Source: an uncultured delta proteobacterium
GTDB taxonomy: Bacteria; Desulfobacterota; Binatia; UBA9968
Reading direction: 5' to 3'
DNA length: 64,000 nucleotides
NCBI GenBank assembly: GCA_963847445.1
Contig: CAWJZV010000030.1
Location: 384,001 to 448,000, forward strand
The notes beneath the pieces are model-generated. The model saw only the letters and a list, made by a program, of their open reading frames with translations, searched no databases and was not told the origin of the DNA. Made by a program: the position numbers and the translations under genes. Positions 1-64,000 of the stretch are shown here, in pieces; position 1 is the first letter of the stretch; the number at the start of each line of letters is the position of its first letter.

Positions 1-2
1 AG

Positions 3-377
3 TTCGCCCTGGAGATTCGCAATAAAAACTGGATCAGCTGGGATTTTCTCGAAATGCTGCGCGAGCACCAGGTGGCCTACGCCTTGGTCGCCCAGGCCTG
101 GATGCCGAGCATCGATACCTTGGCCAAGGCGCTCGATTTGGTCACCAGCGACTTCGCCTATGTCCGCTTCATCGGCGACCGCAAAGCCATCGAGGCGAAA
201 ACCAAACGCTGGGACAAACTGATCGAAGATAAAACTCCGGAAATGAAAGTGTGGGTCAGCGAACTCAAGAAGATCACCGACAAGGGCGTCAAGACCTACG
301 CATTTTTCAACAATCATTACGCCGGCTTCTCGCCCGGATCGGTCAAACAATTTGAGGATCTCTGGGAGCAGGGCTAA
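3..377 (+). CDS. DUF72 (YecE-like) domain protein, 5' truncated by window edge
   Basis: The frame is open from base 3 (FALEIRNKNW...), with YVRFIG and YAFFNNHYAG motifs typical of the DUF72 C-terminus. Confidence 0.85.
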   Translation, partial: FALEIRNKNWISWDFLEMLREHQVAYALVAQAWMPSIDTLAKALDLVTSDFAYVRFIGDRKAIEAKTKRWDKLIEDKTPEMKVWVSELKKITDKGVKTYAFFNNHYAGFSPGSVKQFEDLWEQG

Positions 378-477
378 GCAGCTGTTTAGATATCGGCTTG
401 CGACAAGGCAAAGTAGTTCAATTCGAATCATTTCGAGCGTAGCGACGAAATCTCTGCGAAATTGGCGCCTGCGGACG

Positions 478-579
478 AGTCTTCCGAAAATAACCGGCCA
501 TGGTCGGGTTGGTAGAAGGAAATCCCTCTATTTGATTCACCGTGGGCGCGCGTAAGATCATGATTCACTTCGTGGTGAA
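478..579 (-). mobile_element. Miniature nested element, copy A (no internal REP pair)
   Basis: The reverse strand reads TCACCACGAAG-TGAATCATGATCTTACGCGCGCC...TATTTTCGGAAGA, with the same termini as the copies at 34143, 51402 and 55357. Confidence 0.6.
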
Positions 580-671
580 AGCACCATCACACTACTTGAC
601 GCAAAATCCCCTCACGGCGTATGCTCGCTCTCGTTGGCGAATTAACTCAAGCAAATTATTTGGAGGATTCT

Positions 672-1643
672 ATGGCTGCTAACGAAAAAAATGCCCTGCA
701 TCTCGCGACCCACTCGGGCTGGTATCGCTATGAACGGCGCGGCGAAAACTGGCAACAGACGGACCGCGCACTGACTTTCTGGCAAATGAGTTGTATTCAA
801 GTTGATCCCGACAACCCCAAGCATGTCTACGCCGGCACGGAGCATTCCGGCATGTTCATTACCAAAGACGGCGGCAAGGACTGGAAGCGCGCCGAACCCA
901 ACGTACCGATTTTGGAAATGTCGGCAATGCTCGCCTTACCTGGGAAAGTCTTGGTCGGCACCCGCCCCGCGGCCCTGTATATGGCGAAGAACGGCAGCGG
1001 CTGGCAGGAAGTTAAAGGCATTCGCCAAGGCGCCTTTGGCGGCACGTTTCCGCCCAATCCTGATTTGGCGCCGCGCACGCGCGTGCTGACCGCGGAGAAA
1101 GCTCCCGGTAACCGGCTCTATGCCGGCATCGAAGTCGGCGGCATATTGGTCAGCGATGACGACGGCGAGAGCTGGGTCAAACGCAACGACGGCCTAACCG
1201 ATCACGACCTGCACCAGATTTTATCGGCAAGCAAAAAGCCCGGCCTATTGGTGGCTGCCTGCGGCGAAGGGGTCGCGCGCAGCACCGATCGCGGCAACAA
1301 ATGGCAACCAGTCACCCCTGCCGGCGGCCGGACATACGGCAATGCCCTCGCCGAAGACGACAATGGCAATATCTATCTCGGTATCACCCAAGACCGCCCA
1401 CGCACCTGGACCCGCGCCGGACGCGCCAAGACGGCGATCTTCAAATCCCAAGACGGCGCCAACTGGGAGTTTCTAACCGACCAGATGAGCGGCGGTGTCA
1501 TGGAAATGTGCCCGAACGCCGACGGCAACGGCGTCTTGATCGCCACCGCTGACGGCGAAGTCGTCAACGTCGATTCCAATGGCAAGAGCCGCACATTGGT
1601 TAGCGGTGTGCCATGCATCAATGCGCTAGCTTTGGGAGCATAA
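672..1643 (+). CDS. BNR/Asp-box beta-propeller protein (WD40/YVTN/BNR-like, glycosyl hydrolase-like)
   Basis: Repeated SxDxGxxW Asp-boxes (TKDGGKDW, SDDDGESW, STDRGNKW, SQDGANW); GGAGGA RBS before the ATG at 672. Confidence 0.8.
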   Translation: MAANEKNALHLATHSGWYRYERRGENWQQTDRALTFWQMSCIQVDPDNPKHVYAGTEHSGMFITKDGGKDWKRAEPNVPILEMSAMLALPGKVLVGTRPAALYMAKNGSGWQEVKGIRQGAFGGTFPPNPDLAPRTRVLTAEKAPGNRLYAGIEVGGILVSDDDGESWVKRNDGLTDHDLHQILSASKKPGLLVAACGEGVARSTDRGNKWQPVTPAGGRTYGNALAEDDNGNIYLGITQDRPRTWTRAGRAKTAIFKSQDGANWEFLTDQMSGGVMEMCPNADGNGVLIATADGEVVNVDSNGKSRTLVSGVPCINALALGA

Positions 1644-1646
1644 AAT

Positions 1647-1720
1647 TCGTTTCGGGTTTCGGGTTTTGAGTTTCGGGTTGGGAGGGGGAACTCGAAACCC
1701 GGAACCCGTGACTCGAAACA
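1647..1720. repeat. Inverted heptamer-repeat hairpin (TTTCGGG / AACYCGR units) between convergent genes; probable bidirectional terminator
   Basis: cgtttcgggtttcgggttttgagtttcggg ... aactcgaaacccggaacccgtgactcgaaac. Confidence 0.6.
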
Positions 1721-1728
1721 GGTTTTGC

Positions 1729-2208
1729 TTACGCCGCCGGCAACTTCTGATACTTGCCTTTGAAAAATAACAGCGGCCGCTCGCCGTCAGCCGCGACGTT
1801 GAGGATCTCACCGACGACAATGGTATGATCGCCGCCGTCGTGGCAGGCGGTGATTTTACACTCCACCTGACCCAAGGCGCCGGCGATGAGAGCAACACCG
1901 TTGCTGCCGGCGTGCCAGTTCAAATCGGCGAATTTGTCGATCCCCTTGGTCGCGAAGCGGCGCGAGACATCTTCCTGATCTTCACTCAAAATATTCACGT
2001 TAAAACCATTGCCCGGCGCGAAGCAGCCGTAGCAAGTCGCGCCTTTATCGACACTGATGATCGCCAGCGGCGGATTGAGCGACAGCGACATGAACGCATT
2101 GGCCGTCAAGCCTTGCGGCGCACCGTCCTGGTCCCTGGCCGTAATCACGGTAACACCGGTGGCGAAGTGCCCCATGACGCGGCGCAGTTCTTGAGCTTCG
2201 ATGGCCAT
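1729..2208 (-). CDS. Flavin reductase family protein (HpaC/DIM6/NTAB)
   Basis: LRRVMGHFATGVTVIT, SLSLNPP and GGDHTIVVG motifs. Confidence 0.95.
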   Translation of the reverse strand: MAIEAQELRRVMGHFATGVTVITARDQDGAPQGLTANAFMSLSLNPPLAIISVDKGATCYGCFAPGNGFNVNILSEDQEDVSRRFATKGIDKFADLNWHAGSNGVALIAGALGQVECKITACHDGGDHTIVVGEILNVAADGERPLLFFKGKYQKLPAA

Positions 2209-2341
2209 TTTTTCTCCCGGTTTAAACAAAACTTTTCCAAGTGGTAGCAGAGCCCGCCGAGGACTGTCAATCGACTGCTGTTGCGCTAGACGCGACGGCG
2301 TGAAAAGTGTTATCTACTAATTACTTGAAGGAGGATTTCGT

Positions 2342-2905
2342 ATGGCCGTACAGGAACGCAAAGCCGAAAATACTTTTGACCGCTATATCGCCGAGGTGCG
2401 CGCCGTCTGGGGCGACGGCAAGGACCCGCAGCTACCCGACAAAGTGGCTGCACTCATGGAAAAGCTGTTCGCCTCGACCAGCCCCAACGATCCCTGGATG
2501 GCCGAGATCATTCGCGACGGCAAACCATCCCGTGAACTCTATCGCGATCCCGACCATGGCTTCATTCAAATGGGCCATGTGCACAAGCAAGGCCACGGCA
2601 ACACGCCCCATGACCACGGGCCTTGCTGGGTCGTTTACGGCGCCTTCAGCGGCATCACCGAGATCACCAAATACAAACGGACTGACGACGGCTCGCAGCC
2701 GGGCAAATGCGCTCTCGAAAAAGACCGCCTCGATACGCTTACCGCCGGCGTGGTCGTCCCCTACGTCACCGGCGACATCCACTCGACCCACGCGGCTCAA
2801 GGACCAGGGGTGGTTTTCCGCTTTTTGAGCTACGACTTGGATAAGATCGACCGCAGCCGTTACAACATGGAAAAAGGCACGGTCATCCCGGTGCCGGCGC
2901 GCTAA
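2342..2905 (+). CDS. Cysteine dioxygenase-like cupin
   Basis: TPHDHGPCWVVYG and GDIHS give a 3-His cupin metal site; GGAGGA RBS. Confidence 0.75.
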   Translation: MAVQERKAENTFDRYIAEVRAVWGDGKDPQLPDKVAALMEKLFASTSPNDPWMAEIIRDGKPSRELYRDPDHGFIQMGHVHKQGHGNTPHDHGPCWVVYGAFSGITEITKYKRTDDGSQPGKCALEKDRLDTLTAGVVVPYVTGDIHSTHAAQGPGVVFRFLSYDLDKIDRSRYNMEKGTVIPVPAR

Positions 2906-2942
2906 ACGCGGTTTTTCTGGATTACTGTGAAGAGGTAGGGAA

Positions 2943-3125
2943 CCGGATTCGGAAATGGCTCTCGCAAAGGCGCGCCAAGGTAGGGGCGATTCATGAATCG
3001 CCCTTACTGTCATTTCGACCCTTGGGTGAAATCTTTCTTAGATCCCTCGTGTTCCCTCGGGATGACGGGCATCGCCCGTCACCTTTGCGGCCTTGGGGTC
3101 TTTGCGAGAGATATTCCGAGTTCCG
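2943..3125. repeat. Composite nested palindromic repeat: outer CTCGCAAAG/CTTTGCGAG inverted repeat around a GTAG-REP and a GTCATTTCG...GGATGAC hairpin
   Basis: gtaggggcgattcatgaatcgccc at 2980; tgtcatttcgacc...cgggatgac at 3008-3067; similar to 38440-38610. Confidence 0.7.
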
Positions 3126-3153
3126 GACAAAAGCGTAACGAAGACATTTTCCC

Positions 3154-3864
3154 ATGAGTGGCAACGAGATCCTCTTCGAGCAAATCCGCTCCAGCGGTTG
3201 CCTCTCCTATGTGCTCGGCTGCGCCCGGGAAAAAACTTGCATCGTCATCGACCCCGAGATCGACAAGGCCGACGACTACGCCAGCCTGGTAAAATTCTTC
3301 GGCTCGAAACTCGTCTACGCCATCGACACCCACACCCACGCCGACCACAACTCCGCTTGCAAGCTCATGCGCGAACGCTACGGCGTCAAGGTCGTCATGC
3401 ATCGCGCCACCGACGCCCCCTACGTCGATATCAGAGTCGAGGACGGCGAGGAAATTCACTTCGGTACGCAGAGATTAAAAGTCATCTACACCCCCGGCCA
3501 TACCGAAGACGCCATGTGCCTGCTATTCAACGACCGCATCTTCACCGGCGACACCTTGCTCATCGGCGGCTGCGGCCGCACGGATTTACCCGGCGGCAGC
3601 GCCGAGCAGCAGTGGGACAGCCTGCGCCGCTTGCAAGCGCTGGGCAATGAACTCCGCGTCTATCCGGGCCATGACTATCGCGAAGCCGTGTCGACTCTCG
3701 GCGATGAAAAGCAAAAAAACCCGCGCCTGACCATCCCGTCGCGCGACGAATTCATCCAGTTCATGACCTCGCGCCACCCTCCCCTGCCGCGCAAGATCCA
3801 AGAAGCGCTGGAGTGGAACCGCACGCCGATCTACCGGCAGCGCGGCTTGGGGGAAGGGATCTGA
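3154..3864 (+). CDS. MBL-fold metallo-hydrolase, persulfide dioxygenase (ETHE1/Sdo)-like
   Basis: CLSYVLG, THTHADH, TPGHT, FTGDTLLIGGCGRTD and YPGHDY motifs. Confidence 0.85.
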   Translation: MSGNEILFEQIRSSGCLSYVLGCAREKTCIVIDPEIDKADDYASLVKFFGSKLVYAIDTHTHADHNSACKLMRERYGVKVVMHRATDAPYVDIRVEDGEEIHFGTQRLKVIYTPGHTEDAMCLLFNDRIFTGDTLLIGGCGRTDLPGGSAEQQWDSLRRLQALGNELRVYPGHDYREAVSTLGDEKQKNPRLTIPSRDEFIQFMTSRHPPLPRKIQEALEWNRTPIYRQRGLGEGI

Positions 3865-3981
3865 AGTATTTCAAATTACAGATTCCAAATTCCAAATCGG
3901 TTTCCTTAATCTCATTCTTACTGCTACTTGATCCCCGTTGCCTCGACTTCGCTGCATTGACTCTAGAACGTATCTCGTGTT

Positions 3982-5863
3982 TTGAATGATGGTGTGAAAC
4001 GCGAGCCATCAAACACAGATTCGACAAATCCCGACATCCTCGAAACCCTGCGCCGTTACTGGGGCTACAACGAGCTGCGACCGCTCCAAGAACAGGCGAT
4101 CCAGGCGGAGTTGGCGCACCGCGACTCGCTGGTCGTCATGCCCACCGGCGGCGGCAAGTCGCTGTGCTACCAGATCCCCCCCGCGGTGGCGAAGCGCACG
4201 GATATTGTCATCTCGCCGTTGATCTCGCTGATGAAAGATCAGGTCGACGGTCTGCGCGAATGCGGCTATCCCGCCGCGGCCCTTTACAGCGGCATGCCGC
4301 CCCACGCCGTGCACGAGACCGAAGCGCAGTTCCTTGCCGGGCGCTACCGCTTGCTGTTCGTCGCGCCGGAGCGCTTGCTAACGCCGCATTTCATGGAGCT
4401 CGCCGAGAAGATCAAAATTCACGCCTTCGCCATCGACGAAGCGCACTGCATCAGCCATTGGGGCCACGACTTCAGACCCGAATATCGCCGTCTGGCCGAA
4501 CTGAAAAAACATTTTCCCAAGGCCAGCCTGCATGCCTACACCGCGACGGCTACAGAGAGAGTCCGCCTCGACATCGCCCAGCAGTTGAAACTGCGCAATC
4601 CCGAGCTGCTGGTCGGCACCTTCGACCGGCCCAACTTAGTCTATCGCATCGTGCCGCGGGTCGACGCCCGCGCGCAAGTTTTGGAAATTCTGCAAGCGCC
4701 ACGCCAATCAAGCGGCGATCGTCTACTGCCTGAGCCGCAACGATACCGAGTCGATGGCGTCATTTCTCCAATCCAATAAAATTCGCGCGGCCCATTATCA
4801 CGCCGGCATGGAACCCGAGCAGCGCCGGCGCACCCAGGAAGAGTTCGCGTCCGAAGCCCTCGACGTGGTCGCGGCCACCGTCGCCTTCGGCATGGGCATC
4901 GACCGCAGCGACGTCCGCTGCGTCATCCACGCTGCCATGCCGAAGTCGGTCGAGCACTATCAACAGGAAACCGGCCGCGCCGGCCGCGACGGTCTGGAAG
5001 CGGAATGCGTGCTGCTGTACTCCGCCGCCGACGTGCTGCGCTGGGACTCGCTGATCACGCGCAATGCGACGGACGCCGACTCCACTCCGGAAACCATCGC
5101 CGCCTCGCGCCAACTGCTCGATCACATGCGCCAGATCTGCAGCGGCGTGCACTGCCGTCATAAGAAGCTATCTGAATATTTTGGCCAGGCCTACCCAAAA
5201 CCCAATTGCGAGGCCTGCGATGTCTGTCTCAGCGAAGTCGAAGGTCTCGCCGACGCGACGGTGACGGCGCAAAAGATCCTTTCCTGCGTCGCCCGCGTCG
5301 GCGAACGCTTCGGCATCGCCCATATCGTCGATGTCCTGGCCGGCGCCAACACCGAGCGAGTGCGCCGCTGGGAACACGAAAAGCTCAGCACCCACGGGCT
5401 GATGAAAGACACTGACCGCAAGTCTCTGACGAACATGCTTTACCAGCTCATCGACAATGGCCTGCTCGATCGCACCGATGAAGATTATCCCGTGCTGCGC
5501 TTGAACGACGCTTCCCGCGAAGTGCTGAAAGGCCAACGCACCGTCAAACTTCTCCAGCCGAAAATCAAAGCGAAGGTGAAGAAGACCCGCTACGACGAAC
5601 AGTCCTGGCAAAATGTCGACGAAGGTTTGTTTGAATCGCTGCGAGCGTTACGCCGCAAACTCGCCGATCAACGCGGCGTGCCAGCCTACGTCCTGTTCAA
5701 CGACGCCACCCTGCGAGATATGGCGCGCACGCGGCCGAGCTCCGCAAGCGCACTGCTGAATATTCGCGGCGTCGGTGAAAAGAAGCTGGCGGATATCGGC
5801 CAGCCATTTCTTGACGTGATTTCGAATTACTGTCGGGAGAAGCGGTTGGCGTTGGATTTGTGA
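3982..5863 (+). CDS. recQ: ATP-dependent DNA helicase RecQ (one frameshift near 4695, likely sequencing indel)
   Basis: MPTGGGKSLCYQ, DEAHCISHWGHDFRPEY, ATVAFGMGID, YQQETGRAGRDG, RQC zinc site and HRDC domain across two ORFs. Confidence 0.95.
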
Positions 5864-6049
5864 GTCGGCAGAGCGGCCGGCCCTGAAAAATAGGCGATAC
5901 CGTCATGATCCGAGTGAACGTGAAGAGACAGTTGTCAGCCTAGAGCGGATTCAATGCCGCGGGCGTCCATCGGGCGCCGACGCGGTGGCTCGTCGAAGCA
6001 TCGCGTAATCGATCGCAGCGAAAATGCCATTGCACGAATGGAGGGCACG

Positions 6050-7003
6050 ATGGCCCGTCTGTACATCACCTATAGCTCGAGGGATCGCGCCCTGGCGTTG
6101 CAGCTGGCCGCGCAGCTCCGTGCCTATGGCCACCAAATCGCAATTGACGTCGATTCGTTGGTGCCGGGAATCGAGTGGCGGCGGGAGCTGATGGACAAAC
6201 TGCTGCTCTGCGACGGCGTCGTGGTGCTACTGACCGCGAACGCGGTCGGCTCCCCGTTCGTGTTCTCCGAGATCGGTTCGGCGCGTGCATCGTCGCGCCG
6301 ATTCCTCATTCCAGTGATTGTCGGCGACCTGCCTATTCACCCGGTGGTTCAGGACATCTACGCCATTCGCATTCCATCGAGCTCAACACGCGAAGTTCGA
6401 AAGGCCGTCAAAAAGATCGACGAGGCGGTTAAGGCTCACCTCCGACGCTCAGCTGCCCTGCTGGGTGTTACCGTGCCCTCAGGATACGAGCACCTGAGCA
6501 CGCAAGTGCGCCGCTTCTGCGAAGACTCTCCGTTCGAGCGCAACGTCTTCGTCATGATGAAATTCCCGGACAAGACGAGCATGCCGGCACGGCATATCCG
6601 GCTCCTCAACGATGTCTGGGAGGTCATCAGCTCCCAGGCGGCCCGCCACGGCCTCGAGGCGAGACGAGCCGACCTGCAGGGCTATCACGACCAGCTTTGG
6701 GAAAACATCTGTGTGTACATCATCGGTTCCAAGTATGGGATCGCGGTCCTGGAGGACGAGGTCGCCAGCGAATTGAATCCCAACGTCGCGCTCGAGTACG
6801 GCTTCATGAAGGCTCTGGACCATCCGGTCGCTCTCATGCGCAGCAGCGGATTCAAGCACAGCCGCGCGGATTTGGCGGGCAAGCTCGCCAACACCTTCGA
6901 CATCGTCGGCGGAGTGCTGCGAAGCGCGAGTCTACGGCAAGCGGTCGGCGCGTGGTTCAAGGAGCAGGGGCTAGCGGCCCGGACGCGGGTCACGCGCCGA
7001 TAG
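6050..7003 (+). CDS. TIR_2 domain fused to a C-terminal nucleoside deoxyribosyltransferase/TIR-like domain
   Basis: N-terminal YITYSSRD...PGIEW...SPFVFSEIG (TIR). C-terminal VFVMMKF...ARRAD...LWENI...NPNVALEYGFMKAL...DLAG. GGAGGG RBS before the ATG at 6050. Confidence 0.75.
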   Translation: MARLYITYSSRDRALALQLAAQLRAYGHQIAIDVDSLVPGIEWRRELMDKLLLCDGVVVLLTANAVGSPFVFSEIGSARASSRRFLIPVIVGDLPIHPVVQDIYAIRIPSSSTREVRKAVKKIDEAVKAHLRRSAALLGVTVPSGYEHLSTQVRRFCEDSPFERNVFVMMKFPDKTSMPARHIRLLNDVWEVISSQAARHGLEARRADLQGYHDQLWENICVYIIGSKYGIAVLEDEVASELNPNVALEYGFMKALDHPVALMRSSGFKHSRADLAGKLANTFDIVGGVLRSASLRQAVGAWFKEQGLAARTRVTRR

Positions 7004-7327
7004 TCAGGACTTTTCAGTTGTGGACTAAGGCACTCGGCGGCGGCGCTGTTACTCCCGCAACTTTAGCCGCTAGCCAGAATCTCTGTTTTTGCCCCCTACT
7101 TTGTCACTCGTGATCTCGGTCAAATCCAGCGCCGGCGTAAGTCTATGGTCGCGCGGAGAAAATGCTCTACGTCTCAGTTCCCAGCAATTGCCAAAAGCAA
7201 GCGAACTTCTGCCGACCGGCACGCTCGTCGACGTCGAGATTTGGCCTCGGCGACGACTCAAAAATTGAGATTTCAGGAGTGAGTACTGCACCATGCACCG
7301 TAGCGTTGAGCAACCGGTAGTCTTGTA

Positions 7328-7343
7328 CGGCATAATTACTGCT
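7328..7343 (+). promoter_or_regulatory. Putative sigma54 -24/-12 promoter
   Basis: cGGCATAATTACTGCt (GG-N10-GC) just upstream of the receiver gene. Confidence 0.45.
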
Positions 7344-7359
7344 TGTTTCACATTCGTGA

Positions 7360-7782
7360 GTGAACACCAACAAAAAAATTCTTATAGTCGAAGACAATGA
7401 GGATTGCCGAGAGCTACAAGCCGTCGTCATCAGGCGTCTAGGGTATGAGGTGATTGAGGCCAACAATGGAGCTGCAGCAATAGAGGAGGCACTCGCTGAG
7501 AAACCCGACCTCATCCTGATGGACCTAAGTATGCCTAAAATGAGTGGTGAGGATGCAATCGTGCAGTTAAAAAATCTACCTTCTACAAGGGAGATACCGG
7601 TTATTATCTGTACGGCTTACGATGCCGGCCGCAGAGTAAACCGAGCCATCGTAGCCGGCGCCGTAGAAGTTTTGCACAAGCCGTTTAAATTCTCCGAGCT
7701 AGAAACCCTGCTGCGAAAGCATATACGAAGCCAGTGCAACGTCGCAATTTCCTTTTCAACCGCGTTAATCTACCACTTGTAA
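7360..7782 (+). CDS. Stand-alone response regulator receiver (CheY/DivK-like)
   Basis: KILIVEDN, PDLILMDLSMP, IICTAY and LHKPF motifs. Confidence 0.92.
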   Translation: MNTNKKILIVEDNEDCRELQAVVIRRLGYEVIEANNGAAAIEEALAEKPDLILMDLSMPKMSGEDAIVQLKNLPSTREIPVIICTAYDAGRRVNRAIVAGAVEVLHKPFKFSELETLLRKHIRSQCNVAISFSTALIYHL

Positions 7783-7880
7783 AATCGATTGGTGAGTCAC
7801 TCCTAATCCCGCCGCTCTTCTCGTAACGAGCCGCGAAAGTCCCCGGTTGAACCTAAGAAAAGCGGCGCGTGTCGGTGCGG

Positions 7881-8237
7881 TTACATCGGAATTCTATTGG
7901 TGTCGATAGTTGGAAAGGTTAGCATAATTCGTTGCGTTGCCTTAGATTTGAACTTGGCGGTTTGTCCCACGGCTGGAGCAGAGTTTATGTTTTTTGCCTC
8001 AGTATTGGGACACCGCTTTATTCTGTGGCACATCCTACTGATCACGGTTACGGAATTGAAGTCTGCGTAGTCCGATAGTTTTTTTCTGAAAAATATGTGA
8101 AGCGGCTGATGCTTTTCCGACCCAAAACTTACAGCAGGAGATGCCAGGAAATCTCCGACACATTCACGACACTCAGGATGGAGACAAAAGGAATAACAGT
8201 GCTCTGAAGCGGGCGTAACTGACATCACTCCAGTCAA
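7881..8237 (-). CDS. Hypothetical low-GC protein
   Basis: 118 aa ORF with AGGAGG RBS shortly before a TTG start; Cys/His-rich N-terminus; no recognisable family. Confidence 0.35.
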   Translation of the reverse strand: MTGVMSVTPASEHCYSFCLHPECRECVGDFLASPAVSFGSEKHQPLHIFFRKKLSDYADFNSVTVISRMCHRIKRCPNTEAKNINSAPAVGQTAKFKSKATQRIMLTFPTIDTNRIPM

Positions 8238-8459
8238 CTGTTACCTCCTTCTATGCGGCCAGTTTATCTCTGTAAGTTCCTTCCGATCTGAGCGTACAGC
8301 ACGCCCCTTAACTGCTTTTCTATCCTAAAAAAATTAGCGGTAAATGCTGCTGAGTTTCCTCTTTGGACCAGCACTTGCGTTGGGCACATATAGACTTGTG
8401 CTCGGGGAGAAAACAGTCCACTCAAATATGCCGGCCAGTGAATCCGATGATTTGTTCTA

Positions 8460-8475
8460 CGGCACTGCTCTTGCC
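8460..8475 (+). promoter_or_regulatory. Putative sigma54 -24/-12 promoter
   Basis: cGGCACtgctcTTGCc matches the YGGCAC-N5-TTGC consensus and lies upstream of the GGDEF gene. Confidence 0.6.
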
Positions 8476-8492
8476 GAAAAGGGAGTCCTACA

Positions 8493-10009
8493 TTGGAAGA
8501 GACCGAGATAATCATTGAGCGAAATGGGGAGTGCGAGAAGTCGCACAGTAGCGAAACTCGTTACCGGCGCCTGTTCGAGGCGGCCAAGGACGGCATCATT
8601 TCTTCGATGCGGATACGGGACGGATCACCGACGTCAACCCATTCCTGGAAGACCTGTTGGGTTATTCTACACCGAGTTGGTCGGCAAGGCGCTCTGGGAG
8701 ATCGGCCCGGTCCAGGACATTACCGCGAGCCAGGACGCCATGCGCAACTTGCAGAAACTGGAATACATCCGTTATGAGAATCTGCCGTTGGTCACCAAAG
8801 CCGGACAGCAAATCCAGGTGGAGTTCGTGAGCAATGTCTACCTCGTCGATCGCTGGCGCGTGATCCAATGCAACGTCCGCGACATCACCGCCCGCAAACA
8901 GGCCGAGGAGGGTCTGCGGACGGCCCATGACGAGCTGCGGCTTCGGTGACGGAACTGCAAAAGCGTGACGAGACCATGAAGTCGCTCATCCGGCTCAATG
9001 ATCTGCTGCAATCGTGCACCACCAAGGCCGAGGCCTACCGGGTGGTGGAGCTGATGGCGAACGAACTCTTCCCCGGGGACAGTGGTGGGTTAGCCATTTT
9101 GCATGCCCCGGATCAAGATTTGGAGACGGTGGCGCGGTGGGGCGACGAGACCGCGCTAGTGCCCAGTTTTTCATTGGAGGATTGTTGGGCGTTGCGGCGC
9201 GGCAAACTCCATGAGGTCATCGATCGACAGGCGGGTTTGGTGTGTAATCATTTTACCCATCAACCGGAGATCGGCTACTTGTGTGTGCCCTTGATGGTCC
9301 AAGGCGGCACGATCGGCCTGTTGTGTCTCACCGGCGCGCCGGAAAAGGTGATCGGTTCGATCACGCGCCAGCGACTGGCCGTGGCCGCGGGCGATACGAT
9401 CAAGCTGTCGTTCCATAATTTGAAACTAAGAGAGGACCTGCGCGAACAGGCCATCCACGATCCGCTGACCGGCCTGTGCAATCGGCGCTATTTGGAAGAA
9501 AGTTTATCGCGCGAGCTGTATCGAGCGGAGCGCGGCAAATCGCCGCTCAGCGTCGTGATGCTCGACCTCGACAACTTCAAGCCCTTCAATGACACCTTCG
9601 GCCACGATGCCGGCGATTCGCTGTTGCGCCAGTTGGGCCAGATGCTTCACGATAACCTGCGCAAGAGCGATATCGCGTGCCGCTATGGGGGCGATGAGTT
9701 CGTCCTGGTGCTGCCCGATTCCTCGGTGGCGGACACCGAGCGCCGCGTGGAGCAGATCCTCACTCTGGTCACAGAACTATCCTACTCAGAATGGCGCTCA
9801 GACCAGACATCACGATATCGGCCGGTATTGCTGGCGCGTCCGAGCACGGGTTCACGGCCGCTCAGATACTCCAGGCCGCGGACAGCGCCATGTATGACGC
9901 CAAGCATGCCGGGGGTGACTGTGTCGTTGTCTACCAGGCGCACAGACAGCTTGAAACAGCTGAAGGTGCCTCGCGCAACATGAGATCCTCGAGTCGCCAA
10001 TACTGCTGA
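8493..10009 (+). CDS. PAS-GAF-GGDEF diguanylate cyclase (several frameshifts)
   Basis: SETRYRRLFEAAKDGI and IQCNVRDIT (PAS); CWALRRG (GAF); DPLTGLCNRRY, RKSD I-site and YGGDEF; the C-terminal AADSAMYDAKHAG is in a shifted frame. Confidence 0.85.
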
Positions 10010-10100
10010 GATCCGGTCGGACCTCCCACTAAGTTCGATCTGGTCATCCATCACAAGGTGGCCAAGCAGGTCGGCTTGACGATTTCGCCCTATGTACTGA
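10000..10100 (+). pseudogene. Relic C-terminus of an ABC_sub_bind-type solute-binding protein
   Basis: Translates as PVGPPTKFDLVIHHKVAKQVGLTISPYVL, matching the recalled family tail PTKFELVINLKTAKQIGLTIPPNVL. Confidence 0.6.
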
Positions 10101-10430
10101 GATTTCCCATTACGAAAGTTGCCTTCGCAGCGGTTAAGACGCGGTCGGAGCACCGACTGCCGGCGCGAGCTGACGACGCTTTGAACGAACGACTAGTCAA
10201 CCCCTTGCTCGATTTGAATTTGGAGATCAGCAACAGTCGATATGCGCGCTTTTGCTGGGCTTCGATCCGCTCGCCGAGGACGAACTCGACGAAATCGACA
10301 CGGCGCTGGACAGCGAACGGACCGACAAGTCAAACGAGTCGTTTTTCAACACCGAGACAAGGTCGCTGCATGGTCCAAGGAGCAAGGGCTAACCGCCCGC
10401 TCGCGGCTCACGCGCCGCTAGTCAGGACTC
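10100..10430 (+). pseudogene. Degenerate copy of the 3' part of the TIR/NDT gene
   Basis: 10370-10429 aligns with 6953-7011 (ggtccaaggagcaagggcta...tcacgcgccgctagtcaggact vs ggttcaaggagcaggggcta...tcacgcgccgatagtcaggact). Confidence 0.55.
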
Positions 10431-10515
10431 GCGCCGTGTACTGCAGCAAATCATTATGGGAAGTCCTGCGCGGTCAACGTATCGTGCGCCTGCGGTCGAA
10501 CTCTACAGACTCAAT

Positions 10516-10596
10516 GCTGAACGTTCCGGGTGTCGATTAACTTCGGCGGCGTTTGTATGATTTGCTAATCGGAACAGTTAAAACACCCGGTTTCGG
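10516..10596 (-). repeat. Atypical attC-like hairpin
   Basis: Minus strand CCGAAAC-cgggtgttttaact...agttaatcgacacccgg-aac-GTTCAGC. Confidence 0.35.
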
Positions 10597-10653
10597 ATCC
10601 CAGCATGACGCCAGTAAAGTGAGAACGGCTGATCGGCACCCGAAACGGCAAAT

Positions 10654-11160
10654 TCATTTCAGTACTGCATCGCGCCACCGCGTTAGAAATGGAACGAGAT
10701 TCACGAACCGAGCGAGAAGCGGGTTAAGGATTTCATACAGGGTGCTCGTCAGCGGATAAGGACGGTTGGTATCGACACCCAGACTCTGGATCACTTCGAG
10801 CGTTTGCTTGGTCTGATTACTGGGCGCGCCGAGAGACCACTCAGGACTGTGCTTCCAGTGATTGGCGCCAGCGTTTATCAGTTCGGCCACGGATCGACCT
10901 GTTCCATGCTTCGGACCGAGTGCGAGAGCTTTGCGCTTGTCAATCTGGCGTCGATTCATTGCAGCTGTGGCGTACGTTTGGCATGCAACGAATCCGAATC
11001 CGGTGATATATTCAATATGATCGAAGATTCCAAACGAATCTGGATCCCAGCTTGCCTGCGCCTCTTTGTCCTGGCGTTCTAGCCTCGTATCAACAAGTGC
11101 CGCCGCAGCCTCAAGAAAAAATCCAGATCGAAGTCTAGGATCATCATCTACTTCCGCACC
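10654..11160 (-). CDS. Hypothetical protein with ANHWKH motif (cassette-like; start uncertain)
   Basis: Open ~165-187 aa frame with FGFVACQTY and INAGANHWKHSPEW; flanked by hairpins. Confidence 0.6.
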   Translation of the reverse strand, partial: GAEVDDDPRLRSGFFLEAAAALVDTRLERQDKEAQASWDPDSFGIFDHIEYITGFGFVACQTYATAAMNRRQIDKRKALALGPKHGTGRSVAELINAGANHWKHSPEWSLGAPSNQTKQTLEVIQSLGVDTNRPYPLTSTLYEILNPLLARFVNLVPFLTRWRDAVLK

Positions 11161-11190
11161 CTTCGCCTTCGAACAGGCAAGCTCCCCTTT

Positions 11191-11225
11191 TGTGCCGACT
11201 CTGTGCGTCCGACACATTGTTATGC
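11191..11225 (-). repeat. attC-like half site/hairpin overlapping the res stop codon
   Basis: Minus strand GCATAAC (contains the TAA stop), then tgtgtcGgac/gtcggcaca stem with one extra G. Confidence 0.4.
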
Positions 11226-13918
11226 TTCCGCTTTGTATTCCCTGAAGCCGCCTGTCAACTCCCGGAACGTCTTTGGTTTGTATTTCTCGAAGCTCGCTTC
11301 GTCCACGTAAACGAAGTCATATTCCACGTCTGCCTGCACCCGGTTGATGTCTTCACACCATTGTCGCAACCGTCGCATCTTCAGCGGCACGTCAAGATCT
11401 TCCTGCCCCTTGGTTTCGGCAATGACAATTCGCTTATCGGATAGCTTGACCAGAAAATCCGGGTAGTAGTTGGATATATCGCCGTCCGCTTTCACGTAGT
11501 CGAGCTTGAAATGCACCGCCAGATAATTCTTGGCGTAGGACACCACATCGTCGCAGTCTTCGAGGAAGCGCGCGAAGCGCAATTCAAGAGGGCTGTCTCC
11601 AATGATGCGGTTAAAGACACTCTTCTTCGGGATCAAGTAGCCCTGATCCTTTGCGACGAAGGGGCGCGTCTGTCGCAGCTTGATTGTGTCACGAATCTCG
11701 GCGTCGCCCTTGTCCTGCACGGTCAGCGCGTTGATTGCCTTTTTAAACGTTTCGATCAGGGTCTTGGTGGCGGCCAGTTCCGACAGATTGCGGAGTGTGT
11801 TGGGGGTGTCCAGGTCCACCGGGCGGTCGAACAGCTGCTCTTGGACAAATGTTTTAACCTTGCCATAGAGCACGTCGTAACCGCTGACCAGGCGCAAGTC
11901 CTTCATCACGGTCTGTGCGAAGAAACCGATCACGCTGCTGTAATCGGCAACGCCACCAGTGTCGAGGACAATGCTATGGTTCACCACGCCGGTAATGCTG
12001 TCTTTGAAAACGATCTCCCGCTGCTCCTCCTCACTGAACTGCCGGTAGGCAACGCGTTGATTCCCCAGCGCGCCCACGTCCAGCGCTGCCAGATTCTTAT
12101 ATTCCCGGTAGATCCTCGGCGTCAGCACGGGAATTTCAATATCCAGCGCGTCGATGTCCTTCTTTTCGTTCTCCTTGTCGATCTCCACCACCAGCGGCGT
12201 CTTAGGCTGCGTGCCTTCGCCCATCGGCTTGCGCTCCAGCACCACGCCTTCCGCCTGAATCGATTCCACGAAATCCATAAAAGCATTCGTGCCGACTACG
12301 CTAACGTATTCCTCCACGTCGGGGTACATCTTGCGCAGGCCGCGCCCGAGGGTTTGTTCAGGCAGGATGTTGCTCTTGGCGGAATAGGCGCGCAGCCCGA
12401 CAATGGTGGTGACGTTGCGCACGTCCCAGTCCTCTTTGAGCACCATCACGGAAATGATCGCCTTGTAAGGGCTGTCCAAGCTGTCAATCGCGTTGGCTTG
12501 CTCGCGCAGCTTATCCAGCTCTTCTTTGCTCTTGCCTGACGTTGATTCGGAAATCTCGCCGTTGCTCTTGGTGTGGATGACCAGCACGGCGTCTTTCAGA
12601 TCGGGGTAGTGGCCTTCAAGATATTCGGCCACCTCGTCGCAATTGCGGGTATCGGCGGTCATCACGAACAGGATCGCCTTCTTGCCGAGCTTTTCGTGTT
12701 CGGTGTAGCTCTTGCGCCACTCGATTACGCCCAGGTGAATATAGTCGGCGTATTTCTCGGTGTACTTGGCGCTCTGGCGCTCCACCAGCTTGGCCCGGCT
12801 CGGAGCATCGGGCAGGACCGGATGCTTCACCACGTTTTGCTTGATAGCTTCCACCAGCGGGTAATCGGCCACGGTCTGCACGAAGATCGCGCCGTTGTTG
12901 TGTTTGGGCGTGGCGGTTACGTCTACTTGCAGAGCGAGCGCCGCCCCTTTCTGCTTCAGGCGGTTGTGAATGTCCTCGATGGACTTGAACCACGCCATGT
13001 CGGGATCGTGGATATGGTGCGCTTCGTCATTGAGCACAATCAGTTCGTCGATGTCGCGCACGATCATAGCCAAGATCGACCTTGCTGTCGGTGGTTCCGC
13101 CGGTTGGGCGCGGCCCCAGGAAATAGTCCATCGTGTTTTCGTCGTCGGCGCGTGGGGATCGACTCATCGCCGGCATAAACGCGATGAATGTTCGTCAGGA
13201 AGATATTGCCCGTGTTGCGGACGACTGCGCACTTCGTCCTGTACGTGCAACGTCAACTGAAAGTCGTCGTGCCAGTTGCGGCCATCGAAGCCGTTGTCGG
13301 GCACAGACCGGATCCTCAAAGAAGATGCGCAGGCCGTCGAAGTCCTTGCGAATGCGGTCGAGCACGATGATGTTCGGCGCGATCACGAGAAAGTTGTGGG
13401 CGAGCTTCGAATCCGGCTCATACAGTTTGTGAAAGAAGCTCCACGCCAACACCAGGCTCAGAACCTTCGTCTTGCCCGTGCCCGTCGCCATCTTCACGAC
13501 CAGGCGGCGCCAGTCTCATCGAACAGGCTCGCCTTTGACTTCACCGGAACGGAATCGAATCGCATCAGGCCGAACTTGTCCTTGAACGGCGTACGCTCCA
13601 TCAAATAGATGATCGTCTCCAACGCCTCGCGTTGGGCGAAGAAGTATGGAACTCGTGCATCAGCGAGCCGGCGTAAGCGGCCGGCGTCAAATGTGGCTCG
13701 TAAAACCACCAGCGCAACAGGCTCTTGCTCGTCGTCGGTCGCGTCTTCATAGCCGCGATCGCGCCACGCCTTTACTTCCTTTCGCAGCATGCGGCACAAG
13801 TGGCGGCATCAGCTGATCGGCCCGCTTTTCGCGCAGACGCTTCGTCGGCGGGGAACCAGCGGATCGATGGATCGAGGATCGCGTGCGGGTCGGTCGGAAA
13901 GCTGGAATGCAGGGCCAT
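11220..13918 (-). CDS. res: Type III restriction enzyme Res subunit (SF2 helicase + PD-(D/E)xK nuclease), frameshifted
   Basis: FAQREALET, KMATGTGKT, DEAHH, TATP, QTLGRGLR and YYPDFLV...ETKG; ATG overlaps the mod stop (TAATG at 13916-13920). Confidence 0.9.
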
Positions 13919-16212
13919 TACTTCTTCCCTCCCAGCGACACATCCACGATCGTCATCGTGTCATTGCCGAAGATGTCCACCACCTTCACCGCGATCTTCA
14001 CGCGCTTCCGTCGCCGTCTCGCGGTAGACGCGGTCAGTTCCAGCGAGCGATCCTTCTTCGTGCGGAAGCTCTGCCATTCGTTCTCGAAGATGTAGTCGCC
14101 CGTCCATTTCTCTTCCGATCTCGCCCGGGTTCAGCGCTTCGTCCTGTCGACGCGGATGATCATTCGCGCTTGCTCTCGAAATCGAAATCGACCGACCAGT
14201 AGTCGATCCAGTCCGTCCAGGTCTTCGTCAGCTTCGCGTTGTCACGACGCCGTTCTTGTCCTTGCTCACCTTGACGATCTGGCCCTTCTCCACGACGATC
14301 TTGCTGCCCTTCTCCTTGAGCGATTCGCCGCGGCGTTGGCGATGGATCCTGCGAGTAGAACACCGAGAAATCGGTAAGCTGCACCGCCACCGTGTTCCCT
14401 TGACCAGCGGCTTCACCTCGATGGCCGCCACGTCGTGGAAGACCACCTGGTTCTTCTCGACCGCCCGCTTGTCGAACACCTCGGCCGGGATGTACTTCGG
14501 CGGAATGTCGATGCCCTTTGGCTTTCGCCTCGTCCAGCACGTTGGGGAACAGGCCCATCTCGAATTCGAAGCCGAGCAGGTCCACCTTGGTGATGCGCTT
14601 CTGCCGGCATTCGAGGATGATCTCCTCGACGAACAGCCGCGTCACCGGCAGGTTGACGGGCCCGACCACCACCATCCGCCCCGCCTTCTTGCCGTGGAAG
14701 GTGGCGAAGCCCGTCGGTCTTCTCGGCCTGGTACGCCTGGAGGATCAGATCGAGAAACGCGGCTTCCTTGGCGTCGAGTTGTTGTCGCTGTTCTTCCTCG
14801 CGCAGGTTCGGGTTCACGCCGACGAATGCTGCCGTTCGTACTTGCCCAGGTTGAGGATTTCAAAGGCGCGGTAGTCCTGGCCTTCGGCCTTCAAGTTCGC
14901 GCTGCACGCCGATCAGGCGTTTGCGCGTGGTGTGTATGGCGAACTTGCCGAGATCGCTGACGATCCACTTGCGGCCCAGCTTCTCGGCCACCGCCGCCGT
15001 CGTGCCGGAGCCGCAGAAGAAATCGGCGACGATGTCGTTTTCGTTGGAGGAAGCGCTTGATGATGCGTTCGAGGAGGGCTTCGGGTTTTTGGGTTGGATA
15101 GTCCGATGTCTTTCGTAGGCTTGTGAGTTGATCGCGTGAAATATCAGCCCAAAGGTTCTGAACGGCATGCCCTTGCAGCTTCATCGAGGTATACTCTTTA
15201 GACGTGGCTCTTCCATTGTTTGGGGAAATCAATACGCCCTTCTGCGCATCAAATTCTTCCATCTTTTCTTTCGTACCGCCCAGCCGTTCGGAGGCGGACT
15301 TATATCCCTTGTACTCATAAATCAGATTCTGGCCGCTAGTGCCGGGATTAATCGATGCTCAAGTCGTGTATCTGCGCGACCGTCTTCATCGATGTTTGTG
15401 AAACGTGCTTTCGATATACTCCTCGGTATACGGCGGATCATTGTTGATTCCAGATGAAGTCATCTGATTTTGCGTAGAAAGATAAATCGTGTCGCGAATT
15501 CATTCGATTCCTGTGCCGATCATTGCGTGCGACGCGTCCGTTTCCAAACTAATCTCGATTCGTAAAATGCTTGATCTCCAAACACTTCGTCGAGCAACCT
15601 GACGAATGTAAACCGTTACTCGCCAATCGCAATGCACATAAATACTCCCATCCTCCGCCAGCAAATCGCGCATCAGGATCAGCCGTTCGTAGATCATGGC
15701 GATGAACGAATCGGCCCCTTGCCCCAGGTGTCGCGGTAGGCGATTTCTTCGAGGATGTTGGGCTTCTTGGTGAAGGTGTCGTCGCCGATTTCGATGTCCA
15801 TGCTGAAATCGGCGCCGACGTCAAAGGGCGGATCGATGTAGATGAGCTTGAGGCCGCCCTGCTTTTCGATCTCCTCGCGCAGCGGGCCGTTCTTCAGCGA
15901 TGAGAGGATGAGCTTGTTGTCGCCCCAGATGAGCTTGTTGGTCCAGCCCTTGAGCTGGCGGCCGCGCTCGTCAAAAACGCAATCCTTGTGGATCGCCGTG
16001 TCCTCTGGCTTCTTCGCGCGCGGCTCATCGACCTGCTCGATCACCTGAAACGGCAGCACGACATTGCAGACCTCGCTGGTCTTGCCGTTCCAGACCAGCT
16101 CCACCTCGCGCTTGTCGTCGAAGAGCAGGAAGCGATACTTGTCCGGCAGCGGCTTGTCGGCCTCCAGAAAGCGGATGATCTCTTGTTGTTCTTGTTCGGT
16201 CAGTCGCGGCAT
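13918..16212 (-). CDS. mod: Type III R-M Mod subunit, N6A/N4C DNA methyltransferase (beta class), heavily frameshifted
   Basis: [38 protein letters not shown] and DFFCGSGTT motifs in successive frames. Confidence 0.9.
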
Positions 16213-16276
16213 GGAATTTTTCTTCTATTCAGGCGAGGGGACGCGATAAAAATATAAAACGTTTCAATCAGACGAC

Positions 16277-17032
16277 CTAAGAGCGCGTAGTGGTTTTAGG
16301 GTCGGCTGAATTGGCGTGTTCGATTTCCAGTTCCTCCTCTTTTCTAAGCGCCTGATCGAATAGGCGATCCATTTCGAAAGTTCTTTGCTGCAACCATTCC
16401 CTGTTACGATTGTAAAGCCATGATAGAATTCTATGGATTTTTCTATAGTAGCTCTCTAGCGATGTGCCAAATGCAACCCCTCTGTCTTGGGTTTCGATAA
16501 ACTCTTTTACTGGCCGAGGCCATTTTGTCCACCGTAGCAGCAGCCGCTTGTCCAAGATAGATTGTGTGAATGTCTCTTTCCCATTCGAATGGAATATGTG
16601 ATTGAAAACGGATCGTAATGAAGGAGGTAATTGCGGAGTTCTTGTAAGATCTGTGATTGAACCGAGTCAACAAACAATTCTTTTACTTTAGCATCATATT
16701 CTGTTTTGACCCCCTTCTCATCTAGCCGGTCCCGATGCACATTGCGCGTGTGATCAACCAAAGTCATTATCGCGGCACAGTAGTTGTGCAGCAACCTTAA
16801 TACAGTTCCATTAAATACTTTTCCTTTTTCTCGTTTTTGAATAGTGAATGGCCAACCCAATAGTTCCTGATGGTGCTAATAATTTTTCGTGAAAATCCTT
16901 AGATTGCGATAATTGCCAAAAAACAAATCGACACGAATAGGTTATTCTTTTGAACTCGGACAGAAGCATCATCCCATCCGAAGACAGAAATGCCTCCCTG
17001 GCAGATTTGTACTCGTCATACGCTGAAGGCAT
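16277..17032 (-). CDS. Low-GC cassette gene with HEPN-like RxxxxH motif (frameshifted into three ORFs)
   Basis: RLLHNYCAAIMTLVDHTR...LQELRNYLLHY; the ATG lies about 10 nt after the attC R' site. Confidence 0.6.
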
Positions 17033-17042
17033 ACTATTTCAG

Positions 17043-17129
17043 TCGAAACGTTGTGCTCTGGGCGGGCCAGCACGGCGGCGAACAATGGTACGACGCTCCC
17101 GGTCCGTCCGCAGCAGCAAAAGGTTAGAG
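17043..17129 (-). repeat. Integron attC recombination site
   Basis: Minus strand CTCTAAC-cttttGCTGCTGCGGAC...GCCCGCCCAGAGC-acaac-GTTTCGA, with AAC/GTT ends, L boxes and an extrahelical G; 87 bp. Confidence 0.75.
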
Positions 17130-17134
17130 CGCAG

Positions 17135-17618
17135 TTATAGGCGGTATTGCGGTAACTCAACGTTTGCTTCATGGCAACTTCAATACGCCTTTGGCCCAGG
17201 CGGCCAATAAGCCAGCAGAAAGCCCGGAGAAGGAAACGACCAGAGTCGATCCGCAATACTTTCGTCTCTGTTCGTCAAGTAGAGTGCGCCCTTAGCTTTC
17301 TAAAAACGCGTCCTTCTCCGGATTGATGCTTCCAGGAGATTTAATATCCAAGCATAGTGAATTTCACCCTGCGTATTCTAATGAAGACCAAACATATGAA
17401 GCGTGGTGGCTAAAGAAAATTCACGCATTTCCTCGGCACCGCTAGGCGGCGTGTGATTAATGGTCATTCCCAGATATCCTTCCTCCAAAAGAAGTGCCAG
17501 CGGATATTGATCGAGGTGGTCTTTATGACGGTCAGCCTCCAAGTCGAATCGCCCGCGAAAGAGAAACCTCTCCGCGTTTCTCGACCTCTTTCAATATTTG
17601 TAGCGCGATACCGTTCAT
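17135..17618 (-). CDS. Cassette-borne hypothetical protein (frameshifted; missed by the ORF track)
   Basis: ATG at 17618 just after GTTAGAGCGC; reads MNGIALQILKEVEKRGEVSLSRAIRL then DHLDQYPLALLLEEGYLGMTINH in a shifted frame. Confidence 0.5.
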
Positions 17619-17625
17619 CGATGCG

Positions 17626-17720
17626 CTCTAACGTATAGCGTTTTATCCCTCAAAGCTTGGAGGCAATCAAGTCGCGGCGATCGCGCCGAAGTCGCGCCAA
17701 GGGGATAAAACGTGTTGGAC
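17626..17720 (-). repeat. attC-like site with offset stem
   Basis: Minus strand GTCCAAC-acgttttatcccc...gggataaaacg-ctatac-GTTAGAG; R'' fits RYYYAAC. Confidence 0.55.
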
Positions 17721-17724
17721 TAAA

Positions 17725-18100
17725 CCGCGGAGCAGCTGTGCAGCGTCGGTTATGGCGGGTTTTGACACGGCGCAGCCACATCGAGTGTGGCGCCTCGTTA
17801 ACGATGGAACGGGCTGTGGGTGAAGGTTGAGATCGGCGCCGATAGTTTTTTCTTGATGGCGACGCTGCCATGCGGCTTCAGAGTCAGTTTTGGGCAGCGC
17901 CCGACACACCCGCGCCAGGCAGGCAGTTCGACAATCACACGAGCAAGATGCGATTGAACCTGGTTCATGAAGAATCCATACAAGGCGAGATTGACAAAGC
18001 TGATAGGTCGCACCCTGTAACATTTAAACTGTTCTGAGATACCGTAAAACGGCATCACAGCCACAGCTGCCAATGTCAAAAGTAAAGATGCGATCCTAAG
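17725..18100 (-). other. Probable degraded or frameshifted cassette ORF (hydrophobic fragments)
   Basis: Fragments such as LAAVAVMPFYGISEQF and LALYGFFM lie between two attC-like sites. Confidence 0.3.
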
Positions 18101-18113
18101 ATCCTAATGACTC

Positions 18114-18198
18114 AACCGAACAGATCGCTAAGAAATGTGCCTTAAATCGCCTCATTCTCGTCCTGCTAAATGGTCATTGCCATAGGGAGAAGTTATTT
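18114..18198 (-). repeat. Degenerate attC-like site
   Basis: Minus strand AAATAAC (overlaps the stop of the upstream gene)-N6-ctatggcaatg ... cattt-cttag-N6-GTTCGGT. Confidence 0.35.
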
Positions 18199-18684
18199 CG
18201 CGAAACCATCCCATGAAGCCGCGAGTCCAAGCAGGAACGTTCCCAAGACGTAGAATAATTTGAACAGGCGATTATGGACATCTTCCGCGAGCCATCCACG
18301 AGACGCTGACTCAACCTCAGGGCCGATCTGCCACAACGTGGCGGCAAGCAACATGAATGCCCCGAACAGTTGCAGCACCATCGTAACATACGCACTCGGC
18401 GGCCCTATATAATACTGCGCAAACCTTCCCAGAAGCACCGCAGCCAGGAGTGCGACAAACACCACGCAGAATGTGCCAATGAAACCTCGCCGCATTGCGG
18501 CGGCCTGCTTTAGATTGGCTTCTGCGAACTGCGCCTCATCGAAGGGAACTGGGTGCGTAATCTTCTTGGCCTTGTGATACTCAACAGCCAGACGATTGAA
18601 GCGTCTAGGCGCAAACAGGAACAGCAGAATGGCTTTCATGCGAAATGCGAGCACATGAAGAACGGTCTCTGACTTGCGATTCAT
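18193..18684 (-). CDS. Hypothetical membrane protein (about 3 TM segments), cassette-like; start uncertain
   Basis: Hydrophobic stretches FIGTFCVVFVALLAAVLLG, VLQLFGAFMLLAATLW and LFYVLGTFLLGLAASW. Confidence 0.65.
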   Translation of the reverse strand: MNRKSETVLHVLAFRMKAILLFLFAPRRFNRLAVEYHKAKKITHPVPFDEAQFAEANLKQAAAMRRGFIGTFCVVFVALLAAVLLGRFAQYYIGPPSAYVTMVLQLFGAFMLLAATLWQIGPEVESASRGWLAEDVHNRLFKLFYVLGTFLLGLAASWDGFAK

Positions 18685-18699
18685 ACTCAAATTTCGCTT

Positions 18700-18790
18700 C
18701 CCACTTTTGCAACGCACGGCTCACATTGGACGCATGGCACCCTAAAAAACTTGCAACCTCCGACGCTTGATATCCGTGCTCCAGCACGGA
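18700..18790 (-). pseudogene. C-terminal HTH relic, likely of a REP-associated tyrosine transposase (RAYT)
   Basis: LEHGYQASEVASFLGCHASNVSRALQK is a short HTH typical of RAYT C-termini; no catalytic domain is present. Confidence 0.45.
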
Positions 18791-18928
18791 ACTTCCGGGG
18801 ACATAATACCAATTTTAATTCGCGTCCAAGCTTTTCCGGCTTCTAACAAAGTTCGCGGTCTTCGTGCCCATCACCGTTTCCCAGTTGCTTCAAACCCGAT
18901 GCAGACGGAGGTCAAGCGTCGAGTGATA

Positions 18929-19168
18929 TTACGTTCTGCTTCCAGGCCCACGGGAAGTCGGTTTATTTTCTTTGGTAATCCTGATGAGAAAACGCAGCGC
19001 TTCATTCACCGCGTCCGCCGTGGGGAACGATTCTGCAACGTCGGGCTCTAGGCGGACCACCGAGCCTCCGAAACTCTTTCGACCAGGGCCCAATCGCCGC
19101 ACCGGCAAACTTTTGAGGTCGTACTCTGGCCGCAGATCATCTTTTATGTCGGGTTTACTCTTCTTCAT
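18929..19168 (-). CDS. brnA: BrnA-like antitoxin
   Basis: DDLRPEYD...VRLEPDVAESFPTADAVNEALRFLI; overlaps the end of brnT. Confidence 0.75.
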   Translation of the reverse strand: MKKSKPDIKDDLRPEYDLKSLPVRRLGPGRKSFGGSVVRLEPDVAESFPTADAVNEALRFLIRITKENKPTSRGPGSRT

Positions 19169-19345
19169 AGGCTTTTCTCTCCGCAGCGGTAACTTCTCTG
19201 GCGCTAATTAACCGCGTAACGTTTCCTCGTTCCGTGTACGACACAATCAATAAACGAGCCGCGACTCGCCTACGATGAGAAAACGATGTTCATCTAGCGA
19301 GTGGCCTGGATCGTAAAAGTCTACGTAGAGCGGATCGTGCGAAAA
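19155..19345 (-). pseudogene. brnT: BrnT (DUF497) toxin, 5' truncated
   Basis: DPLYVDFYDPGHSLDEHRFLIVGES..LLIVSYTERGNVTRLISAREVTAAERKAYEEE*; the N-terminal FEWD motif is absent. Confidence 0.75.
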
Positions 19346-19397
19346 TTACTAATGCGCCGACTATCACGCACTCGATGAATTCTTGTCAAACGACGAA

Positions 19398-19422
19398 GGG
19401 CGGGTTTAAAACCCGCCCCTAC
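19398..19422 (-). repeat. GTAG-family REP
   Basis: gtaggggcgggttttaaacccgccc, near-identical to 34020-34045. Confidence 0.75.
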
Positions 19423-19488
19423 GCTCGGAATTCCTCTTAGGAATCATTTTGCGCCCTTTGTGCTCTTTGTGGCTAAATCATCCCGTCT

Positions 19489-22330
19489 TCACTCTTCATC
19501 CTTCTTGAAATAGTACGCCTCCGGCGCCGGTTTATACGACCGCGGCAGCCAGAGCGGCCGGCGCAGGTTGTCCGGTCCTGGGGCGGGGCGGGTTTTGAGC
19601 ATCCATTTTTTGTAGACCTCGTGGGACTTGTTGGTGTCGACGAAGACATCGCCGTACTTGTCGTCGGGGCCGGGCTTGGTGATGCGCACCTTTTGATGCC
19701 AGCAGTGCTGGCCGCTGATGAAATCGGGCTGCACCGGGAAACGTCAAGTTCTGATGCACGCCGCCGTCTTGCCAGAAGATGCGCGAGGAATCGGGATCGA
19801 CGCTCTTGAACGGCTGGATGCCGTGGATCGTCCGCATCATCCATTTGCCTTCGCCCATTTGTTTCAAGTCCACCAGTGCCGTCGACCAGCGCTCGCCGCC
19901 GGCATCTTCGGCAAGCGCCAGCGGCCGAGATGGTGCGAGCAGGCGATGACGCCGGGCTTGATCCCTTCGGTGACCCAAACCTTATCGATGAAGTAGCCGA
20001 TCTCGGTATGCACTTTCAGCAGATCGCCGGTCTTCACGTCGAAGTTCTGGGCGTCTTGGAATTCAACCACAGCGGATTGCGGTTGGAGATTTCGTACAGC
20101 CACTTGGCGTTGCCCGAGCGCGTGTGAATCAACGTCGGCAAACGAAAGGTCGGCAGCAACAACATTTCGCCGGCATTGATGTCGATATTGTCCGGATGGA
20201 CATGGCTCTTGATGTAGCCGGGGATGGCATGCTCGGGCCACTTCCAATCCTTGATGGTCTTGGAAAAGAATTCGAGCTTGCGCGACGGCGTCGGAAAACC
20301 GACCACCGCTTTGCCGTCGATCTCGACGCCCAGCACCGCGCCATTTTTGGCCACGACCTTGGTCGCGGCATCGACGGTCGAGTCGGCGAGATCGGCGCTT
20401 TTCACCGCGGCTTCGTGGACTTTGTAGACGTTGTCTTCGATCAAAAACGCGCCGTACTTGCGCATGTACTCGAGCGGCTTGAGTCCCTGCTTGGCCGCCG
20501 CTTGCGGCAACCCCGGCACGCTGTTCTCGAAGATCCAGCGATAGTAGTCGTCCACCGTCATCTTCTTGCCCGGGCTCGTAGGGCGACTCAAAATACTTAC
20601 GGATGCCGAGGCTGCCGTCGGGATCGACGCGCCAGGACAGTTCGATCCAGAATTCGTCTTCCTCCCACACCTCGCCGATGCCGGCGGCTTCATGCGCCTC
20701 GTAGGTGGTGTTGAATTTCTTGCCCTGCTTCTCCAGCGCGACGCGCAAAATCGGCTGGCGAAAGCCAATCCAGCGCGCCGCCTGGGTTTCCTGGCTCATC
20801 AAGTCATGGCGCTCGGAAGCCATGGCCCATCGGCAAGACGTAATCGGCGAACCAGGCGGTCTCGCTCCAGGTCGGCGTCAAACAAGCGTGGCGCTCGACC
20901 TTGCTTTCATCCGAAAGCATCTCGATCCAACTCATGCCGTCGGGATTGGTCCACACCGGGTTGTAGACCCGGGTGAAATACATCGCCAACTTGCCGCGCC
21001 CTTCCTTGAGAAAATGCGGCAGCAAGAAAGCTCATCTCGAAAAACGCCAGCGGAAACTCTTTGGGAATCAGCAGCTCGTTCCAGACTTTCGACGGCGGCG
21101 GCATCAGCGGCGGCGCCGGGAATGAATTTATTCGCCGCATTGGGCGCGGTGCCGCCGACCGTGCCGACGGCGCCGACTAAGACGGAGAGAAATTGCAGAG
21201 CGCGGGCGACTTGCCAGCCGCCGAGGTTGCCGGCCGCGGTGTTGCGCCAGACATGGGAAGCGAACGCCGAACCGGCCTTGGCGACCTCGTGCGCCACTTC
21301 GACGATCACGGCCGGCTCGACGCCGGCTTCCTTGGCGGCGAACTCCGGCGTGTACTGGCCATAGACTTCTTTGAGCACGGCGACGAAGCTGGAAAACTTA
21401 TGCGGCTGGTCGGGATGTTCTTCGCGCAAATAATCTTCCCAGTTGACCCAGCGGCGCAAAAATTCGCGGTCGAAGAGTTCCTCCTGCAGCAAGACATTGC
21501 ACATCGCCAGCAGCACGGCGGACTCGCTGCCCGGCCAGGTCGACATCCAGTAATCCGCCTTGGACGCGGTGTTGGAAAGCCGCGTGTCGATGACGCAGAT
21601 CTTGGTGCCGGCTTCCTTGGCTTCGATGATCCGCTGCGCATGAGGATTGAAATAGTGGCCGGTCTCCAGGTGCGAACTCAGGAGCAAAATGAAACGCGCG
21701 TTGGCGTGGTCCGGCGACGGCCGGTCGATGCCGGACCAGAAGGCGTAGCCGGCGCGGGCGCCGGCGGAGCACACGTTGGTATGGCTATTGTGGCCGTCGA
21801 TGCCCCAGGAATGAAGGATGCGCTGATGGTAGAGCAACTCATGGCCGGGGCGGCCGACATGGTACATGATCTCGTTGCGCCGCTCTTCTTGCAGCGCCTT
21901 GCGCACGCGGCCGGCGATATCGTCGAGCACTTCATCCCAACTGACGCGCTCCCACTTGCCTTCGCCGCGCTTGCCGACACGCTTCAACGGATAACGAATA
22001 CGCTCGGGATCGTTGACTTGATTGAGCGTCGCCGGCCCTTTGGCGCAGTTGCGGCCGCGGCTGCCGGGATGCTCGGGATTGCCCTCGAAGCGGCGAATCT
22101 TGTTGGTGTCTTTTTCGACCACAGCAACCAGGCCGCAAGCGGCTTCGCAATTGAAGCAAATCGTCGGGATAATCCGGCAGTGCTTCTCGACCTTGCGCGG
22201 CCACTTGCGCCGTGTCGTACTCCATCCAGTCGTCCCACTTTTCCACCGGCGGATAATTGACCAAACCGTTCGGCTCCAGTTTCAAAGCATCGGGATTTAG
22301 CGGTATCGCGCGTCAGATTCACTTCATTAT
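19489..22330 (-). CDS. Molybdopterin (bis-MGD) oxidoreductase catalytic subunit, Psr/Arr/Ttr-like, frameshifted
   Basis: CFNCEAAC...NCAKG FS0 cluster, YPLKRVGKRGEGKWERVSWDE, HTNVCS, ETAWFADYVLP, GFPTPSRKLEF and a molydop-binding tail. Confidence 0.9.
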
Positions 22331-22344
22331 GTCAAATCCTTCGT

Positions 22345-22390
22345 CGAATCCGACTTCTGATTTCTGACTTCTGGTTCCGACTTCTGGCTT
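22345..22390. repeat. Heptamer tandem repeat (TTCTGAC/TCCGACT type)
   Basis: tccgacttctgatttctgacttctggttccgacttctgg. Confidence 0.6.
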
Positions 22391-22393
22391 GCA

Positions 22394-23918
22394 TCAGCTC
22401 AACGGCACAGCCTGCCCGGCTCTGATCCACAGATGTTCGTACATCCACAGACCGAATAGCGCCAGCAAGGCGGCGGCGATATTCGGTATCAGCGAACTGA
22501 TCGGCCATAGCACGAGAATAATCGGCACAAGGCTGCCGAGACCGACAACGAAGAGCCAAAACGATTTCTTCAATGGCCCGCGCAACAGGATCTCGCCGGC
22601 GCGCACGGCGTCTTCGGCGCCATGCTTCATGAACAGCTCGCCGAAGATCATCGCCAGGCTCAAACACAACGAGATCACCAACAGATGGCCGAGCCAGCTG
22701 AACAACGGCAGCGTGACACCGAGCACACTGCCGATCAGCGTCAACGTCGCCGCGCCGGCGGCGATCGCTTGAATCAACAAATGCCAAAACAAGCAGCGGA
22801 CTTTGCCAAAAATCCCGGCCGCGCGCCTGGGCGAAGAGAAAAGCCGAATAGCCTGCCGAAGCCACGGCAAAGGTCGCCGTCGCCCACACCAACAGCGGAT
22901 GGATGCCGTTGCCCGTAAGGATCAATGCCAACCAGACCGACAAGAGAATGCCGAAGATCGTCAACACGTAGCCGCCCAGAACCAACCAGGAGTTAAGGTT
23001 CGGCTTGGTCAGAATGTAAAAGAAGCGGCCGGGCTTTTTGAGATCGAGCACCAGCAGCACCATGGTCGCGGCGAGAAAAATCAACGAGACCAGCGGACTG
23101 ACCAAACTCAACACGCCGGCGTCCTGCTCGAAGCCCATGTTCAAAAACAGCGCCGACAACAGCAGCACGCCGGCGGATATCGATTTGGTCCACAGATAAG
23201 ACGCGATCTTCTTACCCCAAGGCGTCGCATGGGGCACGTCGTAGACTTCCCGCGCCGCGCCCGGAGTGGAGCGCTCGCCGTCACGCATCTTGAGAGCGTA
23301 GAGATCTTCACCGGGCGCCTTGTCGGCCCAGAAGTGGCTCTCCTGCGGCTCCATCATGGTCGGATTCAACAGATCGCCGTCGACGCCGGCATAGAAAAGT
23401 TTCGGCTTGGTGCCCTTCTCGGCTTTGCGCACGCTGACTTTTTCCATGGCGATGCGCTTGCTGATCGTGCTGTTGGCATCGTCGAGATCGCCGGAAAGAA
23501 TCGCCTGGGTCGGGCAGACAACTTCGCAGGCCGGCTTGTAGCCCATCTCGACGCGCGAAGCATCGAAGTTGCATTTGGCCGCGGTGTTGCGCTCGGGATC
23601 GATGTAAAGCGCGTCGTAGGGGCAAGCCTGCATGCAGGATTGGCAACCGATGCAGCGCTCATTGTCGAAGTCGACGATACCGTCGGGACGGCGAAACAGC
23701 GCCACCGTCGGGCAGATCTCGATGCACGGCGCGTCGTCGCAGTGATTGCAGCGCAGCACGGCAAAATGGCGCCGGGTATCGGGATAGACGCCCTTCTCGA
23801 CGTACTTGACCCAAGTGCGGTTAACGCCCAGCGGGATGTCGTGCTCCTCTTTACAGGCCACCGTACAGGCGTGGCAGCCGATGCAGCGATGCTGATCGAT
23901 GAGAAATCCGTAACGCAT
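22394..23918 (-). CDS. 4Fe-4S dicluster (NrfC/DmsB-like) fused to NrfD/PsrC membrane anchor; frameshift near 22790
   Basis: CIGCHACTVAC, CNHCDDAPC, CIGCQSCMQACP, then PWGKKIASYLW, DLKKPGRF, YSAFLF and TM helices. Confidence 0.9.
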
Positions 23919-24077
23919 TATAAACCTTTCCGATCAACTAACTTAACTATCTATAATGATTAAAAGTTTCGACTCTGATAGCAGGAATGTTCAGGCGGGG
24001 TCAATTGAATGGCGAAAAAATCTTAGGATTATTAGCGCGCAAAGAACGCAAAATAGATCCTAAGCGGAGATCCGAAC

Positions 24078-24200
24078 GTAGGGGCGTATGGCATACGCCT
24101 TCGGGTGGCGGAGTGGCGACCGCCCGGTGACAAACTTTACGCAGACGAATCAGATTCTATTGGATAGTATCGGAGGGCAACCACAGGGGGTTGCCCCTAC
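24078..24200. repeat. Inverted pair of GTAG-family REPs
   Basis: gtaggggcgtatggcatacgcc (24078) and the reverse-strand gtaggggcaaccccctgtggttgccc (24175-24200). Confidence 0.7.
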
Positions 24201-24270
24201 AAGTCCGATTCCTTTTTGCGCACTCTGCGTTTTTTGCGGCCCGCCTTCCGATTCCGAACCTTCTGCTATT

Positions 24271-25717
24271 CTATCCACGCGTCGGAAACGCCGGCGGGAT
24301 GATTTGCTCGACGCTGCGGCCATTCCAATCGCGCGCGGACCAGGCGTCCCAGGCGCGCTTGGCGCCGGCCTCGGCTTGGGCGAACAGCTCGTCGTCGTTG
24401 ATGCGCGTCGACCGGCCGTTTTCGACCACCACTTCACCGTCAACCAGCACCGTTTCGACATCGGCGCCGCTGCCGTATTCGACCAGCGCGTTGATCGGAT
24501 CGCGCATCGGGCCGTAGCGCGTGCTGCGCAGATTGATAATCACCACGTCGGCCTTTGCGCCAACGGCAAGCCGGCCTAGATCGGCACGGCCCAACGCAGT
24601 CGCCCCGCCGATGGTGGCGGCGTTAAAAACATCGGCGGCGCGGGCGCCGGCAGCTTGGCGATCGACGAGTCGAGAGATCAACGACGCGTAGCGCATCTCG
24701 GACACGATATCGAGCGGATAAGTATCCGTGCCCAAGCCGATGCGCACGCCGGCTTCCAAGTAGCGGCCGAAGGACTCCATGGCAAACGCCATCTTGGCGC
24801 ACTTATGCGGGCAGTGGCCGACGGTGGCGCCGGACTCGGCGAGAATCTTCATCTCGTCGCCGAGCGGATAGTCGACGCGCGAGTGGCCGCCGGTGATCGC
24901 CATATGGCCCAACGTCGTGCGCGGGCCGAGGATGCCGACATCGGCGAGATACTCGGCCACCGGTTTGCGATACTTGTTGAGGATCTCCAAGAACTCGCGG
25001 AAGTTGCCGCCGGCATGAATATGCAGCGGCACGTCCAACTCTTTCGCCGCGGCCACCGACTCTTTCAACAACGACGGCTCGCAGGTTTCCGCCTGAGCCG
25101 GATTCAAAATGCCTTGCAAGCGGCCATTGTGGGCGCCGTGAAATTTCTTGATGAAGTCGACGGCGACTTTGAGTCCGGGCCGTCCTTTGTCCGGCCGTTC
25201 TTCATAGTAGTGCCGCCCCTCGGCGTCGGTGAAAATATCGTGACTGCGAAACGGCGGACTGAAAAACACCCGCCCGCCGGTCTGACCGACGATGGCGACA
25301 TAATCGTCGAGGGCGCCCGGGCCGCCGCCGGGATCGAGCACCGTCGTCGCGCCGTTGCGCAGCGCGCTGTAAAGCGCATACTTCCGTCCCAACGCCACCG
25401 CCGGCGGCGCCGGCGGTTCGACCTTTTCTTTCAACGGCGCGCCGAACACGAACCAGTTGGCGGCGAGATAATCTTTCTTCGTGACATCGGTCAGCAAATA
25501 ATCGCCGACGTTGAGCTGCGAGTGCACATGCAGGTTGATAAAACCGGGGCAGACGATCTTGCCGCTGGCGTCGATGACGCGGTCGGCCGGCTGGCGATTT
25601 ATCGGCGCCCACCGACTTGATCGAGTCGCCGTCGATCAAGACCGAACCATTGGGAATAATTTCGTGGCCGGTGCCGGACCAGCCGACGACGACCCCGCCG
25701 TCTATGCGGATACTCAT
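24271..25717 (-). CDS. Amidohydrolase (chlorohydrolase/nucleoside deaminase-like); frameshift near 25590
   Basis: PGFINLHVH, LHIHAG, GHCP, GLGTD, ATIGGATALG and GRLAVGAKADVV motifs. Confidence 0.9.
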
Positions 25718-25744
25718 GCTGACTTCCTTCTTGAGATCTTACAT

Positions 25745-25831
25745 CCTCTCCCTCTGGGAGAGTACAGAGGTGAGGGCGCGCCGGACTCGACAATTGCCCT
25801 CGACCCTTCCCTCATCCCAAAGGGCGAGGGT
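25745..25831. repeat. CCCTCTCCC-N3-GGGAGAGGG-type palindromic repeat pair
   Basis: cctctccctctgggagag...gtgaggg ... ccctcgacccttccctcatcccaaagggcgaggg. Confidence 0.55.
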
Positions 25832-25857
25832 AGGACAAGCTCAGCGACAGCAACTCG

Positions 25858-26570
25858 CATTACGCCCGCAAGCGCCGGCGTATCGTCTTCCTTGCCGTGC
25901 AGCGCGTACCAGTAAATATTATTCATATAACGCCAGCGCCGGATGGTGGCGTCCTCGACTTGCTTGATGGCCGCGGCTTGCAGCTCCGGCGTGGTGCAAT
26001 ACTTTTCGACGATGGCGAAGCCTTTCGCACCATGGATCTCGTCGGCGTAAATATGTTCCTCGAAAAAGCGGATCTCCCGCGCGCGGCTTTATAACCGTAG
26101 TGTTGGTGCAGGGCGGGAACGATCTTCTTGCAGATATCCAAGAATTGCGATTCCAGACCGATGAACAGCCCGGCGGCGGCAACCGGCCAGGGTTTTTGGT
26201 AGACCATCATCCAGCCCCAGTTTTGCAACTGCTCGGTGCCGCCGAGCAAAATCGAGCTCTCGACGCTGTTACGATCGACGCCGCTGGCGGCGACGTAGTC
26301 TTTCAACATGTCGAGATGGCGATCGTCGGGATTCTCCTCATCGCCGAGATTTTCATACAGGTAATTCTTCACATCGCGCTCGGGAATCTGCGACGCTAGA
26401 TAGGCCAGCCAGTTCAAAAATTCGCCGACGAAGTGATAATGCTGGGTGCAGTAAAAAGCGGTCTGCTCCTTGGTCAGCTTACCCTGCGACCAGAGCTCGA
26501 AGAACGGATGGTTCTTGCTATGCTTCTTGTCGCGTGTCGCGACCAATTGATCGTGAAAAGCGTTGCTCAT
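25858..26570 (-). CDS. Heme-oxygenase-like diiron protein (TenA/PqqC/CADD family); frameshift near 26085; end approximate
   Basis: HPFF, ENLGDEENPDDRH, LESQ and FFEEHIYADEIH metal-ligand pattern. Confidence 0.8.
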
Positions 26571-26616
26571 ATTTCACCTCTAGCGAATCCTGGCTGCAGA
26601 ATCTTCGCCGCTAATT

Positions 26617-28444
26617 TTAGCATCGGCAAAAATAACGACGCCGGCCGAATATCCGCATACGATACCCGGCCGGCGTCGACTCCGGACAATTCTTGCAGCG
26701 AACTATCCTTCGCCGCGCTCGACTATCTGACTCGACGGTCTTGAGACGGATATCCAACAGCGCCGACTGTCCGCCGGCCACCGCGCGCAGGCCGCGCTCG
26801 ACGGCTTTGCGCACTTCGCCGGGTTCTTCGACTTTCTCACCGTAGCCATCCCAGGCTTTTATCATCTGCGAATATTCCGGGCAGGGGGTGATGTGCAAGC
26901 CCGAAAAATTTCCCGATTTGACCGCCCAACCTCCTGGATAGTATTTTGGAATGCCTGATTTTTGCGATAGATAGCCCTGATTATTAAACATGATTGTCAG
27001 AAATGGCAGGTTGTGCTCCTGGGCCGCGCCAAAGGCTGCCGGTGCCGGATCGTAGTTAAACGAGCCGTCGCCGATCAAGCAGATCACCGGCCGCTTGGGA
27101 TTGGCAGCTTTGACGCCGAGGGCGGTCGCCAAGCCGGTGCCGAGGCCGCCGATGCAACCGTTGAAGAACGATCCCGGCGTCAGATTATCTAGATAACGAT
27201 GCACCGCCAAGCGGTGCGTGATCGTCTCTTCGACCACCATGGCATCCTTGGGCAGCACCTGGCTGATCTCATGGGCCACCCAGCGGGTGTCCATCGGCTT
27301 TTGACTGCCGAGAGCGATCGCTTCGTCGCGCCATTTCTTGCGCCGCGCGTCGTTGCTTGGCTTTGAGATCTTCAGCGCGGCGCGTGCGCGCCGGATCGCC
27401 CTTGGAAACTTTTTTCTTCAAGGCGCCGAGCAAATGCTCCAGCGACGACTCGATCTCGCCGGTGAGGCAAAGATCCGATTGGTAGCCATAATAGGGAATC
27501 TCGATGCGCAGCGGATTCTCATCGAGCATGGCCACCTTGGCGCCCTTCGACGGCGTGATCGACGCCGGATGCCAGGGGGCGATCACCGCCAGGCCAGAAA
27601 AATCACGTCGGCGCCCTGCACGCCTTCTTTGACGTCATAGCCGCTGTGCAGCGCATGGGTGCGCGGAATGTTGATGACGCCGGTGCTGCGGGTTTCCACC
27701 ACCGGACAGCCGAGCAGTTCGGCGATCTCGACCAAGAGATTGACGCTCTTCAGCGTCTTGCCGGCGTCTTCGGCGACGATCACCGGATGCTGTGCGCCGG
27801 CGAGCAGGTTAGCGAGATCTTCGATGCCCTGGGGATCGGCGGTGGCCAAAGGCGAACTGCCGAGATCCGACGGCACATCCTTGGTCATGGTGTCGAACAT
27901 ATATTCCATCGGCATCGACACGAACACCGGCCCGCGCGGACCGGCCATGGCCAGGCGGCAGGCGCGCTGCACGGTGGAAGGAACGATCGACTTGGTGTTG
28001 ACGCCGAAGCTCCATTTGACCGTGTGATCGACCAGCTTGGCCGGCCCGCCCATGTCGCCCAGGTGGCCCTGCCATTGACCGCCGACATCCGGTCCTTCAT
28101 CTTCGCCGAAACCGATCGACTCGCCGGCGAACACCACCATCGGCACCTGCTCGTGCAGCGCGGCGCGCATCGCCATGGTGGCGTGCAAGCGCGCCCACGG
28201 TGGTGTGAATCACCACGGCGGGCAGCTTGCCGGTCGACTTGGCATAGCCGCTGGCCATGCCGACGGCGATCTCTTCATGGCGCGTGCTGTAGTATTGCGG
28301 CATGCCTTCGACGCCCGGCTCCGCCAGCGCTTCCCATAGCGGCGACCATTCCGACCCCGGCGATGCGAAGATTTTCTCGACGCCCATTTTCCCCAGGACA
28401 CGCAGCATCGACTGCGCGCCGGTCAATCCTTTAGTTTGAATCAT
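26617..28444 (-). CDS. Thiamine pyrophosphate-dependent enzyme (benzoylformate decarboxylase/AHAS-like), frameshifted
   Basis: FASPGSEW, RHEEIAVGMASGY and the GDGSFNY...NNQGY ThDP motif. Confidence 0.9.
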
Positions 28445-28513
28445 GCTCGACTCCTCTCAAAAATTACGGTTGTTGTTCAATCGGCACGATGCGACATTGC
28501 GCCTCATTTTCTA

Positions 28514-28600
28514 TGTCATCCTCGGGCGCTGAAAGCAACGAGGAATCGCGACTCGCCGCGGGCGGCCAATCGCGATTCCTCGTTTCCCTGGAGAATGACA
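28514..28600. repeat. GTCATCCT...GAATGACA palindromic repeat
   Basis: Long imperfect hairpin; the same family occurs at 57519-57600. Confidence 0.55.
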
Positions 28601-28606
28601 GTTCGA

Positions 28607-29626
28607 TTAAATGTTGTAGAAACGCTTGGCGTTATTGAGCAACAGATCCTTTTTCACGTCGAGCGAAATATCGTCGCGATTCCACAGGATCGTCGCCGAC
28701 TCCGGCCAGCTCATGTCCCAGTGCGGATAATCGGACGCGTACATGAGGGTCTTCGAGCCGATCTCCTTGGTCACGTAGCCGATCATTTTCTCTTCCGGCT
28801 CGCAGCCATAGTAGCTGTTCTCGCTGAACAGGTATTCACTGGGCTTTCTTCTTGCACAGCGGCGCCTCGACTTTGCCGCGCTTCTCCCACTCTTCGTCCA
28901 TGCGCTCGGCCCAGTACGGCAGCCAGCCGCAGCCGACTTCGAGATAGCCGATGCGCAGCTTGGGAAACATCTCCGGAATGCCGCCGAACACCATCGCCGT
29001 CAGCTGACGGAGCATCGGAAATGGATGGCCGCAGGTATGCAAGCTAATAAACTGGTCGAACACCTCGCTGCCAGGCTCGTCGCCGCCGAAGGCATGAATC
29101 GTAGACCGGCGTGTTGAGCCGCTGCGCTTCTTCGTAGAGCGGATAGTATTCCGGACTGCCGAGATTTTTGCGGTGCGCCTGGGCGACCATCATGCCGCCG
29201 CATAGACCCAACTTGGTAACGGCGCGATTGAGCTCCCTGACGCATTCGGCGGGATCGTTCACCGGCAGATTCGCCACGGCTTTCAAGACGCGGCGACGCC
29301 TTGCAGTAATCCGAGATGAAATCGTTGTAGGCGCGGCACAGCGCCACTTGGAACTTGGTATCCCGCACCCGGCCGACACCGAGGCCGCTGGTCGGAAACA
29401 TCACCGCGGTGTCGATCTGCTGCAGATCCATCGCTTCCAAACGGTCTTCGACCTTGGCGCCGGACCTGCCCAAGGTGCCGCCCAAATTGCGATCGTAATG
29501 CTCGCTCGGGATAAACGATGCTTTCTGACTGCGGTACGGCTCCGGCAAGTACTGCCTGATGTCGTTGTCGAGATCGCGCGCGTGGGCGTCCGAATCGAGA
29601 ACTTTTATCGCTTCACGTAACTCCAT
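28607..29626 (-). CDS. Amidohydrolase_2 family protein (LigW/ACMSD-like), frameshifted
   Basis: DSDAH, FPTSGL, FPKLRIGYLEVGCGW and YASDYPHWD motifs. Confidence 0.88.
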
Positions 29627-29811
29627 AAACTCCTCGTCAAATGACTTTGTCAGAAATAGCCGCACAAATTTCGTGAGACTTCCCCTTGGAACAGGGGATC
29701 GGGGATTTGAATCCATTCGCTGAGTTTCTTCCCCGTCTATGCGGAAGAAACTCGGAGGTTCGAACTCGCAAACGATAATTCACCTGCGAAACTCGCTAAC
29801 CGGACTGCGTC

Positions 29812-30955
29812 CTAACGCCGCCACGCCTGGGCAAGGACACTGGCACTTTCAGGTTGTAAAGCTTTTCGCAATTGGTGATCAGCAACTTTTCGCGCGTCTT
29901 CGGCCGTCACATCGGCCATGTCGCGCTCGATCACCGCGCGGGAATTGGGCCAGGTGGAATTCTGGTGCGGGTAGTCGTTGGACCACATGCAGTTATCCGC
30001 GCCCCACCAGGAAAACATTTTGCCGCCCACAGGTCGTTGAAGAAAGTCGCGTAAATCTGCTCGGCAAAGTATTCGCTCGGCAGCTTGCTCATCTGGACTT
30101 TTTCCGAGTGGCGATGGCGTTTGAAGCCTTTGTCGCACTGGCCCATCCAGAACGGCATCCAGCCCACTTCGTTTTCCACCGAGACGATCTTCAGCTTCGG
30201 ATGGCGTTCGAGCACACCGTGAAAGATCAATTCGAACAGCGCGTTCTCGATTTCGCGGGTCTGTTCGACGCCGATGCGGAAGCGTTTCGGGCCGTGGGCG
30301 GTCTGGCGGTTCATGCTGTCGCCGAAACCGGTAAGATGTGCAGATGCACCGGCAGATCGAGATGCCTGCCGACGCCGCCCAGAAGCGTTCATAATGCTCC
30401 GACGTGAACGGCAAGCTCGGATGGGGCACCTGCCAGATCATCGTGCCGACGATGCCTTCTTTCTTGCAGCGCTCCATTTCGGCGATGGCGTGATCGACGT
30501 TGTACATCGAGATCAACGCGATGCCGTACAAGCGGTCGGGAACTTTTTGGCAGTAATCGATGATCCAGTCGTTGTAGGCACGGAACAATGCTTCTTGCAG
30601 TCCGGCGTCCTCGACGCAGTATAAACCGAGACCCAAGCTCGGATAGAGCACTTCGGCGGCGACGCCGTCGGTGACCATGTCGGCTTGGCGTTCGAGCGGA
30701 TCCCAACCGCCGGGGCGCGCCACGGCGAAGCCCGCCTTGCGAAACTTTTCTACGATTTTCCGGCTGCTGGCCAGCCATGAACAATCCGCCGACGGCTTGA
30801 ATCTGCACCTCCGGCGAACCGAACATCCAGGCATCGCGCTTCTCGTCAAAGAACGCCTTTGGCGCACGATCCTTGAACGCGGCGGGCATTCCCTTTACCC
30901 ACAGATCCGGCACTTCGATTACATGAGAATCCGATGAGACGATTGATTGTTCCAT
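29812..30955 (-). CDS. Amidohydrolase_2 family protein, frameshifted
   Basis: SSDSHVIE, EVLYPSLG, PKLKIVSVENEVGW and MWSNDYPH motifs. Confidence 0.88.
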
Positions 30956-30972
30956 AGCCCCTCCTTTTTTTC

Positions 30973-31977
30973 CTATCTTTTAGCCCAGATTTGATCCCAA
31001 AAGCCACTCTTTTCCATATCATTTAAAAACCGCGGATCGGTCAATTCCAGTGGCTTTACCTTCTTGGCCCGCTCATCGGTCTGCGCCACTTCATCGAGAA
31101 TCGCTTGAAACGCCTCGGCCTTGAGCGCCAGGCGCGGCTCCATCGCTTTGATCTCGGCGTTATAGGCAGCTTCCATGATCGTCCGGTCGTTGATGCGCAG
31201 CTGTTTGCCGAGCACTTTGTAAACGACTTCGCGGTCGCTGTGCATGATCTTCGAAGCCTCGGCCATGGCGCGCATATATTGCGCCAGCGGCTGCGGTCTC
31301 CTGGCAATCGTCGAACGTTTGGTGACAAAGGACGTCGCGGCATAGGGGATCTTGAGATCGGGTCCATAGATGACGTAGTGGTAGCCGCGCGACAACGCTT
31401 GGACGTCCGTCGGCGGGGTCAAGCATGCCACCTCGACGCCGCCGCTCAGCAGCGCGATCAGCGATTCGGGGTCGCCGCCGGATTGCAAGAAAGTGTAATC
31501 GCGGTTGGCCTCCATGCCGTGGCGCCGCAACGCCTGAATCGTAAAGTAGTGCGAGTTGCTGCCGATGCGGCTGACCGCGATGCGTTTGCCTTTCAAATCT
31601 TCGGGCCGTTTCAAGTTGCCGCCGGCGATGATGTTCTGCGTCATGAGATTCTTGGCGCTGCCGACGTAGGCGATCTCGGTCGAGCCGCGGACGAAAGCGA
31701 TGACGTTACCGACGCCGCCGGTCATGGTCATGTCGGGATCGCCGCCGAGCAGCGCGGCGGTGACGATGCTCGATGAGGCGATGAAAACCAGGTTATGGTC
31801 GAGATTGTATTTTTTGAATAAGCCGGCATCTTCGGCGATCCAAGGCAGCGCCTGCGCCATCACCCGGGCTGAGTAGATGGTGGTGAATTTCTCCGCGGCG
31901 CGGGAGTTCGCCGGCATGAACGTCACAATCCGAGAATTAAGCTTAAAAGCGCACGCCGGCATCACTTCTTGCTCCAC
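30973..31977 (-). CDS. ABC substrate-binding protein, NMT1/THI5/SsuA-like
   Basis: GLFKKYNL and DLKGKRIAVSRIGS; paralog of the next gene. Confidence 0.88.
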   Translation of the reverse strand: MEQEVMPACAFKLNSRIVTFMPANSRAAEKFTTIYSARVMAQALPWIAEDAGLFKKYNLDHNLVFIASSSIVTAALLGGDPDMTMTGGVGNVIAFVRGSTEIAYVGSAKNLMTQNIIAGGNLKRPEDLKGKRIAVSRIGSNSHYFTIQALRRHGMEANRDYTFLQSGGDPESLIALLSGGVEVACLTPPTDVQALSRGYHYVIYGPDLKIPYAATSFVTKRSTIARRPQPLAQYMRAMAEASKIMHSDREVVYKVLGKQLRINDRTIMEAAYNAEIKAMEPRLALKAEAFQAILDEVAQTDERAKKVKPLELTDPRFLNDMEKSGFWDQIWAKR

Positions 31978-32963
31978 AACTGATCCATAAAACCGCTCTT
32001 GTTCATCTCGTCGAGATAGCGGTTATCGACCATTTCTTGCGGCTTGATATTCTTGGCCCGGGCATCGGTCGCCGTCACTTCATCCAAGATCGCCTGCAGA
32101 GATTCCAGCTTTATCGTCAAGTCTTGGCTCCAACGCTTTGATTTCGGCATTGTAGGCCGAGTCCAGGACGCTACGATCCGACAAGCGCAGATACTTGCCC
32201 AAGACTTTGTAGAAAAACTCGCGATCCGTATGCACGATCTTCGAGGCCTCCGCCATGGCGCGCATGAAATTGCCAACCATCGCCGGACGTTTGGCGATCA
32301 CCGAACGCTTGGTGACAAACGCAGTCGCGGTATAAGGGATTTTCAAATCGGGTCCGTAGACCACGTAGTGATAACCTTTCGCGATGGCTTGAGCGTCAGT
32401 CGGGGGCGTCAGGTTGGCCACTTCGAGGGAGCCGCTCAGCAGGGCCGCGAGCGCTTCGGGATCGCCGCCGGTCTGCAGAAAGCTGTAGTCGCGATTAGGT
32501 TCCATGTTATACCGGCGCAAGGCTTGGACAGTAAAGTAATGTGAGTTGCCGCCGATGCGGCTGACACCGATCCGTTTGCCTTTGAGATCCTCGGGCTTTT
32601 TGATATTGCCGCCGGCGACCAGGGTCTGCGTCATGACGTTTTTGACACCGCCGATGAAAACCACATCGGTGGAACCTTTGACATAGGCCGCGACATTGCC
32701 GATGCCGCCGGTGACCGTCATCTCGGTATCGCCGCCAAGCAGCGCCGCGGTGACGATGGCCGACGAGGAAATAAACACCAGATTGAAATCTATATTGTAC
32801 TTCTTGAACAGCCCCGCTTCCTGGGCCACCCAGGGAAAAGATTGCGACATGACCCGCGCCGAGTGAACGCCGACAAGCTTGTCCGGCGCCGCCGCGCCTT
32901 GGCGATGGTAAAGTATAGGCTGACGATCAGACCGATCAGGCCGGCAGTAATCCGTTGTCCCAT
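31962..32963 (-). CDS. ABC substrate-binding protein, NMT1/THI5/SsuA-like (frameshifted)
   Basis: Signal peptide MGQRITAGLIGLIV; DLKGKRIGVSRIGG. Confidence 0.88.
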
Positions 32964-32978
32964 GAGGTACTCCACATT

Positions 32979-33954
32979 CTAGCGTTGACCGTAAAGTTCC
33001 TTAATAAATCCTGTATCTTCTAACTCTTTAATGAAGCGGTTGTCAAAGAACTCTTTCGGGTCCGCGCGCCGCCGCCTTGGGATGATCGGCGACGCTGAGG
33101 ATCGAGCGCACCTGCTCCTCGGTGGTATAGGGAACTTTCGGATAGATGCCGCGGTAGGCCTGGTAAGCTTCGTCTAGGATCGCGCCATCGCTGGTCGCCA
33201 GATACTTGGCCAGCGCCCGTTTGCTGGTGTCGCTATCTTCGTTGACGACTTTGATCGCCGCGACATAGCCTCTGAGAAACGCTTTCATGCGCTCCGGTTG
33301 CTGGCGCAGGAAAGCCCGGTGGGCAACGATGCCGAGTTGAATGTACGGGATTTTCAGATCGATAAAATTGACCAGTTCCTTGTAACCCATGCGCCGCGCC
33401 ATCAATGTCGTCGGCGCCGATATCGTCGTTGCCGAGACGATGCCGCGATCCAGGGCGGCCAAGCCCTCGCGCACACCGCCAAGATAGAGCACTTTGACAT
33501 CTTGGCCCGAGCGCAAATTGTATTGGCGCAGGAGCGCCGTCAGGCCATGGTCCGTCGACGCGCCCTTGGTCATCAAGCCGACGACCTTGCCTTTGAGCGA
33601 AGGGACATCTTTCACATCGTTGCGAACGTATAGCGAGAAACCGTAAGTCGGCACGCTGGCGGCGACATAGGTTAGTTCGGCGCCGCTCAACACCGCGTTG
33701 ACCACCGCGCCGCCGGTGGCGGCCAACTCGATGTCCCCGGACACCAACGTCTGCGTCAGCCGCGCGCCGCCGGAGATGTAAATGTTCTGCAGGTCGACGC
33801 CATATTTCTGGTCGAGCTTCGCTTCCGCCATCACCCAAATCGGCAACATCGCCCCGGAGGGTTGCGGATAGCCGATGCGAATATTGTTAGCCGACGCGGC
33901 GAAACTCTCCCGCGCCGATGTTTGCATGAGCAGCAGCGCAAAACTCACGATCAT
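32979..33954 (-). CDS. ABC substrate-binding protein, NMT1/THI5/SsuA-like (frameshift near 3' end)
   Basis: IRIGYPQPSGAMLP and SLKGKVVG; tail FFDNRFIKELEDTGFIKELY. Confidence 0.88.
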
Positions 33955-34019
33955 GCCTGCAACCGAAAAGCAGAATAGCCGCAAAGAACGCAAAGGGCGC
34001 AAAAAAAGAATCGCGAGTC

Positions 34020-34045
34020 GTAGGGGCGGGTTTGAAACCCGCCCT
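34020..34045 (+). repeat. GTAG-family REP
   Basis: gtaggggcgggtttgaaacccgccc. Confidence 0.75.
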
Positions 34046-34142
34046 CTTGGCTTTCCCGCATCGAGTAAATTCGCAATTCGCGCAAATTATCTCGGATAGT
34101 AGTACGCAGTGTACGAAGTTCGGAATGATGATTATCCGAAAC

Positions 34143-34368
34143 CTTCATGGCCTTCGTGATCTTCTTTGAAAATACATGTAAGGCGATGGTCTCCCACAAT
34201 GAAGAGGTCCCCTGGTTCCGTCATACCCGCGCAAGCGGGTATCCAGGCTAATTGGGCGCAGACCAAACCTGGATTCCCGCGTGCGCGGGAATGACGAGTC
34301 GAGGAGGGAATTCCCTCGATTTTCATTTTCCGGGGCGTGCGTGAGACATGATTAACTTTCGTGGTGAG
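34143..34368 (-). mobile_element. Miniature nested element, copy B (contains a CGTC-type REP pair)
   Basis: Homologous to 51402-51630; internal gtcatacccgcgcaagcgggtatccag / ctggattcccgcgtgcgcgggaatgac. Confidence 0.7.
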
Positions 34369-34398
34369 ATCCGATGTCCTACCACCCGATAAAGCCAA

Positions 34399-35383
34399 TT
34401 AGCGCCGGCCATAAAGCTCCTGAACAAAACCGCTGTCTTCGATTTCTTTTAACAACCGCGTGTCGAAAAAGTCTTTCGGGTTGGCCCCCGCCGCTTTGGG
34501 ATGTTCGGACAGCACCAGGCTCGATTTGATCTGATCTTCGGTGACATAGGGAACCCGTGGAAAAATACCCCGGAAGGTTTGATAGGCTTCGTCCAGGATG
34601 GCGCTGTCGCTGGTAACTAGATAGCGGCTGCAGCGCGCGCTTACTGGTCTCGGCATCTTCATTGGCGATTTTGATGGCGGCGATGTAGGCGCGCAGATAA
34701 GCCTTGATCCGTTCCGGCTGCTGGCGCGAGAACGCACGCCGCGTCGCCACGCCGCTGTGCATGTAGGGCAAACCGAGGGTAGCGATATTCACCAGCTCCT
34801 TTTGCCCCAGGCGCCGCGCCGCCAGAGTCGTCGGCGACGACAACACCCCCGCGGCCGCGATGCCGTGCTCGATGGCGGCGAGCACTTCACGCACGCCGCC
34901 GAGATAGATGAACTTCACGTCCTTGCCGGGTTGCAGATTGTGCCGTTGGAGCAAGGCGATCACCGCGTGCTCGGACGACGCGCCCTTGCTCATGATGCCG
35001 ACCACTTTGCCTTGCAGGCTGGCGATATCCTTGACCTCGGGCGCGAGCGTAAAAGGAAAAACCATAGGTCGGCACACCCACGGCGATCGCCACCAGATCG
35101 CCGCCGCCCAAGACGGTATTGACCACCGCGCCGCCGATGCTGGCGAGATCGATATCGCCGGCGACCATCGCCTGATTCATGCGCGCGGCGCCGGAGATAA
35201 AAATATTCTGCACCGGCACGCCGTATTTTTGATCGAGCTTGGCTTCGCTGACGAGCCAGAGCGGCAGCATCGCCCCGCTCGGTTGCGGATAGCCGACGCG
35301 CATCGTCGCGCTGGCGGCAAATAATTGCGTTGCCAATAGCAGCAGTAAAATTGGCAGCGTAATAACCAACTCCAGTTCACCAT
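34399..35383 (-). CDS. ABC substrate-binding protein, NMT1/THI5/SsuA-like (frameshifted)
   Basis: MRVGYPQPSGAMLP; paralog of 32979-33954. Confidence 0.85.
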
Positions 35384-35479
35384 AGTCACCGCCTGCCGAC
35401 CATGCCAAGAGTCATTGAAAACCTTCGAATTGTATGCCGTAAAATCCGGATCGCTCGATTCGGGGATGATTTATCTTTG

Positions 35480-35546
35480 TCGTCATTCCCGCAAACGGGA
35501 ATCCAGGCTATTGTACACGGAACCGGATCCCGCGTGCGGATGACGG
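35480..35546. repeat. CGTC-type REP pair
   Basis: cgtcattcccgcaaacgggaatccag...ggatcccgcgtgcggatgacg. Confidence 0.6.
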
Positions 35547-35569
35547 AATCATCGTCTCCCTCGAAACCA

Positions 35570-36606
35570 TCACGACCAAAACCGTTCCCGCCAGCGCGGA
35601 ATCGCCAACGGATTGACCACGGTGTCGGGCACCTTGCCGTCGAGCAACGCGAGGATGCTCTGCGACCGCCAGCTTCTGTCCGGCCGTCTGGGAGCCGGGA
35701 TTGGTGCCGATGGTGTGCGGCGTGAGGATGAGCTTCTCCGGGTCGACCTGGCGCAGCGGATTGCTCATCGGCGTCGGTTCTTCGGCAAAGACATCGAGCG
35801 CCGCCCCGGCGATCACCTGATCATTCAAAGCTTCGAATCAAGTCGGCTTCCTTGATCGCCGGGCCGCGCGAGGTGTTGATGAGAAAGGCGCTGGGCTTCA
35901 TCAACTTCAACTGCGCCAGACCGAGCATGCCGCGGGTCTCGCGGGTCAAGACCACATGGAGGGTCACGACATCGGCCTGCGCGCAGCAACTCCTCGAGAG
36001 CAACCATCTTCACGCCCAGGTCCGCCACCTTCTCCTGCTTGACGTAGGGATCGTAGGCCAAGATCTTCATGCCCCAGCCAGCCAAGCGCTTGGCGACGTT
36101 TTGACCGACGCGGCCAACACCGATGATGCCCACCGTCTTGCCCAACATGAGCACACCGTGGTTGCGTGCTTCCTTCCAACCCTGGGTGCGCATGTGGGCT
36201 TCATTGCGCTTCAAGCGCTTGAACAACGCGACCATGAGTCCGACGGTCGCCTCGGCCACACCCAGGTAATTCTCCGGCGTCGGGCTGTTGCAGCAGATGA
36301 TGCCCAAATCGGTGGCGGCATCGACATCGACGGTTTCGATGCCGATGCTCGACTTCACCACGGCTTGCAAATCCGGACACGAGTCCAAAATATCCGCGCC
36401 GATGAAATCGCGTCCGGCCGGAAAGACAATCGGCGCGTCGCCGATCAGCTTGACCAGATCCTTGCGCTCGTAGCGAAATTCGCGAAAATCGTCCAGCGGC
36501 TTACCGAGCACCAGCTCGCAGCCCGCTTGGCGCAAGGCGTCGGCGACCACCGTCAGACCCAGTGGGACCGGTCATGCAAACTTTACGCTTTAGCGCCCAT
36601 AGTCAT
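35570..36606 (-). CDS. D-isomer-specific 2-hydroxyacid dehydrogenase (SerA-like), frameshifted
   Basis: GIIGVGRVG, YDPY, LINTSRG, AALDVFAEEP and LTPH motifs. Confidence 0.9.
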
Positions 36607-36608
36607 CC

Positions 36609-37628
36609 TTAACTCAGGTTATAGAGTTTCTTGGCGCTCTCGGCGAACAGCCACTTCTTGGCTTCGTCGTTCAAGTCTTTGCGCCTGTTTAGATGCTGAA
36701 TATTCTCCGGGAACTCGGTATCCCAGTGCGGGAAATCGGAGGCGTAATAAATATTGCGATGGGACAGGATTTCGGCGGTCGCGCCGATCAACGGCTCGTA
36801 GTCCTCGGCGTGAAAATAGATCCGGCCATCTTTCAGATAATCAATCGGCTTGCGCTTGCACATCGGCGCCTCGACTTCGCCGCGAATCTCCCACTCCTCG
36901 CTCATGCGGCCGAACCAGTAGGGCGCCCAGCTGCAGCCCGCCTCCATGAACGCCACGCGCAGCTTGGGAAAGCGGTCGAAGACGCCGCGAAACATCAGGC
37001 TGGTGCAATGCATCATCTGGGCGAACGCATGCGACAGCGTGTGCACCTCGATGAACTGGTCGAACATATCGCCGGCAAAGTAGTGCGGCCCGCGCACGGT
37101 GGCATGGACGCCGACCATGCAGTCGAGCTTTTCCGCCTCTTCGTAGATAGGCCAAAAGCTTTCATGACCGAGCGGCTGGCGCAGGCCGACGGCCGGCAGC
37201 ATCAAGCCGACCAGTTTTAGTTCCTGCACCGCCCGGCGCAGCTCTTTGACCGCTTCGGGGACATCTTGAAACGACACCAAGGCGACGCACTTCAAGCGCG
37301 GGCTGACTTTCTGAAACTCTTCGGAACAGAAATTGTTCCACGCCTGAGCATACTGCACCGCGACATCCGGTTCGCGAATCCAGCCGACGCTCAGACCGTT
37401 GGTCGGATAGAGCACCGCGGTGGAAACGTTGCCACGATCCATCGCGTCGAGCCAACTCTTGGCATCGCCGGCCCGGCTGCCGAGCTTGCCGCTGAGCGAG
37501 CGGTCCCAACTATCGCCCGGCGTTAGCGACGAAACCCGTTTGACATACTTCTCCGGCATGTATTTTTTCAGTTGCGCGTCGCTCTCGGTAATGTGGCCGT
37601 CGGCATCGATGACTTCAAGATTTGCCAT
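36609..37628 (-). CDS. Amidohydrolase_2 family protein
   Basis: IDADGH, FPKLRVAFMEAGCSW and YASDFPHWD motifs. Confidence 0.92.
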   Translation of the reverse strand: MANLEVIDADGHITESDAQLKKYMPEKYVKRVSSLTPGDSWDRSLSGKLGSRAGDAKSWLDAMDRGNVSTAVLYPTNGLSVGWIREPDVAVQYAQAWNNFCSEEFQKVSPRLKCVALVSFQDVPEAVKELRRAVQELKLVGLMLPAVGLRQPLGHESFWPIYEEAEKLDCMVGVHATVRGPHYFAGDMFDQFIEVHTLSHAFAQMMHCTSLMFRGVFDRFPKLRVAFMEAGCSWAPYWFGRMSEEWEIRGEVEAPMCKRKPIDYLKDGRIYFHAEDYEPLIGATAEILSHRNIYYASDFPHWDTEFPENIQHLNRRKDLNDEAKKWLFAESAKKLYNLS

Positions 37629-38060
37629 AATTCAGTTCCTCCCTTGCCCTAGATAATCCCTCGTACGCCTGACCGACGCACCCTGTCAAGGGAAACCCTG
37701 AGGTCTCACAGACTAAGAATTTTCTTGAGTTAAATGGCTTCAAAGATGTACCAAGAGATCGTGAAGTCATCGCACCGCCATGCGCTTCGTCTGGTCGTGA
37801 CGATCGCTACGCTGCTAGGGGTTGGCAGCTCAACAAATCTCGCCGCTGTCGATACCATTAACGTCTCTCATCCGAGCCTGGCGCGGACCTCTAGGCGACG
37901 ATCAACTTGCCGGCAGCATCAACCCCAAAAGACTGCGCCTCCTATCCCGGATGATTCGATTTCAGCCTGTTACCGCAGATTCTCAAGGAAGGCGCGCTAA
38001 TTATATTGACAAGCTTTTGTTGGGCAAGTCGTCTAAACTGTTGACCGTAGCGAGGGATAT

Positions 38061-38345
38061 ATGCAAAAAGCCGGTTATTTGATGCTGCTACTCACCTGGA
38101 CGATCTGGACCCGCACCATATCGCCGACCTCAGACAGCTGGTCCGCCGCCCCCGGCTTGGGGTCTCGCGACAAGTGCCTGGCCAGTGTCAAAGACAAACT
38201 CGACATGTGGAAGCAGTTCAAAGACGCCAAATTCGACAAGAACACCGTCATCTTCACCAGCAACAATTCCTCCATGACCTACCTCTGTCTCCCCGACGGC
38301 GACGACCCGCGCAAGCCGGCGAAAGCGCCCAAGCCGGCGAATTAG
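38061..38345 (+). CDS. Small secreted hypothetical protein with two Cys
   Basis: Hydrophobic N-terminus, codon usage matching the host, GAGG RBS, C-terminal YLCLPDGDDPR. Confidence 0.65.
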   Translation: MQKAGYLMLLLTWTIWTRTISPTSDSWSAAPGLGSRDKCLASVKDKLDMWKQFKDAKFDKNTVIFTSNNSSMTYLCLPDGDDPRKPAKAPKPAN

Positions 38346-38439
38346 TTTCCAGTTGTCAGTCCGGCAACGAATTGCGCCATCCGAGTAAGGGTTTGGGACT
38401 TGGGTTATTAACCGCAGGTAGCCAAGCACGGCAGAGCGG

Positions 38440-38610
38440 CAATCGAAATTCAGAGTATCTCGCGCAAAGCCCGCAAAGGGCGCAAAGAAACAACGTTGTC
38501 ATTTCGAACGGAGAGAGAAATCCTTCTGAGATCCCTCCCATTCGCTCGGGATGACAGGCTTCTAACCTGTCACTTGACACCTTGGCGCGAGGAATATCCG
38601 AATCCAAACC
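38440..38610. repeat. Composite nested palindromic repeat (CGCAAAG outer arms plus GTCATTTCG...GGGATGACA hairpin)
   Basis: Same architecture as 2943-3125. Confidence 0.6.
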
Positions 38611-38634
38611 TTCAGGCGAACAGTCAAGCTGCTG

Positions 38635-39679
38635 CTACGGATTCAGAGCAAGCAGTTTGCGTTGCGCTTCGTCCATGGCCGTCGGCCAGGCATCGCGCTC
38701 CTTGTAGAACTGCACAACGGCCGGATGGTACGGCATCGTCACGTCGCCATCCACCGCCCGCGGCCGCGTCCAATCTTTGAAGCTGGGATGGAGCGGCGGA
38801 AGCTTATCGACGTTGTCCCAAATATTTTTGACAACCGCGGCGACGACTCGATCGGCCACGCCTTTGTGAGTCGTGAGGTAAATATCGTAGGCATTCACGC
38901 AAGTGTCGTCGGCGATACCGGCGGTCTGGCCGCGTTTGAGCCAATGGGGATAGTAGCCGGGCACTGCGGCGCGCAGACGTTTCTCACCCTGCGCCGAACA
39001 GTCGAGCGAGAGATGGCGCACGCCGATCGCCGCGTCGGCTTCTTTGACTTTGGCTGAATCGACCGCGTGCAGGGCAACGTCGGCGCGTCCCTGCATGAGC
39101 GCGTCCACGCCTTCGTTGGCGCCCGGCACCGGAACGATCTTCACGTCTTCAAACTTCATTCCAGCGCCGGCGAGAAAGCCGAAGACGTTGTACCAATTGG
39201 CCAGCTGCGCCGGGTATTCACCGGTCACTCTTTTGCCGCGAATATCCTGCACGGTTTTCATCGTCGAGTCTTTGCGCACGAGAAACGCCGTCATCAGAAT
39301 CGCGCCGCGCATCACCAGGCGGACATTGGGCGTGTGTTGAAACGGATTGCGCCCGCCGATCTTCAAGCGCTCCGGCCCCTGGTAGGACAGCGCCATGTCG
39401 ACCGCGTTGTTGATGCCGAAATCGATCTCGCCGCTGTCGAGCAGCGGCAAAAATGTGCTGGTGCCGGAGTACGGCTGAACCACCATCTGAAACGGCGCTC
39501 CCTCGCTGGCAACCTTGGAAAGGCCGCTGGCCAGAGCGTAGAAAACCGTCCCCGGAGGATTGGATCCCACCGTCACCGAGCGCGGTAACGGTTGCGCATC
39601 GGCGGCGGCAGCAAAACCCAAGCGCGAGAAGAAATAAAAAGGAAAGGAAGCGCGAAGACCGAGATAAAGTCGAACGCAT
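38635..39679 (-). CDS. TAXI family TRAP transporter solute receptor (frameshift in signal region)
   Basis: GSNPPGTVFYALA, DIRGKRV and MPYHPAVVQFYKE motifs. Confidence 0.88.
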
Positions 39680-39916
39680 AGAGTTTCCTCCTTCGATGGC
39701 CGACTTGTATAGAGAACGCCGACTCGCTGTCAAGGCGAAAATATTGGGGCGAGGCAAATCATAGGGAATCGTGTCAATGCGAAGTGTCAGACATCCACGT
39801 CACAACAATTAAAAATGATCGTCTAGACGTAAAAGCCGAACCTGATCACAAATCCCATTCTTATTTGAAGGAGTGTGGTCGGAGAATTGTCGATCGTCGC
39901 GCATTGCAGTGATTTC

Positions 39917-40519
39917 TCACCGAGGAAAAGTATCCACCAGTTCGCGCAGCCGATCCTTAGCAGACTGAAGAATCGGCTCACCGTCGCCAACCAATAGAAT
40001 ATCGAAGTCGAGCGCCAGTAGCTGTCGCGCGCTATCGCGTAGGCGCGGCGGATCGTCGACAACCTTGTCCGGTAAGAGCTTGCACTTCCCAGGCGGATCG
40101 CCGACGACCGCATCGCCGACCAGCAAGATTTTTCTTTCCGGCCAGTGAAGGACGACTTCACCCAGCGATTTTCCCGGCGAGTCGATCACCACGAACGGGC
40201 CGACCTTGTCGCTTGGGTTCAATTCGTCGTCCAGCACAGCTCCCTCGCTGCGCGCGTGCGGCGCGTCCGCCGGATGGATCGCCGTCCGCGCGCCGGTGCG
40301 CGCACGAATCTTGTTCGCCGCCCGCGAGTGGTTGCGATTGGTGATGAGTATGCGCGCGACACCCTGCCGCGCCAGCTCCGCCAGATCTTCTTCACTCGGC
40401 TCCACCGGATCGACACAAAGATTCCCATCAGCGTGCCGAATGAAGTGACCGTTAAAATTGTAACCGTGCGGCTCCGAAAACCACGGCCAAGTGAAAATAT
40501 CCGTCAGGATCTCGCGCAT
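39917..40519 (-). CDS. MBL-fold protein
   Basis: CVDP, LITNRNHSR, SPGKS, LVGDA and LLVGDG give a degenerate MBL motif set. Confidence 0.8.
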   Translation of the reverse strand: MREILTDIFTWPWFSEPHGYNFNGHFIRHADGNLCVDPVEPSEEDLAELARQGVARILITNRNHSRAANKIRARTGARTAIHPADAPHARSEGAVLDDELNPSDKVGPFVVIDSPGKSLGEVVLHWPERKILLVGDAVVGDPPGKCKLLPDKVVDDPPRLRDSARQLLALDFDILLVGDGEPILQSAKDRLRELVDTFPR

Positions 40520-41159
40520 GATTTCTCCTTACAGATAAATTACAATTCCTCGACCTATTTTATGGCTTATACCTTAGGCCACAGCGTCATACTAGTGTCG
40601 AGCTGACGATCTTTGTTGTCTGATCAAAGTCTAACCCTGATCATTGTTGCGTTCGTGAGGATTGTTTGGATGCCGCGTCTGATAGAGCTTGTAGTCAAAC
40701 AATTTCGGGAGAATTTTCAGAATCGAAAGTCCTGACCCGGAAGGCTGCGGGATCGAATCAAAGCCATTCCCGACTACCCATCGCTCAGATGAGTAATGGA
40801 ACCGTGGCTGATTTGTTACCCTGGATTCACGGCGCGAAAACTGTCGTTACTGCAACTTGGGCAATAGTTTGGCATTGAGGTGAGACATAGAAAGCTTGCG
40901 AGTTTGATTCATTGGCCCCGGTCACACCGCTGGTTAATTTATCTTTCCTCAATCCGCGTGACTCACTTCGTAACGGCGTGTCGTCAAATGGTTTAAACTG
41001 AACCTGCGGATCGACCGACCGCTTGATGCTGCGTTTAAAGTCAAACGGCAGGTGGCGAATGATCTTTGCGAAGTGTGGCAAGTCAGCCGCGGCCGGTTTC
41101 TAGTAGTCCAAGGCTCAGCCCGGAGAACAAATCCGCCCTGCCGTCGGCGGGGCGTGGCA

Positions 41160-41904
41160 TTACCTTGCGGTCGCCCTCACGGTAACGATGTCTGCCGTCG
41201 GCGCCGCCGCGCGATCGTTGTCGAACGACAAATCAAACGTCACGACGGTTTCACCCGCGACAAACGTTAGTTCCCCCAAGAAATGGCTCAACATGGCAAA
41301 GCTGCCCACTCGAACCAACCCTTCCGGCTGATCATAGCCTCCACCCTCCATTGGTCGCGCCAGGAGCTGGTTCGGCCGCCCATCGTAGAAGCCAGAGACA
41401 GTGCGCTTTTCTCCCCACACGCTCGTCCGCGAACCATTATTGCCTGGCTCCGGCGCCAGATGCAGCGCCGTATGGTAGATGGCTACCAGCGCCGGTTCAT
41501 GGAGCAGCGCCGGCAACATCTCCCCGCTCGATAAATGTTTATATTTGCTTTCGTATATATCTGCCGGGACCGCCAGGTCGGCATAATCGACATCCAGCGG
41601 GAAGAGATACTTGGCAACCCCCGATTCCAATAGCTCTCTTAACTGGCGAGTGGTCTCGGTGATGAACCGGCAAGGCGCCGCAAACCGTCTGCCCTGGGAC
41701 GACGCGGCGAATTCCAGTTCGGCCGTGCAAACAGGCTTCGGGCTCCAAGGGATTGTGCAGACGCGCGCCGAACTGTTGCTGATAGCGATAGGCATCGGCG
41801 ATCTCCTTGGCCGTGAAGAACCACGGATCATCTTTAGCAAAGGATTGTCCGAATGAACCCGCGAGGACAATGGCTACGCTTGCCAGTGATTTGAAGTTGA
41901 ACAT
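41160..41904 (-). CDS. Hypothetical secreted protein (frameshift near 41735)
   Basis: GGAGG RBS; signal peptide MFNFKSLASVAIVLAGSFGQSFA; continues in the 41160..41870 frame. Confidence 0.6.
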
Positions 41905-42023
41905 AAACACCTCCACCGATCGGTTTGCTCCAGCTCGGTCCCTCCAGCCGCTGTTGAAGGGGCTAAAAACCATGAGCGGAAGTCCGTTAAGGACCGTCAA
42001 GTAATCTATACTTCGTTGGTTAG

Positions 42024-42039
42024 CGCAAAGACTGTGCCT
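42024..42039 (-). promoter_or_regulatory. Putative sigma54 -24/-12 promoter
   Basis: Minus strand aGGCACagtctTTGCg. Confidence 0.6.
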
Positions 42040-42131
42040 GGCCAGAAAATCCGTGGGTAAAAATCCAAGTAGCGGTCAGCAAAAGCTTTTATCGCAATTT
42101 GCAATTCCGCCCGCTGCTCGGAACAACTGCC

Positions 42132-42172
42132 AGCGCAACTTTCGGATACAAAGTGTATCCAAAAGTTGCGCT
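42132..42172. promoter_or_regulatory. 41-bp near-perfect palindrome, candidate upstream activator site
   Basis: agcgcaactttcggataca-aag-tgtatccaaaagttgcgct (1 mismatch), about 100 bp upstream of the sigma54 motif. Confidence 0.5.
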
Positions 42173-42334
42173 TCTATCTGGCAATGCGGCAGTTAAATCT
42201 TCGTTACATGCAGTCGATAGCAGGATTCGGGGGGTAGGCATGGCAACGTTGCAAAGTCGATTCAGCTGACCTTGCGAACTGCCTCGCTTGCAGATGCATC
42301 AGAATCGCAATCCGGGTTTCCCTTTGAGCTCTTG

Positions 42335-43230
42335 CTAAAGCCCGCGGATGAACTCCAGGACGTTGCGGTTGAAGGCCTCGGGTTGCTCCCAGTTGATCGA
42401 GTGCGCGGCCTCGGGCAATACGATAAATTGTGCGCCGGGGATATGGGCGAGCTGGCGGCGCATCACCCAGGGCGGCGCTTGCAGGTCTTGATCTCCGGGC
42501 ATCAGCAGTGTCGGCACGCGAATCGTTGCGAGCTTGGCAAACGTGATCGTCTGGCGCTGCGGTTGTGCCGGCGCCTCTTTCTGTTTCGAGTTGTCATGAA
42601 TCTCCAGCCAGAGCTTGAGACCTTCGGGGTTGGTCGCCATGTAACCCATGCTGACTTCGCGAAACTCCGGCGGCCAACTGCGAAAATTCGGCAGCGCCGT
42701 CCTCTCGCGAATCTGGCTCAATTCCTCGTCGACGATGGCGCCGCCGCTGGCGGCGACGACCAGACTGCGCAGCCGCTCCGGATGCCAGAGCACGTAGTCG
42801 TAAGCCGCGAAGCCGCCGCCGGCCACGCCGACGAGATGAAATCGATCGAGTTTTAGATATTCCGCAAGAGCGTGCAGATCATCGGCGATGGTGCCGGGCT
42901 GCGGACCGGTGGCCGGATTCGCCGTGCTGCGGCCCCAGCCGCGCCGGTCGAAGGCGATGACCCGATATCCCGCCGCGACAAAACCTGGAATGTTGTACTG
43001 CCAACCGTCGGCGTTGCCGGTGTTGGCGTGGAGCAGCACCAGTGGCACGCCGTTCCCGCCGCTGTCGGTGTACCACAAGCGCACGCCCGGCAGATCGGCG
43101 TATCCCGTGAACTTCGAGGGAGGAGTAGTTACCGCGGTTGCCATCAACAGGAACACCGATCCCTCGCCCACGTCCACGCCCAGGAGCGCCGCGGCAAAGA
43201 GGCCAACAACCATCAAGTGCATGCCATTCA
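42335..43230 (-). CDS. Alpha/beta hydrolase fold protein
   Basis: LLHANTG, FDRRGWGRS, LVGVAGGG (nucleophile Ser replaced by Ala) and AAHSINWEQPEAFN. Confidence 0.88.
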
Positions 43231-43253
43231 TCAAGTGTCTCCTAGATGGCCAA

Positions 43254-44186
43254 CTAAACCTTCGGAAAAACATCCTTCGCCATCCACTCCATGCGTTCCA
43301 AGGTCTCCGCCGAGCTCGGCCGGCGCACGTCGAAGATCATGGTGTTGACACCGGCGGCGCCGTATTCGCGAATATCGGCGGCGATCTCTTCCGCTTGACC
43401 CATGAAACGGCGGCGGCGGTCGGCGATTTTTTTCTCTTTGTCGAAGAGCGAGCCTTTGAGAGCCACATGAATGGTTTTCGGGTCGCGGCCGGCTTTGACG
43501 GCATACTCACTCATGGTCGCCAAATCTTTTTTGACATCTTCCGGTTCGAGGGGAATCGTCGGCACGCCGCCGATGGGATGCCAGCCGTCGCCCAACTGGC
43601 CGGCGCGCTTGAGCGCCGATTTGCTATGGCCACCGATCCAGATGGGAATGGTTTTTTGCACCGGCTTGGGCAAGAAGATCAAATCGCTAAAGTTGACGAA
43701 CTGGCCTTTGAAGCTCGGCCGATCGCTGGTCCATAATTCGCGAAAGGCGCGGATGTACTCATCGGTGACCCGGCCGCGCGCTTCGTAATTGGGCGTTTGC
43801 AGATTCTCAAACTCTTCTTTCATCCAACCGACGCCGACGCCAACGATCACCCGGCCGCCGGAAAGCACGTCCAAACTCGCCAACATCTTGGCGGTCACGA
43901 CCGGGTTGCGATAGGGCAAGATCATCACGCTGGTGGCGAAGCGAATGCGCTGGGTCGCGCCGGCGAGATAACTCATGGTCATCAAGGTTTCGAGATGATA
44001 GCCCGTGCCGGGATACTTGCCGTCGACGGTGTAGGGATAAGGCACGGAAATATGGGTCGGCACGATCACGTGATCGGCCACCGTGAGCAAAGAAAAATCC
44101 AACGCCTCGGCGCGCTGGGCGAAACGAACCAGCTCCTCAGGTTTGACTGTCGCGCTCGATGCCGGCAGATGTAAGCCGTACTGCAT
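43254..44186 (-). CDS. LLM-class oxidoreductase, probably F420-dependent
   Basis: VADHVIVP, ILPYRNPVVTAKMLASLDVLSGGR, GVGWMKEEF and PIWIGG...GDGWHP. Confidence 0.9.
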   Translation of the reverse strand: MQYGLHLPASSATVKPEELVRFAQRAEALDFSLLTVADHVIVPTHISVPYPYTVDGKYPGTGYHLETLMTMSYLAGATQRIRFATSVMILPYRNPVVTAKMLASLDVLSGGRVIVGVGVGWMKEEFENLQTPNYEARGRVTDEYIRAFRELWTSDRPSFKGQFVNFSDLIFLPKPVQKTIPIWIGGHSKSALKRAGQLGDGWHPIGGVPTIPLEPEDVKKDLATMSEYAVKAGRDPKTIHVALKGSLFDKEKKIADRRRRFMGQAEEIAADIREYGAAGVNTMIFDVRRPSSAETLERMEWMAKDVFPKV

Positions 44187-44348
44187 GAAATCTCTACCTC
44201 GTTGTTTTGAATGATTGGGATCGATTCGTTCTCTCGCAAAGGCGCAAAGCCGCTAAGTGACGGGCTCAGCCGTCATCCCTTCGGTCGAAGTGACATTCGT
44301 CTCCACCCTTTGCGCTTAGCTCTTATGAAAATGCCGACTAGAGGCAAA

Positions 44349-44403
44349 AATCCCCCGGTCCTTCGGCCCGCCCCCTTTGGCAAAGGGGGCCATTGGGGGA
44401 TTT
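44349..44403. repeat. CCCCCTTT-N3-AAAGGGGG palindromic repeat
   Basis: aatccccc...ccccctttggcaaaggggg...gggggattt. Confidence 0.6.
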
Positions 44404-44514
44404 TCCGTCGTTGCTTTGAACGTGGCGCAGCTCATTTTCATTTGCTGTGTTGTACCGATTGGTACATGAATTACTTTGCGAGAAAGATTCCGATTTATTT
44501 GCATCCTTATGCGG

Positions 44515-45078
44515 CTAGATCGCCGCGGCGATTTTGACGGCCGACTCTAGCACGACGGCGTCGCCGATTTGAATCTCGCCGTCGCTCAGCACCGCGGCTT
44601 TGAGACCGCTGCGATGTTCCAGAGCTTTGAAGATCGCCGGTATTTTTGTCACGGCGACCAGATGGCCGCAAGGTTCGAACAAGCGGATGCCGCGCATGCG
44701 CACATTGCCGACCGTGAACTCACGGCCGAGCAGCTCGATGAGCGGCACGCCGCGGGTGACGATGTTGCGCCGGGTGAGAATACCGATCGCCTCGACACCG
44801 ATCTCCTTGGCGGCAAGCGCCAAGACTTCATCCTCGATCAAGCTCACCGCTTTGTCCGAGCGCTTCACGGCGTTCCAGGATTCACGATAGAATCGGTCGC
44901 CTTCCAGGCCGCGGTCGGCAACCGCGCGCACGCTGGGCACGGCTACCATCGCTTGCGCTGAAGCAGGCGTGATGAAGATCTCTTTGACATTCCCCTGCCA
45001 TGTTGAGCTCGCCGGCTGGTAACCGCGCCAAAGTTCTTTCGGCATTTCTTCGGGCATCGGTCGAATCGCCTGGGCCAT
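44515..45078 (-). CDS. MOSC domain protein
   Basis: GLEGDRF, AVSLIE, TRRNIVTRG, EPCGHL and GEIQIGD motifs. Confidence 0.9.
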   Translation of the reverse strand: MAQAIRPMPEEMPKELWRGYQPASSTWQGNVKEIFITPASAQAMVAVPSVRAVADRGLEGDRFYRESWNAVKRSDKAVSLIEDEVLALAAKEIGVEAIGILTRRNIVTRGVPLIELLGREFTVGNVRMRGIRLFEPCGHLVAVTKIPAIFKALEHRSGLKAAVLSDGEIQIGDAVVLESAVKIAAAI

Positions 45079-45156
45079 GGGACCTCCCAAAACGACGCCG
45101 GCCACTGATTTCTCAGTGGCCGGCGGTTACTGACATAAGTGGGTCGAAGCGAAAAA

Positions 45157-45639
45157 CTATCCGGCCGAATCCGCGTAGAAACGCGTATCTTCGATCGGCG
45201 GCACGGTCTTGTTCTCTTCGGAGGAAGCGATTAACGGCTTGCCGTCCGGACGCACGCGCATCTCTTCGCCGCCCTGGGCCTTGCCCTTGATGCCGGCGCC
45301 GACGCGCAGCACGACCAGATTCTCAGTGCCGGTGTTGAGATAGCGGTAGTAGGCGCCCTTGGGGATCATGACACCCTGGTGCTTCTCGACTTTGATCTCG
45401 CCGCCCTTTTCGTCGAACACGCTCATCTGGCCTTCGAGCACGATGAAGGAGTGATCTTCGTCGAGATGACAGTGAATCTCATTCTCACCGCCTTCGTAGT
45501 TGATCTTGGTGTGGATCCACATGTTCTCGGTTTCCGCCACCAATTGGGTGATGCGGCCCTGCTTCATGTAGGGCGTGCGCAGGGAAAACTTCTGCGTGCG
45601 CGGTTTCTCCGTCGTTGCTAATTTCTTTGCTGGTTCCAT
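45157..45639 (-). CDS. Cupin domain protein
   Basis: GGENEIHCHLDEDHSFIVLEG and IPKGAYY motifs. Confidence 0.85.
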   Translation of the reverse strand: MEPAKKLATTEKPRTQKFSLRTPYMKQGRITQLVAETENMWIHTKINYEGGENEIHCHLDEDHSFIVLEGQMSVFDEKGGEIKVEKHQGVMIPKGAYYRYLNTGTENLVVLRVGAGIKGKAQGGEEMRVRPDGKPLIASSEENKTVPPIEDTRFYADSAG

Positions 45640-45664
45640 CGTTCTTCCTTTCTGGGGTTTAGTT

Positions 45665-46726
45665 TTAGTTGTTAATACCGTCGACTTTGATGTGGTACAG
45701 ATCGAGGACGTTCTGGCGCACCACCTTGTCGATGACGTTCTTGGGCAGATGGCCCAACTCATCGGCGATCACCTGGCGCGAGTGCGGCCAAGTGGAGGCG
45801 GCGTGGGGATAGTCGCTCGACCACATGAAATTGTCTTCGCCGAACCAATCCATCATGCGGCCGCCGGCGGGATCGCTGAAGAAGGTCGCGAACACTTGGT
45901 CTTTGACATATTCGCCGGGGAGCTTTTTCATGTAGGCCAGCGGCGCTTTCGGGCTGTGGCGGACGTAGTACTTGTCCCACTCGTGACAGTAGAAGGGAAT
46001 CCAGCCCACTTCGTTTTCGACGTAGACCAATTTGAGCTTGGGAAACTTCGCCAGGGGGCCGCCGAAGACGAAGTCGAACAAAGTGTTCGCCGCGTCGGTG
46101 AGCTTCTGGTTGACCGTCATGCGGTAAGTGTCCAAACCTTTGCGATCGAAACGGCTGTAGTTGAAGCCGGTCAAGATATGCACGTTAACCGGCATATCGA
46201 GCTCGCCCGCCGCCTCCCAGAAAGGATTGTAGTAGTCGCTGGTAAACGGCAGATGGTCCGGCGGTACCTGCCAGATCATGCAGCCGACCATGCCGTTCTT
46301 CTTGCAGCGCTCGAGTTCTTTGATCGCGTTGGGAATGTTGTACATCGAGATCATCGGAATACCGAACAGCCTTCCTGGCGCCGCTTTGCAGTACTCCATC
46401 ATCCAATCGTTGGCGATCTCGAAGCACGCCTCTTGGAGCGGCGCGTCTTCCATCGCGTAAAGGCGCAAGCCGTAGGTGGCGTAAAGCACCTCGGCGCTGA
46501 CGCCATCGACAGCCATTTCATCCAGGCGCGCCTTGGGGTTCCAACCGCCGGGTTTCTCACCGGGAGAATTGCGCGGCGGAAATTTCGGGAATTTGGCGGC
46601 AAGACTCGGCGTGAGATTCTTCAGCCAAAGATCCTCGGGTTCCATGATATGTGAGTCCGACGACACGATCTTGTCCTGGCCAAGAACCTGCTCGGCGGTC
46701 CGCTTGACTCCTGTAGCAGTAGTCAT
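45665..46726 (-). CDS. Amidohydrolase_2 family protein
   Basis: SSDSHIME, FPKLKLVYVENEVGW and MWSSDYPH; paralog of 29812-30955. Confidence 0.92.
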   Translation of the reverse strand: MTTATGVKRTAEQVLGQDKIVSSDSHIMEPEDLWLKNLTPSLAAKFPKFPPRNSPGEKPGGWNPKARLDEMAVDGVSAEVLYATYGLRLYAMEDAPLQEACFEIANDWMMEYCKAAPGRLFGIPMISMYNIPNAIKELERCKKNGMVGCMIWQVPPDHLPFTSDYYNPFWEAAGELDMPVNVHILTGFNYSRFDRKGLDTYRMTVNQKLTDAANTLFDFVFGGPLAKFPKLKLVYVENEVGWIPFYCHEWDKYYVRHSPKAPLAYMKKLPGEYVKDQVFATFFSDPAGGRMMDWFGEDNFMWSSDYPHAASTWPHSRQVIADELGHLPKNVIDKVVRQNVLDLYHIKVDGINN

Positions 46727-46859
46727 GATTCTATGTCCTCCTCTTGTTTAACACTGATTTTCTTTTGATTTATTCCTTTTTGGGCCTTTTGTCTAGGGCA
46801 AATTGGCCATCCGCAGAATGGACTTTCGCCAAAGCATGGCGTAAAACATTTTATCAATC

Positions 46860-47700
46860 ATGAGATCCCTCAAGGGTTATTTTCTGCGCTGCTTGTCCGT
46901 CCTATTGATCCCCGCAGCGCTGTTTGGCGCCGAGGCGCAAAACGCCTTTAACGAAGGCGTGAAGCAGTACAAAGCAGCCAAGTACAAAGAAGCCGTGGCC
47001 GCGTTCAACCGCGCCATCAAGGCGGCGCCCAAATCGGACGAAGCCTATAACAACCGCGGCCTGGCCTACGCCAAATTGGGCCAGCAGGACAACGCGCTCA
47101 AGGACTACGACGAGGCGCTCAAGCTAAATCCCAATCTCACCGACGCCCAGTTCAACCGCGGCAACGTTTTTTTCAACCAGAAGCAATACGATCGAGCGAT
47201 AAAAGACTTTGACGAGGTGATCAAGCAGGACCCCAAAGCGCCGCGGGTCTTCGTCCAGCGCGGACTGGCGTTTTTGCATCTCAAACAGTTCGACAAAGCG
47301 GTTCAGGACTTCAACCAGGCGCAGAAGCTCGACCCGAAGGATGCCGAGATCTACTACAACCGCGGCCTGGCCCATCGGCGCCTCGGCAAGAACGATTTGG
47401 CGGTGCAAGACTACAGCGAGGCGATCAAGCTCGAGCCGAAAAACGGCGAGAACTACAACAACCGCGCCAACGCCTACTCGCTGCTCGGCAAATATGACGA
47501 AGCGGTGAAAGACTATGACGAGGCGATCAAGTTAAACGGCAAGGACGCCAGAATCTACGCCAACCGCGGCGTCATCAAGCAGCGGCTGAAAAAGGATGAC
47601 GAAGCCCAGAAGGATTTTCAAAAAGCAGTGGAATTGGACCCCAGCCTGAAAGACAAGCTCGCCTCATTCATCGCTGCCGACAAAAGGCAAGTAAATCATG
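46860..47700 (+). CDS. Secreted all-TPR protein (true stop probably near 47694; ORF track reads through to 47777)
   Basis: Signal peptide followed by about 7 consensus 34-aa TPRs (AYNNRG..Y...G...A..DY..A..L.P). Confidence 0.9.
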
Positions 47701-48753
47701 GCGCGCGCGCTGCTTATAATTGGCTATTTACTCGGGCTCACCGGTGGTACGGTTCCGGCCTGGGCGGGCCAGGTTGAAGATCCACTGAAAACCGCTGTCG
47801 AACTGCACGACAGCGGCAAAGTCAAAGAAGCCGTCGCCGAATACGACAAGGTCATCAAGGCCCACCCCAAACTGGCCGAAGCCTACTTCAACCGCGGCAA
47901 CGCCCATTTCGACCTCGGACAGAACCAACAAGCGGTCAAAGACTACAGCGAGGCGATCCGGCTCAATCCCAAGGACGCCGAGGCTTATTTCAGTCGCGGC
48001 AATAGCTATCGGCGCTTGAAACAGGACGCGGCCGCGCTCAACGATTACACCAGCGCCATCAAGCTCAATCCCGACGACGCCAAGAGTTATACCAATCGCG
48101 CCAATATTCACTTCGACGCGCGCCGCTATGAGGCCGCGCTGGCGGACCAAAACCAAGCGCTGCGCATCGACGCGAAGGATGCCCAGCATTATTTCAACCG
48201 CGCCAACAGCTATCTCGCGCTGAATAAAAAAGACGAAGCGATCAAAGACTACGACGCCGCGCTCAGCCGCGATCCCAAGCTCGCCGATGCCTATTACAAC
48301 CGCGGTATCGCCCACGCCGACTCGAATAAACTTGACGACGCCGTGCGCGACTTCGACGCCGCGATCAAGCTCAATCCGAAAAACTCCGAAGCTTTCTACA
48401 ATCGCGGACTGGCCAACGGCAAACTGGGCAAGTATGATGCGGCCATCGACGATTACGGCGAAGCGATTCGGCTCAATCCCAAGGACGCCGAGGCGCCGTT
48501 CAATCGCGGCCTGGCCTACATGCGCGTCGATAAGAACGATTTCGCGGCGCGGGATTTCACCGAAGTGATCAGTCTGCAACCGAAACATACCGACGCTTAC
48601 GTCTATCGCGGCCTCATCCGCATCTACCAGGATCGCGAGAAAGACGCCGACGCCGACTTCCAAAAAGCCTATCGGTTGAATCCGGCGCTCAAGAAAAAAT
48701 TGGAACCGGTGATCGCCGAGGCCAAAGCCAAGGCGAAGAAAACCGCCAAGTAA
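47698..48753 (+). CDS. Secreted all-TPR protein
   Basis: Signal peptide followed by about 9 TPRs. Confidence 0.92.
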   Translation: MARALLIIGYLLGLTGGTVPAWAGQVEDPLKTAVELHDSGKVKEAVAEYDKVIKAHPKLAEAYFNRGNAHFDLGQNQQAVKDYSEAIRLNPKDAEAYFSRGNSYRRLKQDAAALNDYTSAIKLNPDDAKSYTNRANIHFDARRYEAALADQNQALRIDAKDAQHYFNRANSYLALNKKDEAIKDYDAALSRDPKLADAYYNRGIAHADSNKLDDAVRDFDAAIKLNPKNSEAFYNRGLANGKLGKYDAAIDDYGEAIRLNPKDAEAPFNRGLAYMRVDKNDFAARDFTEVISLQPKHTDAYVYRGLIRIYQDREKDADADFQKAYRLNPALKKKLEPVIAEAKAKAKKTAK

Positions 48754-48768
48754 ACCAAGCAAACTCTC

Positions 48769-49189
48769 ATGGCGGAAACCAATCTCTTCGGCGGATTGAC
48801 CGGCGGCCTGCTGATCGGACTCGCCGCTGCCCTGCTCTTGCTCGTCAACGGCCGCATCGCCGGCATCTCGGGCATCCTCGGCGGGTTGATTACTGCCAAT
48901 TTCCCAAGCGAACGGCTCTGGCGCGGCGCCTTCATCATCGGTCTGGTGTGCGGCGCGGCAGTCTACGCCTGGCTTCATGGCGGTCTTCCCCTACAACTTC
49001 AAACCAGTAACTCCGGATTGCTGCTCGCCGGACTGCTGGTCGGCTTCGGCACGAGGCTAGGCTCCGGTTGCACCTCCGGCCATGGCGTGTGCGGCTTAGC
49101 GCGCCGCTCGCCGCGCTCGCTTGGCCGCCACTGCGACCTTCATCGCTTGCGGGATGTTGACGGTGTATTTGACCAGGCATGTATTCTAA
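48769..49189 (+). CDS. YeeE/YedE family sulfur-compound transporter half (frameshift near 3' end)
   Basis: [16 protein letters not shown] and [16 protein letters not shown] motifs. Confidence 0.9.
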
Positions 49190-49603
49190 TGCTTTTGCTC
49201 ATCAGCAGCTTCGCCCTGGGCGTCCTGTTCGCCTTCGGACTTACCATTTCAGAAATGATCGACCCGGCGCGGGTGATCGGCTTCCTCGACATTGCCGGGC
49301 CATTGGGATGCCACACTTCTGTTCGTCATGGGCGGCGCGCTGGCCATTACCCTGCCGCTTTTCCCATGGATACATAAGCGCGAAAAATCGCTCCTCGGCG
49401 AACGGCTTTATCTGCCGACCCAAACACATATCGATGCCCGCCTGGTCATTGGCGCGGCGATCTTTGGTACCGGCTGGGGTCTCGCCGGTCTCTGCCCCGG
49501 ACCGGCGATTGCTGGCTTGGCCAGCGGCTCCGGCGGTGTCTGGTTGTTTGTCCTGGCGATGATCGCCGGACAATGGCTGGCGGGTCGATTTAACCCGCGC
49601 TAA
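49189..49603 (+). CDS. YeeE/YedE partner (DUF6691-type) membrane protein (frameshifted)
   Basis: GLTISEMIDPARVIGFLD, WDATLLFVMG and FGTGWGLAGLCPGP; TAATG overlap with the upstream gene. Confidence 0.88.
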
Positions 49604-49733
49604 CACATGCCGATGACGGCGCTGATTGAAGCGGCTCTTGACTCGGCCAAGCGATTGCCGCTAGCTAGTTTGAGCAACCCTTGGCAATTCATCTCCAAGG
49701 CGCTGAATAACTTTCGGTTATAGGACTTTTCCA

Positions 49734-51329
49734 ATGGGTGAGACGCGCGTCGATCTGCAACATTTACTCGAAGACTTGCGGGACGCCTACCCTGGCTCCA
49801 TCGAGGAAACCATTCTCACCGAGATCATGGCCAACTCGCTCGATTCCGGCGCGACCACGATCCAGTTATTCACCGATCCTGCCGCGCGCACTTTGACCGT
49901 CACCGACAACGGTAGCGGCATGCAGCGCCGCGAATTGGCGCGTTTTCACAACATCGCGTCGAGCACCAAGAGCCGCGGCGAAGGCATCGGTTTTGCCGGC
50001 GTCGGCATCAAGTTGGGGCTTTTGGTCTGTGAGGAAGTGTTCACCGAAACCCGCCGGGGCAAAACCCATATTGCCAGTTCCTGGCATCTGGCGACGCGCA
50101 ATCGCGCGCCGTGGAAATGGGTGGCACCCCTGAAGCTGATCGCCGAACGCGGCACGGCGGTGCGCTTGCAAGTCGAGAATCCATTATCGCCGCTGCTCGA
50201 TCCGGGCTTTTTAGCGGTGACCCTGCGGCGCCATTTTCAACCCCTGCTGGACCCCAGCTTCGACGAGTTTTTGCGCGGCCATTATCCCAGTGGCGTCGCC
50301 ATCGAGGTCGACGGCCGACGGCTGGACAAACAGGGCTGGAGCGCGCCGCGCGCGGCGCCATTGGAAATTCGCCTCATGCGCAAACGTAAAGCCGCCGCTT
50401 CGGGTTATCTGATTCGCGCCGATCATCCTTTGCCCGAGGAGCGCCAGGGTTTGTCGATCAGCACCTATGGGAAAGTCATCCGGCGCGGCTGGGACTGGCT
50501 GGGTCTGACGCCGGCGGCAGCCGATTGCGTCGGCGGCATCATCGAAGTGCCGGAGCTCGCCGCCTGCCTGACCCTCAACAAGGGCGACTTCATCCGCGCC
50601 GGCGCCCGCGGCGCGACCTATTTAGGATTTCGCAAAGCGATCCAAGAAGCGGTCGGCAGGCAACTCGCCCTCTGGGGCGATGGCCGGAGCGGCGCCGAAC
50701 AAGCGCCACCACGGGAAGTGCGGCCGCTACAGCGCGACCTCGTGCAAGTATTGGAAGACCTGGCGCTGGACTTCCCCCTGCTCGGCTCCCTGGTCGAGCA
50801 AAGAGCCGGCGGACAAAAACGATTGCCGCTGGGCATACGCGGCGCCGGCAGCGATGGCCGTGGTTTCGTCGCGGCATCACTCACCGCGGCGGCGCAGAGC
50901 GAACCAACCGAGAACCCGCCAGCCACCGCGGCGGCTTCAACAGATTCAAGCCCGGCCACTGCGTCAGCAGTGGTGCATGAAGCTAACGATGGCTACGGCA
51001 CCGACGGCAGCTCAATTCAATTGCCGAGTAAGTCCATCGTCCGCCGTCCAGCGCATTACGGCTTGGACATTCAATTCGCAGACAGGCCCGACGACATCGA
51101 ACTGGGCCGCTTGACCGAATCGACCGTCTGGGTCAACCGCGCCCACCCGGCTTACCGGCGCGCCCAAGCCTCGCATTCGGTCGGTTACCACATCGCATTA
51201 GCGGTCGCGATGGCGCTGGCGCCGCTTGCCGTCGAGGCGCCGCACCAGCATGGATTTGTCAGCGCGTTCCTGTCGCGCTGGGGCGAAGCCATCGACAAGC
51301 CAAGCGCGCGCCGCGAGCACAAACGTTAG
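49734..51329 (+). CDS. GHKL ATPase (HATPase_c_3; MORC/MutL/Hsp90-like)
   Basis: EIMANSLDS, DNGSGM, GIGFAGVGIK, RGTAV, S5-like middle region and C-terminal VNRAHP. Confidence 0.8.
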   Translation: MGETRVDLQHLLEDLRDAYPGSIEETILTEIMANSLDSGATTIQLFTDPAARTLTVTDNGSGMQRRELARFHNIASSTKSRGEGIGFAGVGIKLGLLVCEEVFTETRRGKTHIASSWHLATRNRAPWKWVAPLKLIAERGTAVRLQVENPLSPLLDPGFLAVTLRRHFQPLLDPSFDEFLRGHYPSGVAIEVDGRRLDKQGWSAPRAAPLEIRLMRKRKAAASGYLIRADHPLPEERQGLSISTYGKVIRRGWDWLGLTPAAADCVGGIIEVPELAACLTLNKGDFIRAGARGATYLGFRKAIQEAVGRQLALWGDGRSGAEQAPPREVRPLQRDLVQVLEDLALDFPLLGSLVEQRAGGQKRLPLGIRGAGSDGRGFVAASLTAAAQSEPTENPPATAAASTDSSPATASAVVHEANDGYGTDGSSIQLPSKSIVRRPAHYGLDIQFADRPDDIELGRLTESTVWVNRAHPAYRRAQASHSVGYHIALAVAMALAPLAVEAPHQHGFVSAFLSRWGEAIDKPSARREHKR

Positions 51330-51401
51330 CTGCATAAGAAAACAAGTCGTCACCACCAAGGCCACAGCGCGGCTATGCCGCAACCAAATGGGAAAGAGTA
51401 T

Positions 51402-51695
51402 TCACCACGAAGTGATTCATGAGATTACGCATCGCCTACAGAGCATGAAAATACCGGAATCCCCCTCTCGGGGTTCATTCCTTAGATCGTCATACCGGCG
51501 CAGGCCGGTATCCAGCGGCGGGCTCGCGATGGATACCGGCCTGCGCCGGCATGACGGAACAGAGAGTCGTTATCGATGCGCAGATCATCGCTGCACGTGT
51601 ATTTTCGAAGGAGGACACGAAGATCACGAGGTCGGGGTTCAAACTATCCGACTATGCCGAACGCGTTCGTGCCCTTCAGATGATCTTCGTGGTGA
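51402..51695 (+). mobile_element. Miniature nested element, copy C (contains a CGTC-type REP pair)
   Basis: TCACCACGAAG...CTTCGTGGTGA outer inverted repeat; internal cgtcataccggcgcaggccggtatcca / tggataccggcctgcgccggcatgacg. Confidence 0.7.
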
Positions 51696-51772
51696 GACGG
51701 GATCTTCTCATTGAATGCGAACGCTAACGATCGCAGCACTCGCGCGTAGCCGTTATCCAAACTTTAATCAAG

Positions 51773-52800
51773 TCAATTTTTTAACCCGAGCAGGGAAAGA
51801 AATTCCTGATTGTACTCGGCGTAACGGTCGGCGATCGACATGTCCACCGGCGCGAGCTTCGATTGCATCATGCGTTCGAGCCGCTTGTTTTTGATCGGCA
51901 CATCCTTGCGCGCCGGCACCCGGTCGGAGATTTCATTCATCGCTTTGAGCCCCTCGACGGATAACCCCCAATAGAGAAACAGCCGCGCTGCGTTGGGATG
52001 GGGCGGCTTGGCGCCGATGCCCCAGGCCAAGACGTTCACCGGCACCGGCTCGAAGGCGACCCAATCGATGGGCGCTCCCTTGGCGCGGATGTTTTCGATC
52101 ACCGAAGCATAGGCGCTGATGCCCAGGGCAAACTCGCCGGCGCTGACCAACTGCGCTTCCATGGTGTGACCGCGCCGGGGCCGCAAACCATTGGCGACCA
52201 ACTTTTTAAACCATTCGCGGCCCTTGTCGCGGCCCATGAGCTTGAGCCAGGTGGCGTAGAGATCGACGTCCTGTTCGTCCATGGTCAGCTTGTCTTTCCA
52301 TTTGGGATGAGCCAGGTCTTCGTAACTCTTCGGCAAATCGTTGGGCTTCACCATGTTGGTGTTGTAGGCCACCGACCAGAATTGAATGTAATACGCCGCC
52401 CAATAATCGTCCGGGTCCATGAAGCCGTCGAGAAAGCGATGGCGCTCGGGGTAGTTCATCTTCTGCAGCCAGTTTTTGCGCCGGTACAGTTCGAGATTGC
52501 TGGCGCGATTCATCACCACGTCGAAACCCCAGCGGCCGGCGGGAATTTCGGTTTGCAGCTTCTGGGTCATCGCCGTGGCGCCGGCGCGAAACAGGCTGAC
52601 CTTGATGCCGTATTTTTTTGTGAAGAGCGCAGCCCAGGCCTGAGTTTCCGGCAGCGGCAAGGTCGAATACCAAACCACTTCGCCTTCGGCTTTGGCCTTT
52701 TCGACCAAATCGTTGCCGACGATCTCGGCGCCGTGAGCCGACTCCGTGAACCGAGCAGAACGTCAGCTAGAGCGACGCTCGAAGCAGCATGGCTTCCCCT
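51773..52800 (-). CDS. ABC extracellular solute-binding protein (Fe3+/thiamine AfuA-like); 5' end frameshifted
   Basis: AKAEGEVVWYS, YNTNMV, PKSYEDL and PHPNAARLF motifs. Confidence 0.85.
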
Positions 52801-52808
52801 CCACTTCT

Positions 52809-53967
52809 TCAATCCCGCACGACGCTGCCGGCGCTGGTGCGAACATGACGCGGCATCCGCCGCATCGCGCAGGATGCCTTTGGGATCTCGTCCTTCGCGC
52901 ACTTCATGAATCGCCGTGCGCAAAATTTTTCTAAACAACATGACTCCCTTATCCGAGCTGACCAGATGCTCCAAGCCATGCAGCGCGATCGGCCCCTGCC
53001 CTTCGACAGCTTCCTTGTCGTCGGGATGACGCTGGGTGTATTCGAAGCTCGAGTTCTTGCGCGCGCCGGGAGCCAACTGCTCGCGCCCGGACAACGACTC
53101 GGTTTCGTTGTCGGCCAGCCAGCGCACGCTGGCGCCCAATTGGTGGGTATCGTCGACCGGCACACAGTAGGTCACCGCGCGCACGCGCTCGGTCTTGGGC
53201 TCGTCGGTGTAAACCAGGTGGACATTGAGCGGCATGAGCATTTCCCAAATGAGTTCCCACCATTTGCCGTTTGCTAATTTGCGCGTGAGGATGAAGCGCA
53301 TGCCCATGGCGGTCTCTTCGTATTGCAAATCATCGGGAGTCACGCCATAGGCGTGGGAGGGAAACTGCGGCCCGCTGTGCAATGTGTGCAACCAAAAGGT
53401 ATGCAGCGCGTCCATCAAATTCTCTTCGGCCTGCAGCCAATTGCAATTGACCGGGCCGCCGACCCGCGGCCCCATGCGCGCTTTGAGCGTACCGCCGGCA
53501 GTTTGCCAGACATCGTACAGCGGAAACTCCGGCAGCCGCTCCAGCGGCCCCATATAGGCGAACAGGAGTCCGCCAAACTCACGCACCGGATAAGCCGGCT
53601 GTTGGATTTGCTTTAAAAATGGATTGGGCGTCGGCTCGAGCGGCATCTCGATGACGTTGCCTGCGACATCGTAGAGCCAACCATGATAACAGCAGCGCAG
53701 GCCGCGCTCCTCGACCCGGCCGTATTCGAGTGAAGCGCCGCGATGACTGCAACGAAAGAACAGCAGGCCGGCACGCCCCTGACCGTCGCGAAAGGCGATT
53801 AGCTCTTCACCGAGAATCCTGACCGGCTTGGGTAGATCCTTGAGATCGGCGGAGAGACAGACAGGTTGCCAGTACCGGCGCATCAGCTCGCCGCATGGCG
53901 TGCCCGGTCCAACACGAGTCAACTCGCCATCGGGTTCGGGAATTTTGAGACCGTAGGCGCTCTTCAT
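52809..53967 (-). CDS. Rieske non-heme iron oxygenase (phthalate 4,5-dioxygenase-like); frameshift near 3' end
   Basis: GPGTPCGELMRRYW, CSHRG...CCYHGW, NWLQAEENLMDALH...LH and EHLVSSD. Confidence 0.92.
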
Positions 53968-54113
53968 TGCCTGCCACTCCGACCGAACAATATCGCGCAG
54001 ATCATATGCCGCCGCGCGCGGGAGTCAAGGTAAAACCTGCCGCTTGCTTGACAGCGGCGCGACATCCGCACTAGTTTCGACCATTCGTCTCTTGGCCGAA
54101 AGGAGTTCGTCCT

Positions 54114-55214
54114 ATGACTCAGTCATTTCCGATCATCGATGCCGATGCCCATGTCATCGAAACCGAACGCACCTGGGACTATCTCGATGAATCCGACCGC
54201 AAGTACCGGCCGCGGCTTTATTCCACGCCCAACGAGCCAATGCGCCAGTATTGGGTCTTGGAAGACAAGATCGCCGGCTTTCGCTTTCTCACGCTGAGCG
54301 AGCGCGAGCTGCGCGAGTTCGCCGACCGCGCCGGCAGGAATTTCGCCACGCCGCAGGCGGCGCGCGAGTTGGACGATGTCGAGCTACGCCTCAAACACAT
54401 GGACGAGCTGGGCATCGACGTTCAGGTGCTGCACAACACCTTCTGGATCGAACAGGTGACCAGCAACCGTCAAGCCGAAGTCGCGGTGTGCCGCAGTTGG
54501 AACCGCTGGCTCGCCGATATTTCGCGGCAAAGCCATGGCCGGCTATTTTACTCCTGCGTCGTGCCGGCCCTCGACATCGACGCAGCCATCGCCGAAATCA
54601 AGTTCGCCAAGGACAACGGCGGTGTCGCCGTCTGCATGCGCCCCCTCGAAGGCGACCGCCATTTATCCGATCCCTATTTTTATCCGATCTATCAAACCGC
54701 CAGCGATCTCGACCTCGCGATCGCCGTGCATATCGCCAACGGCAATCCAGCGAACGCCGACCTCTATCGCCAAGCGCCGGCCGGCCGCTTCGCCCAGTTC
54801 CGCGTGCCGACGGTCACCGCCTGCTTCGATGTCATCATGAGCGAGCTGCACCAAGTGTTTCCCAAACTGCGTTGGGGATTTATCGAAGCGTCGGCCCAGT
54901 GGGTACCCTGGATCGCCCGCGAGACCGCGATCCGCTACCGCGCCCAAGGACGGACTTTTCCCGAGAACGTTTTCGGCGAATACCAGATCTACGTCACCTG
55001 CCAGACCAACGACGACGTGCCCTATGTGGTCAATTGCTGCGGCGAGGATCGCCTGGTGATTGGCACCGACTACGGCCACACCGACCCGTCAAGCGCGGTG
55101 ACCGCGTTGAACGAATTTCAACGGATGGAAGGCTTGGACGCGTCGGTCAAAGAAAAAATCCTCTCGCATAACGCCAAGGCGCTTTACAATCTAAGCAGCA
55201 ATGGCGTTCATTAG
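54114..55214 (+). CDS. Amidohydrolase_2 family protein
   Basis: IDADAHVIE, FPKLRWGFIEA and GTDYGH motifs. Confidence 0.9.
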   Translation: MTQSFPIIDADAHVIETERTWDYLDESDRKYRPRLYSTPNEPMRQYWVLEDKIAGFRFLTLSERELREFADRAGRNFATPQAARELDDVELRLKHMDELGIDVQVLHNTFWIEQVTSNRQAEVAVCRSWNRWLADISRQSHGRLFYSCVVPALDIDAAIAEIKFAKDNGGVAVCMRPLEGDRHLSDPYFYPIYQTASDLDLAIAVHIANGNPANADLYRQAPAGRFAQFRVPTVTACFDVIMSELHQVFPKLRWGFIEASAQWVPWIARETAIRYRAQGRTFPENVFGEYQIYVTCQTNDDVPYVVNCCGEDRLVIGTDYGHTDPSSAVTALNEFQRMEGLDASVKEKILSHNAKALYNLSSNGVH

Positions 55215-55263
55215 GCGGAGAGATTCCAGGGTAAGCGAATGTAGCGCACAAGCCGGCAAGGTT

Positions 55264-55403
55264 TGTCGGATGCGTTGACCCAAGGGAAGCGCATCGTTGA
55301 TGAGTCGCACTCGCTCGATGCGGTTCGCCGACTCACCCCATTCTACAGGTTTCGCCATTTTGATTGTCCGCAGGTGTAAGTAATCACATGAACCACTTCG
55401 TGG
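55264..55403 (-). mobile_element. Miniature nested element, copy D (degenerate; adjacent GTAG-like REP pair)
   Basis: Reverse strand ccacgaagtggttcatgtgattacttacacctgcggacaatcaaaat, next to gatgcg...cgcatc hairpins. Confidence 0.45.
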
Positions 55404-55507
55404 CGCATATTTCTTGCAGGACAGCGATTTTTCGTTGGCTCTGTCCCGCCAGGCGATCTCTGCGCGACAGCGTTGAGTTTCCCCAAGTGACAGGCTAGAG
55501 TCGCGCC

Positions 55508-56803
55508 ATGAATTTGCCGCACCTCGAATCGTCTCTCAATCGGCTGCTGACGACCGTGTCGCGGGGCACCGCGACGATTCTCGACCGCGCCCTTTCCGGG
55601 CAGGATCTGTCAGTCGACGAGGCAACGACGCTGTTCGAGGCGGACGGGTCCGATTTATTAGCGATGCTCGCCGCCGCCGACCAGCTGCGCGCTCAGACCG
55701 TCGGCGACGTGGTCAGCTACGTCATCAATCGCAACATCAATTTTACCAACGTGTGCGTCAAGCAGTGCGGCTTTTGTGCCTTCAGCCGAGGCCATCTCGC
55801 CGAAGAAGGTTATTTCCTGCCGATTGAGGAAATCATCCGGCGCGCTACGGAAGCGCGCGACCTCGGCGCCAGCGAAGTGTGCATTCAAGCGGGACTGGCA
55901 CCCGGCATGGACGGTTGGCATTACGTCACACTTTGCCGCGCCGTGAAAGAAGCCCTGCCGGAACTGCATATTCACGGCTTTTCGCCCGAGGAAGTGCTCT
56001 ACGGTTCGACGCTCACCGGCGCCAGCATCCGCGATTACCTATTGGCCCTTAAAGACGCCGGCGTCGGCAGCTTGCCGGGCACGTCGGCTGAAGTATTCGT
56101 CGACGCGGTGCGCCAGCGCATCTCCCCCGGCCGCATCAGCATCGACAACTGGATCGAGGTGATCCAAACCGCCCATGAAGTCGGCATCCCGACCACCTCG
56201 ACGATCATGTACGGCCATATCGAGACGGCGCGCCATCGCGCCATTCATTTGAGCGTCCTGCGCGACGTGCAGAAACGCACCGGCGGCATCACCGAGTTCG
56301 TGCCGTTGAGCTTTGTCTACGAAGAAGCGCCGATGTCGCATCGCCAGGCGCTGCCCGAACTGCGCCATGGCGCCAGCGGCGCGGAAGTGATGAAGATGTA
56401 CGCCGTGTCGCGACTGATGCTCAACAACTGGATTCCCAACTTGCAGGTCTCTTGGGTCAAGGAAGGGCCGAAGCTGTCGCAGATCGCCCTGCTCGCCGGC
56501 GCCAACGATTTCGGCGGCACGCTGATCAACGAGAGCATTTCCACCGCCGCCGGCGCCGGCTACGGCCAGCTGATGAAGCCGTCGCAATTCCGCGGCCTGA
56601 TCCGTGAAATGAGCCGCATCCCGGCGGAGCGCTCGACCACCTATCAAAAAGTCCGCGTCTTCGAGACCGAAGACAATCACCGCGACCTGCTCGACGAGAT
56701 CAACGACCCGGCGCAGCGCTTCGGCTCCTATCAGAATCTAATTCACCTCAAAGACTACCGCTTCCGCGATTTTTACAAGGAACAGCGCAGTCCCAAGCAA
56801 TAA
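55508..56803 (+). CDS. cofH: Radical SAM FO synthase subunit CofH (CofH/MqnC family)
   Basis: YVINRNINFTNVC..QCGFCAF, PGTSAE, TIMYGH, TGGITEFVPL, QVSWVKEG and GGTLINESIS. Confidence 0.8.
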   Translation: MNLPHLESSLNRLLTTVSRGTATILDRALSGQDLSVDEATTLFEADGSDLLAMLAAADQLRAQTVGDVVSYVINRNINFTNVCVKQCGFCAFSRGHLAEEGYFLPIEEIIRRATEARDLGASEVCIQAGLAPGMDGWHYVTLCRAVKEALPELHIHGFSPEEVLYGSTLTGASIRDYLLALKDAGVGSLPGTSAEVFVDAVRQRISPGRISIDNWIEVIQTAHEVGIPTTSTIMYGHIETARHRAIHLSVLRDVQKRTGGITEFVPLSFVYEEAPMSHRQALPELRHGASGAEVMKMYAVSRLMLNNWIPNLQVSWVKEGPKLSQIALLAGANDFGGTLINESISTAAGAGYGQLMKPSQFRGLIREMSRIPAERSTTYQKVRVFETEDNHRDLLDEINDPAQRFGSYQNLIHLKDYRFRDFYKEQRSPKQ

Positions 56804-56841
56804 GGTCGCGACTCCCCCGCCACGCAGCGTAATTCTTAGCG

Positions 56842-57462
56842 ATGATCGGCGATCCCAGTCAGTTCGAAGCCATCGGCAATCGCCTGGGCTTCGATATTGT
56901 TGAAGACTCCCCTGAGCGGCTGCGCTTGAGCTGGCAAGGCGCGCGCTTCCCGGCCTTTCTCTGTGTCGGCATCGCTGTGCTTCTCTTATTCGTCAGTGTG
57001 CCGATTCTTCAAGCGCTGCATCTGCGCGGCTTCGTCGGGCCGGCCGGCTCGCTATGGTATTTCCCTTTAATGAATCTCGTGCTGTTCGGCATCGCGATTT
57101 TTCTGGTCACCCAGCGGCGCACCATCGTCCTCGATAGCAGCGCCAGGTCTTTCGAGCTTTGCCGCCAGAGTTTTTACCGCAAGACCAAACTCATCGCGTC
57201 ATTCGACGAGATTGAAAATATCACACTGAGCATCGACCAAGTATTCAGCGGCTTTGCCATCGGCGGCTCGACCTCGGCCGAAAGCTTTCCGGTGCCGGCG
57301 CTGCGAATTCATTTTAGCGGCGTCGACGCCGCCCTGCTCGACCGCGGCAGCCTGCGCCGGCTGGAAGATACCGGCAAAAAGATCGCCGCGAGAATAGGTA
57401 AGCCGTTAGAGATCGCGCCGGAGCTGGCCAGCGGCGATCCCGGTGCGAAACCCAAAAGATAA
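56842..57462 (+). CDS. Hypothetical membrane protein (2 TM segments plus soluble domain)
   Basis: Two hydrophobic segments; host-like codon usage. Confidence 0.7.
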   Translation: MIGDPSQFEAIGNRLGFDIVEDSPERLRLSWQGARFPAFLCVGIAVLLLFVSVPILQALHLRGFVGPAGSLWYFPLMNLVLFGIAIFLVTQRRTIVLDSSARSFELCRQSFYRKTKLIASFDEIENITLSIDQVFSGFAIGGSTSAESFPVPALRIHFSGVDAALLDRGSLRRLEDTGKKIAARIGKPLEIAPELASGDPGAKPKR

Positions 57463-57640
57463 AGTAGCTGAACTCCGCGCCTCTGAGACTTTGAAATTAT
57501 GAGCAATCTTCCCGGTCGTGTCATCCTGAGCAAAGTTAGGATCTCGCCTAGTATGCCGCTTACGAAGGCCGAGATTCCTCGGCCTTGGCGCGGAAGGACA
57601 ATAGCGACGTCAGCGTCTCTGCGGTGAAAAGTCCGGCGAA

Positions 57641-58309
57641 TCACGACGCCGGCCGGCGCGATAAAATATCGTGCAGTTGGCCAATGGCTTTTTTGACCCC
57701 TTCTTGGGCTAGTTGATCGGCGCTCAACCAGCGCACGCCGCGCTGGCTGATATCGCCGAGAGAGAAGATACTTTCGCTAAGGGATTTTTGGGTTTCGTCG
57801 AAGCGCGCCGTCCAGATGATATCACCGCGCCGAACATCGACCAGGTCGAGGATAAACGCCACCGAGGCCGGGCTCTTGGCACCCCACTCATCGCCGACCC
57901 GCTCACGAAAACGCTGCACCCGTGCCATCATTACGGCATCGGCGTAGACCATCTCGCCGACCCGTTTGAGCCGAGCCTCCTCGCTGCTGGGCGGCACACT
58001 GATGACCGCCTCGCGCACTTCGCTCTCGGAAACCACTTGCCAGTTGGGCAGCGCCGCCATCGCCGCGTGGGTATAACGCGCCAAGGATTCCGGCGCTTCC
58101 TTCTCCGAAGCGCGCGCCACCGTCGCGGCGCCGAACGGCACGCTCGGAGCCGGTGCGGGCACAGATATAACCGGCGGCAGCACGGCGATGCGGCGAATCC
58201 GCCGACCTTCCAAATCGCTGGACTGCTTGGTTTGCAAGGTCTCCGGAAAAATACCGCAGCTGGAACCGGTTGCGAGCAAAAGAAGCCCAAGGATAATCGT
58301 CTTGTACAT
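57641..58309 (-). CDS. Lipoprotein (CsgG/TolB-N/LpoB-like fold)
   Basis: Signal peptide ending in TGSSC, RRIAVLPP, ADAVM and LVDVRRGDIIW. Confidence 0.75.
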   Translation of the reverse strand: MYKTIILGLLLLATGSSCGIFPETLQTKQSSDLEGRRIRRIAVLPPVISVPAPAPSVPFGAATVARASEKEAPESLARYTHAAMAALPNWQVVSESEVREAVISVPPSSEEARLKRVGEMVYADAVMMARVQRFRERVGDEWGAKSPASVAFILDLVDVRRGDIIWTARFDETQKSLSESIFSLGDISQRGVRWLSADQLAQEGVKKAIGQLHDILSRRPAS

Positions 58310-58401
58310 GGGGTGCCGGTGAAAATAACAGAAGCGCTGCCGCGGCTCAAGAAAAACTTGCGCTGGCGCGGCTAACAACGCTCAAATTCTCAAAGTAGTA
58401 C

Positions 58402-60204
58402 CTACTTGTCTGAACCGCTGAGACGTATGCCCAACTCGCGCAGTTGGCGTGGCGCCACTTCGGAGGGCGCCTCGGTAAGCATACAGACGGCCCGCTGGCT
58501 TTTCGGGAAGGCGATGACGTCGCGCAACGACTTGGCGCCGCTCAAAAGCATCGCCAAGCGATCGATGCCGATGGCGATACCGCCGTGGGGCGGCGCGCCG
58601 AAGCTCAACGCTTCGAGCAAGAAACCGAACTTGGCCTGCGCTTCCTCGGCGTCAATGCCCATGAGGCCGAGAATTTTTTTTTGTAACTCGACCTGATGAA
58701 TACGGATGCTGCCGCCGCCGACTTCGGTGCCGTTCATCGCTAAGTCGTAGGCCTTGGAGCGAGATTTGGCCGGCTCGCTGTCGAGCAGGTGCAGGTCTTC
58801 GTCCAAAGGCGCGGTGAACGGATGATGCAAGGCGACGTATCGTTTTTCCTCGGCGTCATATTCCACCAACGGGAAGTCCACCACCCAGACCAGTGCGTAA
58901 TCTTTGGCCGGGATCAGCCCGAGCTTTTCGCCCAGGTGCAAACGCAAGTTGCCCAATGAATCATGGACGATCTTGGCGCTGTCGGCGGAGAACAGCACGA
59001 CATCGCCGACCTGCGCCTGGCAAATTCTTTCGACTTCTTTTTGCTCCGAAACGGACAAAAACTTGGCGATGGGCGACTGCCAACCCTCAGCGGTAATCTT
59101 CGCCCATGCGACGCCCTTAGCGCCAAAGGTCGCCACGAACGGCGTCATGTCGTCCAAATCCTTGCGCGACATGGCGCCGCCATTGGGAATACGCATGCCT
59201 TTGACCACACCGCCCTTTTGCATCGCGCCGGTGAAGACCTTGGCCTGGCAGTTACGCAGCGCAGCGCTAAAATCGCTGAGCTCTAAACCGAAGCGCATGT
59301 CCGGCTTGTCCGAGCCGAAGCGATTCATCGCGTCTTCATAGGTCAGCTTGGCGAAGGGCCGCTTAAGCTCGATTCCCTTCAGTTCTTTGAACAAGAGCGA
59401 GATCATACCCTCGACAATCTCCATGACCTCTTCCGGTTGAACAAACGACAGCTCCATATCGAGCTGGGTGAACTCCGGCTGGCGGTCGGCGCGCAGATCT
59501 TCGTCGCGAAAACATTTGACGATCTGAAAATAGCGATCCAGGCCGCCGACCATCAAGATCTGCTTGAACAACTGCGGCGACTGCGGCAAGGCGTAAAATT
59601 TGCCATGATAGATGCGGCTCGGCACGAGATAATCGCGCGCCCCCTCCGGTGTGCTCTTGGTCAGCACCGGCGTCTCGACGTCGATGAACCCCAAGCCGTC
59701 GAGATAATCGCGGATCAGCTTGGTCATGCGGTAGCGCAAGAGCAGCGGTGCCAGGCTCTGGGGCCGGCGCAGGTCCAAGTAGCGATACTTGAGCCGGGTG
59801 TTTTCATTGGCGTCGGTTTCATCGTCGATGATGAACGGCGGCACCTGGGAAGCGTTGAGCAGGCGCAGGCCGCGGCTCTTCAATTCCACTGCACCGGTGG
59901 GCAGTTCCGGATTGATGTTTTCTAGCGACCGCTTGGCGAGGATGCCGCGCACGGCGATGACATCTTCGGAACGGAGTTGTTTGGCTTTCTCGTGCGAAGC
60001 CGCATCGCCTTCGGGATTGAAGACGATCTGACAAATGCCGCTGCGATCACGTAAATCGACGAAGATCACGCCGCCATGATCGCGCCGGCCATGCACCCAA
60101 CCGACCAAAGTCAATTCTTGGTCCACCGACGACGCCCGCGCTTCGCCGCAATAACAACTGCGCTGCCAATCGCCCAACTGATCGTTAAAAACTCGCTCCG
60201 CCAT
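58402..60204 (-). CDS. aspS: Aspartate--tRNA ligase
   Basis: RRDHGGVIFVDLRD, RLKYRYLDLR, STPEGARDY, CFRDEDLRADRQPEFTQ and PPHGG...GIDR. Confidence 0.98.
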   Translation of the reverse strand: MAERVFNDQLGDWQRSCYCGEARASSVDQELTLVGWVHGRRDHGGVIFVDLRDRSGICQIVFNPEGDAASHEKAKQLRSEDVIAVRGILAKRSLENINPELPTGAVELKSRGLRLLNASQVPPFIIDDETDANENTRLKYRYLDLRRPQSLAPLLLRYRMTKLIRDYLDGLGFIDVETPVLTKSTPEGARDYLVPSRIYHGKFYALPQSPQLFKQILMVGGLDRYFQIVKCFRDEDLRADRQPEFTQLDMELSFVQPEEVMEIVEGMISLLFKELKGIELKRPFAKLTYEDAMNRFGSDKPDMRFGLELSDFSAALRNCQAKVFTGAMQKGGVVKGMRIPNGGAMSRKDLDDMTPFVATFGAKGVAWAKITAEGWQSPIAKFLSVSEQKEVERICQAQVGDVVLFSADSAKIVHDSLGNLRLHLGEKLGLIPAKDYALVWVVDFPLVEYDAEEKRYVALHHPFTAPLDEDLHLLDSEPAKSRSKAYDLAMNGTEVGGGSIRIHQVELQKKILGLMGIDAEEAQAKFGFLLEALSFGAPPHGGIAIGIDRLAMLLSGAKSLRDVIAFPKSQRAVCMLTEAPSEVAPRQLRELGIRLSGSDK

Positions 60205-61488
60205 CAATTTGCCTTCCTAGCCGTCAACGCTGATTCAAGATTGTCCAGCGAGATTTCTTCTTGTTGTTTATGGGTCATATCGCGCAGTACCGCTTGCCCC
60301 TTGGCGAGTTCATCGTCGCCGAGGATCACCACCGAACGGGCTTTCAGTTTATCGGCCCGGCGCATTTGGCTTTTTAAGCTGCGCGCCTCGGCTTCGATCT
60401 CGACGCTGATGCCCTTCTGGCGTAGTCTATGCACCACTGGAAACGCCCAATCGCGCGCCTTAGCGCCAATCCAGGCAAAATAAACCGCCGGCCCGCCCAT
60501 GTCGCTGCGCTTTTGCAAGCGCAACAACATGGTCAAGCGCTCAACACCCATGGCGAAGCCCACCCCTGGTATCGGCGGCCCGCCCAGCTGCTGCACCAAA
60601 CCGTCGTAACGTCCGCCCGCCGCCACCGCGCTCTGGGAACCCAACAGCTTGGTGGTCCACTCAAAGGTGGTCCGGCAGTAGTAATCGAGACCGCGCACCA
60701 TGCGCGGATTGAGCGCGAACTCCACTTGGGTTTCCCAGAGCAATCGTTGCACGGTCTCGAAGTGGTCGCGGCAGACCGCACAAAGACTATCGACGATCGA
60801 TGGCGCGTCTTTGGTCGCGTCGATGCAGCCAACTTCTTTACAGTCCAAGGCGCGCAGCGGATTACGGTCGATGCGCCGTTGGCAGTTGCCGCACAATGCC
60901 GCCTCCCGGTCTTTCAAGAACGCCAGCAACTCTGCGCGATACTGCGGCCGGCAATCCGAGCAACCGAGGGAATTGATCTGCAATGCAGGTTCGGCTCAAG
61001 CCCAATGAGTGGAAATAATCATGGAGCAGCAAAAGCATCTCGGCGTCGATATAGGGATCGCCCCGCCCCAGCGCCTCGGCGCCGATCTGGTGGAACTGGC
61101 GCATGCGCCCCTTTTGCGGCCGCTCGCGGCGAAACATCGGCCCCATGTAATAGAGCTTGCGCACCGGCTCGACCTTGTACATCTCGGCTTCGACATAGGC
61201 GCGCACCACCCCGGCGGTGCCTTCCGGGCGCAATGTCAGCTTAGTACCTTCGGCCGCCTCCCCCGCGCGGGCATCGCGATCTTCGAAGGTGTACATCTCC
61301 TTCTCGACGATATCCGTGGTCTCACCGATGGAACGGCTGAACAGCTCGGTCTTTTCGAGTATCGGAATACGAATCTCGGCGAAATTGTAAGCATTGAAAA
61401 CCTGGCGCGCCTGGACTTCTACCCATTGCCAAGTCTCCACCTCGCCGGGAAAGATGTCGGCAAAGCCTTTTATGCTGGTGATTTTCAT
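60204..61488 (-). CDS. hisS: Histidine--tRNA ligase (frameshift near 60990, likely sequencing indel)
   Basis: TDIVEKEMY, LRPEGTA, FRRERPQKGR, VRGLDYY and GGRYDGL. Confidence 0.97.
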
Positions 61489-61561
61489 GGCGGCGATTTT
61501 CAGCGTCCCAACAGGACACCATAAGAGTTGAACGAGTTCAAGTTAGCGCTACGCGTGAGCC

Positions 61562-62284
61562 CTACGCGCGGGCATCGTAGCGGTAAATCCGCGAGCGCCG
61601 GGTGGTGCCGTGAAGCTGGCTGAAGAGAAAACCGCGAAAGGTCATATAATAAGCCAGCAGTAGACCGAGCACCAACGCGGCAACGAATAACTGGACAATC
61701 GCCGGTAGACCGAAAAGCAGCGACGAAAAAAAATCCAAGAAGAAATAGCCGGCGGCGAACAAAATCAAATTCGGCACCAGCCATTCGATCCAGTTCTCGA
61801 CGATGAAGTTGTAGCTAGCACCGATCAGCTCCAATCCCGAGACCCGCCCCTGGTAGATCATTTCTGGGACGGCATTGAGCAGGACGAATAAACCGAGCCG
61901 CAGCAACAGATAAACCAACCAGCCGTTGGGCACGCCGCCGAGCAGATTGGCTGCCGCCCACATGGGCAGCCAGAGGATGAAGAAGAAGGTGATCAAATCG
62001 CCCAAGTAGACCAGAAAGCCGTTAAGAAAATCGTTGATGTCGGTCTTGCCGCTCTCGACCATGTTTTTAACCAGATAAAGCCCCGAACTGGCGCAGGCGG
62101 AACTGACCAACGAATAGACCAAGCCGCCAACGATCCCGAGCGGCCCAGCGACGACTCCGGCTAGAGTCAAGATGATGCCGTAGGCCACCGGCGCGAGACT
62201 CACCACCCAGTTCTTGCGCACGCAGTCCCAAGACTTGCTGAGTGCCATAGTGTAGAGCCAGAGCGTCACTTGAAGAGTTTTCAT
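61562..62284 (-). CDS. Conserved hypothetical integral membrane protein
   Basis: About 6 TM segments; NAVPEMIY and FIVENWIEWLVPN. Confidence 0.8.
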   Translation of the reverse strand: MKTLQVTLWLYTMALSKSWDCVRKNWVVSLAPVAYGIILTLAGVVAGPLGIVGGLVYSLVSSACASSGLYLVKNMVESGKTDINDFLNGFLVYLGDLITFFFILWLPMWAAANLLGGVPNGWLVYLLLRLGLFVLLNAVPEMIYQGRVSGLELIGASYNFIVENWIEWLVPNLILFAAGYFFLDFFSSLLFGLPAIVQLFVAALVLGLLLAYYMTFRGFLFSQLHGTTRRSRIYRYDARA

Positions 62285-62553
62285 AGCGACCAGTTATAGC
62301 AGAAAAATCTCGCTGATTCAGAGCTACGGGCGATTTGGTGATTGATCGGCCGGCGCGTCGATAACCGGCTCGCGACTGCGCAATAGCGGTGCTGTGCATG
62401 GACCCAACCCCGATCGCTGGAGAGGATAGATGAAGTCAATCCATCCAAGGCTTTGCTCAGATAATTCATGTGATAGGTGAAGATGGGGAGCTAGCGCCGC
62501 CGCTACCTCAAGCGGAGCGTTTCATCGACTTGCAATACTTGAAAGCAGCAGGG

Positions 62554-62859
62554 TTACAATAGCGGCATAGCAGAATAGCAGGTATAAATCTGCACGTCGT
62601 TTTCCTCGATGCGTTTGCCGTGGGTAATCAGCTTGACGATACTGCAAACGTTGCGGCTGATATCGCCCAGATTGGTTACCGGGAAGCCATCGTCGAGATA
62701 GCGGCCAATAAACTTGGCCGCCCCGAGTTCGACGATTTGTAAATAATCGTTGTTGGCGTCGAAATATTGCTTGACGTCGGGTGCCGGATTATCCAAGTCT
62801 TCCTGAATCGCCCTGGTGATCTTGATTCCGACAAACAGGCGCTTGGCTGCTTCATCCAT
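62554..62859 (-). CDS. Hypothetical protein
   Basis: AGGAG RBS; 100-aa ORF (RLFVGIKI...NVCSIVKLI). Confidence 0.65.
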   Translation of the reverse strand: MDEAAKRLFVGIKITRAIQEDLDNPAPDVKQYFDANNDYLQIVELGAAKFIGRYLDDGFPVTNLGDISRNVCSIVKLITHGKRIEENDVQIYTCYSAMPLL

Positions 62860-62947
62860 CGACAAATTCTCCTTACTGGTGAGTCTTTATTCGCTAATGA
62901 TAATTTAACTTCACACCGAGTAAAAGCCTTAATTGTGGCCCGGCACT

Positions 62948-64000
62948 TTAGCCAAACCGTGACCGGCTGAGGTCGCGCGCTAGGCAAAGACCAAGCTTGC
63001 CATTTTGATCGCGAATCAACCCGGCGCCGTGGCGCGACGTCGGCAGGTTTTCCGGCCCGATCTTAAGATCGTTGACATGCAGATGGCCGTGGAAAGTATC
63101 AACTTCAAGCATTGCTTTAGCTTCGCGATGAACGCCTTTGGGATCGCGCCCTTCGGCCACATCGGCCATCGCCTTATGCCAGATCCGCCTGAGCATGATC
63201 ACGCCGCGATCCGACGATGCCAGATGCTCCAGGCGGCGCTCAGGAATCTCGCCCTGGGACTCCTGCAATACCAGATCTTCTAGCGCCGGGATACCTTCCC
63301 AGCCTTTGTAGCGGCGCTTGTCGTAGGGCTTCTCTTCGGCCGTGCCTTTTAAATTTTTCGGCAAGCCGAACAGCCAGCCGCCGGTAAAATTGCCCTGGCG
63401 CGTCAAGCTGTAGCGAATCAGTTCGAAATGGCTGTCGTCGATGATGCGAATCATGCCGCCGCCTTCTTGCCGTTCATCGGTGAAATCGGGCGGAAAACCC
63501 GAGCGGATGCCGGAAAAGCGCCAGTGCACCGGCAGCACCAGGCTCCAAGTGTTGACGAACTTCACCTGAGGATCGCCGGTGTCGAGCACCGAGACGGTCT
63601 TCATGCCGAAGTCGGTTTCGACATGTTCGAGCGGCAACGGCGACCAATTTTTGATGCTGTAATCGTTGTAGGGTTTCAGCTCATCGGGAATATCGCGCAC
63701 CACCAGGCCGTGCAGGATCGTCGCATGGCCCATATCGGCGAAATTCTCCATCCAGTTGAGATAATTGTAGTTGCGAATATCGCCGTCGGCGAGTTTGACG
63801 ACCCCGTCGTCGCGCGCCAGCACGTCGATCTTAGGCAACGGCGGCGGATTTTCTTTCTCCGGCCCCATGTAGGTCCAGATCACGCCGCCCCACTCTTGGA
63901 CCGGATACCACAGATGGCGAATGTTATCCTTTACTTTACTATCGCAAGGCTCCAGCGGCGTGTCGATGCAACGTCCCATAACGTCGTACTTCCAGCCATG
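62948..64000 (-). CDS. Rieske oxygenase (phthalate dioxygenase-like), 5' part outside window
   Basis: HGWKYD, YPVQEWGG, ENFADMGH...LH and EHLASSDRG. Confidence 0.88.
   Translation of the reverse strand, partial: HGWKYDVMGRCIDTPLEPCDSKVKDNIRHLWYPVQEWGGVIWTYMGPEKENPPPLPKIDVLARDDGVVKLADGDIRNYNYLNWMENFADMGHATILHGLVVRDIPDELKPYNDYSIKNWSPLPLEHVETDFGMKTVSVLDTGDPQVKFVNTWSLVLPVHWRFSGIRSGFPPDFTDERQEGGGMIRIIDDSHFELIRYSLTRQGNFTGGWLFGLPKNLKGTAEEKPYDKRRYKGWEGIPALEDLVLQESQGEIPERRLEHLASSDRGVIMLRRIWHKAMADVAEGRDPKGVHREAKAMLEVDTFHGHLHVNDLKIGPENLPTSRHGAGLIRDQNGKLGLCLARDLSRSRFG

Follow-up and report, generated by a model that had tools for sequence, protein, structure and literature searches.

The stretch between positions 16260 and 18930 of the window (the window being the whole piece of DNA that was analysed, 64,000 nucleotides in length) raises the question of whether a run of small genes inside a defence island is an array of integron gene cassettes, and if so, how it came to lie in a genome in which no integron integrase was found. 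A CALIN, as defined for IntegronFinder, is a group of two or more attC sites that share a strand within 4 kb and have no integron integrase with them, and the preliminary description had seen here three to four cassettes of such an array. One part of this reading is partly supported, namely two units in cassette position, which lie behind an IS91 end; the other part falls, as the attC site that it named scores at background, one of its cassettes (17628-18011) is an IS91-family remnant, and the units upstream are truncated genes, 18700-18789 being the tail of an IS200-like transposase gene. On the whole, the stretch is mobile-element debris within a variable defence island, without a canonical array of three to four cassettes. 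As for its lower-coordinate part, 16260-17631, we incline, with some reserve, to the view that it is an integrase-less, degenerate stub of integron-type cassettes, attached to the attC-like oriIS end of a truncated IS91-family element. Such a stub would hold one or two cassettes, 17631-17049 (the first unit) and 17048-16260 (the second unit), both putative and on the minus strand. As far as the window goes, the outcome is largely a correction: the attC is not canonical, and insertion-sequence debris makes up half of the proposed array.

The island and the features of the upstream half of the stretch are these:
5866-19424, 13.5-kb variable island, flanked by recQ (4754-5863) on one side and, from 19489 onward, by a molybdopterin oxidoreductase operon on the other
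18929-19250, minus strand, 79-aa ORF (18929-19168) with the tail of a BrnT-type toxin gene before it (31 aa, 19155-19250)
18700-18789, minus strand, 3' tail of a gene for an IS200-like (Y1) transposase, about 30 codons long, a fragment and not a gene start
18193-18684, minus strand, 163-aa hydrophobic ORF of no family, with no attC-like site after it

Pfam and PADLOC place a TIR-domain gene, signalling genes and a type III restriction-modification pair in the island, which also contains the low-GC stretch considered here. Two related genomes lack it altogether, G014 with 5865 joined to 19425 across 116 nt and G015 with 5871 joined to 19500 across 260 nt, and a third, G004, carries a different, shorter filling at the same site. 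Placement of the island at a tRNA gene was considered and rejected, there being no tRNA in the window, and what lies at 19397-19483 is a short repeat element, abundant and not a tRNA.

From 18012 to 19400 the sequence is debris rather than cassettes, made up of an orphan membrane ORF, the IS200-like tail and the BrnT tail. The segment 18700-18789 matches the C-terminus of frames of 290-307 aa in G007 and G019, the frame in G007 being recognised as Y1_Tnp by Pfam (E 3.6e-12), and the neighbouring segment is shared with G004 and G015:C2 up to 18790, where the homology stops. The 31-aa tail matches PF04365 BrnT_toxin at E 1.7e-4, under the curated cut-off, and the label BrnA for the 79-aa ORF was dropped, as this ORF matched no family. 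Relatives of the 79-aa ORF in G004 and G015:C2 have a different upstream gene, and the copy of this module in G015:C2 sits between attC-model matches of 29.5 and 35.4 bits. The 163-aa ORF is partly covered by contigs of other metagenomes, with 1-10 differing letters per 151-263 nt. Upstream on the minus strand only one sigma-70-like match was seen, at 19389-19360, and the genes of the stub would need to be read from an upstream promoter.

Immediately ahead of the two putative units lies the following feature:
17628-18011, minus strand, right-end (oriIS) remnant of an IS91-family element, the last 384 nt of about 2.53 kb

Six full copies of the element have right ends that match the remnant at 71-80% identity across 287-394 nt, and two more give shorter matches (L022-L029). 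The remnant retains an 11-bp hairpin stem (17639-17649 / 17702-17712) as well as GCGGTTTA as its subterminal repeat, and directly after its end, ...CTATAC, comes GTTAG. The full copies encode Phage_integrase, Zn_Tnp_IS91 and Y2_Tnp domains; their transposase matches NF033538 transpos_IS91 at 264 bits against a cut-off of 125, and a Xer-like tyrosine recombinase of 278 aa is encoded upstream within the full element. The 11-bp stem is the subterminal palindrome of an oriIS; in each of nine copies CTATAC is followed by GTTA, GTTG or GCTA, and at eight copies the flanks are not duplicated, i.e., there is no target duplication. The full element starts with GTTGAACTAAACCGC, the complement of which, GCGGTTTAGTYCAAC, is found about 100 nt from the right end, and is followed by the hairpin and then by CTATAC|GTTA. 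The remnant aligns with the full copies from 18011 on, and the window contains no Y2 HUH transposase gene; judged by homology, 17628-18011 is thus a remnant of an IS91-family member and not itself a member. The hairpin of the element resembles an attC, with an R''-like GTCCAAC, the 11-bp stem and GTTAG. No attC remainder was seen at the left junctions of the element in eight copies (R2, filters off), and every short copy of the hairpin is either preceded by sequence internal to the IS or is itself a 3' fragment of the hairpin; therefore the hairpin belongs to the element in this genus. The GTTAG at 17628-17632 stands where it does because it is the attC-like hairpin end of an IS91-family element.

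Each of the two units carries one broken ORF:
17378-17618, minus strand, ORF of the first unit, of an 84-aa family, with a single frameshift near 17540
16277-17032, minus strand, ORF of the second unit, of a 252-aa family, read in three frames

Several features that had suggested cassettes were borne out here. The ORFs are co-oriented, all on the minus strand; the start codons (ATG) at 17618 and 17032 follow the G|TT points by 13 and 16 nt; GC is low (42.7% in 16260-17049 and 51.0% in 17050-17631, against 57.4% in the genome); and an ORF said to have been missed by the ORF track was indeed found, broken by a frameshift. The 54-aa piece at 17378-17542 shares 67-84% identity with P0005-P0009 (83-90 aa), and the N-terminus MNGIAL, read from the ATG at 17618, agrees with P0008. 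Likewise, the fragments 16811-17032, 16507-16860 and 16277-16555 all align to P0001 (252 aa; the alignment was judged by eye), the middle one at 61% identity. The split ORFs are probably assembly errors, because the assembly contains about one single-base indel per 200 nt.

Both ORFs belong to real but sporadic families of low GC. The 84-aa family was found neither in 400 genomes of the phylum nor in 122 other genomes of the order, and gave no match in PADLOC (searched with the 54-aa fragment of the window) or in Pfam (searched with P0008); the 252-aa family (P0001) gave none in PADLOC, Pfam or NCBIfam, and ESM Atlas returned only unnamed clusters for the unit ORFs. With the family searches of both ORFs empty, the anti-phage function once suggested for the units is left with the neighbourhood as its support. 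The units 17631-17049 and 17048-16260 occur in no relative searched, and presence or absence of cassette-sized pieces was thus not seen; among public sequencing runs, none contained half or more of the words of the stretch, and contigs of four runs from other samples gave patchy cover and no circles, which contigs could not reveal in any case.

What would make the units cassettes are the sites at which they close:
17042-17129, minus strand, weak attC-like site that would close the 583-nt unit 17631-17049
16254-16324, minus strand, best attC-like site of the window, closing the 789-nt unit 17048-16260

These sites were scored with R2, a home-made covariance model of 29 attC sites of the genus, seeded from arrays beside true intI genes, the E-values of which are rough. 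The attC base pairs were set by hand and then checked, RNAalifold on MAFFT-aligned attCs having yielded no structure. R2 gives 18-53 bits to the genome's true attCs (22 sites, array C30:254251-273287), some sites of that array reaching just 18-22 bits, and among control attCs the DNA fold gave z of -2.39 or lower in eight of ten. Assembly indels can lower attC scores. Over the whole window, with filters off, R2 returned 20 matches, six of them of at least 12 bits, and in a 16-kb search it gave nothing between 17130 and 19400 up to E 10; R1 with default filters found no match in the window, and an Rfam search of 12000-24000 no meaningful one. A motif-plus-fold scan recovered the attCs of the genus together with many chance sites; in its strict form it gave eight sites in the array of G014, a single coding-region site in the window (54227-54374) and nothing in the region studied.

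The site at 17042-17129 had been presented as a canonical attC. Its AAC and GTT ends are present and bound 17043-17129, yet it scores 12.0 bits (E 0.55 within 16 kb; E 2.2 window-wide, rank 6 of 20), a level also reached at five unrelated places of the window, and the fold of 17040-17135 is no better than that of shuffles (z -0.40 on the plus strand and +1.07 on the minus strand). The site at 16254-16324, which the preliminary description did not call, covers the final 16 codons and the stop of the ORF of the second unit. It scores 17.5 bits, with E 0.041 in 16 kb and E 0.17 window-wide (rank 1 of 20, over 128 kb of strands), a score that scales from the 16-kb search to E of about 18 genome-wide, and it was not recovered in a whole-genome R2 search at E up to 1. 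On the plus strand, which would be the bottom strand if a cassette is oriented minus, 16250-16328 folds with z -3.16 (1 of 200 shuffles), against z -0.10 on the minus strand. There are thus two weak matches, 788 nt apart on the minus strand, of which folding backs only the one at lower coordinates.

It is possible, if rather doubtful, that there are no cassettes here, and that the region is ordinary horizontally acquired DNA together with IS debris in a recombination hot spot, picked by eye, with attC-like motifs that arose by chance. With six matches of at least 12 bits in the window, some pair within 900 nt on one strand has P of about 0.2 (rough arithmetic), and 17042-17129 folds as shuffles do. 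The remaining boundaries of the region are all explained by truncated mobile-element genes, IntI was not found in the genome, and at 63 of 65 loci the homologues of the 252-aa ORF lie outside cassettes; at the other two loci of these distant relatives R2 gave matches (E 0.11-0.27), a count that should be read knowing that a genus-trained model may not reach beyond the genus. Chance, however, leaves unexplained that the best R2 match and a strand-specific hairpin fall just after an ORF and on the very strand that the IS predicts.

The relatives supply a second point that chance leaves unexplained. We searched with R2 for attC matches around 27 loci of the genus that carry this IS end, leaving out the locus of the window itself and two loci of G005. 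At 11 of them attC matches (12 in all) were found downstream on the same strand, 318-930 nt past the end, and at none of the 27 upstream of the end or on the opposite strand. The rule across the genus is that attC-bearing units come after the IS91-family end, on its own strand, and never before it. The two R2 matches of the window begin about 500 and 1300 nt past the IS end, also on the same strand. Integrons are native to this genus, full IntI being present in 9 of 31 genomes (a count that includes G005), and the present genome has real integrase-less attC arrays elsewhere. As regards a complete integron, the lack of intI remarked on earlier for the window was confirmed, and none was found in the genome either: the best genome match to TIGR02249 reaches 102 bits against a cut-off of at least 265, in a genome that is 91.8% complete.

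A third point comes from the ends of the first unit. As had been reported, an exact inverted repeat is present, with GCGCTCTAAC at 17123-17132 and its reverse complement at 17623-17632 (plus strand), so that the inverse core complements the unit's own first bases, GCGCTCTAAC against G|TTAGAGCGC, at 10 of 10 positions, as is expected of a cassette. A 10-nt repeat is by itself not rare, with about 1.7 such pairs within 600 nt per 3 kb expected by chance (rough arithmetic); the start of this unit, though, was set independently by the end of the IS homology, and this coincidence speaks against chance. In the second unit, the start GTTTCGA fits the inverse core ATCGAAC only with one A dropped. The repeat of the first unit also continues imperfectly, over 39 nt at 72%, with a second block further inward that matches at 9 of 10 positions at equal spacing, and this inward extension is not predicted by cassette logic.

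Such an extension would suit units that are non-autonomous passengers of IS91 type, moved as single-stranded circles by the Y2 transposase or the Xer-like recombinase; the first unit would then simply have a terminal inverted repeat of 10 nt plus 9/10 nt. The full element has the same layout, in that it starts with GTTN, carries a short inverted repeat and a subterminal hairpin, and has GTTN as its target, and R2 gives the IS ends themselves 10.4-13.9 bits in six of eight copies, the same range as 17042-17129. For the IS91 family, subterminal palindromes, a target tetranucleotide beside oriIS and single-stranded circles with joined ends are described (PMC13181058). We nevertheless regard passengers of this kind as quite improbable: neither unit has a second copy in the genome or in any of 40 relatives that were searched, the hairpins of both units differ in sequence from the IS hairpin, the window is without a full element or an IS91 transposase, and the downstream units in relatives close with canonical attCs of the genus, of up to 41.5 bits.

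Returning to the cassette stub, we infer that the IntI of a donor or ancestral genome may have joined circular cassettes at G|TT beside the IS hairpin, which would have mimicked an attC as docking point, and that the cassette-bearing piece may later have become fixed in the variable defence island. The stub would now be static, since no integrase was found in the genome. If the IS end recruits cassettes or homes to them, rolling-circle insertion sequences would be linked to integron cassette traffic, and such recruitment would account for cassettes in the defence island of a genome without a detected integrase. A stronger version, which we think unlikely, is that the right-end hairpin of the IS91/Xer element is a working docking site, behind which cassettes are joined either through an IntI acting in trans or through the Xer-like recombinase that the element encodes. 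Were it true, the IS would be a mobile cassette platform needing no resident integron, and stubs such as this one would be the remains of decayed platforms.

Compared with known systems, the stub shares with a CALIN the co-oriented, small, promoterless ORFs, a putative AAC...GTT hairpin site after each and a genome in which intI was not found. It differs in having at most two sites (12.0 and 17.5 bits), far weaker than most true sites of this genome, in being headed by an IS91-family end, and in that the "cassettes" upstream are gene fragments. Some IS91-family members in ISfinder carry an upstream Xer-like tyrosine recombinase. The present element departs from the family by the upstream 278-aa recombinase of this type and by an attC-like right end with cassettes after it; it agrees with the family in that an IS91 transposase is found in the remnant's relatives and that no target duplication is seen at eight copies. 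As in IS91, IS801 and IS1294, which move by rolling circle with a Y2 HUH enzyme, a subterminal palindrome at the right end is followed by G(T/C)T(A/G) (PMC13181058).

Among mobile elements specialised on integron attC sites, our element finds its likeness in IS1111-attC elements and class C-attC group II introns. These use a DEDD transposase and a reverse transcriptase, respectively, and sit inside attC sites. Both groups are named in PMC9229058. The literature search for attC-associated IS91 elements yielded one case description, from the same source, in which ISShvi3, an IS91-like element, lies directly beside an attC inside a cassette array (PMC9229058). That is a single case from another phylum, and the excerpt reports no rule of position or strand (PMC9229058). 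IS1111-attC elements and class C-attC introns differ from ours in their enzymes and in their position, for here the attC matches lie 318-930 nt past the end of the element.

The stretch at 16260-18930 had been described preliminarily as a CALIN of three to four integron-like cassettes in a defence-like island. We lean, if only slightly, towards reading it as a degenerate cassette stub (one or two cassettes) that lies behind an IS91-family remnant, amid further debris, in a defence island that varies between congeners. The earlier observation is thus borne out in part, and so is its interpretation; on this reading, what stands of the CALIN is that stub in its island, the rest being insertion-sequence remnant and debris. 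The features concerned are these:

5954-7003: TIR-domain gene, within the island
16212 down to 11220: type III restriction-modification pair, within the island
17048-16260, minus strand: second unit
16277-17032, minus strand: copy of a 252-aa family, in three frames (61% identity to homologue P0001)
17631-17049, minus strand: first unit
17378-17618, minus strand: copy of an 84-aa family, with one frameshift (homologues P0005-P0009)
17628-18011: IS91-family remnant
18193-18684: 163-aa ORF, no attC-like site after it
18700-18789: tail (about 30 codons) of an IS200-like Y1 transposase gene
19155-19250: BrnT tail (E 1.7e-4, below the cut-off)

By synteny with two congeners, window 5866-19424 is a 13.5-kb insertion with recQ before it and a molybdopterin oxidoreductase operon after it: 5865 is joined to 19425 in G014 (116 nt between), and 5871 to 19500 in G015 (260 nt between). 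The filling at this site in the congener G004 is shorter and different, and has only the TIR-gene end and a 79-aa ORF module in common with this insertion. Since it holds a TIR-domain gene and a type III pair, "defence-like island" is a fair label. GC content is 40-55% across 16260-19400 and 58-63% in the flanks, against 57.4% in the whole genome (7.19 Mb, 48 contigs). At the right edge, 19397-19483 is an approximately 80-nt repeat with the hairpin GGGGCGGGTTTTAAACCCGCCC, which gives rise to about 70 of this genome's 76 internal BLAST rows; its 26-nt core recurs in other families of the order at 96-100% identity.

For integron integrases, nothing in the genome passed the TIGR02249 cut-off (best match 102 bits versus 265; completeness 91.8%), which upholds the reported lack of intI and extends it beyond the window. 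Across the genus, such an integrase is present in 9 of 31 genomes, counting the unpublished G005, with scores of about 299-471 bits. Integrons of this genus seem to belong to the "inverted integrase" type; in L035 (G014:C15:183000-202999) and L034 (G015:C4), the attC top strands are co-directional with intI and downstream of it. Runs of the 9-nt repeat GTTCAANNC also occur near intI, at 2433-2487 and 3246-3300 of L035 and at 3726-3764, 4205-4263 and 4527-4583 of L034.

Sites were sought with home-made covariance models, seeded from the arrays that adjoin genuine intI genes in G014, G015, G006, G012 and G019 (consensus GCCTAAC...GGCTTGAG...CTCAGCC...GTTAGGC). The first, R1, comprised thirteen sites with the structure set by hand (74.6% of cells paired) and recovered held-out sites at 18-23 bits; the second, R2, whose E-values are rough, was built from R1's 29 matches at E up to 0.1 and found 19 sites across the genome at E up to 1 (27.7-53 bits). 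About 127 kb upstream of the window on the same contig, C30:254251-273287 is a true integrase-less attC array of 56.1% GC, where R2 (filters off) finds 22 sites over 19 kb, all on the minus strand, scoring 18-53 bits and spaced about 600-1000 nt. Two smaller clusters, of 3 and 2 sites, are at C2:4767-6301 and C47:4205-5026 respectively.

Run unfiltered over all of the window, R2 gave 20 matches at E up to 10, headed by 16254-16324 on the minus strand (17.5 bits, E 0.17). The supposedly canonical attC at 17042-17129, on the same strand, came only sixth, at E 2.2 and 12.0 bits, with four unrelated places intermediate in score, and its DNA fold was unremarkable (z -0.40 and +1.07). By comparison, 16250-16328 folded at z -3.16 on the plus strand, which for a cassette on the minus strand is the bottom one, and at -0.10 on the other; eight of ten control attCs had z at or below -2.39, and the remaining two were near 0. 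A strict motif scan and R1 yielded no site in the region, and both window sites are sub-threshold at genome scale, which counts against a cassette reading.

The 10-nt words at 17123-17132 and 17623-17632 are indeed exact reverse complements, and the ATGs at 17618 and 17032 do lie close to the core sites, 13 and 16 nt after the G|TT points. Of 16 AACGTT hexamers in the window, five are concentrated in 3 kb (16258-19223), and two of these five are the G|TT points (17047-17052 and 16258-16263). Since 17628-18011 is an IS91-family end, GTTAG at 17628-17632, one half of the proposed signature of a once-circular cassette, is the junction between that end and its flank. In the inverted repeat of the first unit, a further block lies inwards (9/10, equal spacing), and a two-block repeat of this kind resembles transposon ends more than a cassette. 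Neither unit was found in any relative, a further point against cassettes.

The stretch 17628-18011 is multi-copy in the genus, and eight full copies, each about 2.53 kb long (L022-L029) and with unrelated flanks, start with GTTGAACTAAACCGC and finish with ...GGGATAAAACGCTATAC, followed by GTTA, GTTG or GCTA. Each codes for a tyrosine recombinase of 278 aa (Phage_integrase at E 2.3e-39; top NCBIfam match XerA-type, 197 bits; TIGR02249 161 bits, below the cut-off) and an IS91 transposase (Zn_Tnp_IS91, Y2_Tnp; NF033538 264 bits versus 125); all that the window retains is the final 384 nt. The hairpin module of this remnant (17628-17736, 109 nt) shares 97% identity with G023:C560 and 88% with G018:C10, whereas the spacer 17737-18011 is, by estimate, nearer G018:C10 (about 77%) than G023:C560 (about 66%); module and element body therefore differ in nearest relative.

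Thirty genus loci with the IS hairpin end were fetched and 27 scanned with R2, leaving out the window's own and two from G005. Eleven loci, one within this genome (C48), gave 12 matches, all on the same strand and 318-930 nt downstream of the IS end; none was upstream or on the opposite strand in the 27. The window shows the same arrangement: about 500 and 1300 nt downstream of its IS end come two same-strand matches, both preceded by an ORF. In view of this downstream pattern and of a chance expectation of about 0.002 (a scaled estimate) for one match of at least 17.5 bits in 1.5 kb of one strand, 16254-16324 is probably real and 17042-17129 a possible site. With filters off, six of eight IS ends themselves gave full-length attC-like matches of 10.4-13.9 bits, and the left junctions of the eight copies gave no R2 score. 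Insertion at the AA|C of an attC inverse core was not seen in this genus. The titles and abstracts found held no positional rule for IS91, attC and a tyrosine recombinase, which is no proof of absence.

As to cargo, the 252-aa family had no Pfam, NCBIfam or PADLOC match, and the 84-aa family no PADLOC match (the window's 54-aa fragment) and no Pfam match (P0008); the latter was not found among 400 phylum genomes and 122 other genomes of the order, and Atlas returned unnamed clusters only. Of 65 loci that hold distant relatives of the 252-aa ORF, only 2 gave R2 matches, which again counts against cassettes. The cargo frameshifts are probably assembly errors, because indels of one base, about nine in 1.87 kb, disrupt the conserved oxidoreductase gene at 19360-21228 relative to G004, where the frame is open (578 aa), and a soil-metagenome contig is near-identical to 16865-17015, two gaps apart. 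Both genes of the type III pair, mod and res, and the two small cargo ORFs are split likewise; uncorrected long-read assembly error is the most likely cause of split genes across the window.

Further upstream, the IS200-like tail, the BrnT tail and the site-less 163-aa ORF are not cassettes, which reduces the proposed three to four. Homology of the 79-aa ORF module with G004 and G015:C2 ends at 18790, beside the IS200-like tail; a perfect 7-bp palindrome, CCGTGCT GG AGCACGG (18775-18790, minus strand), coincides with that end and with the start of the tail. A relative of the module in L045 (G015:C2:194000-206000) lies, with other genes, between minus-strand attC-model matches at 4930-4990 and 7724-7781 (29.5 and 35.4 bits), and is cassette-borne in G015.

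The nearest known kinds to the region are CALINs and IS91-family elements. As far as the account drawn on here goes, the latter have subterminal palindromes, a target tetranucleotide beside oriIS (the right, hairpin end), no target duplication and single-stranded circles (PMC13181058), and the ends of the genus full copies agree with those end features.
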